From assembly GCA_040285825.1 (NCBI GenBank), contig JAUPSS010000013.1, positions 434,001 through 498,000 on the forward strand: a DNA stretch of 64,000 nt, read 5' to 3'. A program made the translations under genes and the position numbers. The stretch comes from Eukaryota sp. TZLM1-RC. Its lineage: Eukaryota; Protista; Metamonada: BaSk clade. The notes beneath the pieces are model-generated. The model was not told where the DNA came from. It did no database searches and saw nothing but the letters and a program-made list of their open reading frames with translations. Shown here one piece after another: positions 1 to 64,000 of the stretch (within the stretch, counting starts at the first letter, position 1; every line of letters begins with the position of its first letter).

Positions 1-665
1 GTAGATGGGAAACTAGGAGTTGGATTAGGAGGATTGGGCGTATGAGGTGGTTCATCATCGCTCTCATCCCCTCTCCTGCTGTAGTTCTGATTAAGAGATC
101 CTCTGGAATCACTTTGAGGTTCCTCACTTGAGCTGATGTCAGAAGTAGGTGAGGAGGGAGTTTTACGTGAGGAGCCAGTCGTAGACTGTTGCTCTCCTTC
201 ACCTCCTTCACCTTCTGTACAAGCGTCAGATTTGGTACTTACAACAAACGCTTTGAATCTCCGTTGCTCGCTCGGAGTGAGAAAACTCTTCCTACAAGGA
301 AGGAGCTCCGAGGAGTTGTCGGGGTATGTGTATAGTTCTGACACATCAACAACGTGGTTACCTCTCTCCGTATAAGGGAGGTGACTTCTTTTCTGGGAGG
401 TGGGGCTCTCCTCAGTGTGAAGTTCACTCTCCTTATTGGGAAGGTGGCTTTCTTTCTGAGAGGCAATGCTCTTCTCAGCGGAAAGCTCACTCTCCTTTGG
501 AGGATTACTCTTCCCGAAGGAAGGATTACTCTCCGTAAGTGGAGGATTACTCACCGAGGGCGGTGGATTGTTCTCCTTCAAAGAAGGGACATTACTCTTC
601 CTCAGAGAGGAAGGAGAGTTATCATTGTGGCTATTCAAGCCATTAATTAATGATGCTCTATCCAT
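1..665 (-). CDS. Ser/Pro/Glu-rich N-terminus of retroelement ORF1 (partial, open to the window edge)
   Basis: Open frame MDRASLINGLNSHNDNSPSS...PPNPTPSFPS (~221 codons) with no stop, so it is absent from the ORF track. Composition resembles the ORF1 N-terminus at 17766. Confidence 0.7.
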   Translation of the reverse strand, partial: MDRASLINGLNSHNDNSPSSLRKSNVPSLKENNPPPSVSNPPLTESNPSFGKSNPPKESELSAEKSIASQKESHLPNKESELHTEESPTSQKRSHLPYTERGNHVVDVSELYTYPDNSSELLPCRKSFLTPSEQRRFKAFVVSTKSDACTEGEGGEGEQQSTTGSSRKTPSSPTSDISSSEEPQSDSRGSLNQNYSRRGDESDDEPPHTPNPPNPTPSFPS

Positions 666-786
666 ATATGATAACAAAGAATAAGGAATAATTTATTAGA
701 ATTTCACCGGCCCTTATAAAGGCCATCACTAGTGAACTATGTTATATAAATATAAATGTACTAGACTAATTGTCCACAGTACAACA
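1..786 (-). mobile_element. 5' end of a second LTR retrotransposon family: putative 5' LTR 651-786 plus the start of ORF1, running off the window
   Basis: The minus strand reads TGTTGTAC...AATAAATTA...ATGGATAGAGCATCA, i.e. TG...CA termini. The layout matches the complete element at 10426-17901: ATG inside the LTR, CATCA end, 8-nt palindrome, then TGG. The partner LTR is not in the window. Confidence 0.65.
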
Positions 787-2052
787 AATATTCTTGTTCT
801 GATTACCTAATCAAGCTGGAGCCTTAATTTCGGTTAATCATTTTTACTCTCGGTTGCTAACGTTCCTCTCAATTTGTATTCCACGTTACGTCCATCCAAC
901 ATCTCCCTCTTTGATTTCACTGTTGTTCATGGTGACGAGGCAACTATTTTAGTCAGAGCATTTCTATTTTTGCGATGGAAGAATTGTTTCAAAAGTATAG
1001 CTTATTTTAGTAGAGAAATTCAGTATAACGAGAATTGTTTTTTCAGATGTTGTTGAGTTTATTAAAAATATAAATGCATTATGATGGTCTCAGAGCACCT
1101 TTCTTTATTTTACCTAAAATTTACCTAAAAGATAATATTTACTTAAATAAATAACAGATATGAAAATTTGAAACTGGAAGAATTTTCAATCGTGTTTACT
1201 GGCAAGACGGGATTGTATTTTCTATTTTTAAAGGAATGGAAAAACTAATTTTTAATTCACTCTCTTCTTTTGGGAAATTTTCTGAATCTTTGGCAATTAA
1301 TTGTTTTGATGTAGGGGAGGCAGGTTTTGAGGTTGTGGAGTTTTAATTGTGTATTTTATGTTTTCATATTTCTTATTAAATGAATAAAAATTTCTAGAAA
1401 AAGCAGATATGAAAATCACTTTAAAATACAAGAAGCTATTTGAATCGAGAATTTTTGATTTTGTTCAGTAACCTTAATAACAGGATAACCAAATAAAACT
1501 CATAAAAAGAACATACTATTATTCTATTATTTTACTGATTTTTCACAAACATTCACCTGATGTATGTTGTTCCTTTTTGTACATCAAGTCTATCTACACC
1601 TGAAAATAGTGTAAAGATCTACATTATGAATGTTTAGAAATTTCACCGTGTATACAATTAATTTCAGCCATATAATTACAAAATACATACCATTAAAAAA
1701 CATAAATTCCACTTTTTTCAGCTGCAAAAATTGTTCATTTCATCAATATTTCGAAAATATACAAAGGTAAACGTGTTTTCTAAGGTATTCGTGCATAGTT
1801 GGTGATTATTATATCTATAAAGTAAGAAATCGAATGTTTAAGACATGTTGGTACAAGGACAAAAGTGAAGAATTGTATAAGGTTGAGAGGAAGGATTGGA
1901 GGAATAAGTAGTGAGGAGAACGAGTATTGGACAATTATGCATCTAAAAAACAACACCACTTGATAATTAAAGAATTTATATTAAAAATGCAAAAAGACTA
2001 TTATAATTTACAACATAATAAAATAAAACTTACCCAAACAACACTAAAACCT

Positions 2053-3807
2053 CTACAAACCAAACTTCAATCCACGGTAAATTAAAGCAGATGTAACACT
2101 AGCGACAGGAAGAGTCAGCAACCAGGAGTAAATAATACCCCTGACCATCTTCCAGTTGATCTGCGTTTTTCTAGCAATTGCCTGGAATAAGTGGTAATAA
2201 ACAATAACAAACTTGCCCAATAACAGAACCAATTAGGATATGAGATGTAGAGATAGGAAGACCCAGAGCACTACCAATCAGGACAGTTGTGGCCGCAGAG
2301 ATCTGAATAACAGCACCATTTAGAGCAGTAATCTTAGTAAGATTCTTGCCAATAGTTTGGATAACCCGTTGTCCCAAAAGAGCGAGACCTATGGTAAGAC
2401 TAACAGCTCCGAGGGCAAGGGCAGCAGGGGGTACTTCAGCTTCTCCATCCACAGAATGGGTGTTGAAGGTTAGCAAGATGGATGCATAAGGTCCGATTGA
2501 ATTGGCTTAAATTAGGAATTATTTCTCAAACAACAACTTACCTCTGTGATAAACGGGTAAAAAACTGTTACATACATGTCATTGGACCCATGAGCTGTGG
2601 CTAAGAATGCACAAGATAACACCATCAGGGGAGAGAACAAGCGATCTGCCCCCTTCCTTTGTAGCTTCTTGTACAGATTCTTCTGGAGTTCTTCATCAAC
2701 GGGTTCTGCATCTACGGTATTAGTGTCTTCTTCACGTTGATCATCAACTTCCTTTTCCTCTCCACTTACATCTACATCTTCCATGGGAGGAAGCGACAAA
2801 CGTCTGGGAATAACACCTACATCTTCCTCACTCTCTTTTTCTGCTTCTACCTCCACAACAACATCGTCATTCGACACCTCATCTATCTCTGGAGCTACTT
2901 TGATGGCGGACATGTCCATTGAGACATTGGATCGAATCATATCGATACTCAGCAGCGAGCGATGCTTATTGATAATCTCCTCTGGAATGGTGGTTCTCAT
3001 GCGAGGACGGAAGAAAAACATATGAACAATGTATGCAATCAATCCGACTACTAGTGATATTAGCACAGACTCTAGCATCGTTAAATCCACAATGTTGTCT
3101 AATCCCTTGCTGACAAAGAAGAGAGAAAAGATGAACAGCGAAGTGCCAAAGAAGAATGGCATTACCTTTATGGTTTTTGCTATGGGGTTTTCAGTATCAA
3201 AACATAACTTTGTGGTAATCTTGAAGAGAATAAATGCAATCAGTCCACCTAGGCAAGGAGAAATCACCCAACTAGCAGCTATTTGACCTACACTAGCCCA
3301 TACCACGCTACTCCACCCTTGTGAGATGATGGCGAACCCTACGACGGCTCCGACGATGGAATGTGTGGTTGAGACCGGAAGAGAGAACAGAGTAGCAGTG
3401 ATGAGCCAGATAAACCCTGAGGCCATCGCAGAAAACATTCCTGCCATGAAATCAATAGGCACGGAAAAGTATTTAACGTCGGTAATGCCTGAAGAGACAG
3501 TGGAAACAACGTTTGAACCAAGGAAGAAGGCACCGAGAAACTCAAAGACGAAGGCGAGAACCTGTGGTTAATAAAAGTATTACGTACGATTCCTTGCTTC
3601 ATTGTTATCACACCCGATCCTATACTTGTTCCAACACTATTAGCAACATCATTGGCACCGATAGCGGCTGTGATAAAGGAAGAAAAGAGGAAAAATACCA
3701 GAAAATAGAGCGCAAACAAGTGTACCAACTACAACGAAGACATTACCAGTGAAAAGGGTAGATGAGAGGCCATTGACACACTCGTCGATGGGAATGAGAG
3801 ATGGCAT
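2053..3807 (-). CDS. PiT/PHO4-family inorganic phosphate transporter (5 introns, one 2-nt microexon)
   Basis: Two PiT signatures, GANDVAN and (spliced) HGSNDIAN, plus LPVSTTHSIVG and LPISTSH. Introns at 3668-3698, 3562-3587, 2544-2575, 2506-2541 and 2182-2212 restore a single frame. Confidence 0.93.
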
Positions 3808-4362
3808 GATCGATTCTGGGGGTCTTTTGATTTGAAATTTGATGCTTTTGCTTATGTTGAATGCATGTTCGCTCCTTCATTCTTGCTCCTTCATTCTTGT
3901 ACTTAAGGTATATTCAATAAATAATGCAAGTTAATCTGTCTTGACTGATCCTGTAATTGTTTTTAATCTATGCCAATTGCTCAGTGTGCATTGTTAAACA
4001 TATTTAATCATAATTGAAATATAATATATTTAGTCTAACTAAAGAGAAATATGTCGATCTTAAAAATCTGAGAGAATTAATTCCTCCCCAAACCAAATTG
4101 TTAAATGTGAGAAACTAATAAACAAACATTCAGATCGGTTAATGAGTTCAAACCAACTAATTACCAATAATTAAATAGCCCTAAATACACACCAACAATG
4201 CCTAAGTTGCAGAAAGATAGTAGCAGATGTGTCACGTCAGCAGATGTGGTATGAGTTGCAATCAAAATTGAAATCAATCAATTTGATTTAGAAAGGATTT
4301 CACTGATCAGATGCCGGTTTCCCTACTGACTACATCATTCTCACTTCCTCGCTTCATTTCCC

Positions 4363-4762
4363 ATGTCGGAATACGAAGAATTACCCCTTACCAGTGATAT
4401 GATGATTGATCAACTAAAAGAGATGGAGTCAATGGAAGAAGGCTTTGTGGATTCGTTACTTCAAATGTTTCAGGATGACTACAATGAGAAAATCGTCTCT
4501 ATGGAAAAGGCACTGTTTGTCATTTGAGTTATCTCACTTCAGTGAATCCAACTCTCTCACTTCCTTTGCTGAAAACGCACATAGTCTTAAGGGTTCTGCT
4601 GGAAACCTTGGCATGGAACGATTAGCCAAAGTGTTTGCTACGTTACAAACTGCAGGTTTTAACAATGATATGGATACATGTAAGGTTAATTTTCCAATAG
4701 CAAAGGACCTTGTGGGACCATCTATGGAGGGTGTACGTTCGAGAATAGCTTCTGGTGACTAA
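4363..4762 (+). CDS. Histidine phosphotransfer (HPt) domain protein, 123 aa
   Basis: AHSLKGSAGNLG phospho-His motif. A 28-nt GT-AG intron at 4515-4542 joins MSEYEELPL...MEKAL to ESNSLTSF. Confidence 0.9.
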
Positions 4763-5416
4763 TTTTGGAAATCTGCAATATGTAACTTTGCCTACCTAGT
4801 GATAAAGTCTTTATTCTATTTTTATTTACAACTAGCATTTTGCATCTGATACCATGTAAGGATAACCAACAATTAATTCATTGTCTATATTTTATTATCT
4901 GGCCATGTGAATTCACATCAAGAGAATTTTATTTTTGCTCTATTTTGTAATTCTTTCCGAAACTTCACATAGTTGAACCTGTATTCAAAATGATTGTCTT
5001 CAAACGCTGCACGTTTATCAACTATACTTATCAATGATTTGATAAACCAATCAATGTCCATATTATCAACCGTTTGATGTTCCGCTGTTTCTATATGACG
5101 GCTTTAGCTAGAAACACTTTAAGATATTTATTGTGGCAAATCACTCGTAGTGTTTACATGACGTCGTCATAGATTTAAAATGTGGTAGTAATTATTATTA
5201 GAAAAAAACTCCTGTTCTTCTTGATTATTATGCTCCTGAGGCCAAGAAATAGGCTTGGATCCCAAACAAGCAGTTTTTTTGCAGTTTTTTCTCCACATTT
5301 TATTTAAGCCGTACAGCTATCTTTGAAGCAGTTTGAGTAATAATATGGATTTTTCATCAATTTTTGAAATAAAGGAGCTAGTTTTAAAAAAATGCCGCTT
5401 TTGAAAAATTATGACT

Positions 5417-5875
5417 TCACTTATCATTCATGTTGTACCAGGCAATTCTTTTGACTGATTTAACGCACTGGTATACGCACTGAGTCAAGATTGTGATCCA
5501 TACGAAAATCTGGATGAGACATGCAAAACGATGGATAAATGGAAAGGCCTTCAAAAATGGTTTGATGAAGTCACTCCTTGGTTTGACAGCCAGTTTCATG
5601 AAGAACAAGACCATGATCAGAGCTGGTGTCAAAACCGTTATTGCCAGTAATGATTCCAATACAAACCAACTTTCTGTTGGAATTTTCCATTTCCAGAATG
5701 GTTTTGTCTTGAAGTTAAACCTTGTCTTGCAGATTTCACAAATGGGACTTTGCCTTTGCCAAATCCATTTTCGCAAACATTCTGTGTGAATGTATTGTAC
5801 TGATCCATTACAATGGCAATACTGCTCCAATGAGGAGGCAGCTTCGTGGTCGAAACATATGCGACATTCTGTCAT
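5417..5875 (-). CDS. RING-CH (RINGv/MARCH-like) E3 ubiquitin ligase with 2 TM segments
   Basis: CRIC...C.CNGSVQYIHTECLRKW...CEICK followed by two hydrophobic helices. Confidence 0.9.
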   Translation of the reverse strand: MTECRICFDHEAASSLEQYCHCNGSVQYIHTECLRKWIWQRQSPICEICKTRFNFKTKPFWKWKIPTESWFVLESLLAITVLTPALIMVLFFMKLAVKPRSDFIKPFLKAFPFIHRFACLIQIFVWITILTQCVYQCVKSVKRIAWYNMNDK

Positions 5876-7486
5876 GATGGGAGAATAATTTGTTATTGTA
5901 ACTACTAAGAAATGTTAAACTCAGGTTAGTATATTGCGAGCTTTCATGCGAAGGTTGGTAATGAGTTAGTTGCTGTTTTTTCACTATTTTTAAAAGGAAC
6001 AAAACAGAAGTTTATGTACTGAATATAAGAAATCAACAAAATAAAAGAAAAGCTTATTACATGATGACGTGATAACCTTCCCAAAGAGGCGAGTCACGTT
6101 TAGCTACTGCTAACAGAGTTGGTTGCTGTTTTTTCCCTATTTTCAACAGTAACTATGACGTTTAAATGAATATTACGAAATCATAAGACAACTCCTCCGA
6201 AATAACAATGGAAGTCTAAAAAGTATTTGTACAAGACATATGGTGTGATCGGTTTGGAATTTGTTGATCATTTTGAGGAAAACACTGAATTTAAATGTGT
6301 CTGGGCAAATTATCCAATTCTGTTTGTAGTTGATTCAAATAAAAATTGGACTTACTATGTCCTATTGAATAGGTCAACATCACTTGGAAATCACTTGGAA
6401 ATCACATATTCAAGATCGAAATTGTTTCCATTTAAAAAACTGCTGCTTGACACAAAAATGGTGATTTTGTGAAACCAATTCCACCCAGATCAACAGAACA
6501 AAATAGATGACTTCGAATTAAAGATTTATTTACCTTCCAATAAACAACAAGGCATATAAAACATGTAAATTTTTAAAAGAAAATATTTAATGTGTTTTTC
6601 AATGTCACATTCCGCAATAGATCTCTAGATTCTTGTCAATATTCTCCAATAAAATGTTCAATTGGGAATAAATTTCAAAAAGCCAACATTAAGAAACTTA
6701 CAGCATACAAGAAACGCTTGTTGGTCTTAATTAATGAATGGAATTGGCTCCTTTGGACTGAAATAGAATAACGTCATGTTAAGTCAACTTTATGTCTTGT
6801 ACTTTAATTCATATGCATGTCATAAATCAGCAGTTTCTAGGGCAAAAAACACTTGCGAAAGACTCTGGAGTGAAAGAGGTACATACTGAAATCTGTCAGC
6901 ATTCCAAGCTCCACAAATCAAATGCCGACAAATCAGGTCTGGTAAACCACCAACCCAATAGAAGTTTGTTTAGCTTTTCTGTAAATTCATCAGCAATTAA
7001 TCAACTGTTGTCGTTGTCTGTTCCCAATCTACAGTATACAAGGTACAGACGCTGCATTACAGCACATGCAATAAAATATATTTGCTCATATTGCTACGTT
7101 TCTTTGCAAACGTTCACCAATAATTCATGTAGTGGAAAAAAGCTGATCAATATGAAATGAAAACATTTGTGTTCTTACACCAGGTAGAATATAATTAGGC
7201 CAAATAACTGATTGAACCCCCATAGACTATGGGCTATAGATAATATGAAAGTGTATAAAGTGTGAAAATTTGCGTTTGACTGAAGGGTTCTGAAACTTTT
7301 CAATTTTCAATGATTCAAATAGTAGAATTCATTATTAAACTTTTAATTTATTGAATTTTGTTCTAATCAACGTTGGTAATTTGAGATCCTTTTTTGAATT
7401 GTAATCAGGTACAAGTTGGAAGATTCACCTAAAATATAAACAAATTTATCAAAAAAAATAAAACAAAATAAACTGCAAAAATAATG

Positions 7487-10086
7487 CTAGTTTGTGACAT
7501 TGAAGAAGACTTCCTCAAGACTGGAATTTGAAACTGCAGAATCAGCAGAAATTCCCTCTGCAGCGACAATCTGAGTTGCTTCAAAAACTGTAGATAACTT
7601 AGCTGAACTTGTTGGAACAACAAAGTGCAAATGGAGTCCCAACTCATAGACTTTGGATGCTTCAGGTAAGAGTTCAGCAATGCGAGATTTTAACAAATCA
7701 ACCTTGTCCTGATTTGCAACAAACACAACCTTATAACCAGAACCGTACTTGCTCTTTAAACTTAATGGAGTTCCACAAGCAGCAATACGACCGTCCTTCA
7801 TAATGATGACACGGTCTGAGAGTTCATTAATCTCTTCAAAAGAATGTGAAGTGAGAATAATGGTCTTATTGGACTTTTGCTTCTTGATGGCAGACCAAAT
7901 GTTGGAAGCGGTAGAAACATCTACACCAGTTGTAGCTTCATCAAGCATGGCTACACGATTCTTATAACCAAGCTGAGATAAGTGAGGAGAATAGAGATAC
8001 ATACCAAAGCAATAGCGAGTGAGAGTCTTCTTCGCATTCCACCACTGTACTGTCCAGCTAGCTTATCTCCTGCTGAAGTTAAACCTACGCTGTCCAGAGC
8101 CTTATCAACAATGTTCTCAATTTCGTCGGGATGATACCCCTTGATGCGAGCATAGAATCGAAGATGATTACGGCCACTAATCACGTTCCATACACAATCA
8201 TGTTGGGGACATACACCTAGGAGTTTGTAAATATCATGCATGGAATCACGAATGCAGGAACCACGGATATAAGCATTACCTGCAGTAGGATCAAACAGTC
8301 CACACAAAGCACTAACCATTGTTGTCTAGGGTAAGAAGTTAATATAGTGAGAGACAAACCTTGCCTGCGCCATTAGAACCAGCTATTCCGACTAACTAAA
8401 ATAAGATGGAAAGAAAACAACAAACTTCACCAGACTTGCAGGTAAATGAAACTCCCTTGAGAGCTTCTTCTTTGGCTCCAGTATAAGTGTGTCTCATGTT
8501 TTGGACTTTGACAGGGAAGGGTTCCACACTGAAAGCGGCACTTGCTTCAGCATCAACCTCATCATTACCACTGAGAAGAGGTGTATTATCTGTATATTTG
8601 TGTCCTGTTTTCTTATAGAATGACGGTTTCAAGAAGAAAATCCAATCGTGATATGCTCCATACTTATTGGTAAGTGTAAATTCAAAATAAACAGCAATCA
8701 AATGAATAACAAACGTAGAGATTATAATACGCAACAACAGCTGCCCAAACATCATTTCACTGTCCCATAAAGAACTTAATGTAAGATCTTGCTTATCAGC
8801 AGTATAAAAAGATAACAATTCGAATAACTTAACTAAAGCAAAAGAAGGAATCCACGTGATACCATGCATACGGTCTGTTTCGGGGTTGAACACGTGTATG
8901 AGCCCTAAACCAATATCTGTGACAAAATATGCTACGAATATCATTGCAAATGTACACCACTTGGATTTTTTAAAGAATGTGGAAAACATTAAACACATCG
9001 CCAAACAACAATGTCCCTATGATAAGATCAAAGATTAAATATTAATACCCAAATGAAAATGACACCAATCCACCATGCAATAGTAGTGGAGACGAAGGTG
9101 GGAAAGTCAAGCAAACGCCCAAACACAACCAAAACAGCACAAACTGCAGAATAAACAATGAAATTCCAGGTATAATTAACCGAGTGATAGACAGATTTCT
9201 TCAACCCCATCATAATCATCATGTCTAATAGCTTGTTTTCCTTTTCAAAAACAAGAGGCGTTACCAACAAGGCTAGAGGTAAATGTAGTGTGAATGCGGT
9301 GATAAACCCGATTAAAAATCCACGCACATCCAAAGAAATGACAATTTCTTTGTGTGGAAACTCTCTTAGTGTAGAAACAATTCTGTAAAGCAGGCCATCA
9401 TCACGAGGAGAGGGCATTATGGCATTGAGGTAAGCAGTGTGGAGATCATTTACCATAGCGATACGACCATAAGAACCAACCTCACGGAGACGTCTGTTGG
9501 TATGATTGTACATAACGGTAAGTCCGAATTCAAAATCACCTGCAGTTTTTGAGAGGTGTGAAACGTGGCCCTGAACGGGGAACGAGCGCTGTTTGAACCA
9601 ATTATCGTAAACGTATTGCTCAATATCTTCTGTGTTTTCAAATGTAGGGAAACGAATAGGGATTCCGCCAATGTCATCGTCTATGTGGGGGACACCGCAG
9701 AGAAAACCATCGCATGGAGCGGGAGCGGGAGGGAGTAAACCCAAGTCGAAATCAGAGCTAGATATGGGAATACTTTCAGGGAGAGAGGGGTTCTCCCAGT
9801 CAATGGTCATGGCTGTGAGCATGGCGAGATCCCATTGGGTTGCGTTAGGAGAGAGGTTTTCAGGGATAACAGTATTGACAGCGTCAATTGTTGATACTAA
9901 ATGGTTGAGAAGAACAATGAGTAGTAACATGGCTAAAGGTGTGAGAACAGAACAGAGATTAAGGCCCACAGCACGACGTTGTACATGATAGTTCTTAGCC
10001 CATAGAGCACGCCATTGTTGGCTGAACGATACAGATGACTTCTGCTCCTCCGCTTCGTTGAGCAAATTGGAATTCAAATCAGCCAT
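7487..10086 (-). CDS. ABCA-family half transporter (4 introns)
   Basis: N-terminal QQWRALWAKN, spliced Walker A GSNGAGKTT, GVCPQHD, YSGGMRRRLSLA, LDEATTG, SLEEVF. Introns at 9017-9048, 8396-8425, 8326-8359 and 7973-8004. Confidence 0.93.
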
Positions 10087-10425
10087 TCTTACAGATAATG
10101 TCTAGAACAAGGGTGTAAGCGGTCGCTGACCAATGTTGAATGACTTTAAATGAGAAATATTGAAATTGTGTTTTGATGTCTTGTATTAAACTTGCTACAG
10201 ACACTCCCCCTCCCACTATCCCTATTTTGCTTCTCCCCGATCCAAGGTGGCATAGATGGATTCATAAGATTTAAACAAATTTGGATAATATCAGGGGTAA
10301 TGGCATAATGTTCTCTGAGTAAAACTCAATAGGGAAATAAAGAACATATTCAAAGGGAAATAACAAGGTAATTCAGAGAGGTTAGCAAGAATGAGTTTGT
10401 ATTCGGATGCGTATTTCTTCACTTT

Positions 10426-10590
10426 TGATGATCTGCGGGTGTTATGACGGGACATGACCTTATATGAAAAGTAGAGTAATTTATTACAAGGGAATGAGGA
10501 TTTCCCTTAACTTAAGCGCATGGGCGCAATAATACTATAACTATCAATAAACTATCAATAAACTATTATAAATATTATCCAAGGCTAACA
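10426..10590 (-). repeat. 3' LTR (165 bp)
   Basis: Identical to 17737-17901; contains AATAAA and the pol stop codon. Confidence 0.96.
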
Positions 10591-13545
10591 CTGCCCTTTC
10601 TTCTTTTCGAGCGTCGAGGCCTGATAGGAGTTGGATTAACATTATTGTTAATATTATCAGAACGACGTTTACGGCGTGAAGGACGAGAGCGAGTATTAGA
10701 AATAGACTTGGAGAATTCTTTATAGGCAGATGTGTTTTGAACAGTCGAAACCAGCTCAGTGGAAATATAGTTGCCAGGCCATTGGACTTGACAGTAATCA
10801 CCATCCTGACTGAGGACTTTCTGGATCACGTGCTCTTCTGCATCGCCAGCAGCAACCCAGGAGTGATATTCATCATCTACTGGTAAACTGGAATGCCAAG
10901 GTTGGAGGTGCTTCACACTGGCTTTAACAACCATACCAGTACACAGGTTCTTGATGTCAGCTGTGGAGGTAGAGGGTGTGTCAATAACTAAAAATGGTCC
11001 TTTGTAATTACCATGTAACTTAGCAGTGGAAGACGAAGCTCGTTTGACCAATTGGCCAGGAGAGAAAGGGTTGGCTTCGATTTGGGAATCACGAGGAGGA
11101 GCCTTGGAAGCTTGACGGAGCTCTGCTTCCTCCTGTTTCTTCTTCAATCTGGCAAATTTGGATTGAATGTCGTTGATGTAGGTTGACTCAGACGTTGAGC
11201 TTTCAAGGGTCTCTATGATTTTGCCGGGGTCAGCTCTTGGGCTAAAATCTGAACCAAACATGAGCTCGTATGGAGAGTAACCTGTAATCGAACTCTTGGA
11301 TGAGTTGATTAAGAATTGTACATAGGGTATGTACTCTGACCATGCATCGTAGGCGTTAAAATCTACGAGCAGCTTCCTCAAATTCTGCAAAATGTCGCGG
11401 TGACGGCGTTCGACTAAACCGTTGGACTGAGAGAAGTGAGGGACGGACTTTGAGACCTCTATGCCCAAAAACTCACATAGAGCGTCGAAGACAGCTTTTG
11501 AGAACGCAGGACCGTTGTCACTATGGACTATGAACGGAATCCCGAAAATCGGACATACCTTCCATATCAGAGCGTCGGCGGTAAGGTTGGCGTTGAGTTC
11601 TTTGAGAGGGACTATGATAGTGAACCTCGTGAAGCTATCCACAAATACAAAAATGTATCTGTGGCCGTCATGATCTTCTGGAAGAGGACCAATGACGTCG
11701 ACATTAACTCTTGCGAATGGTCTGTCAGCCCACAAGGAACCAGTTGTAGGGACATGCAGTTTGGGGACTGCTGCTGTCTTCTGACAGGAGGGGCATTCTT
11801 GGACGTGCTTCGTCATGTCTGAAAGCATGTTAGGCCACCAGTAGTCGCTGTTCTTGAGTCTGAGGAGACTTTCTGCTTTACTGGGGTGGCCACCTTGCGA
11901 GAGTCCATGTAGAAGGTTAAGCATATCCTTAACCAGTGATTGAGGAATCACGATCTTGTGCTCTGGAGTCAGATAAAGATCTAGACGACTATCCAAAGTA
12001 CAGTTGTTAAACGAGGTGTCCTGGTTAGCGAGGGCTCGCTTTTGTTCGGACCTGATCTTGCAGAGCCATGGCTCGAAGAGTGGAAGGTCATTGGAGCATT
12101 TATCTTGAAGGATAAGCACCTTCTCGAATGTATGGAGATCTTCAACGAAGCATCTCTCTGACTCAGTTTCATCAATCCTGTGTGTGTAGTAGATAGGGTG
12201 AAACTCTTGGTCGTTGGAATGGACCAGATGGTTGATGGTATGATTGTCTTGGGGCGGTACTATCCTAGATAGCATGTCTGCCCAATGGTTCTCTTCCCCT
12301 TTTGTATGAACGATGTCGAATAGGAACTCAGAAAAGATGGGAAGCCACCTTCTGACTATTCTGTTTTTGTTCGGAGCGGTAAGCATGTAAGTAAGGTTTT
12401 GGTGATCTGTGAAAATGATCAGACGCCTTCCTTTGAGGTAGTTCTCGAAGCCACTTTCGGTAAGCATGAGAAGGATGGCATAAAGCTCTTTCTGTACCGT
12501 GGGCCAGTTCTGCTGGGAGTTAGTCAACAATCTGCTGAAGAAGCTGATTGGTCTACATTTCCTATTGAGTAAGGAAGTACCAGGGTCCTTAGTGGGTTCT
12601 ATTTGTTCCCAAATCACGCCGCCAACTGCTATATCAGAGGCATCGCAACTAATTAGTACTTGGTTATCCACCGGAGGTAAGTTTAGAGGCATATGTTCCG
12701 CGATCAGGCGTTTGATTTCGGCTAAATGGTAGTCGTGAGTGTCTTTCCACTGCAGGCGACGTGGTTTGCCGTGTGTTAATTTGATGATCGGGGCAACATG
12801 CTTGGTTACCTGGGGAAGCCATTCCCTAATGAAGTTGACTGAGCCGATAAGGCTACGGGCGTCTTTCACAGTCTTAGGTCTGGGAAGATTCAGTAAAGAC
12901 TCTGTGCGTGTAGGATCAATGGTCCTGGTTTTGTGTTGGAATCTGCTACCAAGGATCTTTATTGGGTGTCTAGAGGACACAAAATGGCACTTGGGCAGTC
13001 CAAGGCTAACTCTACGGGTTCGAGCTTTCTCGAGGACACGTCTTAGACGTCCGAGGAACTCGTTGAAAGTTCTACCTACTATAATGATGTCATCTATATA
13101 GATGAATACACAGTCTCCGGAGAAGATGTCTGCCATAACGTTCTCGAAAACTGCAGGAACGTTCTTGAGGCCGAAAGCAGCACGTTTAAACATGATACTT
13201 TTGCCAGGGATGCTTAAGGCAGTCTTCTCCCAGTCCTTTTCTGCAATCTTTAGTTGCCAAAAGGCTTTGGGGAGGTCAAGGGTACCGATGAAATTGGCTT
13301 CCGAAAGGAAGACTAGCACATCGGATATTCTGGGGAGATTAGGTTCAACGGGAATAGTGTTGGCGTTGACTCCGTCCTTGCCGCTGTAATCACCAGTAAG
13401 GCGAGGCTTACGATGATCAGGGTATACCACAAGACATACTGGAGAGCTGAACTCATGGTTCGATGGTACAGCAAATCCAGACTCGACGAGTTCATCGAAG
13501 ATCTGTTCGGCGACTTTCTGCTTCTCGGGGTTTAACCTACGAGGG
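10575..13545 (-). CDS. pol: Pol: reverse transcriptase, RNase H, integrase, GPF motif, chromodomain-like tail
   Basis: LDLPKAFWQ, FGLKN, YIDD, CDASD, TDH, H..H..C..C zinc finger, DVIGP/SDNG/VER, YKGPF, EHVIQKVL..CQVQW. The frame extends upstream to PRRLNPEKQ near 13545, where one missing C separates it from gag-PR. Confidence 0.95.
10591..10607 (-). promoter_or_regulatory. Polypurine tract
   Basis: AAAAGAAGAAAGGGCAG lies immediately before TGTTAG of the 3' LTR. Confidence 0.85.
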
Positions 13546-15724
13546 GTCGTCTGACTCGAATACTTTCATCATGAAAGTTGATCTCCATTGGAGGACAGTC
13601 AATCCCATCAGCATGCGGCTTAAGGGTGAATGTTTCTTCGAACTCTTTCAAGGTTAGAAGTAAGGTCTTCTTGTCGTTATCACAGTCGAGGTTAATAGTA
13701 CAACCAGAAGACTGTATGTGCTCCAACCAACGTCTGGGGACGTTGACGACATCTGAGACTTGGGAGATTCGATGGTCGAATTCAGCCTCAGGCAGAAGTA
13801 ATGTACGATGTTCCTCATCCATCTTGATGAAGAGGCCTTCATCGTTCAATAAGCCTAGGTGATGCAACAGGTCTCTTCCAATTAGTAACATATTGTTGCC
13901 AGGAATGATGGCCAAGCTATGTTTCACATGAACTAATTGGGTTACACTACCGAGTCTGAAGCTCAGTGTGCCTTCTGCTGATCCTAAAGACTTCGACATG
14001 ATGTTGTTTGCAGACTTAAAGTTTATGCAATGGTTAGTCTTTACCATGTTGCATCTCTCTGCAAAATCAACAGTGATGACTGATATCGAAGCTCCAGAGT
14101 CAATGATCCCTTCTATTTCGCAGTTATTTATTGAAAATTTCAATTTTAAATTTTTGCGTGCGACATCTGAGGTGCGAACCATGAAGATATCGCTGTGGGA
14201 CTCTGAGTCTGGGTTCGAGTCGAACTCATGATTGAAACAGGGTTCATTTGGTGTTTCTATCGTTGTAGCTGTTTTAAAATTCCGGGTAGTCAAAGGATTA
14301 GTTAAACACTTAATCCACTGGTTGGAGACTGAGGTTTGTTTTATGTTTGGTGTTTTACGTGCTGGAGAGCTGTCTTGCTCTATAGTAAACAAGGAACATT
14401 TGTTTGAACGTTGCTTTGATGTATTACCTGTTGGAGAGCTATCTTGCTCTATAGTAAACATTGAATATTTATGGGAACGTTTATTACTACTAGAAGGGCC
14501 CTTGCCTCTTCCTCTACGTCTACCTCTGCCTCTACTACTACTACTACTACCCCTAGCCAAATATGCTCGAACAGCATCTGGGTTGGCATCTCGCCATTGC
14601 TTGGATCGCTGGCAATCAGGGTCGGGACATTCGTTAATAGAGTGGCCTGGAATACCACAGAATCTACAGAGACCAGCATTATCTCTTTCTTTCTTAATTT
14701 GTGACTTGCTCCTTTTGGTGAGTTGAGCAGGGGCGACACTGGAACCCGCAGGCTTAAATTTACCTATTCTTTTCTTGTCCTTTGGGTTTGCTCTAACATA
14801 GTGACCCATATGTTGTTGATAGCTGTCACTGATGTTGGCCCTTTGCTCGTCATAGGATCTTGCTGAACACCAACTCATGTATTCAGCAGCAAGGATGTCG
14901 ACAAATTGTTGTAAAGTATGATGTTGCCAAACATTGGGTATGGACCATACTGTTCTCAGGTTGTCACTGATGGCCTGAATACCAACAGAATGGATCATAT
15001 GGGTTGCAATTTCCCAGTTTTGAATGCGCTGTAGGAAATGTTGACCATACAAGGCACGGTCGCTTGCCCTGACGTCAGAAATGGTGGTACTTCGTGAAAC
15101 TGTTCTCATTAGCCTCACAGTGAAGTCGCCCCAGCGATTCCTAAAGTCCTGAATATTCCAATTCATCTGAACTCTATATAACTGATTCCTCGCCGTTTCT
15201 AAAGTACTATACTGGCTGAGGTGTAAAATTGATTCCCATATTTGCTCCTCATTAATGTTGTCGATAGCTGAGATACTATCAGACATAGACGAAAACCTGC
15301 CTTGAGCTCTCAGAGCGGCCAAGCACTCTGGAGTAACACAGGAGGCAATCCTACGAGGGTCGACTTGAGCAGCAGCTCTGAATCGGTCCCACTCGTGGAG
15401 GGGGTTACCATATCTCTCATCGAGAGGGAGGTTCCGGTTTTCTCTGCTTATGGATTGAGGAGTGGCAGGAGGACGAGAACGTTCCTCAAGTTGCCTTCTT
15501 AATTCAGACACTTCTCTTGCTAGTCTGACTTGAGTAGGATCAGATTCATTGATGTCTCTCTCTTCAATGGTCCTCTCAGTCCTAGCATACAGACTAAATC
15601 TGTCGATGAATTTCAAGATCCTTACTGGGTCAGAGATATCGTTGGCTTCCAGGGTGGGTTTTCTAGGACGACCACCTCTTTGTCTATCTCTATCTCTATC
15701 TTGTGAACTCGCCATAGCTTCCAT
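13532..15724 (-). CDS. gag: Gag-protease region
   Basis: CCHC knuckle CRFCGIPGHSINEC and aspartic protease IIDSGASISVI. In frame with the upstream ORF across one TAA at 15848-15850. Confidence 0.9.
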   Translation of the reverse strand: MEAMASSQDRDRDRQRGGRPRKPTLEANDISDPVRILKFIDRFSLYARTERTIEERDINESDPTQVRLAREVSELRRQLEERSRPPATPQSISRENRNLPLDERYGNPLHEWDRFRAAAQVDPRRIASCVTPECLAALRAQGRFSSMSDSISAIDNINEEQIWESILHLSQYSTLETARNQLYRVQMNWNIQDFRNRWGDFTVRLMRTVSRSTTISDVRASDRALYGQHFLQRIQNWEIATHMIHSVGIQAISDNLRTVWSIPNVWQHHTLQQFVDILAAEYMSWCSARSYDEQRANISDSYQQHMGHYVRANPKDKKRIGKFKPAGSSVAPAQLTKRSKSQIKKERDNAGLCRFCGIPGHSINECPDPDCQRSKQWRDANPDAVRAYLARGSSSSSRGRGRRRGRGKGPSSSNKRSHKYSMFTIEQDSSPTGNTSKQRSNKCSLFTIEQDSSPARKTPNIKQTSVSNQWIKCLTNPLTTRNFKTATTIETPNEPCFNHEFDSNPDSESHSDIFMVRTSDVARKNLKLKFSINNCEIEGIIDSGASISVITVDFAERCNMVKTNHCINFKSANNIMSKSLGSAEGTLSFRLGSVTQLVHVKHSLAIIPGNNMLLIGRDLLHHLGLLNDEGLFIKMDEEHRTLLLPEAEFDHRISQVSDVVNVPRRWLEHIQSSGCTINLDCDNDKKTLLLTLKEFEETFTLKPHADGIDCPPMEINFHDESIRVRRPLVG

Positions 15725-15847
15725 CAGTAGAGTGTTGGAATACTGGGGAGCTATGGGAGTGTTAGAAGGAGTTACTCCTAGGAGCCTAGGGTCCTGAGGA
15801 ACCTGGGAAAAAGTTGATGGATCCTGAGATTGGACAACTACAGGTTG

Positions 15848-17766
15848 TTACATTGTTTCAACAGTGTCAGTAGTTGCTATTGGCTCATCTTGTTGTTGGT
15901 CATCTTGAGGCTCAATGCTCAAAGATGAGAAAACTGTGTCTGTCTCAACTGGGTCAGGCTCAGAAGTTGTCAATTCTACTGGGTCATGATCGCTCGGATA
16001 GTAACTTTGCACATTACCATCGACATTGACCCACAGAAGAGAACTAGAATTGGTGACACCAATGTTCTCCTGTACATTCATCAGGGCATCCCTTAGTGGC
16101 CTATTCCTTCTATGCTCCGGACCAAAATATGACGCGCAATGGTCTGGTCTGCGGTCTTGAAGGTACAATCTTTGGTAGTTCGTAGTGTAAGTGTACCACC
16201 ATCCAGTCCTGAAGTCTCTATTGATATAAATATCAAGAGAGGCATTGTATCCAGGGCTAAACCTGGGGAAAGGACATGGGTTACATCGGTTGAGGAAGAG
16301 ATTCAGCTCATCACCAGCGAAGATCCTCTGTACACCTTCACGAGGAGTTCTGAACCCTCCAACAGTATCCCGTTGAGGATAATTTGGAGGGGGGTCACAA
16401 CGAACCGTAAGATTGTCTACTTCCTCTGTTGGGAAGTAAGGGCCTATTCTTCTGCGTATCCTAAAGCCGTGATCATTAACCACTTCTGGACCCCAAAATA
16501 GGGGTAAAGCAGCAATGAGTTCGTTGGGAGGAATCGATGCAGGATCTCCTTGCATTAACTCAATACCAGCATTGAGAACTAAAGTTTGAGCTTCAGTCCT
16601 CTGCTGAGTAGAGATGAAAGGAGAATCTGATTCCTGGGGCTGGCTTGGAGCTTGATAGGTGTTAGGCTGTGCAGCGCTAAGCACCTGCCAAGCAGCAGGA
16701 ACAGAAGAAACAACGTGACCTTGCTGAGGAGTCTGGCCAGAGGTTGGAGGGACATGAATTACTCCTCTAGTAGGAACTCCCGAAGGAGGAACAGATGGAG
16801 TTGAATGGACTTCTGTAGGAGCTACCGTAGTAGGAGCAGAAGTATCAGGAAGGCCTGCTACAGGAACTTCTTGAGAAGGAGTAGTAGGATTTGGGCTACC
16901 AGCAGGGACTGCAGGAAGAGCTGGTTGTTGCGGAGGGCTGCTTTCCATAGGAACTTCCCTAGAAGGAATGGAAGGAGCTTGTTGTCCTTCCCCGAGAGCT
17001 TCTGTAGAAGAAGTAGAAGGAACTTGTTGTCCTTTCCCAGGAGCTTCTGTAGAAGAAGTGGAAGGAACTTGTTGTCCTTTCCCAGGAGCTTCCGTAGAAG
17101 AAGTGGAAGGAACTTGTTATCCTTCCCAGGAGCTTCCGTAGAAGAAGTGAAAGGAGCAACAGGAGCGCAAACAATAGGTGAAGACGGAGGCTCTACCCTC
17201 TTGAGCTTCAACAGCTCAGATATCTTGTTGCTGGCCGAGTCAGGGTCAGTCTGGTTGATGATATACTTCAGATATTCATCTAAAGTACTGAACTGTTCAG
17301 GATCTAAAAGGGAATCTTCAACCTCTCCTTCAGAACCAGGGGGAGGAGAAAGAGGTACAAAGTTTTCCACATTAGCGGGAGGAACAGGAAGACTGATAGG
17401 TACCACAGGAACGTCATCCGTAGATGGAGTGGAACCTTGACCCGAGGGTAGAGAGGAAGTATCACTTCTCTCGCCACCAGTGGGTTGTTCTGTTTCCAAC
17501 TGAGGAGTTTGGGAGGAAGAACTTGAAACATTGGGTTGTGTAACAGAATCTCCGGAAGGAGGAGTTAACACAGGAGGAGGAGAAGCATTGCTTCCCTCGG
17601 ACCCAGTTGACAAGGGTTGTTCTGGTCCCGACTGAGGAGTTCGGGAGGAAGAACTCGAAGAGTGAGACGTAGGAGGATCAGTCCTAACAGTCTCGGAGTT
17701 GTCATTGGAACCACCCAAAGGTGATCCAATACGTATTGATGATCTGCGGGTGTTATGACGGGACAT
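15848..17766 (-). CDS. N-terminal extension of the retroelement polyprotein: disordered region, 45-bp repeats, unknown ~200-aa domain; broken by a 1-nt indel and TAA
   Basis: ORFs 16858-17766 and 15848-16948 join into one frame (TEAPGKGQQVPSTSS repeats) if one base is restored at ~17123. The ATG lies in the 5' LTR. Confidence 0.7.
16955..17150 (-). repeat. About 4 tandem 45-bp coding repeats (TEAPGKGQQVPSTSS)
   Basis: Repeated unit ACAGAAGCTCCTGGGAAAGGACAACAAGTTCCTTCCACTTCTTCT. Confidence 0.9.
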
Positions 17767-17901
17767 GACCTTATATGAAAAGTAGAGTAATTTATTACAA
17801 GGGAATGAGGATTTCCCTTAACTTAAGCGCATGGGCGCAATAATACTATAACTATCAATAAACTATCAATAAACTATTATAAATATTATCCAAGGCTAAC
17901 A
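17737..17901 (-). repeat. 5' LTR (165 bp)
   Basis: Identical to 10426-10590; contains the ORF1 ATG at 17766. Confidence 0.96.
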
Positions 17902-18365
17902 CTTTATATGAATTATACGCGAAACAAACGTCAATTATTTAATATAATTAATATAAGCTATTATTGAATGAAATACAACACACATGGTGTAACTTTACAA
18001 CAGCATTTGCTATTGACAAACACAAGTTTAAGATGTGGCATCAAAAGCCAACTTCAGTAATGAAATCATCTTGAAAAACGTGGTCTCGTCCATGCTCTAT
18101 TGGATAACATTGTGTGTAGTGGTGTTGAGAAATTTAATGAGGAAAAATCCCAATTATATACAATTATTTTTCATTTTGGAACATGAATTTGGTTCTCCGG
18201 TGATCAGAACAACAAGTCTGTGTCTAGCTCAATGGAAAAAAGAATTCACGATTTTCTGCAATTTGCAAAAGGTCAATGAAAGAATGGTGGAAAATCAGAT
18301 ATATCATATTTATATAAATGTTATACATGGATTAAGGAATCCTACAAATACAGCAAACAATGGTT

Positions 18366-18674
18366 CTACGATGGCCTCCATTGAGATACATTGTGTTTAC
18401 GTACTAAACGACCCACAAGAAAAGCGATGAGGATAACAATAATAACAGTAGAATAGAACATATACTCAACAATCTTCTTCTTGTGTTTGACGGCAGAGAG
18501 TTCTGCAGAGACAGAATCCATTTGCTGTTGGACTTCTTCCTTGGAATTTGCTACTTTTTGGCGGAGCTGCTCTAGTCGCTCTTTGGAATTGATGAGAAAG
18601 CCAGACTCTTTCAGGAGTTCTGAAGTATCAGTATGTAAAGACTTTATCAGCTCACTGGTAGAAGTAGAAGGCAT
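18366..18674 (-). CDS. Small coiled-coil, C-terminally anchored membrane protein (SNARE-like)
   Basis: 102 aa; heptad-like region, KHKKK, then a TM helix near the C-terminus. Confidence 0.6.
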   Translation of the reverse strand: MPSTSTSELIKSLHTDTSELLKESGFLINSKERLEQLRQKVANSKEEVQQQMDSVSAELSAVKHKKKIVEYMFYSTVIIVILIAFLVGRLVRKHNVSQWRPS

Positions 18675-19125
18675 TCTTGTGGATGTGGTTGTAATGTGAA
18701 TTTCACTTATGATGCATTCCCCTGTGAAACTCACTCCTGTTTACAACTTTCTCAATGTCTACTCACAGGCTGCAAGAGACATGTAGCATCATTTGACAAA
18801 GACAATCATGATCTTCGTCAATGGGCTACCTCACTTAAATACACCTACTGCTTTCACAGAACAAAGCCTTGCGACTTGATGTATCTAAGTGGATCTATCA
18901 AATGCTACTAAGGCATTTGTAGATCGGTCTCAAAAGATTTTGAAAAAATTGAAAAAAAAACTACAAAATAAAATAAAAGTTTTCCCAAAGTTTTTGTTTC
19001 TGTATGCTCACGTTCCCTATTCATCTCCTCAACAGAGCATCTTGGCAAATGTATCTTTCCGGCCACAATTCCGCTTTCTTCTTTATTTTAATATTTTTTG
19101 CAGCGGAAATATCTCTGCCATATAC

Positions 19126-20134
19126 TATTTGTATGAGTTATCTTGTGAACTTGAAAATTTGCCGCCACAAATTTGGACCAAATGTTTTCCTCAATCAATT
19201 CCAGAAATTCCAAACCGATCTCTGTTTAATTTGCAGTTTTGCTCTCAAAAGCTTCAACAAAAATTGTCAAAGATTTTTGAAAGCTTGGATTTTGATGTTA
19301 GACTTGGCTTGGCCAAGAAAAAGAATCCCGCTTTTGCAAATCTTTTACAAGATATGTGCGATAGTATCTCTGCCTTAGTAACAACAATTCCTGAAGTTTA
19401 TGGTACTCTCTTAACTGATTCTGCTTCGACTTTGAATATGAGATTTCGTTCCTTTATCTGGCCTGATAATTTACCTCATAATTTATTTTGTAGATGTTCT
19501 CGAAAAATTACAATTGCTCATTTGTTAAATTGTAAACATTTTATTATTTTTAGAAGCAAGGTTCACGATGCTGTAAGAGACCAATTATTTTTTGAATGGA
19601 AGTCTCATAGAATGGAACTTTTTTTGGAAATTCCAATGTCAAATCTGATTGATGCTGAAGATGATTTCCATAAGAATAACAGAGGTAATGTTATATTACC
19701 TGGATTACATGGTACATTCATTTTAGTGGAATTAATGTTTGTTGATCCTTGTAATTCCCTCACATTAGCGGCTCGCTAATTCAGAAATTTATAATCCTCT
19801 TTCAATTGCTGAAAAATTTCAAGATCAAAAAATTAAGTAAACATTTGTCCAAAGTGCATGCAAAATACAATTTGTATCCACTTGTATTTTCTTTATTTGG
19901 GTCGCTTGCGGCAACTGCTGTTTCTTATTTTGCCAGTTTTTGAAATGATTGTGATGAACAGGACTAACATTCATTTCAACAGATTGTTTTGGCAAAATAG
20001 AATTGTCTTTTCTATTTTTATGGGGATGTTGAACATGGTTCCTGATACTTTGCTTTCTCTTGAATTTTAGTATGAGAGAGTTGCATCTATTTGTTTGTTT
20101 TGGAAGAGATTGATTATTTAGATGCTGATTTATA
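19126..20134 (+). mobile_element. 5'-truncated, degenerate CRE-like non-LTR retrotransposon (family A)
   Basis: Closely similar to 50728-51751 (LPPQIWTKCFPQSI, HLLNCKHF..RSKVHDAVRD, FWQNRIVF). Confidence 0.88.
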
Positions 20135-20479
20135 AGTTGTTTAATATATGGATATTATCAAAAAACTTATACCACATAAATAATAGTGTTCGTTTGTTTG
20201 TTGGTTTTGTTAAATGTTATAGTTATAAAAAGGCTCGTGATTACAAAATATATTGATATAGTCATTCTCCCACAAAAAAAGGAAGGTTGCTGTTTATTGT
20301 GTAATCTATGAACTGACATAGAACTATAGAACGGTTTAGTCCCTGCTTGGTGGAAAATAGAATGCTATGTATAGCTGGTGAACCGTCGTTTTAAACGTTT
20401 TGAAGGGTGAATGAAAATTGAGCGAGTGTTCCAGGAATCTCAACGGCTTTCTTTCATCTTGCAAACACCTTTTTGGCGA

Positions 20480-23106
20480 ATGCATTTTCTCCAGACCAAG
20501 GCACTTATTTGGAAAAACTTCCAAATCCAGAAACGCTCATGGGTGTCCCTTGGATTTCAAATCATTCTCTTGCCTTTTCTTCTAAGTCTTTTGATGCAAG
20601 TCATGGAATCATCATTTAATGAACAGATGGAATTTACTCGTTCCGTTCCCACTCGCCCAGATGAACCAATTATCGACAATATTCCCAAATGCCAGCCTCC
20701 CCGCGGAAGTGATTTCTGTATCTCCCTAGCTTATGCTCCTAAGTGTCCAGTGCTCGACGGTATAATGAACAAAATTCGCACAGACTCTGGTTTGGATGAA
20801 GATGATATCCGTGCTTTTGATGATCTTGAATCCATGGATACATACACCATTGAAAACCTCAATGTGACTCAAGTGGCCGTCAATTTCCCTGACCTTGACT
20901 CTACCTCAACTTCATTAGACCCACAAGCTGATATTGTGTATGATGTGATTCTCAACACCACGGCCTGGAATTGTCCAAATACTAACGAAATGGAAACAAC
21001 TGTGTGCACATTAGACCCAGTTAATGGTATGTGTTCTCTATGTTGAACTTATCACAGGAATCTATTTAATTGTAAAGAAACTAGTTGATCAAGAAATTAT
21101 GAAAGCATTTGTTGGCGAGTCTGTGACCCTAAAGACATCATGGAAACGTACAGTACATCCTCAATTGCTTCCTACTGATCTGTTTGTTTTTCCCTGCACC
21201 TAATTTCAGCTATGCCATGGCAGGCAGAATGATGACATTCTTCCTCTTCCTCATATACTCCCTCAACGTTCTCGCAACACTGGTTGGGGAGAAGGAAAAG
21301 GGTATAAAGATGTACCTACGTCTCTTCTCCATGACTGACTTTCCTTACTGGTTTAGTCACTTTATTGTCCCACTAGGATGTTTCCTCATCTTGACTCTCT
21401 GGTATTGGGCCATGGGCTACATGTTTGATCTCGCCATGTTTACTGAGACCAATCCGCTCCTTTTAATCATTGCATTCTTGATCATATCCTCCCAAGTAAT
21501 TGCTTTTGTCTTCCTCATTTCATGCTTCTTCAAATCCACGAGAGCTGGAGTCATTGCTGGTTTCGCTATCATCATGGTATATCTTTTCCCATTCACACTC
21601 ACCTCAGGTCTCTTACATGTTTGATGCCATCGCAGTTCACCTCTTCATTGAGGGTGTTGACCGCTGGATTCGTGTTCTTTTTACCTTTTACCCCACTGTC
21701 CCATGTGAGCTCGCTATGCTGATCATGGCCACAGTCGCCGCTGACACTTCCTCTCCCGGAATGTCATTTGGCGATCTTAATACCGTCTACCCCAACTCAA
21801 TGTACACATTAATGGACTCTTTCGTATTTATGATTCGTAATACCATCATTTGTATTACCCTAGCTTGGTACTTTGATAATATCCTCCCCTCTGGCTGTGG
21901 CCATCGCCGCCCTTGGTACTTCCCCTTCACTAAATCTTATTGGTATGGTACTGCTGCTGATGTTCCAGATGTCTCCACCGCCAAGCATCCAGTTGGTAAG
22001 ATTAAGCACGATGATATAGGTAAGGAAAGGGAATTGGTAATGTCCCTTGATCCTTCTTCTGTACCTATCATTATGAAACGCCTTCACAAAAAGTTTGGTA
22101 ATTTCACCGCTGTAGAAGATCTTTGCCTTAAAGTCGAAAACAACGAACTTCTTGCTCTGCTTGGACCCAATGGTATGGCTAATGCATTGTATTTTTGCTA
22201 ACTCTAGGTGCAGGTAAAACCACTGCCATCAAGTCTCTCATTTCTTGTGACGTTCCCACTGGAGGAGCATGTTATGTACTTGGACATCCTGTCGGAGGAA
22301 TCCCTTCACGTGATATGCTAAGAAAAATCGGATATTGTCCTCAGTTCGATGTCCTTTTTGATCAGCTCACATTCAAGGAACATCTCATTATCTATTCTCA
22401 CCTCAAAGGTTTAGATAAGAAGGCCTCCATTGCTGAAGCTGAACGTTTACTCAAGGACGTCCAGCTCACTGAAGCTTCTGATAAGCTTTCCTGTGAAGGC
22501 TCTGGTGGTATGCAAAGACGACTGGCAATTGCAATCTCACTGATCAACAACCCTCAAGTTCTCGTTCTTGATGAACCCACAACTGGTTTGGATGTCAGAG
22601 TTCGAGCTAATTTATGGGAAATTATTATGGAAATCCGCAAAGATCGCGCTGTCATCATCACCACTCATTCAATGGAAGAAGCTGAACAGCTCTCCACTAG
22701 AGTAGCCATTATGTGTCATTCACGACTCCACGCTTTAGGTACATCACTTCGCCTACGTAATGCATTTGGTTCAGGTTACAAAGTTCTCATTGAGATTAAT
22801 GACGATAGTGATGTTGATGCCATTCTTGGAGTTTTGAAGACTGATGAATTTCTATCTGCAGATATCGAAATTGTTGGCCACACTTCTACATTAATTACAC
22901 TCGACGTTCCTGTTAAATCTTCCCATATGATTAGTGATTTGTTGCGTGAATATGAAGACAAGCAAAATACTTTTGGTTTTGTTGATATTGGTGTCGATTT
23001 AACTACTTTAAAGGATGTTTTTATTGATTTAAGAGACAAATCAGATAAGGAATTTGTTGAAGAGTTTCCTGAATTGGCTGGAAAAGTAAATTCTCGTGAT
23101 GAGTAG
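20480..23106 (+). CDS. ABCA-family half transporter (4 introns)
   Basis: QTKALIWKN, spliced GPNGAGKTT, GYCPQFD, SGGMQRRL, LDEPTTG, TLKDVF. Introns at 21027-21057, 21182-21209, 21577-21607 and 22173-22207. Confidence 0.93.
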
Positions 23107-23619
23107 ATTATTTTTTTTAATTTTGTTTATAAATATTTTTTGCTATTTATCCTTTTTTAGGGAAAATTAATTAGTGTTTCAGTTATAATTTTTGATGTTT
23201 TGACCTTATTGATAACTTTTGTTTCCATTTAAAACAACAATTGGGTTCTAGTTCGGTGACAGCCAGCGTATTCAAAGGTTTATTACTGAATTGAAAAGTA
23301 CACTTATCGAATTTCTCACAAAACAAGCTTCTTATCAATTAAGTATTTGGACTTACCTTTCGTTGATGGTACACCACATGTGTAAAACAAATTCCACCTC
23401 AAAATATTCCAACAATTATACAGAGTTGGCTGAAAAGTGTTCAAACATTGTCAGAAGAGCTTGAACATTTGAACCTAGAAAAAGTGCTATAAGATTCTAC
23501 AGATTGGTAAGCAGAACAATTTCACATTACAAAATTGGTGCATTCACCAATTACACCTCATGTATGTTTCAAATTATCAGTTGTCTTTGTTATTCAAATT
23601 TTAAGTTTTCATACACATT

Positions 23620-23967
23620 GAATCAACCCTCAAGAATGCAGAAAGGAGCAAGCACTCGAAGTATAATGATTTACTTGTATGTTTGAACAAACAACGTGGC
23701 AGAAACATCGTTTTTGTTCCAATTGGAATTTCTATTTTTGGTACTTTAGGCAGGGAAGGTTTATCTTTCTTGAATGATTTAGGCAGTTTCTTAAAAGACT
23801 CAGGACGTTCTTTTGATCAACTTATTTGGAAGAACAGAATTGTTTTCTCACTCTTTAAGGCTCTACCACGTTATTTTAACTCAATACTTTCAAGTATTAC
23901 TGAGTTTCACAATGTACGTGCTCATCAACCCGTAAATAGTGAGAATCTACCTTCATGTTGTAAGTGA
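23620..23967 (+). mobile_element. 3' fragment of a CRE-like RLE retrotransposon (family D)
   Basis: FVPIGISIFGTLG...WKNRIVF C-terminal motif shared with the other families. Confidence 0.75.
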
Positions 23968-24566
23968 TCACTTATTTAGAATATTGCTTTGCTTTGTTGT
24001 TGTTTATAGTAATCTTGTTTGCATTCTTGGAATAAAGCCTAAATTTAGTTTTCATACACAGAAAATTTTTCTTCCTTACATTTGCAGTTGTTGCTCTTTT
24101 CTGCGCAGGTACCTTGAAGGTTTTTGAACCACTAACTGGCATTCGATATACTTATTCATCTATGTGAATTTGAAAGATTACTTATTTTTTCATATTTATC
24201 AATATTCTCACAATTAATGACATGATGGTTCAATACGGCAACCAAAAACGAATTTGAAAACAGATCATCATTATATACACACTCAATCTTGTCTAGCTAT
24301 GCGTCTGTTTCTGATATTCTGTAATTCAAAACTATATCTTTAGACATCAATATAGTATTCGCTTCAGTCGTTTCTGTCTGCTGCTTCAATCTGTATTATT
24401 CATATTATTAGCCTTTTTATTGACCTTTTTTACTGATTTACTTTCAATTTGGTTAAGGTTCTCTTCAATAACATCGACATAATGTGAGACATTAGTAACT
24501 TACATAATCGAATAATTTAGTCCAAAAATTGAATAAATACAATAATTACAACTAAATAGAATAAAA

Positions 24567-25319
24567 TTAATTACAAATAATATCGAAATAACTTTCAATT
24601 TCTTGGTCAGAATTCAAAACATCATAAAAGACAGATCTCAAACCATTAAAAATTCTACTCTTAGCCTCCAAAGTAGAATTGCCAACCTCTACCACAAAAT
24701 AGGCCAACTTTAACGCCTTGTGTTCAATAGAAAAAACATTACTGAAAGCTTCATAAAATTGAGCTCCTAAATCAAACCTATTGTTTGAACAATAAAAGAG
24801 TACAACTTTAGTCAACAAAAAGCAAAATTCATCCATTGTTAATCTGGTTTTGTAAACATGTAAACACTGTAAGAGTAGCTCTTGTAGTTGGGAAAATATC
24901 TCATTTCGTGCAGTGTGCAACATTCCATGGACTGAGTAGTACAGGCATCTGGGATAGTTTCCTTCGTTGTATTGGCATTGGGAGATTTGATATGATACTT
25001 TAGCTTTCTGTACATCATGTGCTTCATCAAAAAGGGAGCACAGACATGGTAAAATGTACCTGCATCCTTCAGAGTGTCTGGAACTTGTAATCTTTTCAAT
25101 GATAGGTAACATGTTCTCAATCTCCATAGATCGGCTTTTGCATACATGTTCAACCAGCTTGCTGGCTGTTAAGTGATGATCTGAGTCAAGGAATAGTTGG
25201 ATTATGTTGATCACTGTCTGTGAATCGTTAGCTTTCAACTTTCTTGTAATAATGGACTGAGCAGAAAGAAAAGCGTCATACTCGTGGCCAGAAGTGAGCC
25301 GGTCTTTGATACTTTCCAT
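24567..25319 (-). CDS. Helical-repeat protein, Get4/TRC35-like
   Basis: N-terminus SGHEYDAFLSAQSIITRK resembles Get4 G.YYEA.Q...R. About 250 aa and helical. Recognition by eye only. Confidence 0.5.
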   Translation of the reverse strand: MESIKDRLTSGHEYDAFLSAQSIITRKLKANDSQTVINIIQLFLDSDHHLTASKLVEHVCKSRSMEIENMLPIIEKITSSRHSEGCRYILPCLCSLFDEAHDVQKAKVSYQISQCQYNEGNYPRCLYYSVHGMLHTARNEIFSQLQELLLQCLHVYKTRLTMDEFCFLLTKVVLFYCSNNRFDLGAQFYEAFSNVFSIEHKALKLAYFVVEVGNSTLEAKSRIFNGLRSVFYDVLNSDQEIESYFDIICN

Positions 25320-26568
25320 TATGAATAATGGGCAAGAATATGCTTTTTTTAATTTATCAAACATCTTGAGAAATGCAGTCGTAAATTGCATTTTGTGCTA
25401 TAGAAGGAAAGAACTGCACGTTCGTTCTTGTAAACATATCCTCATCATATTAACTCCAAACTTATTATATATTTTCATAATAAGTTATGAAAGTGATATA
25501 TTATTACCAAAAAAATCAATTAATTTAACACAAAGTATGGTAAGTAGAATTAATGAAATCAATTTCGTTGCATTGAAGCGGTTATTATTGGTTTAATGGA
25601 TATATAAACCTTATCAATCAGTATGGGTACGCATTTGAATTTAATTAGGTGAACCTACTTGAAATTGACAATATTCATTATTTTTATTATTAATTAATTT
25701 TTTTATTAATTATTTAATCAATTGTTCATAACTCAGAATTTTATTCAAGTGCTGAGTAAATGCTTTACACTTCCAAACCCACTAATAGCACTTCCTCATT
25801 AATAGCTAAAATGGCTTCAGATATCATCGTTATAAAAAGTTTAATGATACAAAAAACGCAATTCTATTTGGCAACAAAGAATAAGTCAAATACAAAATAA
25901 TATGAACAACATTTAGATTAACTACACAATAAAGAGTCCGAGTGTCAAAATTTTGTATGCTTCACCTATGTACGTGCCTCACAATGTAACTAATGAATTA
26001 ATTGAACTGTTTTGAGAGAACAATTTTCAATATCTCAAAAAGCAATTGGTCTCTATACAAGTCACTGCTTGGGAAGCAAACCATGCACTGGGCTGTAACT
26101 GTTTTATTCACTTTTAACAGATGAATAATTTAATCCGGGAAAAATCATTAATAATTACGAGATCTTTAGTTTAGTCAAACAACAACTGTTGAAGCAGGGG
26201 AGGCAGATTTTGAGAATGGTATTGAGAATGTGGGGTATTGGTTGTGTACTTTATGTTTTCACATTCCTTACTGTTGAAAAATATTCGCTTAAACTTTCTC
26301 ACATTCCGCTCAAATTAATCCTTTATTACGTGACCACATTAACACTAATTATACAACTTATTATGAATCAACTGAAAGTAAAGAAGAATGATGAGAGCAA
26401 CGGAAAAAATGATAAAAAAATTGTTAATAAATTATTTACAAAAAATTAAAAAACAGGTTAAATAGAAATCATAATAATCCAAATAAAACTAATGAAGTTT
26501 TGAATTTAATTCTTTTTGAATTTTGTTTGAATTTAATAAATTGACAAAAAAGCCATTTACAAACCATC

Positions 26569-27114
26569 TCAACTTATGTTACAAAGTCTCTCCGCTCTTT
26601 CCCATAACAGTTTCCGATAACGTTCAACATCTTCTCTGAACAATTCAAATGCCTTGAACCGTTGTTGCTCCACTAGAAACTCCTTGTTCTTTAAACAGTA
26701 CCAGTTAGGTCTTGGTTCATCCACTGTAGCTGCTTCCTTGGTAAGAATGCCAAGCAGGAGATCGGTTTCCCGATGACGTAACAACGAGAGTGCCTGCTCA
26801 CACGTTTCCAACGACACGTCATCAGTGCTGAACTGCATCCCTGACCCAGGATCAGAATGGTAGTCACGGAGGAAAAAGAGTTGTTCATCTGTGAGAGTGG
26901 TTGGAAAGGAGTCATCGGTCATCGTTGGCGATGTTTGTGTGGTAAAAGTTTGATGAGATGAGGTGGGAGAGGTATCCTGAGATGATGGAGGTTCAGGATA
27001 ATTGAAGCGTGGAGCTTTCGGTATGGTTCTGCCTTTAATGTAGAGACGTTCATTGCGCTTCTGTGATATTGCAAAGCCTGATGGAAAGACATTAAACCTA
27101 GCAGTTGAAGCCAT
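26569..27114 (-). CDS. Hypothetical protein, 181 aa
   Basis: Clean ORF with host-like codon usage; C-terminal PNWYCLKNKEF segment. Confidence 0.7.
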   Translation of the reverse strand: MASTARFNVFPSGFAISQKRNERLYIKGRTIPKAPRFNYPEPPSSQDTSPTSSHQTFTTQTSPTMTDDSFPTTLTDEQLFFLRDYHSDPGSGMQFSTDDVSLETCEQALSLLRHRETDLLLGILTKEAATVDEPRPNWYCLKNKEFLVEQQRFKAFELFREDVERYRKLLWERAERLCNIS

Positions 27115-27260
27115 TGTTACAGATGATGGCTATAACAATGAAATAAGTGTTCTTTTTACAGCAATGTAGAGGGACTCAGTTTTTGTTTTGTTTTGGACTC
27201 AGATTTTCTCCTTAATAACAGCAGTACCACTATCTTTGAACCTTTGTCAACCTTGACTCT

Positions 27261-27800
27261 CTACAGGTATCCTGGTCTATCTCCATCATTTACATGTGGT
27301 TTCATCACCGCCAATAAATATAGCGAAGCATTTCGATTTCTATTCCACAAGCTTTCGAATGCTTTACACATGGTTAGCCTCTGACAAATAGCCCTTTCCA
27401 TGGCCCATGATTTTTGCACCATCGTATTGTTTCAACTGTTTTCTCCGCTTTCTTGCAATTGAAACAATAGCAACTTGTTCGAAGCTTTTTAATGAACAAG
27501 TCCATATAACCCAAAATGTTTTTCCGCTAGAATTCTCACACCTTTTCGTTTGGTAGGTTTTTTGAATTTCATGTGTTTTCGTTGTTCCCAGTCTCCAACT
27601 CCGATAACTACTTGGCCGGGATCACCATTTACTGATTTGAATCCCTGGAACATCTTTGCCTCAGATCTTGTTAATCTTAATTAATCTCAGCCCACCATTG
27701 TCTTTTGATATTTGATGGTTCCACATAGGGGTATTTTTATCGAGTCAGTGGATTCTCATAGAAAAGTGTTTTTAACGGTTCAAAGAACTCCGCAATACAT
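27261..27800 (-). pseudogene. Decayed Fanzor1 (TnpB-derived RNA-guided nuclease), C-terminal half
   Basis: Manual translation across frameshifts: LFYENPL..., RSEAKM...VVIGVGDWEQRKHMKFKKPTKRKG, GY..FIKKLRTSCYCFNC, WCKNHGPW, C...LWNRNRNAS, RPGYL. This matches Fanzor1 motif order; the RuvC acidic residues are mutated. Confidence 0.82.
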
Positions 27801-28827
27801 CGGCTCGTCTTTTTTTGACGGTTTTATGTACAGAGGAGCTTTTTAAAGAATCATACACATCTGGACATTACATCGATATTCTGTGACCCAATCTCAAGCC
27901 ATTGGGTCTATCATTTTGTAGGAACCCTTTTATTATTTCATTGATAAATATTGAATAATTCCTAAAATAAATAAACAAGCGAAGTATAAAGTAATAAATC
28001 CACAACTTCCTAATTTCACAATTTGTCTTTGTGACGGCTCGTCCATTTTTGTTTCTCTACACTTGTTGCTGATGTAATAATAATAATGTAATGATAATAA
28101 TTGCTCTTCTTTAGTTCAATGATTTCATCAATAATTTGTTTCTCTTCAAATTCAAAAAAATCCTTCGATATTTAGAAGTATCAAAATGAATAATAATCAA
28201 GGGATAATAAAAAAACAAATTATATTTTCAATCTAACATGTTTTCTTCCGTCAATTCATGCAACGATTTGAGACTTCCATCAGTACAGTGTAGACAAAAT
28301 CAATTGTTTATGGATAAATCACCTAGGTTTTGTGATATCTTCAGTGATTCAATCTCTGCAAAACTGAATATCCTACTGTAATGGAATGAACAGTCTTGAA
28401 AAAGTTGACAAATTTTGTGGTGGATGAGAACATTGTCAACAAAACCAATAAACTCTTTCGAAACCATTAGAGAAACATTGAAAGGTGACAGTATAAATAT
28501 CTTTTGAACTGGCTCACTTAACATTTCAGCTGGAAGTGATGGTCAAAGATATTGTATTAATGCAATTACTTGTTTGTAGAAACTTTAGAAAAGTTGGCCT
28601 TTTGCCCCAAAATGTTCAATTCCTAAAGTTTTAACAAACACAATATTGAGTAAAACTGAAACAAAAAAAGTGATAGAGGCCAAATATCCAAATTAAACAA
28701 AAACAATTCATCACTCTGATACTTCCTACTTTTAATGCATGTATTTGACAATGATTAGTAAACCTCATAAAACACATATAAATAAAACTTCAAAATAAAA
28801 GCCACAGATATTTATTATAAGGGAAAG

Positions 28828-29385
28828 CTAAATTGGATTATAGAGTCTACTATGAACTGTTTCAGATCGTACTACAGACTCCAACTCTATTCCACAACTA
28901 GCAGGCTCTGTACGACAAAAGAACCTTGTGAATCTTGTACACAAGTATCTACTCCATACCAAACATTTGGATTTAAAGTTTGGCTTTGGGAGTGCGCAGA
29001 GCAATATGCGGTCGGCCAACAACTTGACGTCAACGTTTGGATCAGAAATAGACTGGGAAGATGTCAGAATACAGTGAAATAAGTTGACCATCCACGTTGG
29101 AATTCCATTTGAATCAACTAAATAACTATCATAAATTGGAATTCCAAATGCCTTTACCCTGTCTGTCCGCAATGTCACTATGCTTCCTACCTTGGCCGTA
29201 ACTGAGACAAGTGGTGTACTGGAACCAGTTGGAATAAGGAATGCTTCCCAACCTTCAATGCATTGAAACAGATCAGCACCAATGGGCCGGAAGTGACCCT
29301 TAAATGGCGTATTGTAGTGCATTTCTAGGGAGAAGGAACCCCATCTGAAGCGATGTACATCAAAGCTAAGTAAGTCGTTCACCAT
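28828..29385 (-). CDS. Hypothetical protein (start uncertain)
   Basis: 185-aa ORF at host-gene GC content; no recognised domain. Confidence 0.55.
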   Translation of the reverse strand: MVNDLLSFDVHRFRWGSFSLEMHYNTPFKGHFRPIGADLFQCIEGWEAFLIPTGSSTPLVSVTAKVGSIVTLRTDRVKAFGIPIYDSYLVDSNGIPTWMVNLFHCILTSSQSISDPNVDVKLLADRILLCALPKPNFKSKCLVWSRYLCTRFTRFFCRTEPASCGIELESVVRSETVHSRLYNPI

Positions 29386-30064
29386 GATGAAAGAGAAAAA
29401 ACGAGCTGCGAGTACATCATAAGGATTGCTGGGAAGATAGCTATCAAGTAGGAGATAGAAACCCTTTAGTAAAAATTACATGTCTGAAATTGAGATGTTG
29501 GGAGAAAACAGTGATTAAATCTCCTGATGTGATGTTCAATTTCGTTGCTGAAGAACCATGTGTTTTTCACCGAGTTCTCAATTGTTCTTGTAAGCGGCTA
29601 TTTGGTGTTGACGAACATTAGTATATAATTCATAACAGAATAATTGCTTTAATAATGAGTGATGAAAAGTATTTGTTACACAAAGAGACTATAGTTGTGT
29701 GTCAAAAGATCAACAACTTGGAGTCACCTGAGCGATTGAAATTTCATACTCTGGCAGAAGGAGTTGCAATGGGTTGAGTCCTTCTGTTATTTGGTCTAGT
29801 TCAGTTTTCAGTTCATTGTTTAAGTCGTCTAGTTTTACAACAAAACCTGATATTTCATCCAATCTCCAAAAAAACCTTAAATGTTCGGCTCCACTGCAGT
29901 GACATCCACACACGTCATTGCCACATCATCACACGTGGTTTGATGCTATTCAACATCAAACATTATTACTCATTGGTGAGGACGACAGCGTTCAACGTGT
30001 TATCATTGTCTACAATATTTTTAATAATAAATAATAATAATAAATAACTAAATAATAAATAATA

Positions 30065-30345
30065 AAGTAGTTTTCGTTTGTTCCTTTTGCCTTTTCGATT
30101 TTTGGCAACATTGGACAGTCCGCCTTGAATTTTATCAATGAATTTGGTAATTTATGCCGTTCAAGTGGTAAGAATTTTGCAGGGAATTTATGGAAGAATC
30201 GTATCATTTTCGCCTTGTACAGAAGTGTTCCCAAGTACTTGAGTTTAATGATGTCGAAGCTGTGTTAGAATTCATCAAGAGTTGGCGTGGAGAATTTTGT
30301 TTCTTATGTGTTTTTGTTTGTTTTGTTATGTTTTGTTACTTTTTT
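30065..30345 (+). mobile_element. 3' fragment of CRE-like family C
   Basis: Near-identical to 47060-47325. Confidence 0.88.
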
Positions 30346-30371
30346 TATATATTAACTAAATAATAAATAAA

Positions 30372-31331
30372 GAGACTGACTAAATCCAAAACTAGTTACA
30401 AAATTGACTAGATACAAAATCAATCTCGCTGCACTGTTTCCACTTCTGTTTACCAACACATGACGTCACATCCCTCACTGTTAGAAACAACTCCTGCACC
30501 CCTACTCTCCTCCACCTGTCGAGTTCTAGTACCTGTCTGTATCTAAAAGCAAGCTCAGTAGAGCTTTGGTGACTTATGAATAAATTTCTTATGCTACCAT
30601 TGCCATCGTATGCAATGTTGTAAAGCCATTCATGTTGATCCTGTAATTGTGATATTAACCAACTAAGACTACTAAGTCCTTCATTACGTTTTCTCTTCCA
30701 TTCAGTTTTCCTATTGCCAATATCTTTTTTGGTGAGTGGACAATGAGACAATGTATCTTCTTCAATTTTTGGATACTTTGCACTTAAAAGATTAAGAATC
30801 TTCTTTGGTGTCATTTCAGCAACAAAATATGAGTGTAATTCCTCCATATGTTGCTGGGCCCACCAGAGCCGATATCCACAATATCCTGATAGGTTAGGGA
30901 GTTTCGGATGGTTATGTGTTCCGTCACTACTTTTGACCTTCCAAATGCTGTTTTCCATTGATAAATAAACTCTGAACGTACAATCTTGCTTTATTGACCT
31001 AGAATAGTCTACAACATCATGAGTTTCTGTTGAGATTTCATCAAGGACCGAATCAACTTCACTAGAAAACTGACCTTGGGTACAATGGAGGTAAGTGAAG
31101 ATATCACTAGTAGAGGCAGAGATGTAGAGGACGAAGCCTTCTCGGAAACCCCACACTTTAATAGCATTGATAAGGGAATCACGACAGGTGGAGGAGAGTA
31201 GGGGTGCAGGAGTTGTTTCTAACAGTGAGGGATGGGACGTCATGTGTTGGTAAACAGAAGTGGAAACAGTGCAGCGAGATTGATTTTGTATCTAGTCAAT
31301 TTTGTAACTAGTTTTGGATTTAGTCAGTCTC
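30372..31331 (-). mobile_element. Non-autonomous Mutator/FAR1-type element with 150-bp TIRs
   Basis: TIRs at 30372-30521 and 31182-31331 (1 mismatch, starting GAGAC); 8-bp TSD TAAATAAA; internal ORF with a FAR1-like C...C..HNH domain truncated at QVLELD. Confidence 0.9.
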
Positions 31332-31384
31332 TAAATAAAATAAATAATAATAACTAGTACCTATATTAATTCCATTGTTTTTTT

Positions 31385-31725
31385 AGCTTTCCATATTTAT
31401 TGAATTTGCACACTTAATTAAATTAACTCATAACTAATGGGACGACTATCATTGAACCAAGATTTCCTCTACAAAATTTTGATCTGCTTGCTGTCTAGCT
31501 AAAGCTTCTCTAATTCGATTGGAAAACCGAGGTAATCTATTAATAATGGCAAATTGAATCCGTGAACGCCATAAAAAAATATCAAATCTTTTCATTTTTT
31601 TTCTTGCACCATTTTTTTGAAGTCATCCAAAAAAGTTTCTGCTTCAACTGATAATCTTCCACTTATCGAAAATAGAAAAGCAATAAAAACTAGTGGTGTA
31701 TTTCTATCAGCATTAGTTTCTTCAA
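31385..31725 (-). mobile_element. 3' fragment of CRE-like family B
   Basis: Reverse complement of 39360-39690. Confidence 0.88.
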
Positions 31726-31805
31726 TAGTATCAGACAAATCATTATGTAAATTTCTGTTGTCAATTTTCCACCAACTAAAACAAAAAACTATTTAATTTA
31801 TTTAC

Positions 31806-33270
31806 CTAATGAACATTGAAACAGCCACCACCAATAAACTCTCTAATCAGACTATTTGAAGGAACATCATCATTCACAATAGCATCAAAATGAGACAAAA
31901 AGTCCAACAATCTACGAGCTTCTGAGTAATAAATACTAGAAGGCTTAATCTGCTGCAAAAGAGGAACCTCCAATACTTTTAAAACAGAAATTTCATAATC
32001 CAAAGCTGAATTGAACACAGCATCAGCATCCCCTTGATATCTATAAATATAAAGGTCTTCTCCTCTTCGAACTCTCGGAAACATTTCAAAGGTTTCTTCA
32101 GTGGAATAACCCCTGAATTGCTTATCTCTTACCATTCTTCTGATTAACCTATTATCAGAAGTGGAAATCCTGTTGTGATCATCAATATTCAATTGAGTTA
32201 ATGGAGAAATAAATATTTTAAACTTGGCATCATCAGGAACTTTTTCAGTTAATCTTGGATTTAAACCATGAATACCCTCAATAATCAACACCCCTTTTTC
32301 TGGTAATGTTAATAAACCGCCCTCTTCTCTGATACCAGTTTTGAAATTGAACTTTGGTAATCTAATGGTTTTTCCATTGAATAATTCAACTAAATCATTA
32401 TTCAAAAGCTTCAAATCCAAAGCATCTACTACTTCGAAATCCCAGTTACCATCCTCATCCAAAGGAGTATCAACTCTATTTACATAATAATCATCTAAGG
32501 AAATAGAAATGGGCTTCCATCCCCTTGCTCGTAAAGCTATTGAAAGTTTCCGACAAAAGGTGGTTTTTCCTGAAGAAGAAGGGCCACAAATACAAACTAT
32601 TTTGCAACTAGAAGGAACTTTATCAGCAATTGCGGCAGTTTTTCCATCGTGAAGAGCTTCTGAAACCATAATAAAGTCTTTAATAATACCCTTAAATATT
32701 AAATGATTTAAATCACCAACACAATTCACGTCAAGACAAGCTCCCCATTGGTTGTGTTCCTTATAAACTTTATAAAGAACGGGATTGTCAACAAAGGGAG
32801 GAAGAGAAGAAGGATCCTTGCTGTCGGGATACCTAATCAACAATCCTTCCTGGTACTTTTCAATGGAAAAAACACTCAATGCCGAGGTGTTCTGTACTAG
32901 AGGGGCGTACCATAGATCAAAGTAGTTACCGCAAGTTGATACGTAAACTCGAGTTCGTTCTTATGTTCCAGTAATAGAACAGTTTGGGAAAGACCAGCTT
33001 GCTTGAAATGTTCAACTGCTTCTTCATAGGCAAGAGTCTTGCGGTAAATGGGAAGAGCATCCTTGGAGAGCTTTTGCAGTCTAGTGTTGAGTGCAACAAT
33101 GTCATTATTGGTGGTTTCAACTCCATCGAAATAGTAGTAGAGACCTATAGTGAGATATAAAAGGAAATGATAAACCATGGCCAATAGAGTGGGAGATGAT
33201 CAACCTTCTTGTAGTCCACAGTTCAGAAGCAACCATAGCAACTGCATAGCAAAAACGGCGGTAGACATCA
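31806..33270 (-). CDS. Bacterial-type uridine/nucleoside kinase with ThrRS-like N-terminal region; 5'-truncated, one frameshift (possible pseudogene)
   Basis: GPSSSGKTT, SLDDYY, IEGIHGLNP, DNRLIRRMVRD..FRG, FNSALDYE, REFIGG. Upstream YRR..C and SHSIGHGLYY. 31-nt intron at 33145-33175; 1-nt deletion near 32950. Confidence 0.85.
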
Positions 33271-33365
33271 TTCTTTGCTCTTTCTTCTCTTCTTTCCTGC
33301 CTGAGGATTGATAACACATTCAACTACATCAAACAACTGAGATTCAATGAATTCGTCCATCGGAT

Positions 33366-33686
33366 TTAAATACGTCTCAGAATAATGATGTATAAAGGCG
33401 CTTTTTCCTTCTTGGCGATAACGGCCTTTAATGAATTCAGTTTTTTAGTGCCAGTGTATCCTTTACAAGTGAGAAGATGTTCAGAGGAAAAGCGAGTTGT
33501 GTTGCGGTTGAGAAATATTGAAGCACATCCAAAGCAGTACAAGTCAAATTGAGAAGAGGTTTTCGTGTTCCGTGATGCAACCATACCCCAGAGAGGATTT
33601 TTTGTTCTGGTAACTTTTATGGTAAAGTCACTGGGAGAAGTTTTATTGGGTGATGGAGGATAGACACAAGGAGAAAATGGTGCCAT
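33366..33686 (-). mobile_element. BED zinc-finger-like fragment (hAT-type transposase N-terminus)
   Basis: NPLW...YCFGC...NTTRF..HLLTC pattern. Confidence 0.45.
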
Positions 33687-34103
33687 AGATAGGAATGGAT
33701 AGATTTTGAATGACGAATTTGAACAACAAACAAAAGTCATAAAACACTGTAATCGTTATAATAGGTAATTGTCTTGTTGTTAGCAACTATAATGCTTGTT
33801 TCAATAGGTGACCTACATGCTCTAATAATTTTAGATAATGCTACAAAAATACAGAAATACAAGCATTTTTTGGACTCTGAAAAATACAAAAATACACAAT
33901 AATACAGTGTATTTGCATTTTCCATGTATGCTTTTTAGTGGTGAATTAAAAATGTCAATATACATCAATCAGTCATGTTGACTAGAAGCTCTCTGATAGT
34001 GGACGATATAAAGTAGACAAAAAACAGTGCGTTATTCAAATGTTTAGTAATTGAAACAACTACAATGTATTTATTATATACTTATTGTTACCAGAATAAA
34101 TTG

Positions 34104-34778
34104 TTATTTGTTTGCAACGTTTTCCAATTGTATGGTAAAGTTGAATGCAACACTACGACCAGTTTTAGAGATATCAATATTAGCAGTAGCAATGTCACGC
34201 ATTATTTTAGCACCGGATAAGGCGCGTTTTTTTGCTGGAGAAGATAGGTTCTTGATTTCTTGTTTGAGGGCTTTGATTATCTCATTGTCCAATCTACAGT
34301 GCTCTATTCTGTTCGTATCACGATCTTCCATAGAAAGGTTCAAATTGTTATTCAATACCTCGTGAAGAACGGCAACATATTGATCAATGGTCAGATGACG
34401 ACCATGCCTATGTTTGATCAGCTCCAGGCCAACACTTAAACTTACACCATGAGCGACCTCATCTGAGCTCACAGAATTACTTGGATCGGAGTCCCTGAAC
34501 AACTTCTGCTTGTATTGATCTCGAATGTCACTGGTTTTGAGAGCATTTGGATCGATAGCATACTGAATACTGCGGCAGATTGAAAAACGTCTATCAAAGC
34601 TTCCATCACATTTTAACCTTGCCCATTCGCGGCGAAACATCACAGAATCTGGATCAGGATCACCCAATGAGGTGACTTTTAAATAATTGTTTTTTACAGC
34701 GGCACTATTCCTATCAACAGTATTGTTGGAGTTCAGGCGAATAGCTAATCTGGCAGCCAAAGAAATGGGATGTGTCAT
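34104..34778 (-). CDS. Unknown 224-aa ORF directly downstream of an integrase remnant
   Basis: Intact ORF starting 21 bp after the stop of the integrase-chromodomain frame. Confidence 0.55.
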   Translation of the reverse strand: MTHPISLAARLAIRLNSNNTVDRNSAAVKNNYLKVTSLGDPDPDSVMFRREWARLKCDGSFDRRFSICRSIQYAIDPNALKTSDIRDQYKQKLFRDSDPSNSVSSDEVAHGVSLSVGLELIKHRHGRHLTIDQYVAVLHEVLNNNLNLSMEDRDTNRIEHCRLDNEIIKALKQEIKNLSSPAKKRALSGAKIMRDIATANIDISKTGRSVAFNFTIQLENVANK

Positions 34779-34798
34779 CAGTGTTGTTATTATTGTTT

Positions 34799-35470
34799 TT
34801 AGATAGGACCAGGAAAATACATGGACAGTTTTCTTGTATTTTGCAACACTGATGCCTCTTCTGAATGTTTAACTGAATGGAGAGGCTCTTCTGTTGTCTC
34901 TCCGTCAAACCATTGCACAGTGCAGAAACTACCTAAATCAGAGCTATATTCTGAGAGGATTTTCTCTAAAACGTGTTTTTCCACATCGCCTGCTGCGACG
35001 GCTTTGAGGAACTCTATGTCCTGTTGATTTTCTGCGTTATAGATTTTACAATCTTTCTTGGCAGCTTTTAATTCTGTGCCAGTAGTAAGATTCTTCAATA
35101 TTAAAGTGGATTTGGAAGGTCAAGGTCAATAACTAAAAATGGTCCATTCCAAGATCCATGCAATTTATTATTTTGCTTGGTTTCACGTAAGACGTAGTCA
35201 CATATTAAATAATATGAAACACGAATTAGTATCATCTACTGCAGTCGGAGTATAAAATGTTTGGTGATGCTCTGCTTCTTCCGTTTATTCTTGTAGACGA
35301 GTGTTTTTCATTTTAATGTCATCTAATAAAGGGATATTAGTTTCAAATTTGGATAAATTTCCTAATATATTGGCAGGGTCTGTTGTTGGACTAATCGAAG
35401 AACCGAACATAAGTTCGTATGGGGTAAAACTAATTTTTCTGCTTTTAGTAGAATTTATTAACAGTTGAGA
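34799..35470 (-). mobile_element. Degenerate gypsy-type integrase C-terminus with chromodomain-like tail
   Basis: TPYELMFGS, KLHGSWNGPFLVID, KNLTTG, VAAGDVEKHVLEKIL..CTVQW; homologous to 10700-11330. Confidence 0.85.
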
Positions 35471-35479
35471 TACAATTGA

Positions 35480-37088
35480 TCTCCGACTTAATTACTTAAA
35501 TGTGTTTTGTTATCGAATTCTCCAGTTTCCACAGTAGTTGATAGCATTAAAATTCAAGAAAAAATTATATTCAATTGATGCTATTCGTCATTTGGGTTCG
35601 TTTTTTGAAAATAATGATGAAATTACCAAAAAATTGTTTGAAAAGTTGAACTCAATTTCTGACAAAATTGACCGAATGATGAATTTAGATATAAAAAAAC
35701 ACATCAAATTTACCATTATAAGACTGTGTTTTAGTTCCAACTTCAATCATATATTTCGATCTACAAATCCTCTTGTCACTAGACCTTTGGCTCAGAAGTT
35801 TGATGAATTACGTGCAAAAGTTCTGTCGCAATTACTGGGATGTAAAATGTTTCAAATTCCAGATCATGCTTACCTTAGTCCACATTATGGCGGTTTCGGG
35901 TAGACGAAGGCTTCTATTCTTACATCGTGTGCTTTTGTTGGTGGATGCAGAAATGCAATCTTTGAGTTTACTAAAAGATTTGCAGATTGGGAAGATTTAT
36001 TGATGACAACGCAAAGTTCCACTGTTTTTGCATTAAATGAAGAAATTTCAAAAATTGATGTAGCAAAATGGGGTCGATGTTTTCCCCAATCATTCAATGG
36101 CAATATTCCAGAAAAATTGTTTTAAATTTGAAGTACACTCTTCGAACATTACAGAAACGATTGACTGGAATGTATGAAAATGATCTTTATAATAATATAT
36201 GCAGCTCGGCTGTTTTAAATCAAGATCTTCATTCATTGTTATTGGAAAAGGGTGTTTGTGAAAACAAGTTATCAGATTCTTCACTTTTTGTAACCATTGT
36301 ACCACGAAGATTTTGATTGTGTGCCACTAATGAAGCATTTGTAACAAAAAAGAGATTATTTGAATATCCCCATTAATCAATTATTATCAGAAGAAAAATG
36401 TATTTGTTCGAATTCACCTCAACTCACTTTGCGCCATGCACTGAATTGCTCTAAATTGATAACTTATCGTTCTTCATTACATGATGCTGTCACTGTTTTC
36501 AATATGGCAAAAACTGCAAAAATATCGTGTATCAAAGAGCCTCTGCTGAAGGAAACACTTTCTCTGAATAATTTTGGTTCTGATGACAGAAATGATGTAT
36601 GCTGTGATTGGATTGACAATTCTGAAGTTATTGTTGACTTTGTATCATGTAATGTTGCAATTGATACTTTGGTTCACAGAAGAAAACTTAATCCTGTGAC
36701 TGCTCTGGATTTTAAAGCAAAAGAAAAGCATAGAAAATATGATAAAGATATTGAAGAGGCTTTTTGCCGATAGAAATACACAGCTGGTTTTTATTGCTTT
36801 CCCATTTTCGATAAACGGAAGACAATCAGTAGAAGCAGGAACTTTTTTGAATGACTACGAAAAACGTTTCAAGAAAAAAACAATGAAAAGAATTGATGTT
36901 TTATTATGGCGCTCTCGGATTCAATTTTCCATTATTAATAGATTGCCTCGGTTTTACAATCGAATAAGGGAAGCTTTAGCTAGACAGCAAGCAGATCAAG
37001 ATTTTGTAGAGGAAATCTTGGTTCAATGATAGTCGTCCCTTTAGTTATGATGAGTTAATTTAATTAAGTGTGCAAATTCAATAAATAC
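35480..37088 (+). mobile_element. 5'-truncated degenerate CRE-like retrotransposon (family B)
   Basis: RT thumb GGFG, C.C..HALNC, HDAV, RLE region D..D..V.D, KHRKY, FPFSING, WRSRIQF; paralogous to 38530-39690. Confidence 0.9.
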
Positions 37089-37089
37089 A

Positions 37090-37290
37090 AATGCATCTAA
37101 CAGAAAATTTGCGAAAGCCTGATTTTCTATTTTAGCCAAGACGAACATTGTTAGTTTTTTTGCAGTTTTTTTACACAACACCACAAATTAACTGGTGTTG
37201 CAGATGGAATTTCCTGCACAATGTCGAGAAAACATTCACTCCAGATTTCAGGAGGCAGACAATCATTTTTAAGGTCTTTTAAATAAATAT
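37090..37290 (-). mobile_element. Internal fragment of another CRE-like family
   Basis: LPPEIWSECFLDIVQEIP...NQAFANFL, homologous to family A. Confidence 0.65.
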
Positions 37291-37685
37291 TTATCAGTTA
37301 CAAAAATTAAAAACAAAAAATCCCCCACAGTGCATTTTAAAACTGAAAAATTATAGAATACTTTTATAATTGAATTATGATACACTGTTGATGACAACGC
37401 TACCCAACCTCGATCCACTGATAACATATTTCAGACAAAATCTGAAAATCCAACTAGAAAACAAAACAAATTAAATAAATTCCAAATCTCAGAAACTAAC
37501 AGTAATTCTAGTAAGCGTTGAGTAGTAATGATTATCCCCAAACCAATTCTACAAATATAGTTTTGCCATAGGAACCCACAATAACAAGGTTGAACGTCAT
37601 AGTACAGAGCAGGACGCATGAACTACTACGTTGAATCATCCAAATGCAGTGGAAAAAACGGTTCTGATTCAAAAGACAGATGCAT

Positions 37686-38093
37686 CTAAATGTCATCGTC
37701 GTCATCAGTGTCTCCATCACCACTGTCCTCGCCAGAGACGTCCACATCTGACTCAGACGAACCCAGAGGTGCATCTTCATCAACTTCAGTAAAAGGACGT
37801 TCCTTTTCTAGACCATCCAACATAAAGTCCATGTATTGATCAACTACAACACCCAAGGCGAGGAGTGAACCAAATCTCATTCTTTCCATGAGATGTGGTG
37901 GAGCAATAGATGCAGCATATTCATTAATGGCTCCCAATAAATCGGGATCCGGAAAGAGCTCCTTGTTTTCAGCGTCCTCGCCGGTCTCAAGTTCATGTAG
38001 GGCAGAACGTACAGCAGGATAGTCCAACACCTTACCATTCTTCTTTCCAAATAGGAAGTTTGCCATTTTCTTAACCCTCTGTGAGTCCACCAT
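37686..38093 (-). CDS. Rrn10-like (RNA polymerase I upstream activation factor subunit-like) protein with acidic tail
   Basis: FPDPDLLGAINEYAA and GSLLALGVVVDQ resemble fungal Rrn10 blocks LP.SDLL.AIH.YAS and ALLALGIL.EE. Confidence 0.5.
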   Translation of the reverse strand: MVDSQRVKKMANFLFGKKNGKVLDYPAVRSALHELETGEDAENKELFPDPDLLGAINEYAASIAPPHLMERMRFGSLLALGVVVDQYMDFMLDGLEKERPFTEVDEDAPLGSSESDVDVSGEDSGDGDTDDDDDI

Positions 38094-38529
38094 TAAAGCA
38101 GAAGAAGGTAATTGCTATAAAGATCTTTGGATGAATGGTTTGAAAGTTGTGTTGTAGGGAATTAAAAAGATGGAAGCCTGTTTTCTATTTTCCTTTTTGT
38201 TAATTTGTCAGCTTCTCAGTTGCAGCATAAAACTTCTCCTCTCTACAATGTCTTTATTACATGTCCAGGTTGTACAATCTTTACGGATATGCGTTAGCAT
38301 TTGAAAAACAGAAGAGGACAAAGTTTTATGCCAACAGTTCACACAATTCCAAAAAATTCAAATGTCAACAAATAAATATAAAATAAAATAAAATTTTGCT
38401 TATTTCTTTCGATAGCTGAGCAGAACATTTCAGTAAATTGCTAGTAGACACCGAACAGAATCCAAAGCATGTCCATCTCGTAAAAACGTAAATGACAATT
38501 TCACCGTTGATTAACTCAATATTAACAAA

Positions 38530-39690
38530 TTTTTGTTGGTGGATGCAGAAATGCAATCTTTGAGTTCTCCGAAAGATTTGCAGATTGGGAAGATTTATTG
38601 ATGACAACGCAAAGTTCCACTGTTTTTGCATTAAATGAAGAAATTTCAAGAATTGATGTAGACAAATGGGGTCGATGTTTTCCCCAATCATTCAATGGCA
38701 ATATTCCAGAAAAAAATGTTTTAAATTTGAAGTACACTCTTCGAACATTACAGAAAAGATTGACTGGAATGTATGAAAAAGATCTTTATAATAATATTTG
38801 CAGCTCGGCTGTTTTAAATCAAGATCTTCACTCATTGTTATTGGAAAAGGGTGTTTGTGAAAACAAGGTGTCAGATTCTTCACTTTTTGTAACCATTGTA
38901 CCACGAAGATTTGGATTGTGTGCTACTAATGAAGCATTTGTAACAAAAATGAGATTATATTTGAACATCCCCATTAACCAATTATTATCAAAAGAAAAAT
39001 GTATTTGTTCGAATTCACCTCAACTCACTTTGCGCCATGCTCTAAATTGCTCTAAATTGATAACTTATCGTTCTTCATTACATGATGCTGTTAGAGACAC
39101 TGTTTTCAATATGGCACAAACTGCAAGGATATCGTGTATCAAAGAGCCCCTGCTGAAAGAAACACTTTCTCTGAATAATTTTGGTTCTGATGATAGAGGT
39201 GATGTATACTGTGATTGGATTGATAATTCTGAAGCTATTGTTGACTTTGTCTCATGTAATGTTGCAAACGATACTTTTGGTTCACAGAAGAAAAACTTAA
39301 TCCTGTGGCTGCTCTGGATTTTAAAGCAAAAGAAAAACATAGAAAATATGATAAAGAAATTGAAGATGCAAATATCGATAGAAATACACAGCTGGTTTTT
39401 ATTGCTTTTCCATTTTCGATAAATGGAAGATTATCAGTTGAAGCAGAAACTTTTTTGGATGACTTCCAAAAAATGGTGAAAGCAAAAACAATGAAAAGAT
39501 TTGATATTTTTTTATGGCGTTCACGGATTCAATTTGCCATTATTAATAGATTACCGCGGTTTTTCAATCGAATTAGAGAAGCTTTAGCTAGACAGCAAGC
39601 AAATCAAGATTTTGTAGAGGAAATCTTGGTTTAATGATAGTCGTCCCATTAGTTATGATTTAATTTAATCAAGTGTGCAAATTCAATAAA
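38530..39690 (+). mobile_element. 5'-truncated CRE-like retrotransposon (family B)
   Basis: RGDVYCDW RLE motif and CCHC-like finger; ends with AATTCAATAAA. Confidence 0.9.
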
Positions 39691-40424
39691 TTAAAGAATA
39701 TATTAACAAAATTGAATGAAGAAGAATATTCAAAGATGAAAATTCCTGAAACCACATTCAAACATTCACCCAAATTAAAAGTTCCATAAACTTGAATAAT
39801 GGCGATTGAAGTAAGAACCAGATCATCGGTAGAATTACCATTCAACACACCATCACCAACCATTACATTTTCAATAAGCAGAGTTGAAGTGTTCAACCTG
39901 TTCTGCTACCAGAAAAGGAACCCACACTAGGTTTTTTCAACTCAAACATACTTGTAATTGTATTTTTGCTACTCTTTATTTAACTTGGAATTCAACCTTC
40001 ATTGTAATCACAAAAGAAATGACCCATCATTCCAAATTATAAAAAAGCTGACAAAGAAAAACAACCAGTTAGGTAAATTTAACATTGTTTTTGAATACTC
40101 TCAGATGCTTAAGAAATTACTTCAACCAAGAAAAATCTGAACTTGCACTCACAGCATCTGGAAAAATTATGGAACAGTACAAATTCAATAATCAGTAAGG
40201 CAGCAAAGGTGATTATTGGTTTTAACTGACTGATTTCCGGTTGCAATATATAGGCTCTCAGTGTCCAAAACGACCACTTCATGTGTTGCATGGAAACTCA
40301 CTCATAGAGTTATGTGACCTTCTCCTGAGACCTACGTCTGGAGGATATTGAATAAGGCAGTTCACATAATTCAAACTAGTTGTGTAATTTTCCATCTTTG
40401 AACTATGTGTATACTCGAATAAAT

Positions 40425-40475
40425 CAGAGTTGAAGAAGTAAGAGTTGAAGAAGTTGAAGAGAGTTGAAGAAGTAA
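40425..40475 (+). repeat. Short tandem repeat (AGAGTTGAAGA) upstream of HSBP1
   Basis: About 4 imperfect copies. Confidence 0.7.
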
Positions 40476-40567
40476 TCTCATCAAGAGTATAAACCTAGAC
40501 ACATTGTCTCCAAGTCTAAGCAATTACAAAATGAAATCAAGGGAAAATCATTTCACAACATCTACAC

Positions 40568-40780
40568 ATGTCTTCTCCGTCTCAAGCCCCTCAAACCCCT
40601 GAAGAACTCACCACTTTCGTTCAGTCTCTTCTTCAGCAGATGCAAAGTCGCTTTGAAACAATGTCAGATACCATTCTCAAAAGAATCGATGAGATGGGTA
40701 CTCGTATTGACGAACTAGAAGGAGGTGTCACTCAACTCCTGGAAGACGCCGGTGTCTCATCTGAAAAGCGTGAAAGTTAA
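40568..40780 (+). CDS. HSBP1: Heat shock factor binding protein 1
   Basis: ELTTFVQSLLQQMQSRFETMSDTILKRIDEMGTRIDELE. Confidence 0.93.
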   Translation: MSSPSQAPQTPEELTTFVQSLLQQMQSRFETMSDTILKRIDEMGTRIDELEGGVTQLLEDAGVSSEKRES

Positions 40781-40870
40781 TCATTATGTGTCTACATTGT
40801 TTTTACATCAAAGCTTTCACCATTAATTATGTATTTATATTCCAAAAACTAGTGATTAACTAAAATAAAA

Positions 40871-41908
40871 CTATTGTTCTTCTTCTTCATCTGACTCTAC
40901 TGCAAGTTCAGCACGTTCTCTTTCCATATCTACAAAGTAAGACTCATCAAAATAATGTAGACGAGAGTAACCATCCTCAGCACCAGTCACAAAAGAATCA
41001 CCTGTAGGAGAAAATCGAAGTGAATGCATTGGACCAAAGTGAGTCTTAATTTCACCAAGGAAATCACCATAGACAGTATCCCAGAACCTGGCAGTGAATT
41101 TGTCTGCCACGTCAGCATTGTATGACACAGTGACATGAGCAGCTTCCATACCTCCACCTCCACCTACATGGCATCTGATGGGGGAGAGGGCGGCGGTGTT
41201 CATGGGTACGGAGGTCTTAAAAGTGCGGATAGAAGTTGGTGGAAGCTCCGTACAATCCCATAGTTTTATGGAGTTGTCTGAGGAAGCTGTCACGAAATGT
41301 GTTCGGTCTTGGGAGAAGTGGATATCATTAATGGCCTGCAAGTGGGCTTTGACTGTATGTAAAACTTCTCCAGAAGTAGAATCACAGACAAAAAGGTCAC
41401 CGTTCTCGTCACCTGCCAGAATAGTCTTATTCTCAGGACCCCAAGATGCCACGTTGATTCTACGTACAAAAGGACCGATTTGGAGACTTAGGGCACATTT
41501 TGGAACTTCTTCACCCTCATACTGGGCAAATGAGAAGACAAAAACAAAAGGTTCTTGCTTCATATCATTTGTTTGAACGGCAAGGAAGTTGACATCTCCA
41601 CTAGCAAACTCAACACAGCGAATTGGTGCCTTGAGAGTAACAGAAGATAACTCCTTTCCAGTTTGAGTTTGCCAAATTCGAACTGTCCGATCAGCTGATC
41701 CAGAAATGATGTGTTTTGAGTTTGTAGTGCAATCAACACTGTGAACGGCACCTTCGTGACCCTTATAAAAGCCTAAGAAGGACCCATTTGCTGCACGCCA
41801 ACAGGAAACAAGATTATCTTTTCCAGCAGTGAAAATGAGATCGCCGTCGGCATTAAACCGAACACATGTAACGGGTCTGGTGTGCGCTTTCTGAACAAGA
41901 GGACGCAT
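40871..41908 (-). CDS. EIF3I: Eukaryotic translation initiation factor 3 subunit I (WD40)
   Basis: MRP....H.RP.T...N.DGDL, GGGMEA..VT, HFGP, GAEDGY.RLH.FD..YF. Confidence 0.93.
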   Translation of the reverse strand: MRPLVQKAHTRPVTCVRFNADGDLIFTAGKDNLVSCWRAANGSFLGFYKGHEGAVHSVDCTTNSKHIISGSADRTVRIWQTQTGKELSSVTLKAPIRCVEFASGDVNFLAVQTNDMKQEPFVFVFSFAQYEGEEVPKCALSLQIGPFVRRINVASWGPENKTILAGDENGDLFVCDSTSGEVLHTVKAHLQAINDIHFSQDRTHFVTASSDNSIKLWDCTELPPTSIRTFKTSVPMNTAALSPIRCHVGGGGGMEAAHVTVSYNADVADKFTARFWDTVYGDFLGEIKTHFGPMHSLRFSPTGDSFVTGAEDGYSRLHYFDESYFVDMERERAELAVESDEEEEQ

Positions 41909-42454
41909 AAGTTGATCTGATGGGTATATTGAATGGTATGCTCTTTTTGAAGAAAATTATCTTCAAAAACTTCATATCAGGACTCCACAAAAGTCAAGAG
42001 ACAAACTATGAATAAACAACAATGGCTCTCCATTTGTTTGACACATTGAATAATGGACATGTATTGGATTCTTAGATCCATTTTTGATTTTGCTAAATCT
42101 CAAATCTATTGCTGGGGAAATGACTTCCATTGTCGCAATGATTTTTAGACTTTTCTACTTGAAGTTCTATTTGAAAGTGATTATCACCAAAAAGTATCAC
42201 ATTCTTTTATTTTTTTTATCCTGCATCCAAAACATGTGCGTGCGATGGGTGCGATATTGATGTGTTTTTGTATTAATTGTTTTGATGGTTTTGAAGATAT
42301 TGAAATATTAGTCTAGTGTTTTTCCTAGAATTGATTCAACAATAACAAAAACCTTTACACATGTATGCATTTATTTACTCATAATTTCTACAATATCTTT
42401 GAGTAATTTTTTATTACATTCCGATTAAACTGCTGTCATTTTTATTTCTATACT

Positions 42455-42721
42455 AGTTGTATCCATTTGTATTTTCTCTATTTGGTTTACTTTCTCCAAC
42501 GGCTATACGTTTTTTGGCAGATTTTTGAAATAATTGTAAAGAGAAGAACCAACAGAAACTTCAACAGATTGTTTTGGTAAAATAGAATTGTGTTTTCAAT
42601 TTTCAAGGGGATGTTGAAGATGGTTTCTGATACTTTGCTTTCTCTTGAATCTCACTATGAGAAAGCTGCATCTAGTGTTTTTGTTTTGGGAGAGATGGAT
42701 TATTTAGATGTTGATTCATAA
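42455..42721 (+). mobile_element. 3' fragment of CRE-like family A
   Basis: Matches 51490-51751. Confidence 0.85.
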
Positions 42722-42786
42722 GTTTTCTAATATATATATATATTGTTTTTAAAAACTGGAATATTTATTGAGATAAAAAAACCCAT

Positions 42787-43262
42787 CTAGAATTCAATAT
42801 CATCCAAACAAGCGTCACTATTACTGAACCTACTCACAGCATTACGTTCATATTCTACACCAATAGCTAAAAGTGCCTTTGAAATCATTGTTGGAATAGA
42901 TTTGAAAATGCAAAAAACAATTCTATTTAACCAGAAAGTGGAGTATATTGTCTTACCAGACCTATTCAGTAACACTTTTTTAAAATTTTCAAAAAAGTGC
43001 AACCCTGAAGGTCCAATATTGCCAAAAAGAGAAATTGCCAACGGCACAAACTGATATTTCACATGTTCCACTCTACCTAATTGTGCCAAAGGTTCTTCAA
43101 ATTTTTTTATCTTCTTTTTTTGGCATTAGATAACGGCGAATCAGCGGAATACACTAAACGAGCAGCAGAATTTTTGCAAACATCAACTGAGACAACATCT
43201 ACAACATTGAGAACACCATCGATCCCTGGAGCTACTGAATGTGCCCTTCTTTTATCAAAGGA
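42787..43262 (-). mobile_element. 3' fragment of CRE-like family E, tail-to-tail with the family A fragment
   Basis: D.VSVD, FVPLAISLFGNIG, WLNRIVF. Confidence 0.8.
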
Positions 43263-43591
43263 ATCATAAGTATTTGAAAAAAAATATATTTTTGCTATAA
43301 ATAATTTTAATAATTAATAGCTATAACTCAAATATATTTATATTTCTCCTTAATTTGTTGATTCTCAAACCCTCATGATCACAAACATAATAATGTTATC
43401 GACAAATTTTGGGACAAATCGATGACTTGATGGAACCCAAGAAGAGTATTCAAACCCGTGTTCCAACCCGTGTTCCTGGTGAAATGTAGTTGACTGAAAA
43501 TGCAAAATCACCTCCTGCTTCACTTCTTACATTATAACACCTTGTTCCTTCAATCTATTTCAAGCTCATCAAACACTGTTGATTAACATTC

Positions 43592-44761
43592 ATGGGAAAC
43601 TCTAACCGCAACGTTATCATCTTATTTCTTGAGTTTTTATTTAAGCACAAACTGTCATCTTCCATCAACTCAATCCTGGTTCATCTTGCTTTGCTCGTGG
43701 TTACCGGAATCGCAATAGGTCTTTCGGTTCTCTCGTTTTTGTTTGAGTTAAAACTGATCAATTTTATCGGTTTTTGGTTTTTGCTTTGTTGCTTCATCGT
43801 TATCTATGCTACATGGCCAGCTATCTCTAGCATAGTTTTCCCTGTTGAGTCGCGAACTAGCTTTAAATTTCGTTTGTTCTTCTTCCTGATCGTTGCTGCT
43901 TCTCCTTTCTTTATCGCCATGTTGTCACACTTCTTCCTCTACCTTTCAACATCACCTGTGTCCTTCTTTCTGGACGAACCTCTGGAAGATTCTTATGGAT
44001 ATTGCCTCAACACTCAAGGTTTCTGTCACCTCTACCACGACGTTGATTGGAGCTTCACCTTTATTCCCATATTAAAGTTTCTGCTTATTCTTCTACCAGC
44101 CTTTTACTTTGTAGTTCCAGCGATCATCATGATATTTGGGTGCTTTGGTGCTGGTCTCCTTTGGGTCATTCGCAACGGGGATGACTACTACTCATTTGAT
44201 GGTGAATATTTCAAATATTGGTGCTTTTTGTCGACATTTTGGTCTTGCTATCCAGGTTGTGTGGTGTTTTCTTTATCAATATCGACTTATATTTTAATTA
44301 ATTCAAATGCTGCTCTATTTTCAAGTTATTCAAATAGTTTGCTTCATTTCTTTCTTTTACTCTGTTTGTGTTGCTACAATGTCTGCCGAATTATTACAAT
44401 GAAAAAGCATTGTGATTTTAAGCAGGGTTTAATTAGACTTTGGTATGGATACTTTGTTTTTATTACCTGTATTTCATTGTTTTCGTTGAGTAATTATATT
44501 GGAAGAATCATTATGATTTTTTCCAACCTCATTTTTGGCACTTGTTTAGTTGAATCACTTTGCATCTTCTCTCCTGATGAATATAGTTTGGCCGAAAACT
44601 TGGTGTCATTCATTGTTGCTGGAATTGTCTTTTTAGTGCTTGGATTGGTGATATTAATCTACTCGAAAGTTTTTCAATGTTGTTCACAATTTTGTAAAGA
44701 ATTTAATGAATTTGCAGAAGAAAATAGAGAAACAAAGGAAACTGAAATTGTTTATGCTTGA
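43592..44761 (+). CDS. Multi-pass membrane protein of unknown function
   Basis: 389-aa ORF with about 8-9 hydrophobic segments. Confidence 0.8.
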   Translation: MGNSNRNVIILFLEFLFKHKLSSSINSILVHLALLVVTGIAIGLSVLSFLFELKLINFIGFWFLLCCFIVIYATWPAISSIVFPVESRTSFKFRLFFFLIVAASPFFIAMLSHFFLYLSTSPVSFFLDEPLEDSYGYCLNTQGFCHLYHDVDWSFTFIPILKFLLILLPAFYFVVPAIIMIFGCFGAGLLWVIRNGDDYYSFDGEYFKYWCFLSTFWSCYPGCVVFSLSISTYILINSNAALFSSYSNSLLHFFLLLCLCCYNVCRIITMKKHCDFKQGLIRLWYGYFVFITCISLFSLSNYIGRIIMIFSNLIFGTCLVESLCIFSPDEYSLAENLVSFIVAGIVFLVLGLVILIYSKVFQCCSQFCKEFNEFAEENRETKETEIVYA

Positions 44762-45854
44762 TGGTTTTGGACCAAAAACATTAAGATCAAGACGACTGGC
44801 AAGTCTCCAATGGTCAAGTGAAGGAGCAGGAAAAGAGGGTATTATGAGCCCTGATGACGTTGATGATGATGTGAGGAAACGTGTATGATCACGAAGCCTG
44901 GAACTTTAATTGGTTTGTGGCTAAAAGGAATCCCGTAAAATTCCCAAACATCACCATTGATATCAATAATAAATAGAGATAATATATATATTCAATATAA
45001 TAATTAATAATAGGGGATAATAAAGATAAATAAATAACCCCTTTGAAGTTGAAAGAATCCTGGAAAATAGAGAGACAAAGGAAACTGTTGATGCTTGATG
45101 GTGGTAACTTTGGTTGTTTTTGGTTTTTCCAATGGAATTGTACAAATGTAGGACGTTCTTTTATAATTCGTTTTCATGTGTAATTACTTTATCTGTAAAA
45201 TCGATAAAGACACCTTTTGCTTCAATTTGATGATTTTTCTACATATTTTTTTCATATTTTTTAGGATAAAACAATTGCAATTTGAATCGGTATAAATTAT
45301 ATCGAAAATACTGCTAATGAACCAAAGTTATTATTCCTTCAACAACTTTCGTTTTTGAACTAAAAATTTATTTGGTGCTCACATGATCGTCCCCTTTTCA
45401 TGAGAAACCAAGTCTGGAGGTGCTATATCATCTTCTCTTTTTTCCCAAACAGTTGGCTATTTTGTTTTTAATTTTGTTTAATTTAATTAAATGTAAATAA
45501 ATTGAATTCAGTTTAATATAAAACTGATGACTATCCATCTCAAAATACAAGATGTCATTAATTTCAGCTTATCAGAAATAATAAATAAACCTGCCTTCTG
45601 TGGGGGGGTTCCACAATTGAAGATACCAAGTTTGATGACGAATAGCATCCAAATGAGAGGAGGAACGTTGATGTGTGAACCATCAGCAGGTGACTACGCA
45701 AAGTTCATTTGTATCTGCATTCAAGGAAGAAATGATAAATATTGACTCACAAAAATGGAAATGGTGTTGTTCTCTGTTATGCAAGAAAATACTAAAGGCG
45801 AGTAATTCATTTTCAGTTTTTTTTGACAAAATTTAATTAATTAATTACCAATAA

Positions 45855-46290
45855 GTTGATCCCTTTGCTTTTGTTTATCGCGATGATGTTTTACCTAGTA
45901 CTAATGGTCATTTAAACAAGGCTGAAGATCGTAAGAGAGATAAATATACTGAGATATTAAATGATTTAAATAAGAATCTTTACTCGAAGTTTTCGTTTGT
46001 TCCTTTTGCCTTTTCGATTTTTGGCAACATTGGACAATCCGCCTTGAATTTCATCAATGATTTTGGTAATTTACGTCGTTCAAGTGGTAAGAATTTTGCA
46101 GGGAATTTACGGAAGAATCGTATCATTTTCGCTTTGTACAGAAGTGTTCCCAAGTACTTGAGTTTAATGATGTCCAAACTTTATAAAGATTCATCAAGAG
46201 TTGGTGTGGAGAATTTAGTTTCTTATGTGTTTTAGTTTGTTTTGTTTTTATTTGATTCTTCGTAGAAAATAAATAAATAAATAAATAATA
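45855..46290 (+). mobile_element. 3' fragment of CRE-like family C with (AATA)n tail
   Basis: Near-identical to 46927-47342. Confidence 0.9.
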
Positions 46291-46294
46291 ATTC

Positions 46295-47342
46295 CTTTAA
46301 ATGAATCACATCCTTTATTAATTTCTCTTGAAAAAATGGTGCAAGAACTACCTGTTGATATTTGGAATAGGAGTTTTCCTTCAAGTTTGCCTGCTGTGCC
46401 TTCGAGATCTTTCACCAACCTTCATCTTGCTGTTGTGAAATTACAGAAGTCTGTTCTTATTGGTTTTGAAGACCTGGATTTTTCTAAACGACTTAGTGTG
46501 ACTAAGATTAATAATCCCGTCTTTGCTGCCTTTTTAGCAGACATTCAGAACTGTACTAGTTTAATATCTCAGCAACCAAGGCCATTTGGTCTTCACTTAA
46601 CAAATGAAGCTTGGAAACAAAACATGCGGTTGAGATTAGGGATGTATCCAAGCGGTCTTTTGGACAATTCTTATTGTATTTGTAACAAGTAACCTACTGC
46701 CAATTTCCGTCATATTGTGAGCTGTAAGAAATTTCTCCAATATAGGTCAGTTCTTCATAATGCCGTTCGTGATGTGACATATGAGATGTTTAAGTGTTAC
46801 AATTTTAGTTGCAAAGTAGAACCTTTGTTGAAGCATTATAGTAATGATAATCTGTTTAATTCACGTCGAGGTGATTTAATTGCTCCTTTTGTGGATTCCT
46901 CTCAAGTTGTTGTTGATTTCACTACAGTTGATCCCTTTGCTTTTGTTTATCGCGATGATGTTTTACTTAATACTAATGGTCATTTAAACAAGGCTGAAGA
47001 TCGTAAGAGAGATAAATATACTGATATATTAAATGATTTAAATAAGAACCTTTATTCGAAGTTTTCGTTTGTTCCTTTTGCCTTTTCGATTTTAGGCAAC
47101 ATTGGACAATCCGCCTTGAATTTCATCAAAGATTTTGGTAATTTATGTCGTTCAAGTGGTATGAATTTTGCAGGGAATTTATGGAAGAATCGTATCATTT
47201 TCGCTTTGTACAGAAGTGTTCCCAAGTACTTGAGTTTAATGATGTCCAAACTTTATAAGGATTCATCAAGAGTTGGCGTGGAGAATTTAGTTTCTTATGT
47301 GTTTTAGTTTGTTTTGTTTTTATTTGATTCTTCGTAGAAAAT
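46295..47342 (+). mobile_element. 5'-truncated CRE-like family C (Zn finger + RLE)
   Basis: C.C...H..SC, HNAVRD, EP, RRGD..VVDFTTVDP, KRDKY, FVPFAFS. Confidence 0.9.
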
Positions 47343-47728
47343 AGTAAAAACTCAAAAAGTATACAATAAATATAATAAAATTGTATTAAAACAAAATTGA
47401 TAAATCAACCCAACTTATTGACGTCCCTATATGCTACTTTAAGGTAACTCTAGAGACCACTTTCACGTGAATGATTACATTTACAGGAAAAGGGTATCTC
47501 CATAAGCATTGCGAAGAAATCTGACATGAAAATGAACTGACGGTTTTGCATCAATGAAGTGCGAAAGTATCTGTGCATTGATATGTGTTCTAAGCCTGGG
47601 TTTTGGTGTGCTTCCCATTATGGATTTGAAGACCTTTTCTGTAATGGAGACTTTAACCCTCTTATTTTACATGTGGGTTTTGCCTCCTGGATCATCATAG
47701 CAAAGATGCTTAACAACGGTTCTGTGTA

Positions 47729-48205
47729 GTGGAAGCCAATCCTAGTGGCAGCAATTTCAATGTTTGGAATCTTTTTGGAACTTGTTGTTCACCAAAGTTG
47801 GAACTTTCCACCAAAGTCGATCATATTGTGTTTTTTACTGTAGGTCTGCTTCAGTTGATTGTTTTAACTTGTTTTGCGGTTCTGGTGTGCCTTCTTCTAC
47901 CCTATATGGCCCTCCCAGTTGTCCTTTCAGTGATTGGTCTGTTTATGACAACAGTATTGGCAGAAGTTTGGTATGGCCAACCAAATCACCAAATCAATGA
48001 ACATGTCAAATTCTATGAAGAACTCGATCACAAATTGGATCGATTAATCGAAGCCATTAACGGTAGGCCCCCAAAGCCGTCATTTGAAACAGAGGAACAA
48101 TCATTTATCGAGCCACTCTCTGACCTCTTGGCTCGTCATAATCGAACAGTTCAAGACTTTGTAACAGTGTTTTCTCATTATACTAACAGTAGTTTCTATT
48201 GTTAA
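47729..48205 (+). CDS. Hypothetical 2-TM protein whose 3' end is fold-back duplicated
   Basis: 158-aa ORF (GTG start in the track; true start uncertain). Confidence 0.5.
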   Translation: MEANPSGSNFNVWNLFGTCCSPKLELSTKVDHIVFFTVGLLQLIVLTCFAVLVCLLLPYMALPVVLSVIGLFMTTVLAEVWYGQPNHQINEHVKFYEELDHKLDRLIEAINGRPPKPSFETEEQSFIEPLSDLLARHNRTVQDFVTVFSHYTNSSFYC

Positions 48206-48399
48206 CTATTACTAACTACTGTTAGTATAATGAGAAAACACTGTTACAAAGTCTTGAACTGTTCGATTATGACGAGCCAAGAGGTCAGAGAGTGGCTCGA
48301 TAAATGATGGTTCCTCTGTTTCAAATGACGGCTTTGGGGGCCTACCGTTGATGGCTTCGATTAATCGATCCAATTTGTGATCGAGTTCTTCATAGAATT
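48009..48399. repeat. Long inverted repeat: 186-bp arms, 19-bp spacer
   Basis: 48009-48194 versus 48214-48399, 2 mismatches. Confidence 0.95.
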
Positions 48400-48599
48400 C
48401 TAAACAAGATAAACACCTTCTGAAACTTACCCCAATTCGCAACTTTTACCATCAAGAAATGGAGTCTTCACGGTTTCGTCCAAAATATCTTTTGACAGAA
48501 CTGACTGTGCCTCGAATTCTGAATGAGTTATTATGAATTTAGGAGAAAGTGAAACTTGAAGTTGATTTATTTCTTGTTTTTGACTTAGAAAAACATATG

Positions 48600-51500
48600 C
48601 AGGGGCAATGAAAAAGCAAAAACGATGTTATTACCCTTTCAATATGGAATTAATACCACTGATGAAGTCTCTTCAGCGTTATTTGCTACAGATGTATTAT
48701 TTCGCCAAAATGAATCCAATGTATGTCATTGGATTTTAGTAATGCATTCAATTCACTCAGTCGTTGCAGTATTCACGGTGCTTTGTTGCAATATAAGCCG
48801 GACTTCATGCCGTATTTCCAATCAACATAGAGCACAAATATAATATATAATATAATATATAGCAATTCTAATTTGCTGAAAATAATGTTTCTGACGATCA
48901 ACAGTTAAATGCTTCTAGTGTTCCCTCTTCTTCCCCTTCTGAAAACAGTAATTTTTGTTGTCCATTTTGCAAAAAAGATGTTGCAGATTCACGAAATGAT
49001 CGAAAACTTCTGTTTTGTACGAATTGTAAAGCCGTTGATACCGTAAGACCCCCGATCCGGATCCCAGTAGAAATAAGTCCCGCCAGCACAATCCCCTTCT
49101 CAATGGAAATGAGAAATTTTTCTTCTGAATTGAAAAATAATAAGTGGAATATTTCATCCTTCTGGAAATATTTTGCTAGAAAAACAAAAATTGTTTTAAG
49201 AAAAAATTTGGAAACAGAAAAATTGTAAAATCAAAAATTTGCCGAAAATTGTGCTTACGTGGTCGTTATGGTGCCGCAAAGCAGTCTTTGTTTTCCTCTT
49301 CTTTGGCTGATGCAAACTCTGATACCCTTGAAAAACTTCAAAAGTTGCATCCTCAAGAAAATTTCAAGTGCAGCAAGCCTGATGTGTGTCCTTTTTGGAT
49401 TGAAAATCCTATTACTGCAATTGAAGTTCTTAAAGCTATTCAAAAATTACCTAAGGGGAAAGCAGCAGGCCCAACTGGAATTTCTTTCGATCTCTTAAAA
49501 ATAGCGTGTTCCAGTGCTCCCTAAATTGCTGATGATCTAGCCCACTATTTTCAACAATTAATTGTTTTGAAAATTAATCCTCCATTTGAATTACTCGCAG
49601 CACGTCTGATTGCTTTAGTAAAGCCTGGAAACGGAATAAAACCTGATGGAATACGCCCAATTGCTGTTGGTGAATCTCTTTCTCGTCTGCTGGCATCAAT
49701 TGTCTTCGATCGTGTCAAAGACAAAGCTTCTACATTTTTGAATCCTCATCAATTTGGAATCAAAACAATTGATGGTGCTTCTGTTGCTGCTATTGCCTCT
49801 GATACCTTTTTTAATGCAGAGGAAAATAATTTTATTTTTAATCTCGACTTTAAAAATGCTTTTAATTCTGTAAAGCGAGAAGCAATTTTTGAAGTTATTA
49901 AATCTGATTTTCCTGAGCTATTGAGTTTTTTCTACCATTTTTATGGTAAAGAATCAGATTTAATTTTTAATTCATTTGCTCTTAAATCATCTTCTGGAGT
50001 GAAGCAGGGAGATCCTTTAGGCCCATTATTGTTTTGTTTAGCTATTCACAAAACTTTAAATATCATTAAGCAAAAATACCCTTCTATAAAAATAGTTGCT
50101 TATATGGATGATATATCCTTGATTGGTTCATTTGATTTACTAGAATTGGTTGCTCAAGAAATTGCCGATTCATATGAAAATATTGGGCTTCATCTTAATG
50201 CCAGCAAATGCCTTCTGATTGGCTCTTCTGCTCAAGACCTCGTGATAAACGATTCTATTGTCCCTTTTACTAATTATAGTAGTGATGCTTTTAACTTCCT
50301 TGGTTGTTGGTTAGGAAATGTGCCTCAAATTCAGAATAAATTGCAAGTTATTTTGGAAAAAATGAAAATTGAACATGATTCAATTTCTTCTTTAGATATA
50401 GAAAAGCATATTAAATTTTTCATGCTTAAAATTTGCTACACTGGGAGAATAACCCACATTTTGAGATCTTGTGCTCCTTCCATAGCATTAGATTTTTGTC
50501 GTTCTTTTAATTCATTGAGAACAGAATTTTTTGCTGATTTATTGGATGTAGAACCAGGAATCTTGAAAAACCATTTATTTTCTTCAGCAAATTTGGGGGG
50601 TATTGGATTTACTAAATCTTCAATTTTGTGTCAATCAGCATTCTTGGGTGGTGGCAAAAATTTTATTTATGAATTTTCTCGTAGATTTCCTGATGATTAT
50701 CATCTGTTAGTCCCCAATTGTAGTCCCTATTTGTATGAGTTATCTTGTGAACTTGAAAAATTACCACCACAAATTTGGACCAAATGTTTTCCTCAATCAA
50801 TTCAAGAAATTCCAAACCGATCTCTATTTAATTTTCAGTTTTGCTGTAAAAAGCTTCAACAAGAATTGTCAAAGATTTTTGAAAGCTTGGATTTTGATGT
50901 TAGACTTGGCTTGGCCAAGAAACAGAATCCCGCTTTTGCAAATCTTTTACAAGATATGTGTGACAGTACTTCTTCTGCCTTAGTAACAACAATTCCACAA
51001 GTTTATGGTACTCTCTTATCCGATTCTGCTTGGACTCTGAATATGAGATTTCGTTCCTTTATCTGGTCTGATAATTTACCTCATAATTTAATTTGTAAAT
51101 GTTCTCGAGAAATTACAACTACTCATTTGTTAAATTGTAAACATTTTATCACTTTTAGAAGCAAGGTTCATGATGCTGTAAGAGACCAGTTATATTGTAT
51201 GTGTAAATCTCATAGAATTGAATCCTTCTTGGAACCTCTGTTGTCAAATCTGTTTGATGCTGAAAATGATTTTCATAAGAATAATAGAGGTGATGTCATA
51301 TTACCTGGATTAGATGGAAGCTTCATTTTATTGGATGTAATGTCTGTTGATCCTTGTAATGCCTCAAATGAAAGGCTTGTTAATTCTGAAATTCATAATT
51401 CCCTTTCAAATGCTGAAAATTTTAAATTCAAAAAATACAATGACCCGTTGTCCGAACTGGCCAGTCTACAGCATGCAAAATACAATTTGTATCCATTTGT

Positions 51501-52035
51501 ATTTTCCTTTTTCTGGTTCACTTGCACCAACTGCTTTACGTTTTTTGGATGATTTTGAAATGATTGTAAAGAGAAGAACTGGCAGAAAGTTCAACAGATT
51601 GTTTTGGCAAAATAGAATTGTGTTTTCTATTTTTAAGGGGATGTTGAAGATGGTTTCTGATGCTTTGCTTTCTCTTGGATCTCACTATGAGAGAGTTGCA
51701 TCTAGTGTTTTTGTTTTGGGAGAGATGGATTTTTTAGATGTTGATTTATAGGTTTAGAATAAAATTAAATTTAAAAAAAACATATAGCAATTCTAATTTA
51801 CATTTTGGTAATTGAATTTTGAGTTCATCAAGTTGTGTAAAGCAAGGATTTCGTTAGGACCTCTTTTGTTTTGTTTGTCCATTCATCCTATTTTATTACA
51901 AATTCAAGAAATGTTTCCTTCACTAATAATGATTGCCTTTATGGATAATGTTGTTCTTATAGGTGATCCAAATATTGTGAAAATAGCAACTATATGTTTT
52001 GAAGAAATATTTACCAAAGTTGGCCTCTGACTGAA
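48600..52035 (+). mobile_element. Old CRE-like RT remnant split by the family A insertion (pieces 48600-48874 and 51782-52035)
   Basis: Left piece PFQYG..LDFSNAFNS; right piece VKQG..LGPLLFCL..FMDN. Confidence 0.75.
48875..51781 (+). mobile_element. CRE-like non-LTR retrotransposon family A (RT + CCHC + RLE) with 18-bp TSD
   Basis: TSD ATATAGCAATTCTAATTT (48857-48874 and 51782-51799). GIRPIAVGE, HQFG, DFKNAFNS, GVKQGDPLGP, YMDD, GGIG, HDAVRD, RGD..DV. Stop at 49522 and frameshift near 51510. Confidence 0.93.
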
Positions 52036-52289
52036 TTTACTGAGATATGATTGACATTACTAAGCAGCCATCTGAGATGCTCCAAGAGCGTTTTAAAGAC
52101 GACAGCAAGCTTTTCATCACATACGAATGTTTGAACCAGCAACATCATCCAATAAGAAATGTGAGGATTTTATCTCAAGAACAACTATCGAAACCTCCAG
52201 AAAAGAAATCACAATCTTTCAATTTTCATTACAAAATGTCTTTTTAGAAAAAAACATTTATTTTCCACGTAAACTAAAATATCTATTGA

Positions 52290-52520
52290 TCATGCACACT
52301 TAATTAAATTAATTCATAACTAATGGGACGAATTTCATTGAAGCAAGATTTCCTCTACAAAATCTTGATACAAAACAGAACAAAATAATACGCATAAGAT
52401 ACGAAATTTTCCACACCAACTCCTGAAGAATCCTTGAAAAGATTAGACATCGTTAAATTGTGTGTTTTTTGTTATATTTTATATTTATTGAATTTGCACA
52501 CTTAATTAAATTAACTCAAT
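52290..52520 (-). mobile_element. Cluster of short 3' tails from CRE-like families B and C
   Basis: GCACACTTAATTAAATTAA..CATAACTAATGGGACG (family B, twice) flanking a family C-like end. Confidence 0.75.
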
Positions 52521-52598
52521 TCTCATGTTGAATTTTTCTATTTCTGAATGCGAAAAACTTTGTGTGAAAAACGTTTTCCTACATATAAGACCTCCACA

Positions 52599-53060
52599 AT
52601 GTCTTCTGTAAAGGTTTATTTATACGACATATCTATGGGAATGGCGAAGACCATGTCCCCAATGCTTCTTGGACCTCAAAATGCTTTGGATTACATACCA
52701 CACACTTCTGTGGTTGTTTTTGGAATGGAGTATTTCTTCGGTATGGGTGTACAACGTTGCATTCCTGGTCAATCTGGACATGGGCAGCCCATGAAAGTGT
52801 TGGATTATGGACACACAGAGGTACCTAGCGAACTATTCGAAGAGTGGTTGACTACTGCTGCAGCTAAATACAACACTACATCTTATCACCTATTAGACCT
52901 GAATTGTAACAACTTTACTAATGATGCTATTGAGTTTTTGAGTGGAAGTACTCTGCCTGCGGAGATAGTGACTCTGCCTCAGCAAGTTATGTCTACGCCG
53001 TTAGGACAAATGATTAAACCCTTTATAGAACAGTTCTTTGCTGCTTCAAACAATGTGTAA
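52599..53060 (+). CDS. DeSI/PPPDE desumoylating isopeptidase
   Basis: VYLYDIS.GMA, HTSVVVFG.EYFFG, YHLLDLNCNNFT (His-Cys dyad). Confidence 0.93.
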   Translation: MSSVKVYLYDISMGMAKTMSPMLLGPQNALDYIPHTSVVVFGMEYFFGMGVQRCIPGQSGHGQPMKVLDYGHTEVPSELFEEWLTTAAAKYNTTSYHLLDLNCNNFTNDAIEFLSGSTLPAEIVTLPQQVMSTPLGQMIKPFIEQFFAASNNV

Positions 53061-53518
53061 ATGCTTTTTTTGTTTTTTGATTTTACTGATACACACACAG
53101 TACGTCATATACGAAATATCCTTTGTAGAAATTGTTGTAATAATTCGAAACTAGAATTACTATTTGTCCCTAGTTAATGATTTGAGTGAATCCTAAATAT
53201 AGCACGAAATTATGCTCATGGACCTCTTCAAAAATGCCATAGATTGCTTAAATACTACATGAAGAGACATAAGAGATGAAGAGACTTGAGGTCTTTCTAT
53301 GTTGCCCTCGAATTTAATTTACAACAAACCATAGAGTACCCCAGATTTTTTATCAAATTACAGAAGCAATGGCGAAAAACACGCAAATCATGATTGTGTA
53401 GAGGAAACCACTCACTGAATTTAGTCCCATTGGTTCTGTTTTTCATTAAATGTTGAAATTCATTAAAATCATTTTTCAAATAGCTTAACCATCCTCTTCT
53501 CAATCATTAACAGTCAGT

Positions 53519-54301
53519 ATGGAACTACCACCAGCAATTAGTTCACTACGTCCATTCACTATTCGTGCAGCTCAATTCTCTGAAACTGAACCCCTTATGT
53601 CATATTACATCAAAATGTATGTAGTCGAACAAGCCATGAAGAAATCTTCACAATCTGGTGTCAAACCGTTCGTTGTTTCTTTGTTAGATGTACTGGAAAA
53701 AGAAAAATCTACTCTACCGGTTAGCGAAACCGATGGTCTTTCTCACTGCACTGCTGTCATGCTTTCTCTGCTTAAGAAAGCCATGGACGAGGAGAGTGAA
53801 GGTACTGCTTCTCAATCAACTGCTGCAACTTATGATGTATGTAGAATCATTATTGAAAGCTGTGGTCAATTCGGTGAACTCTCTTCAGATCTCCAACAAA
53901 AAAGAAAGTTTTGCCTATCTCGTATACGGGAAATTCTCAAGAATCCCAATCCTAACCCTAACCCTAACCCCAAACCCAACACTGAAGAGATGGATGCCGT
54001 TGAACAGGAATTAGAGGAGGAGTTAGCCAGAGAACAAGAAGAAATGTCGACTGAAGGAATGAAGGTAAAGGAGAAGCAAGAAGTCGAAAATGATCCTGAG
54101 GAGCCAAAATTGACCACGGAAGACCAATCAAATCACGATCAATCACTAGCTCAAACAGAAGTTATTGAAGAGGAAGTTGATTTTGAGAGTTTGCAACAGG
54201 CTGAAAAGTATATTAAATGGAGCCTAAGTAGCATTCAGTTAGACAAAGTACAAGAAACGATATTGCATTTGGAAAAGGCTTTAAAAATGTTGAAAAAATA
54301 A
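53519..54301 (+). CDS. VTA1: Vta1/LIP5-like Vps4 cofactor
   Basis: MIT-like N-terminus (RAAQF..EPLMSYY..MY.VE) and VSL-like C-terminus (AEKYIKWSLSSIQLD......LEKALKML). Confidence 0.8.
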   Translation: MELPPAISSLRPFTIRAAQFSETEPLMSYYIKMYVVEQAMKKSSQSGVKPFVVSLLDVLEKEKSTLPVSETDGLSHCTAVMLSLLKKAMDEESEGTASQSTAATYDVCRIIIESCGQFGELSSDLQQKRKFCLSRIREILKNPNPNPNPNPKPNTEEMDAVEQELEEELAREQEEMSTEGMKVKEKQEVENDPEEPKLTTEDQSNHDQSLAQTEVIEEEVDFESLQQAEKYIKWSLSSIQLDKVQETILHLEKALKMLKK

Positions 54302-55155
54302 TAGCTCTTTTATTAAATAATTATGTGAATAAATCGGTGTACAGCGAAGGTTCTTATGCATATTATTTTATTTGTTTTTATTTGTTTTTATTTATTTGTA
54401 AATAATCGGGGTTATTTGTAAACTATAAGTATCATTAACTGTCGCAACATCATCAAAGCTTTACCATATAGAAACTAAGAACTTCAAATCCATTCACTTT
54501 TTTCTTCTAAATCGTTATTTTGGATTTTTTTCAGTTTCACTACCCGCTGTTTCTTCGTTCAAATTCACAAAATAATTAAATGAATGAGAAAGATAAATAA
54601 TTGAGGGAAAAAAATGAAAGACGTTGAGTTCTTGTAAGTTCAATCATCTCCAGAATCAAGCACTATGGTCCACCATGGAGGCCAAACAAATCGACTTTGA
54701 AGTGCAAAATCCTGGATATCACAACAACAACCAAAACAGTGAATTATGTACATGTATTGAAATGTGCAGTAAGAGGAGTTCTTCATCTGTTAGAGTTGTC
54801 AGAGAGATGAGATGAGGCGAATAGTGGTAGTAAGTAAGTATCAATCGAGGATGTAGCTTTAGGATAGTTACAGTGTTTGGCTTTAGAATGTTGATTCTTC
54901 CATGGACGAAAAGATGTCAATCCCATGCTACTTTTGGTAAATGAAAAGGAATAATGGTTAAGAGTGGCAAATATTTTCCACGCATGAGGAGAGATTGTTT
55001 TGTTTTACCGTATTTTTTGGTTTTTGGTTTTGCAACCAATGTATATTGCCAATGGATAACCAATCAACAAATAGCAATGACAATAATAAAATTAGGATTA
55101 AAATTAATAGCATAGAAATGAATTAAGTTCTTCAAAGGCACACTCTTGAACACTA

Positions 55156-55271
55156 CTGTGTTCCGAAAAATTATGGACTCATAAAATATGGCGAATTTCA
55201 CAACACCATTGACAGTTCGCCATATTGTTTAGTCGACATATTTTATGAGTCCATAATTTTTCGGCACACGG
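55156..55271. repeat. Small fold-back/MITE-like element
   Basis: Perfect 28-bp inverted repeat (55163-55190 and 55237-55264) plus an internal 11-bp inverted repeat. Confidence 0.75.
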
Positions 55272-55659
55272 AATTCAATGATAAATTGAATCAGATGTGA
55301 ACACCAACATGTTAGTGGTAACAGATCTCGGATAGTTGTTGTGACGTTTGCAATTAAGGCTGAAACATGATTGGAAATGCGAAAGAGCAATTCGTTTCAG
55401 GATTGACCAATTGGTCGCAAACAAATTCAAAATCATCTTTTTTTTGAAGAACCTGAATAGTTAGGACAACACAATTTGAGATGTTATGAGCTGTAAAGTT
55501 ACAGTTGTTTGTTTCGAGCGCAGACGTTACACGTTGTCAACCGTAACTCCAATAACCTAGTTTCTCCAGCTTAGTCAATTCTGTAGCTAGTTTTGCATTT
55601 AGTCGGTCTTTTTGTTTATATATAAATAATATATAATCAAATATAATTAAATATAGTAG

Positions 55660-55863
55660 AAATAACTCAATAACTTGAATTCCAACTCACATACTCAATA
55701 CCTTCTTTGTCCTTTTGCTTTTTCTATATTTAGAACCTTGGGTAAAACTGCGTTATCTTTTTTGGACGATTTCTCAGCTATTGTCAAAAATAGAACTGGA
55801 ACAATATTAGACCGAACCTTTTGGAAAAACAGAATTGTATTTTCTTTTTTTAGGATTGTATAG
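55660..55863 (+). mobile_element. 3' fragment of CRE-like family F
   Basis: LCPFAFSIF..LG..AL.FLDDF...FWKNRIVF. Confidence 0.75.
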
Positions 55864-56529
55864 TCTTGTTACTAGCTCATTGTTATCACTAGGAAAATTT
55901 TATGAAGAAAAAGATGTAGGTAAGTTTTCAATAGTAGATGTGGAGTATGAGGAGATTGATTGTTAGTTTTTAATAATTTCTTTTGAATCAAATATGTATC
56001 AAAAAACAAAAAAAATTGGTTATTGTCTAATGATAAACCAAAGCTACTCTTTGCCACAAGAATACAAAGAGAAGTAAAGGCCTCAAATCCTTTACCATTC
56101 AGATAAACCCAATTAGTCAAGCTGACATCAAACACTAGTTGCAAATAAAACAGTTGCCTCACAGTATTGATGAGATACTGCAACGAGATAACAGTATAAA
56201 TCATCTCAGATTTTTGGTAGGTTTGGAAATATCTGTGTTGATAATGAACACATTTGGTCAGTTTGGTTTTTGATTCCACCCTGTGCAGGGAGTCGCACTC
56301 CCGTAGCACTTGTATAGTCAAAGGCACGTCTTTTTACGGTGATACACAGATGTGTGTTGTACGAGTTTGTGATTGTGGAAAAATTAAGTGGCAGTTGAAG
56401 TAAATCTAATGTGAAATCATGTTACGTTGAAAGGTGGAGAAGAAGATTATGTAAGATAAGAAGTCTGTACCCAGAAAACTTTGTGTTTATTGTATGAAAG
56501 TGTAACACAAATGTTTATAATAAAGTAAT

Positions 56530-58592
56530 GGGACAACACCAAAATCCACACGTACCACAATTTTTAATCAAAATCCACAAACATTTCTCAAAGTAATTTT
56601 CACAATCCACATCATCCAGAACCTGTGATGAAAATCCACATATGACGTGACCCAAATCTTTTCAAGTTGGTTGATCAAAATCATCTTTATTGAACACCTC
56701 TATTCAACTGCTTCTTATGAAACAATAAACTATTGATTAGGACAACCTCTTTTGTTATGGTTTACTTCTCCACATAAACCACACTTATAAATGCGTTTCT
56801 GAGCTGGCTCTAATGAAGTTTGAGATCTTCTGGGCTTACTTCCTGATTTTTTCTCTCTTGCATTCCTCATACGAACTTTCTTGGGTCTGCCCACTCTCGG
56901 CTTGGCAATTGGAGGTCCGCTAACATTTACTTCCGGTGCTCTTTCATCAGATTCAACGTTACTCTCCAACGTAACATCATCAACAGATAATATTCTCCCC
57001 TCGTAGGCACGTAAATACCATAAAGAAGAGTGCTGTGGTGCACAGTATTCAATTCCTCTTGAACCGTTCCTTGTCAAAAACATCAGCAAGTGAGCACATG
57101 GAATTCCTTCTTTCCCATCACAGCAACTACAACTCTTTTCCTCAATATCAACGTTGAACACTCTACCACTGTATATGACCTCAAACTCATCGTCATCAAC
57201 TTCAATAGATCTTAAGTCACGCAACAACATCAACCTCTCCTCAAGATTCTTAACAGCTCTTGGAACTAAAGGGAATTCAATCATTGCTCTTGCTTCTTTT
57301 CGTCTTGATACAAACCATCTTCCAAGCATTGCTCTGATACTATCAAACATTTGAACAATAGGTTGTTCTCTGGCTTCGTTGATAGCAGCATTGAGTGATT
57401 CCACGACGTTACTTGTGGTATGTCCCCACCTGTTTCCAGGAAAAATACACTCGACCCAATGTTGAGGATCTGCCGTCTTCTCGATATATTCCGCTGCCGT
57501 CTGTGAGACAATCGCCATTTCTTTTAGAATATCGTTGTAGTCATTGAGATTTTTTTACTTTTGCTAGTCGAAAAATAAAGGGCCTAGCTTTTTTTGATCC
57601 TTTACCTGTTGCATTATCAGCAAGATGTTTTACACAGAATGCATGAGGACATCCAGGAAGTACAGCCTCCACTGCATTGATCAGACCTTTTGCCGATCAG
57701 AAATGATTGAAGTACATGAGATAACAAATATGTTGCGAAGATGATCTAGAACCCACGACCAAGTTGCTGTATTTTCAGTATCAACAACTCCAAACGCTAG
57801 AGGGAATGTCTGTCCATTTGCGTCAATTGTTGCAGCTGCCAAGATTGTTCCAAGATACTGATTTTTGATGAAACAGCCGTCCAACTCGATCACAGGTTTA
57901 CAATATTGCTGACCAGTAATGGATGCTGAAGACGCCAAAAAGCAACGACTAAAACGATCATCATCACCTGCTTCAACAAAAGCCACAGTTCCTGGCATTT
58001 TCTGTTTCAAACGTTCGAACTAACGAGGTAGTAGGCTGAAGGACTTCTCCTTGTCTCCATATAACAACATTTGTGCTTCTTTTACCACTCTAGAACATGC
58101 GTTATGATTGATTGGCATGTCAGACATCCTTTCCATTCTAGTTGGAGATACTGGTCCACAACGTCTGAAATCCTCTTTCAACATAAGAGCCACAATTTTC
58201 GCAGGAACGTGATTTTTTGATTGTGCTTGACAAGGTGTGTTGTGCTCCACGAACTTCGTAACAATCCAAACATCGCAATCAAGAGACGTAGCAATAAAAC
58301 GAAAGGGACACTTCTCATCATCACACTTGATTTCCCAGCGGGTCTTGTTGTTATTTTGAGCAGGAGAGAACTCTTTGTTGATTTCAATACCATATTGATG
58401 CAGAGTTGTTATCATTTTGTCACGAGATTCGAAAGTATCGTTCACTGAGATGGATATAGGTTCAGAAGCTTTAAGTTTATTAAGATTAAGAGCAATAGTC
58501 ATTTTTGTGGTTTTTGATGAAAAAGATGGGACTAATGTTGCTGTGGATTTTGATGGAAATTGATTTAATCATGTGGATTTTGGTGTTTTCCC
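56530..58592 (-). mobile_element. Mutator-like (MULE) DNA transposon; transposase 56730-58502 interrupted
   Basis: TIRs GGGA(C/A)AACACCAAAATCCACA; 9-bp TSD TAAAGTAAT (56521-56529 and 58593-58601). LDGCF, DANG..FPLAFG, IISDRQ, FCVKHL, TSNVVES.N, SWIM CSC..PCAH, CCHC tail. One stop and 2 frameshifts. Confidence 0.95.
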
Positions 58593-58668
58593 TAAAGTAA
58601 TTCCAAGTCTTTTGTATCGCACCGGGTGCGATGCCAAAAAGAACCGCACCATGCAAAAAACATTTTAC

Positions 58669-59508
58669 CTATCCAATCCAAATATTTGACTTATAAAACA
58701 ACTTTACATCTTCACACACTAAATCTCCTGAAACATTCCACTTGTATGGTTCATTTATATTCCAGTTGACTCCTTCTCGAAATCTACAGTCATTTGGATC
58801 AACCTTTGCTTCCCCCCAACTACCCCAATCAATACAACACTGAGTACATGGTATAGCAACCTTCTGACCAAATTTAGGGTGAGGGTTAGGGTTGGAAGTG
58901 TGCTGTACAGACACACAACCAAGTTCAAGTTGAGCACCCTCATCTGGTGCCAGTGATGGTGGAAAACTGTGACTTGGTAACATTGACGAATGGACAGGAC
59001 AGTTAGAGAAACGATGCAGGCAAAGCACCCCACAGCACGACCAACGGCCATGAAGTAACAATGGGTAGGCATTTGCAATGGAGCATTGCCCTCCAGAATC
59101 AATCAATGCAACACCAAATGTGAATTTACCATCTCTATCAACTGGCAGTTCATGCACTCCACAATGCGTGTGGCACATGGATGCAGGGTCATAGAAATCC
59201 AGGCACCGGGTACATTTGTTGGAGGAACACTGTAAGAAATGTGGATGAAATAGAGTCTCCTTCATGCAAACTGGACAAAAGTGAGTAAGTCTAAAGGATT
59301 CTTCGTCATCATTTCGCGACATTACCTCGATGTTTGAAGTATCGTCGTGAATAGAAGACACTTTATACATGGTATCAAGATCCTGTAAAGACTGCTTCAG
59401 TGCAGGGAAGTGGGTGAGGCAAAACTTGAAGGAGCAACTCAAGCACTCAACATGAGGTATGATACTGTTGGGTAGACGAAATGTATGGTGACAGGAACTA
59501 CATTCCAT
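58669..59508 (-). CDS. Cys/His-rich putative zinc-binding protein
   Basis: 279 aa from MECSSC; multiple CxxC pairs and WSCC. Confidence 0.7.
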   Translation of the reverse strand: MECSSCHHTFRLPNSIIPHVECLSCSFKFCLTHFPALKQSLQDLDTMYKVSSIHDDTSNIEVMSRNDDEESFRLTHFCPVCMKETLFHPHFLQCSSNKCTRCLDFYDPASMCHTHCGVHELPVDRDGKFTFGVALIDSGGQCSIANAYPLLLHGRWSCCGVLCLHRFSNCPVHSSMLPSHSFPPSLAPDEGAQLELGCVSVQHTSNPNPHPKFGQKVAIPCTQCCIDWGSWGEAKVDPNDCRFREGVNWNINEPYKWNVSGDLVCEDVKLFYKSNIWIG

Positions 59509-60244
59509 CGAAAGTGTTTTGACTTTAGATGTATTGCACCAATATTTGAAATGAAACCTTCTATCAATGTTAGAACTCCGAACGTTCAACCCTTCCGAAT
59601 GTTCGGCCGAACTAGTTTTTGTTCATTTACCCGTGTCAACACAGTTTTGTTTAAAGATGTTTTCCCAAATCCCTATTTCAACTACTACAATGGATTTCAT
59701 TGTTTAAAAATCTGTATTCATACATAAATACCCTTCTTTACATCAATTTTCTTCAATGCCAAAGCACCCTGTTTACAAACTTCTGGACAACGTTAATTAT
59801 GAATAATTTCTGAATAAAAGTTTACTTTGTTGGTTGATAGTCAGTGTAATAATATAAGGAAGGAGGAGATAAACAGCGTCTTGGTATTAATGAATCAAAA
59901 CGAGATGCAGAACTAACCGAACGTACGCCGAACTAGTTCAGTAATTCTAACATTGCCCACCATAATCAAAAATCAATGATTCTTGACACACATCCTCAGT
60001 CTCTTTGTGTAACATATTGTTTCCAACACTCTTTATTATACCAACTATTTTGTTACGAATGTGAAGCGATGAATGAGTATGCGATTCAGCATTCAAGGGA
60101 ACCAACTTTGCTTTAGATTTATCAGTTTTAGTGTTTTCTGCAGCAGACAGAGGAGTCATCAATCTACGCCATTAGGTTTTTCTCGAATAACGATTATTTC
60201 TGTTATGTATATTTTTCAAATAAATTTGTTTGATAATTTGTTTG

Positions 60245-60602
60245 TTGAACTTGCACACTGAATACAATTAATTCATAACTAATGGGACGAAATTCATTGA
60301 ACCAAGATTTCTCCTAAACCTTGGTCTGCTTGCTGTCTAGCGAAAGCTTCTCTAATTCGATTGAAAACCCGTGCTAATCTATTAATAGTGGCAAATTGAA
60401 TCCGAGAGCGCCATAAAAAATATCAAATCTTTTCATTGTTGTTCTCGAACCATTTTTTGGAAGTCATTCATAGAAGTTCCTGCTTCTACTGACAGCCTTT
60501 CGTTTCTAGAATATGGCAAAGCAATAAAATAAAGTGGTCTTTTTCTATCAGCATTAGCTTCTTCGATATCCTTGTCATATTTTCTATGTTTTTCTTTAGT
60601 TT
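60245..60602 (-). mobile_element. Degenerate 3' fragment of CRE-like family B
   Basis: Reverse complement similarity to 39320-39690; degenerate ~19-bp TSD. Confidence 0.8.
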
Positions 60603-61955
60603 TAAATTCATTTTAATAATTCAATGCAGACAGATGATTCAAGCAATGAAATCGGAAGAGATTAAACCAGATTTTTTTTCAAAATCGTGTGTTTCATCAG
60701 AGTTATCATGAGGATTTTTTTGAGGCTCATTGTTTTCATGAAGGTAATCTCATTTATAGTTGATAATTCGAATGAAAAATACCAAGTCCTCTTTGTCGAT
60801 ATTGTTAACGTTTCAACATTCTCAAAACGAACAGGCTAAGGGTACACTTCATCAAATTCTTTCCCATTCGCATTGTGAGTTTTGAAGTTTTCTGGAGAAA
60901 AACATCTTCTAGAGAAGTGACCTTTTTTTACAAAGTCTTTTGTTCAAGATATTTGATTGAGCCAACCAATAATATACTCTTCCATTAAATGGAATTGTAT
61001 TTGTAATCATTTGAAATTTCCTATTCCAATTTTATTAATCCAATTTAAAATTTCAATTTTAAATGTCTTTAAGGAATGAGCTTTATTTCATCAGTAGGAC
61101 TGCAAAAGGCATCAATGATGATAGAAATGAAAAATCATCACGAACACAATACAATGTGGGTGTTATCCTAAGCATTGATTTGGTTGATTCAATAACCATC
61201 AAATTTGTTCCTATATAGGAATAAATAATAATTTGTTCTAATTGCTATTTCTATGACGGATCTACTATTTATGAACCAAATAGTAGAAAATTCAACTGCT
61301 TTGACACAAGAAAGACTGAGTGTTTGTTTATTATCACCTGAGCATTCTGAATTCGATGTTGCAAACAAGACATCCAAGTTTGCGATAAAAAATGCAAATG
61401 TACAAAAATGGATAAAAATGAGACCCTTTAGGAAAAGACAAAGAACTCTGGGCAAAAGGCTCGCCTACATCTTCAGATATTTTTTTGCGTTTAATAGAGG
61501 GGAGAAAACTGATGGAAGCCATCTTCCATCAGCAGTGGCGAATTAATAGCGCTATATATTGTGAGTTGGAAGACATTCAACCAACAGAGGAAAAATGGAA
61601 TAGAAAACCAACAAAGAGGATAACTTAGTGAGACTACGGGAGTGTTATGAAGAAGTACAAATAATGATAGCTATTCAAATAGATATGGTCATCAAGGATC
61701 TTGAAAATGTCGTAAACCAGGTTCGACAAGGTCCAAGTGATCCAACAACGATTCAGCTAGGACGTCCAAGAAATTCCATTTCCTTGAATACGTGGAAAAT
61801 ATTCACAAAACTGGATGGAAAGAATGGAACAATCTGTCGGAAATGAAAGGTGTACAACATCTGACACGTCATTGTGAAATTGGGGAGGTGTGAAAGCAGA
61901 TGAGCTTGTTTTAAAGTGTTTTTCCAGAGTGGTTTAAATCGGTTTTTTCCTTCTA

Positions 61956-63212
61956 ATGGATCATATTGAACTTCCTCAGGTCTCTCCACTGCTTCCCGAT
62001 ACTTTCACCTTGTTTAAGGTGCATACCAAACTAGACGTTCAGTCAGCCAATTTCCCTCATCTCGATGATCGTTTCAAGGATTTTTCGCAGTATCTTAGTC
62101 CTCGTCGCTCCAATGATGCGACTATTGTACACAGCTTGGATGAATACACAGCTGACACTACTAATCACCGTTCACAGTATTTGATCAAACCCAAGTTTTT
62201 AAAAGGTGGTCCTTTTAAGAAGGTGATCAGTTGTGCAATTCAGTGTTACAAATGGAGTCTACGCTCAGAGGTTGAGGCTCTGTTTGCTGAAATTGATCCA
62301 AAAGAACGGCCTCGTGAAGAACGGATTGAGTTCCATGCAGGTTTGATTATATTTCCCATGTCCGAAACCAATGCTATGATCTATGGGTTCGGGCAATGGA
62401 CATCTCTTATCAACCGTAGGTGTATTATCCCTAACTGGGGATTACGAGTTTTAGCTTCTGAGCGCTTCTTTAACCCTGAGACGGTAAAGAAAATTGCTTA
62501 CTATTCTTCAAAAAATGATAAACTCATCAACACACATCAATCGTCCAAATCGTACCCATTGGTTGACGAACTTGAACCAGATGATAGGCTTTCCTCTATT
62601 CGAATAACCCCTAATGGTTTTAATCCCAGTCATGACTTTGAAGGCAAGGATTATCTCCATTTTACTCTACCCAAAGGTGAGCTGATTGAATTGAGTACAG
62701 AAATTCTAGAGACTTATATCACACAATTGCGATCTCTTGCTCAACAATTTCTCAATTTTGAATCCACCACAATTCATCAAGATTTAAAACCTTACGTATA
62801 TGAGTTAGTCACTGATAAAGAATTGCTGCCTAAGTTACAGCAAGAGTTCTTACGACAAAGATACGATGTAGAATTCATCAAACTTCATCCTAAGTTAACT
62901 CAGAATTTAGGGTCAAAGAAACCTTGGCTTGTTTGTCATTCACAATGTTGTGGTTCTTCATCAAATCCACGCAAAACGAATAATTTATTTGAGTTATTTT
63001 TCCATTTGTGCCAAGAATTATCACCTCTTATTATAAAGGATGTAGTCAATTTTGATACGATTGTACATGTTTTAAAAACCAAACATGATGAAACAACCGG
63101 AAAACCTAAGGTGAAGTTGCTGGATGTTGTGGTTTCTAAAACCTTCAATTACGAGGGTAACCAGTATTTCCTAGAATTGGGACACTTTTTCTACAAACCT
63201 GTAGCTGAATAG
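61956..63212 (+). CDS. DUF6119/TIGR04141-like protein, intronless, apparently lacking the C-terminal domain
   Basis: GLIIF...IYGFG....LI....PNWGLRV...P..VKKI, GKDYL, VTDKELL..L and YEGNQYFLELGHFF follow the motif order I recall for this bacterial family. Confidence 0.6.
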   Translation: MDHIELPQVSPLLPDTFTLFKVHTKLDVQSANFPHLDDRFKDFSQYLSPRRSNDATIVHSLDEYTADTTNHRSQYLIKPKFLKGGPFKKVISCAIQCYKWSLRSEVEALFAEIDPKERPREERIEFHAGLIIFPMSETNAMIYGFGQWTSLINRRCIIPNWGLRVLASERFFNPETVKKIAYYSSKNDKLINTHQSSKSYPLVDELEPDDRLSSIRITPNGFNPSHDFEGKDYLHFTLPKGELIELSTEILETYITQLRSLAQQFLNFESTTIHQDLKPYVYELVTDKELLPKLQQEFLRQRYDVEFIKLHPKLTQNLGSKKPWLVCHSQCCGSSSNPRKTNNLFELFFHLCQELSPLIIKDVVNFDTIVHVLKTKHDETTGKPKVKLLDVVVSKTFNYEGNQYFLELGHFFYKPVAE

Positions 63213-63643
63213 TTCTTGGCAAATAAATCTTAATCCTCTTTTTGAATCTACACCATTAGGTTTTTGTCGAATCACGATCATTTCTTGCTTGTTTCTGAAT
63301 AAATTCATTTTGATAATTTAATATAGACAATCGATTCAATCAATGAATTATGAAGAGATTGAACCAGAATTGTTTTTCAAAATCGTGTGCTTCATCAGAA
63401 TTATCGGGAGGATTCTTGAGGCTATTTGTTATTGAAATTGCATTTGTAATCTTTTGAAAATTCCTATTCCACATAATTAGTATTGAATCAATAGATTCAT
63501 TATAAGCAAAAAATTCAAAATAAATTAATAATAATATAATGATTAATATATTGATTTATTTACAACTGAACGTAAAACACCAAATAAAAGAATTATTTAA
63601 ATAAATAAATAAATAAATAAAATTAAAAATACAAACTCACTAA

Positions 63644-64000
63644 CTACTCTTCATTGAAACATAATGCAATCAACTCAGAGCCATTACTATGCTCTGATAT
63701 CACCCTCATTGGCAATGGTGCTGGAGAGAGCTTTTCTATCAATGCCGTGATGGATCCGGCACAAGAAGAAAGTTCTGCATGGGAGTGGAGGAGAGAAAAG
63801 TCAAGAGGAAGGTGTCTTTTTGATACGTACAGTTGGCATGAATGATAAAGGAAGGTCAAGATAGGATCCTCTTCTTCAAAATCTCGCTGAAGGAACTCAT
63901 CAAAGATATCATGGTAGTGCTCTATGTAGTGTGGTGAAAGAAGGAGTATGGAGGTGAGGATTAGACGTTGATGAATAGATGATAACTCGGTATAAAGATC
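63644..64000 (-). CDS. 3' end of a hypothetical host gene entering from the right edge
   Basis: Open frame DLYTELSS...LCFNEE* from position 64000. Confidence 0.65.
   Translation of the reverse strand, partial: DLYTELSSIHQRLILTSILLLSPHYIEHYHDIFDEFLQRDFEEEDPILTFLYHSCQLYVSKRHLPLDFSLLHSHAELSSCAGSITALIEKLSPAPLPMRVISEHSNGSELIALCFNEE

Follow-up and report, generated by a model that had tools for sequence, protein, structure and literature searches.

The window, a stretch of 64,000 nucleotides, contains one complete LTR retrotransposon (element 1) and the beginning of a second (element 2), both on the minus strand. Element 1 is bounded by two LTRs of 165 bp (TGTTAG...ATCA) that are 100% identical, the 5' LTR at 17737..17901 and the 3' LTR at 10426..10590, and their ends are set by a target-site duplication of AAAG, with the upstream copy at 17902..17905 and the downstream copy at 10422..10425. 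A polypurine tract followed by CAG (10591..10608) adjoins the 3' LTR. The coding region (10575..17766) has four ORFs, of which two hold the gag parts (16858-17766 and 15848-16948), one encodes the zinc knuckle and protease (13532-15724), and one encodes RT, RNase H, and integrase (10575-13430). Pfam matches of the window ORFs give the order zinc knuckle, protease, RT, RNase H, integrase, with the Integrase_H2C2 and RT_RNaseH families both present; this order is that of gypsy, not copia, and element 1 is a complete Ty3/gypsy element. The gag start codon (17764..17766) lies 30 nt inside the 5' LTR, and translation continues across the LTR end, where the site that is the subject of this study is read as S-I-R-I-G. 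The whole site occupies 17723..17744 and, read on the minus strand from 17744 to 17723, opens with a 4-nt arm and closes with another complementary to it; between these arms, which form a 4-bp outer helix, are an AT bulge, CA, the 8-nt palindrome, and TG, in that order. Its centre is a perfect 12-nt palindrome (17727..17738) composed of the last CA of U5, an 8-nt core at positions +1..+8, and TG.

Element 2 runs off the beginning of the window, so that only its 5' LTR (651..786, 136 bp, TGTTGT...ATCA) and the start of gag are present. The gag ORF (1..665), whose ATG (663-665) falls 15 nt within the LTR, is truncated at the window edge. The site at 637..658 (minus strand, 658..637) has the same layout as that of element 1, with an AT bulge and an outer helix that includes one G-U pair, but its perfect 12-nt palindrome (641..652; CA, an 8-nt core, TG) is a different one. 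Both structures are exactly as the initial annotation of this DNA had described them. The identification of 651-786 as an LTR, which that annotation had assumed, is borne out by 92.6-93.4% identity to both LTRs of a full-length element at another locus (L012) and by 95.6-97% identity to single copies at two more (L010 and L011), the similarity beginning exactly at TGTTG. By tblastn, the family of element 2 (L011, L012) has protease, RT, RNase H, and integrase in the gypsy order. The two elements had been regarded as unrelated; however, the pol proteins of element 1 and the element 2 family are 43-53% identical, and the elements are therefore assigned to two families of one Ty3/gypsy clade. Their LTRs also have the same termini, TGTT...GCATCA, and the site is read in one phase in both, while no similarity was found between the gag of the element 2 family and that of element 1.

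Twelve loci (L001-L012), all from Skoliomonas, were fetched around related pol or gag genes and compared with the window, and the LTR pairs at these loci were defined by self-alignment. The isolates matched by pol are the metamonads "Eukaryota sp. TZLM1-RC", GEM-RC1, and TZLM3-RCL, which correspond to Skoliomonas litria and two further strains of that genus; the paper on their genomes contains no analysis of transposons (PMC11316075). The families in the window are 92-99% identical to TZLM1-RC proteins, and a metagenome scan with the pol alignment found no relatives outside Skoliomonas. The three Skoliomonas genomes (GCA_040285825.1, GCA_040285855.1, and GCA_040285805.1) supplied 16 junctions between a 5' LTR and the internal sequence beyond the two in the window, for a total of 18. 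Among the 13 complete elements examined, all have a polypurine tract and 11 have a matching 4-bp target duplication; in a tandem arrangement at L007 the duplication is seen at the outer LTRs only, and in the L012 element it has one mismatch. Since the ends of the LTRs are fixed by these 4-bp duplications, they are known to the base.

At all 18 intact junctions, representing about 14 families from three species, a perfect palindrome starts at the first base after the CA of the LTR, so the palindromes of the two window elements, which the initial annotation had proposed to look for at other 5' LTR ends, are general in this clade. The core is 8 nt long and centred on +4/+5 in 17 junctions, while in L005 it is 10 nt long and centred on +5/+6. 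The symmetry reaches 1-3 nt into U5, for a total of 12-14 nt spanning -1..-3 to +9..+11. An origin of the junction palindromes by chance is rejected, as the frequency of an 8-nt palindrome starting at a given position is 0.0046 in a 295-kb background, in contrast to its presence at every intact junction. In the converse direction, the window and L001-L006 contain thirteen 12-nt palindromes of the type CA-N8-TG, and 10 of these are at LTR ends, eight at the ends of two-LTR elements and two at single unpaired LTR-like ends. Both non-autonomous mini elements, of 827 bp and 1793 bp, retain the site. Within each element the core occurs a single time, without the second copy that a bipartite site like that of Ty3 would have; the only extra match is a nested mini element. 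The one broken core belongs to the copy at L011, which is probably a decaying host-level duplicate, because its upstream flank is common with that of the L010 copy and no 3' LTR is present within the locus. Three further pairs of direct repeats in the window (35933/38531, 42450/51480, and 60603/63300) are not gypsy LTRs and do not have such a site.

The cores are not conserved in sequence. Seven different ones were found (ATACGTAT, GTACGTAC, GTAATTAC, ATAATTAT, ATGATCAT, TTAATTAA, and GTAACGTTAC), and the differences among them are symmetric double changes. In an ungapped alignment of 15 junctions (A1), 98.9% of the cells in six core pairs are paired, compared to 20-53% when the partner is slid; 13 core cells are changed on both sides, there are no G-U pairs within the core, and none of 500 shuffles reached the covariation score. 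A tree of the RNase H region places different cores in sister families (L004 and L007, L009 and the element 2 family, L005 and L008ii), which implies at least six symmetric switches. The outer helix, formed by the last U5 bases and +9..+14 with a 1-3-nt bulge, also has compensatory changes among families, for example GATC/GATC in element 1 and GACC/GGTC in L001. The covariation suspected from the two window elements thus extends across the clade, and the self-pairing at the site is evidently under selection.

The gag frame of eight families opens 15-33 nt ahead of the LTR end and runs through the site in the same phase, but the residues encoded across it vary (IRI, VIT, LIN, VRT) while the symmetry is constant. 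Where the ATG is downstream, as in L005, L002b, and the L002 mini element, the site is non-coding. Judged from these sequence patterns, the site is a nucleic-acid feature acting in cis. It had been described as a hairpin, a description that does not fit the predicted energies well: the monomer hairpin is marginal at -0.4 to -6.2 kcal/mol (mostly -3 to -6), with a z of about -1, while the homodimer duplex is predicted by cofold at -12.8 to -27.1 kcal/mol (mostly -18 to -27), making it 2-4 times more stable than two hairpins. Because of this difference, the site is better read, on the modelled energies, as a self-complementary dimer site.

If the site is where reverse transcription begins, then none of the familiar priming arrangements is readily recognized at it. 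A canonical tRNA site would have TGG within 0-5 nt of the 5' LTR, and it does not occur there in these elements; instead, in agreement with the original reading, TGG starts at +9 or +11 or is missing. Of 17 junctions, 14 have TGG or TGTGG after the core, the exceptions being L003, L005, and L008ii, which lack TGG. Close copies (L004 and L008i; element 2 and L010) diverge about 5-7 nt past the TGG with the 12-mer unchanged. ARAGORN found no tRNA gene in the window and L001-L010, which make up 295 kb of the roughly 340 kb analysed. The lack of Tf1-type complementarity, noted earlier for the window, holds for 17 junctions, in which the longest complement of +1..+16 within the LTR is 0-6 nt, no better than in shuffles. 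Similarly, the best candidates for a downstream partner of the CHSeq2 type, known from fungal GalEa elements, have 3-5 mismatches in 10, which is no better than in shuffles. No separate conserved primer site was found besides the palindrome, which itself abuts U5. A 5' splice site in cores starting with GT was considered as a source of a free 3'-OH, but only three of the seven cores begin that way, and the idea also fails on position, as the 3'-OH would be at -1 and not paired at +1.

The border between U5 and the internal sequence is set by the start of minus-strand DNA, to within the few bases trimmed by integrase, so the 3' end of the primer should pair at or just after +1. Since the first base past U5 is also the start of the palindrome in 18 of 18 junctions, any primer located there would have the element's own sequence. 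We tentatively propose, as a reading that is plausible if a little short of probable, that the site is the primer-binding site of this Skoliomonas Ty3/gypsy clade made self-complementary, and that a sister RNA would serve as the primer without a tRNA. Two copies of the element RNA would pair at the site as a 12-14-bp duplex, and one of them would be cut where the perfect palindrome ends on its 3' side, between +8 and +11, probably by the element's own RNase H if the analogy to Tf1 holds. The new 3'-OH, paired to the partner RNA, would prime minus-strand DNA into U5 with no need for a tRNA. As the site is its own complement, copying of the primer would restore an identical sequence, and integrase would then fix the LTR end at CA. 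Such regeneration of the site by primer copying would account for the need for perfect, strictly Watson-Crick pairing in the 12-14-nt core alone, bulges and G-U pairs being tolerated in the outer helix. The proposed mechanism would also explain why any cut from +8 to +11 yields the same DNA and how symmetric double changes could originate easily. Sister-RNA priming has to explain, in addition, how the plus strand would stop on an unmodified RNA primer and which of the two RNAs remains an intact template.

The strongest competing explanation, although we consider it unlikely, is that the palindrome is a dimer-linkage site only, comparable to the retroviral DIS or the PAL sequence of Ty1, and that a tRNA primes at the following TGG, with 8-10 nt then trimmed by integrase. 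The placement of TGG or TGTGG, which begins at +9 or +11 in all but three of 17 junctions, with TGGCC(C/T) recurring in several families, could represent a short tRNA site of this kind and counts against self-priming, as does the fact that the palindromes of retroviruses and Ty1 near primer sites serve dimerisation alone. The layout of stem, bulge, stem, and palindrome resembles that of DIS hairpins and the dimer is predicted to be stable. Trimming also has a counterpart in the Tf1 integrase, which reportedly must strip the primer-site sequence off the ends of the cDNA (Atwood-Moore 2006, cited in PMC11042837). However, three junctions (L003, L005, and L008ii) have no TGG at all, and near-identical copies diverge 5-6 nt past the TGG, which a primer site rewritten each cycle by a tRNA should not do. 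Pairing with C's at the end of U5 accounts for the G's of TGG, and TGGCCCT would require a tRNA starting with CCU, which is unusual. Nor would a dimer site need a spacer of 8-10 nt that is always symmetric and locked at +1.

A second alternative retains self-priming but places it in cis: an RNA cut at +10 or +11 would fold back on itself, with a 4-nt loop closed by a 4-bp stem and then the outer helix, and prime synthesis into its own U5. Owing to the symmetry its product would be identical to that of priming in trans, the same hairpin is predicted in most families, and the outer helix covaries. Nevertheless, we consider fold-back quite improbable, as the hairpins are weak (-0.4 to -6.2 kcal/mol, z about -1), the four loop bases could vary freely in a hairpin yet remain symmetric, and the cut RNA would forfeit its own 5' part as template. 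Little probability is likewise given to a structural role unconnected with priming, whether in packaging, in regulating the translation of gag, or in DNA binding by a dimeric protein, with something else as the primer. The location of the site 15-33 nt past the gag AUG in eight families would suit translational control, but it is kept where the AUG is downstream (L005, L002b, and the L002 mini element); dimeric proteins typically bind palindromes, but a core that varies freely provided that it is symmetric suggests base pairing rather than recognition by a protein. Nor does the invariant start at the base next to the LTR, seen in every family, favor another role, which would leave priming unexplained. 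Finally, a host RNA complementary from +1, such as a tRNA fragment of the type used by copia and Ty5, is very improbable even though priming by half-tRNAs exists (PMC5371799), since seven host RNAs would be needed, each ending in a perfect palindrome, and sister families have different cores.

The closest published parallel to the Skoliomonas site is in fungi. GalEa copia elements have a "Conserved Hairpin Site" (CHS) of 9 nt directly after the 5' LTR that is palindromic together with the last LTR base, and its authors proposed in 2017 that it replaces the primer site, without explaining the mechanism, and found no Tf1-type complement (PMC5445492). As in Skoliomonas, there is no tRNA-type site, the palindrome adjoins the 5' LTR and includes its last base or bases, and the variants differ at paired positions. 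The two are otherwise distinct: GalEa elements are copia elements of fungi with a 5-bp duplication, while those described here are gypsy elements of a metamonad with a 4-bp duplication; the CHS has two main variants, compared to seven cores; and the CHS needs CHSeq2, located 12-41 nt downstream with a fixed A/A mismatch, while the Skoliomonas site has no such partner and its flanks pair with the U5 end itself. In the later literature the only citation of the CHS that was found concerns bivalve TRIMs, and besides the CHS the literature search found no palindromic or self-complementary primer-binding sites. The claim of a new priming system made in the initial annotation must thus be reduced, as a similar palindrome had already been published (PMC5445492); what is new is its presence in the gypsy superfamily and a distant eukaryote, with more variation. 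It is possible, although on balance doubtful, that the two cases represent a third way of starting reverse transcription in LTR elements, dependent on the genome dimer and arisen independently in this clade and in GalEa copia.

Priming of minus-strand synthesis is a defining step of every LTR retroelement and retrovirus, and to our knowledge the only solutions that have been demonstrated are host tRNAs, whole or half, and self-priming of the Tf1 type. The Tf1 self-primer is 11 nt long. The Tf1 RNase H reportedly cuts an RNA duplex to make this self-primer, and Tf1 and its sushi relatives (Tf2, Tj1, Maggy, and others) are described as tRNA-independent, with a primer from their own RNA, a short site, and a requirement for a U5 helix (PMC4600332). 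The Skoliomonas elements would be similar to Tf1 in these respects, but in Tf1 the site is complementary to the beginning of the transcript, within the LTR, and is non-palindromic, whereas no such complement is present in Skoliomonas, where the pairing partner would be a second RNA or the site itself.

Retroviral DIS and Ty1 PAL sequences are short palindromes in the 5' region on a bulged stem that form kissing or extended dimers (PMC5454406), and the Skoliomonas site is, like a DIS, predicted to form a stable homodimer. PAL also lies inside the gag coding sequence of Ty1 (PMC5454406), as does the site in Skoliomonas families with an early gag AUG. However, elements with a DIS or PAL have a tRNA primer site as well, and the position of these palindromes is not tied to the U5 edge, while the Skoliomonas palindrome occupies the position of the primer site. 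Ty3, which is of the gypsy type and like the elements described here has a very short site next to U5, couples priming with dimerisation (PMC5371799). Its initiation complexes dimerise via a 12-nt palindrome of the primer tRNA (PMC5371799); the palindrome is in tRNAiMet and the site is bipartite, in contrast to the single site with a palindrome in the element RNA in Skoliomonas. Tf1 and Ty3 thereby offer precedents for separate steps of the proposed mechanism. Skipper from Dictyostelium belongs to another gypsy lineage without a TGG primer site or an LTR complement; the TGG site has been lost and its authors suggest a novel form of self-priming (PMC5006619). The Skipper site is a polypyrimidine run rather than a palindrome.

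With the Skoliomonas elements, the idea of a palindromic primer site is now found in an unrelated superfamily (gypsy as opposed to copia) and in another eukaryotic supergroup. The seven cores in about 14 families, together with the mini elements and one decayed copy, amount to a natural compensatory-mutation experiment, and this variation makes testable the hypothesis that priming and genome dimerisation are the same interaction. Programs for finding LTR elements that demand a tRNA site will miss or mis-score elements of this kind.

The self-complementary core that begins at the first base after the 5' LTR is present as a 10-nt palindrome in a very small two-LTR element of Skoliomonas locus L005 (L005:9882-12743), although the pol of this element shares just 31% identity with the pol of element 1, the complete Ty3/gypsy element of the window. 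The L005 element measures 2.86 kb, has identical 92-bp LTRs and is flanked by the duplication AGGT. Its one ORF encodes reverse transcriptase, RNase H and integrase, and neither gag nor protease was seen. Two mini LTR elements are non-autonomous, each with a 4-bp duplication: one of 827 bp on the minus strand of L002 (18047-18873), and one of 1793 bp (L008:11988-13780) that is nested within another element (L008:8609-14833).

A perfect 18-nt palindrome is found in three copies (L009:975-992, 2007-2024, and 3037-3054) in tandem units with a 1031-bp period, and its central 10 nt are the same as the core of the L005 element. Every unit carries an ORF with a hAT dimerisation domain on the minus strand, and the palindrome may represent 9-bp terminal inverted repeats, belonging to a hAT derivative, that lie directly against each other. 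In the window, 277-bp direct repeats that are 89.5% identical (42450-51755) flank a region with an ORF containing only RVT_1 (49567-51552). The palindromic site is absent here and the region is not a gypsy element; it is probably a non-LTR retrotransposon relic.

At the other border of the internal region, three bases (CAG, TAG, TAA, or AAG) separate the polypurine tract from the TG of the LTR in all 13 complete elements (window:10591-10593 and the equivalent place in all loci). Families whose site is non-coding have a pyrimidine run ending in CAG immediately 5' of the ATG, 15-20 nt downstream of the site (L002:13819-13990 and, on the minus strand, L002:18690-18735); this arrangement resembles a 3' splice site.

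Two copies of the family of element 2 (L010:17391-18176 and L011:10047-10240) have a common upstream flank, so they probably arose when host DNA was duplicated and not through transposition; the palindrome of the L011 copy is broken by a single change. Locus L007 contains a tandem array (486-12601) in which three LTRs, 99-100% identical, alternate with two internal regions.

The coding region of element 1 (window:10575-17766) is broken into four ORFs in differing frames despite the identical LTRs, with an overlap of 91 nt at 16858-16948. Frameshifting, introns, or long-read assembly errors are possible causes.
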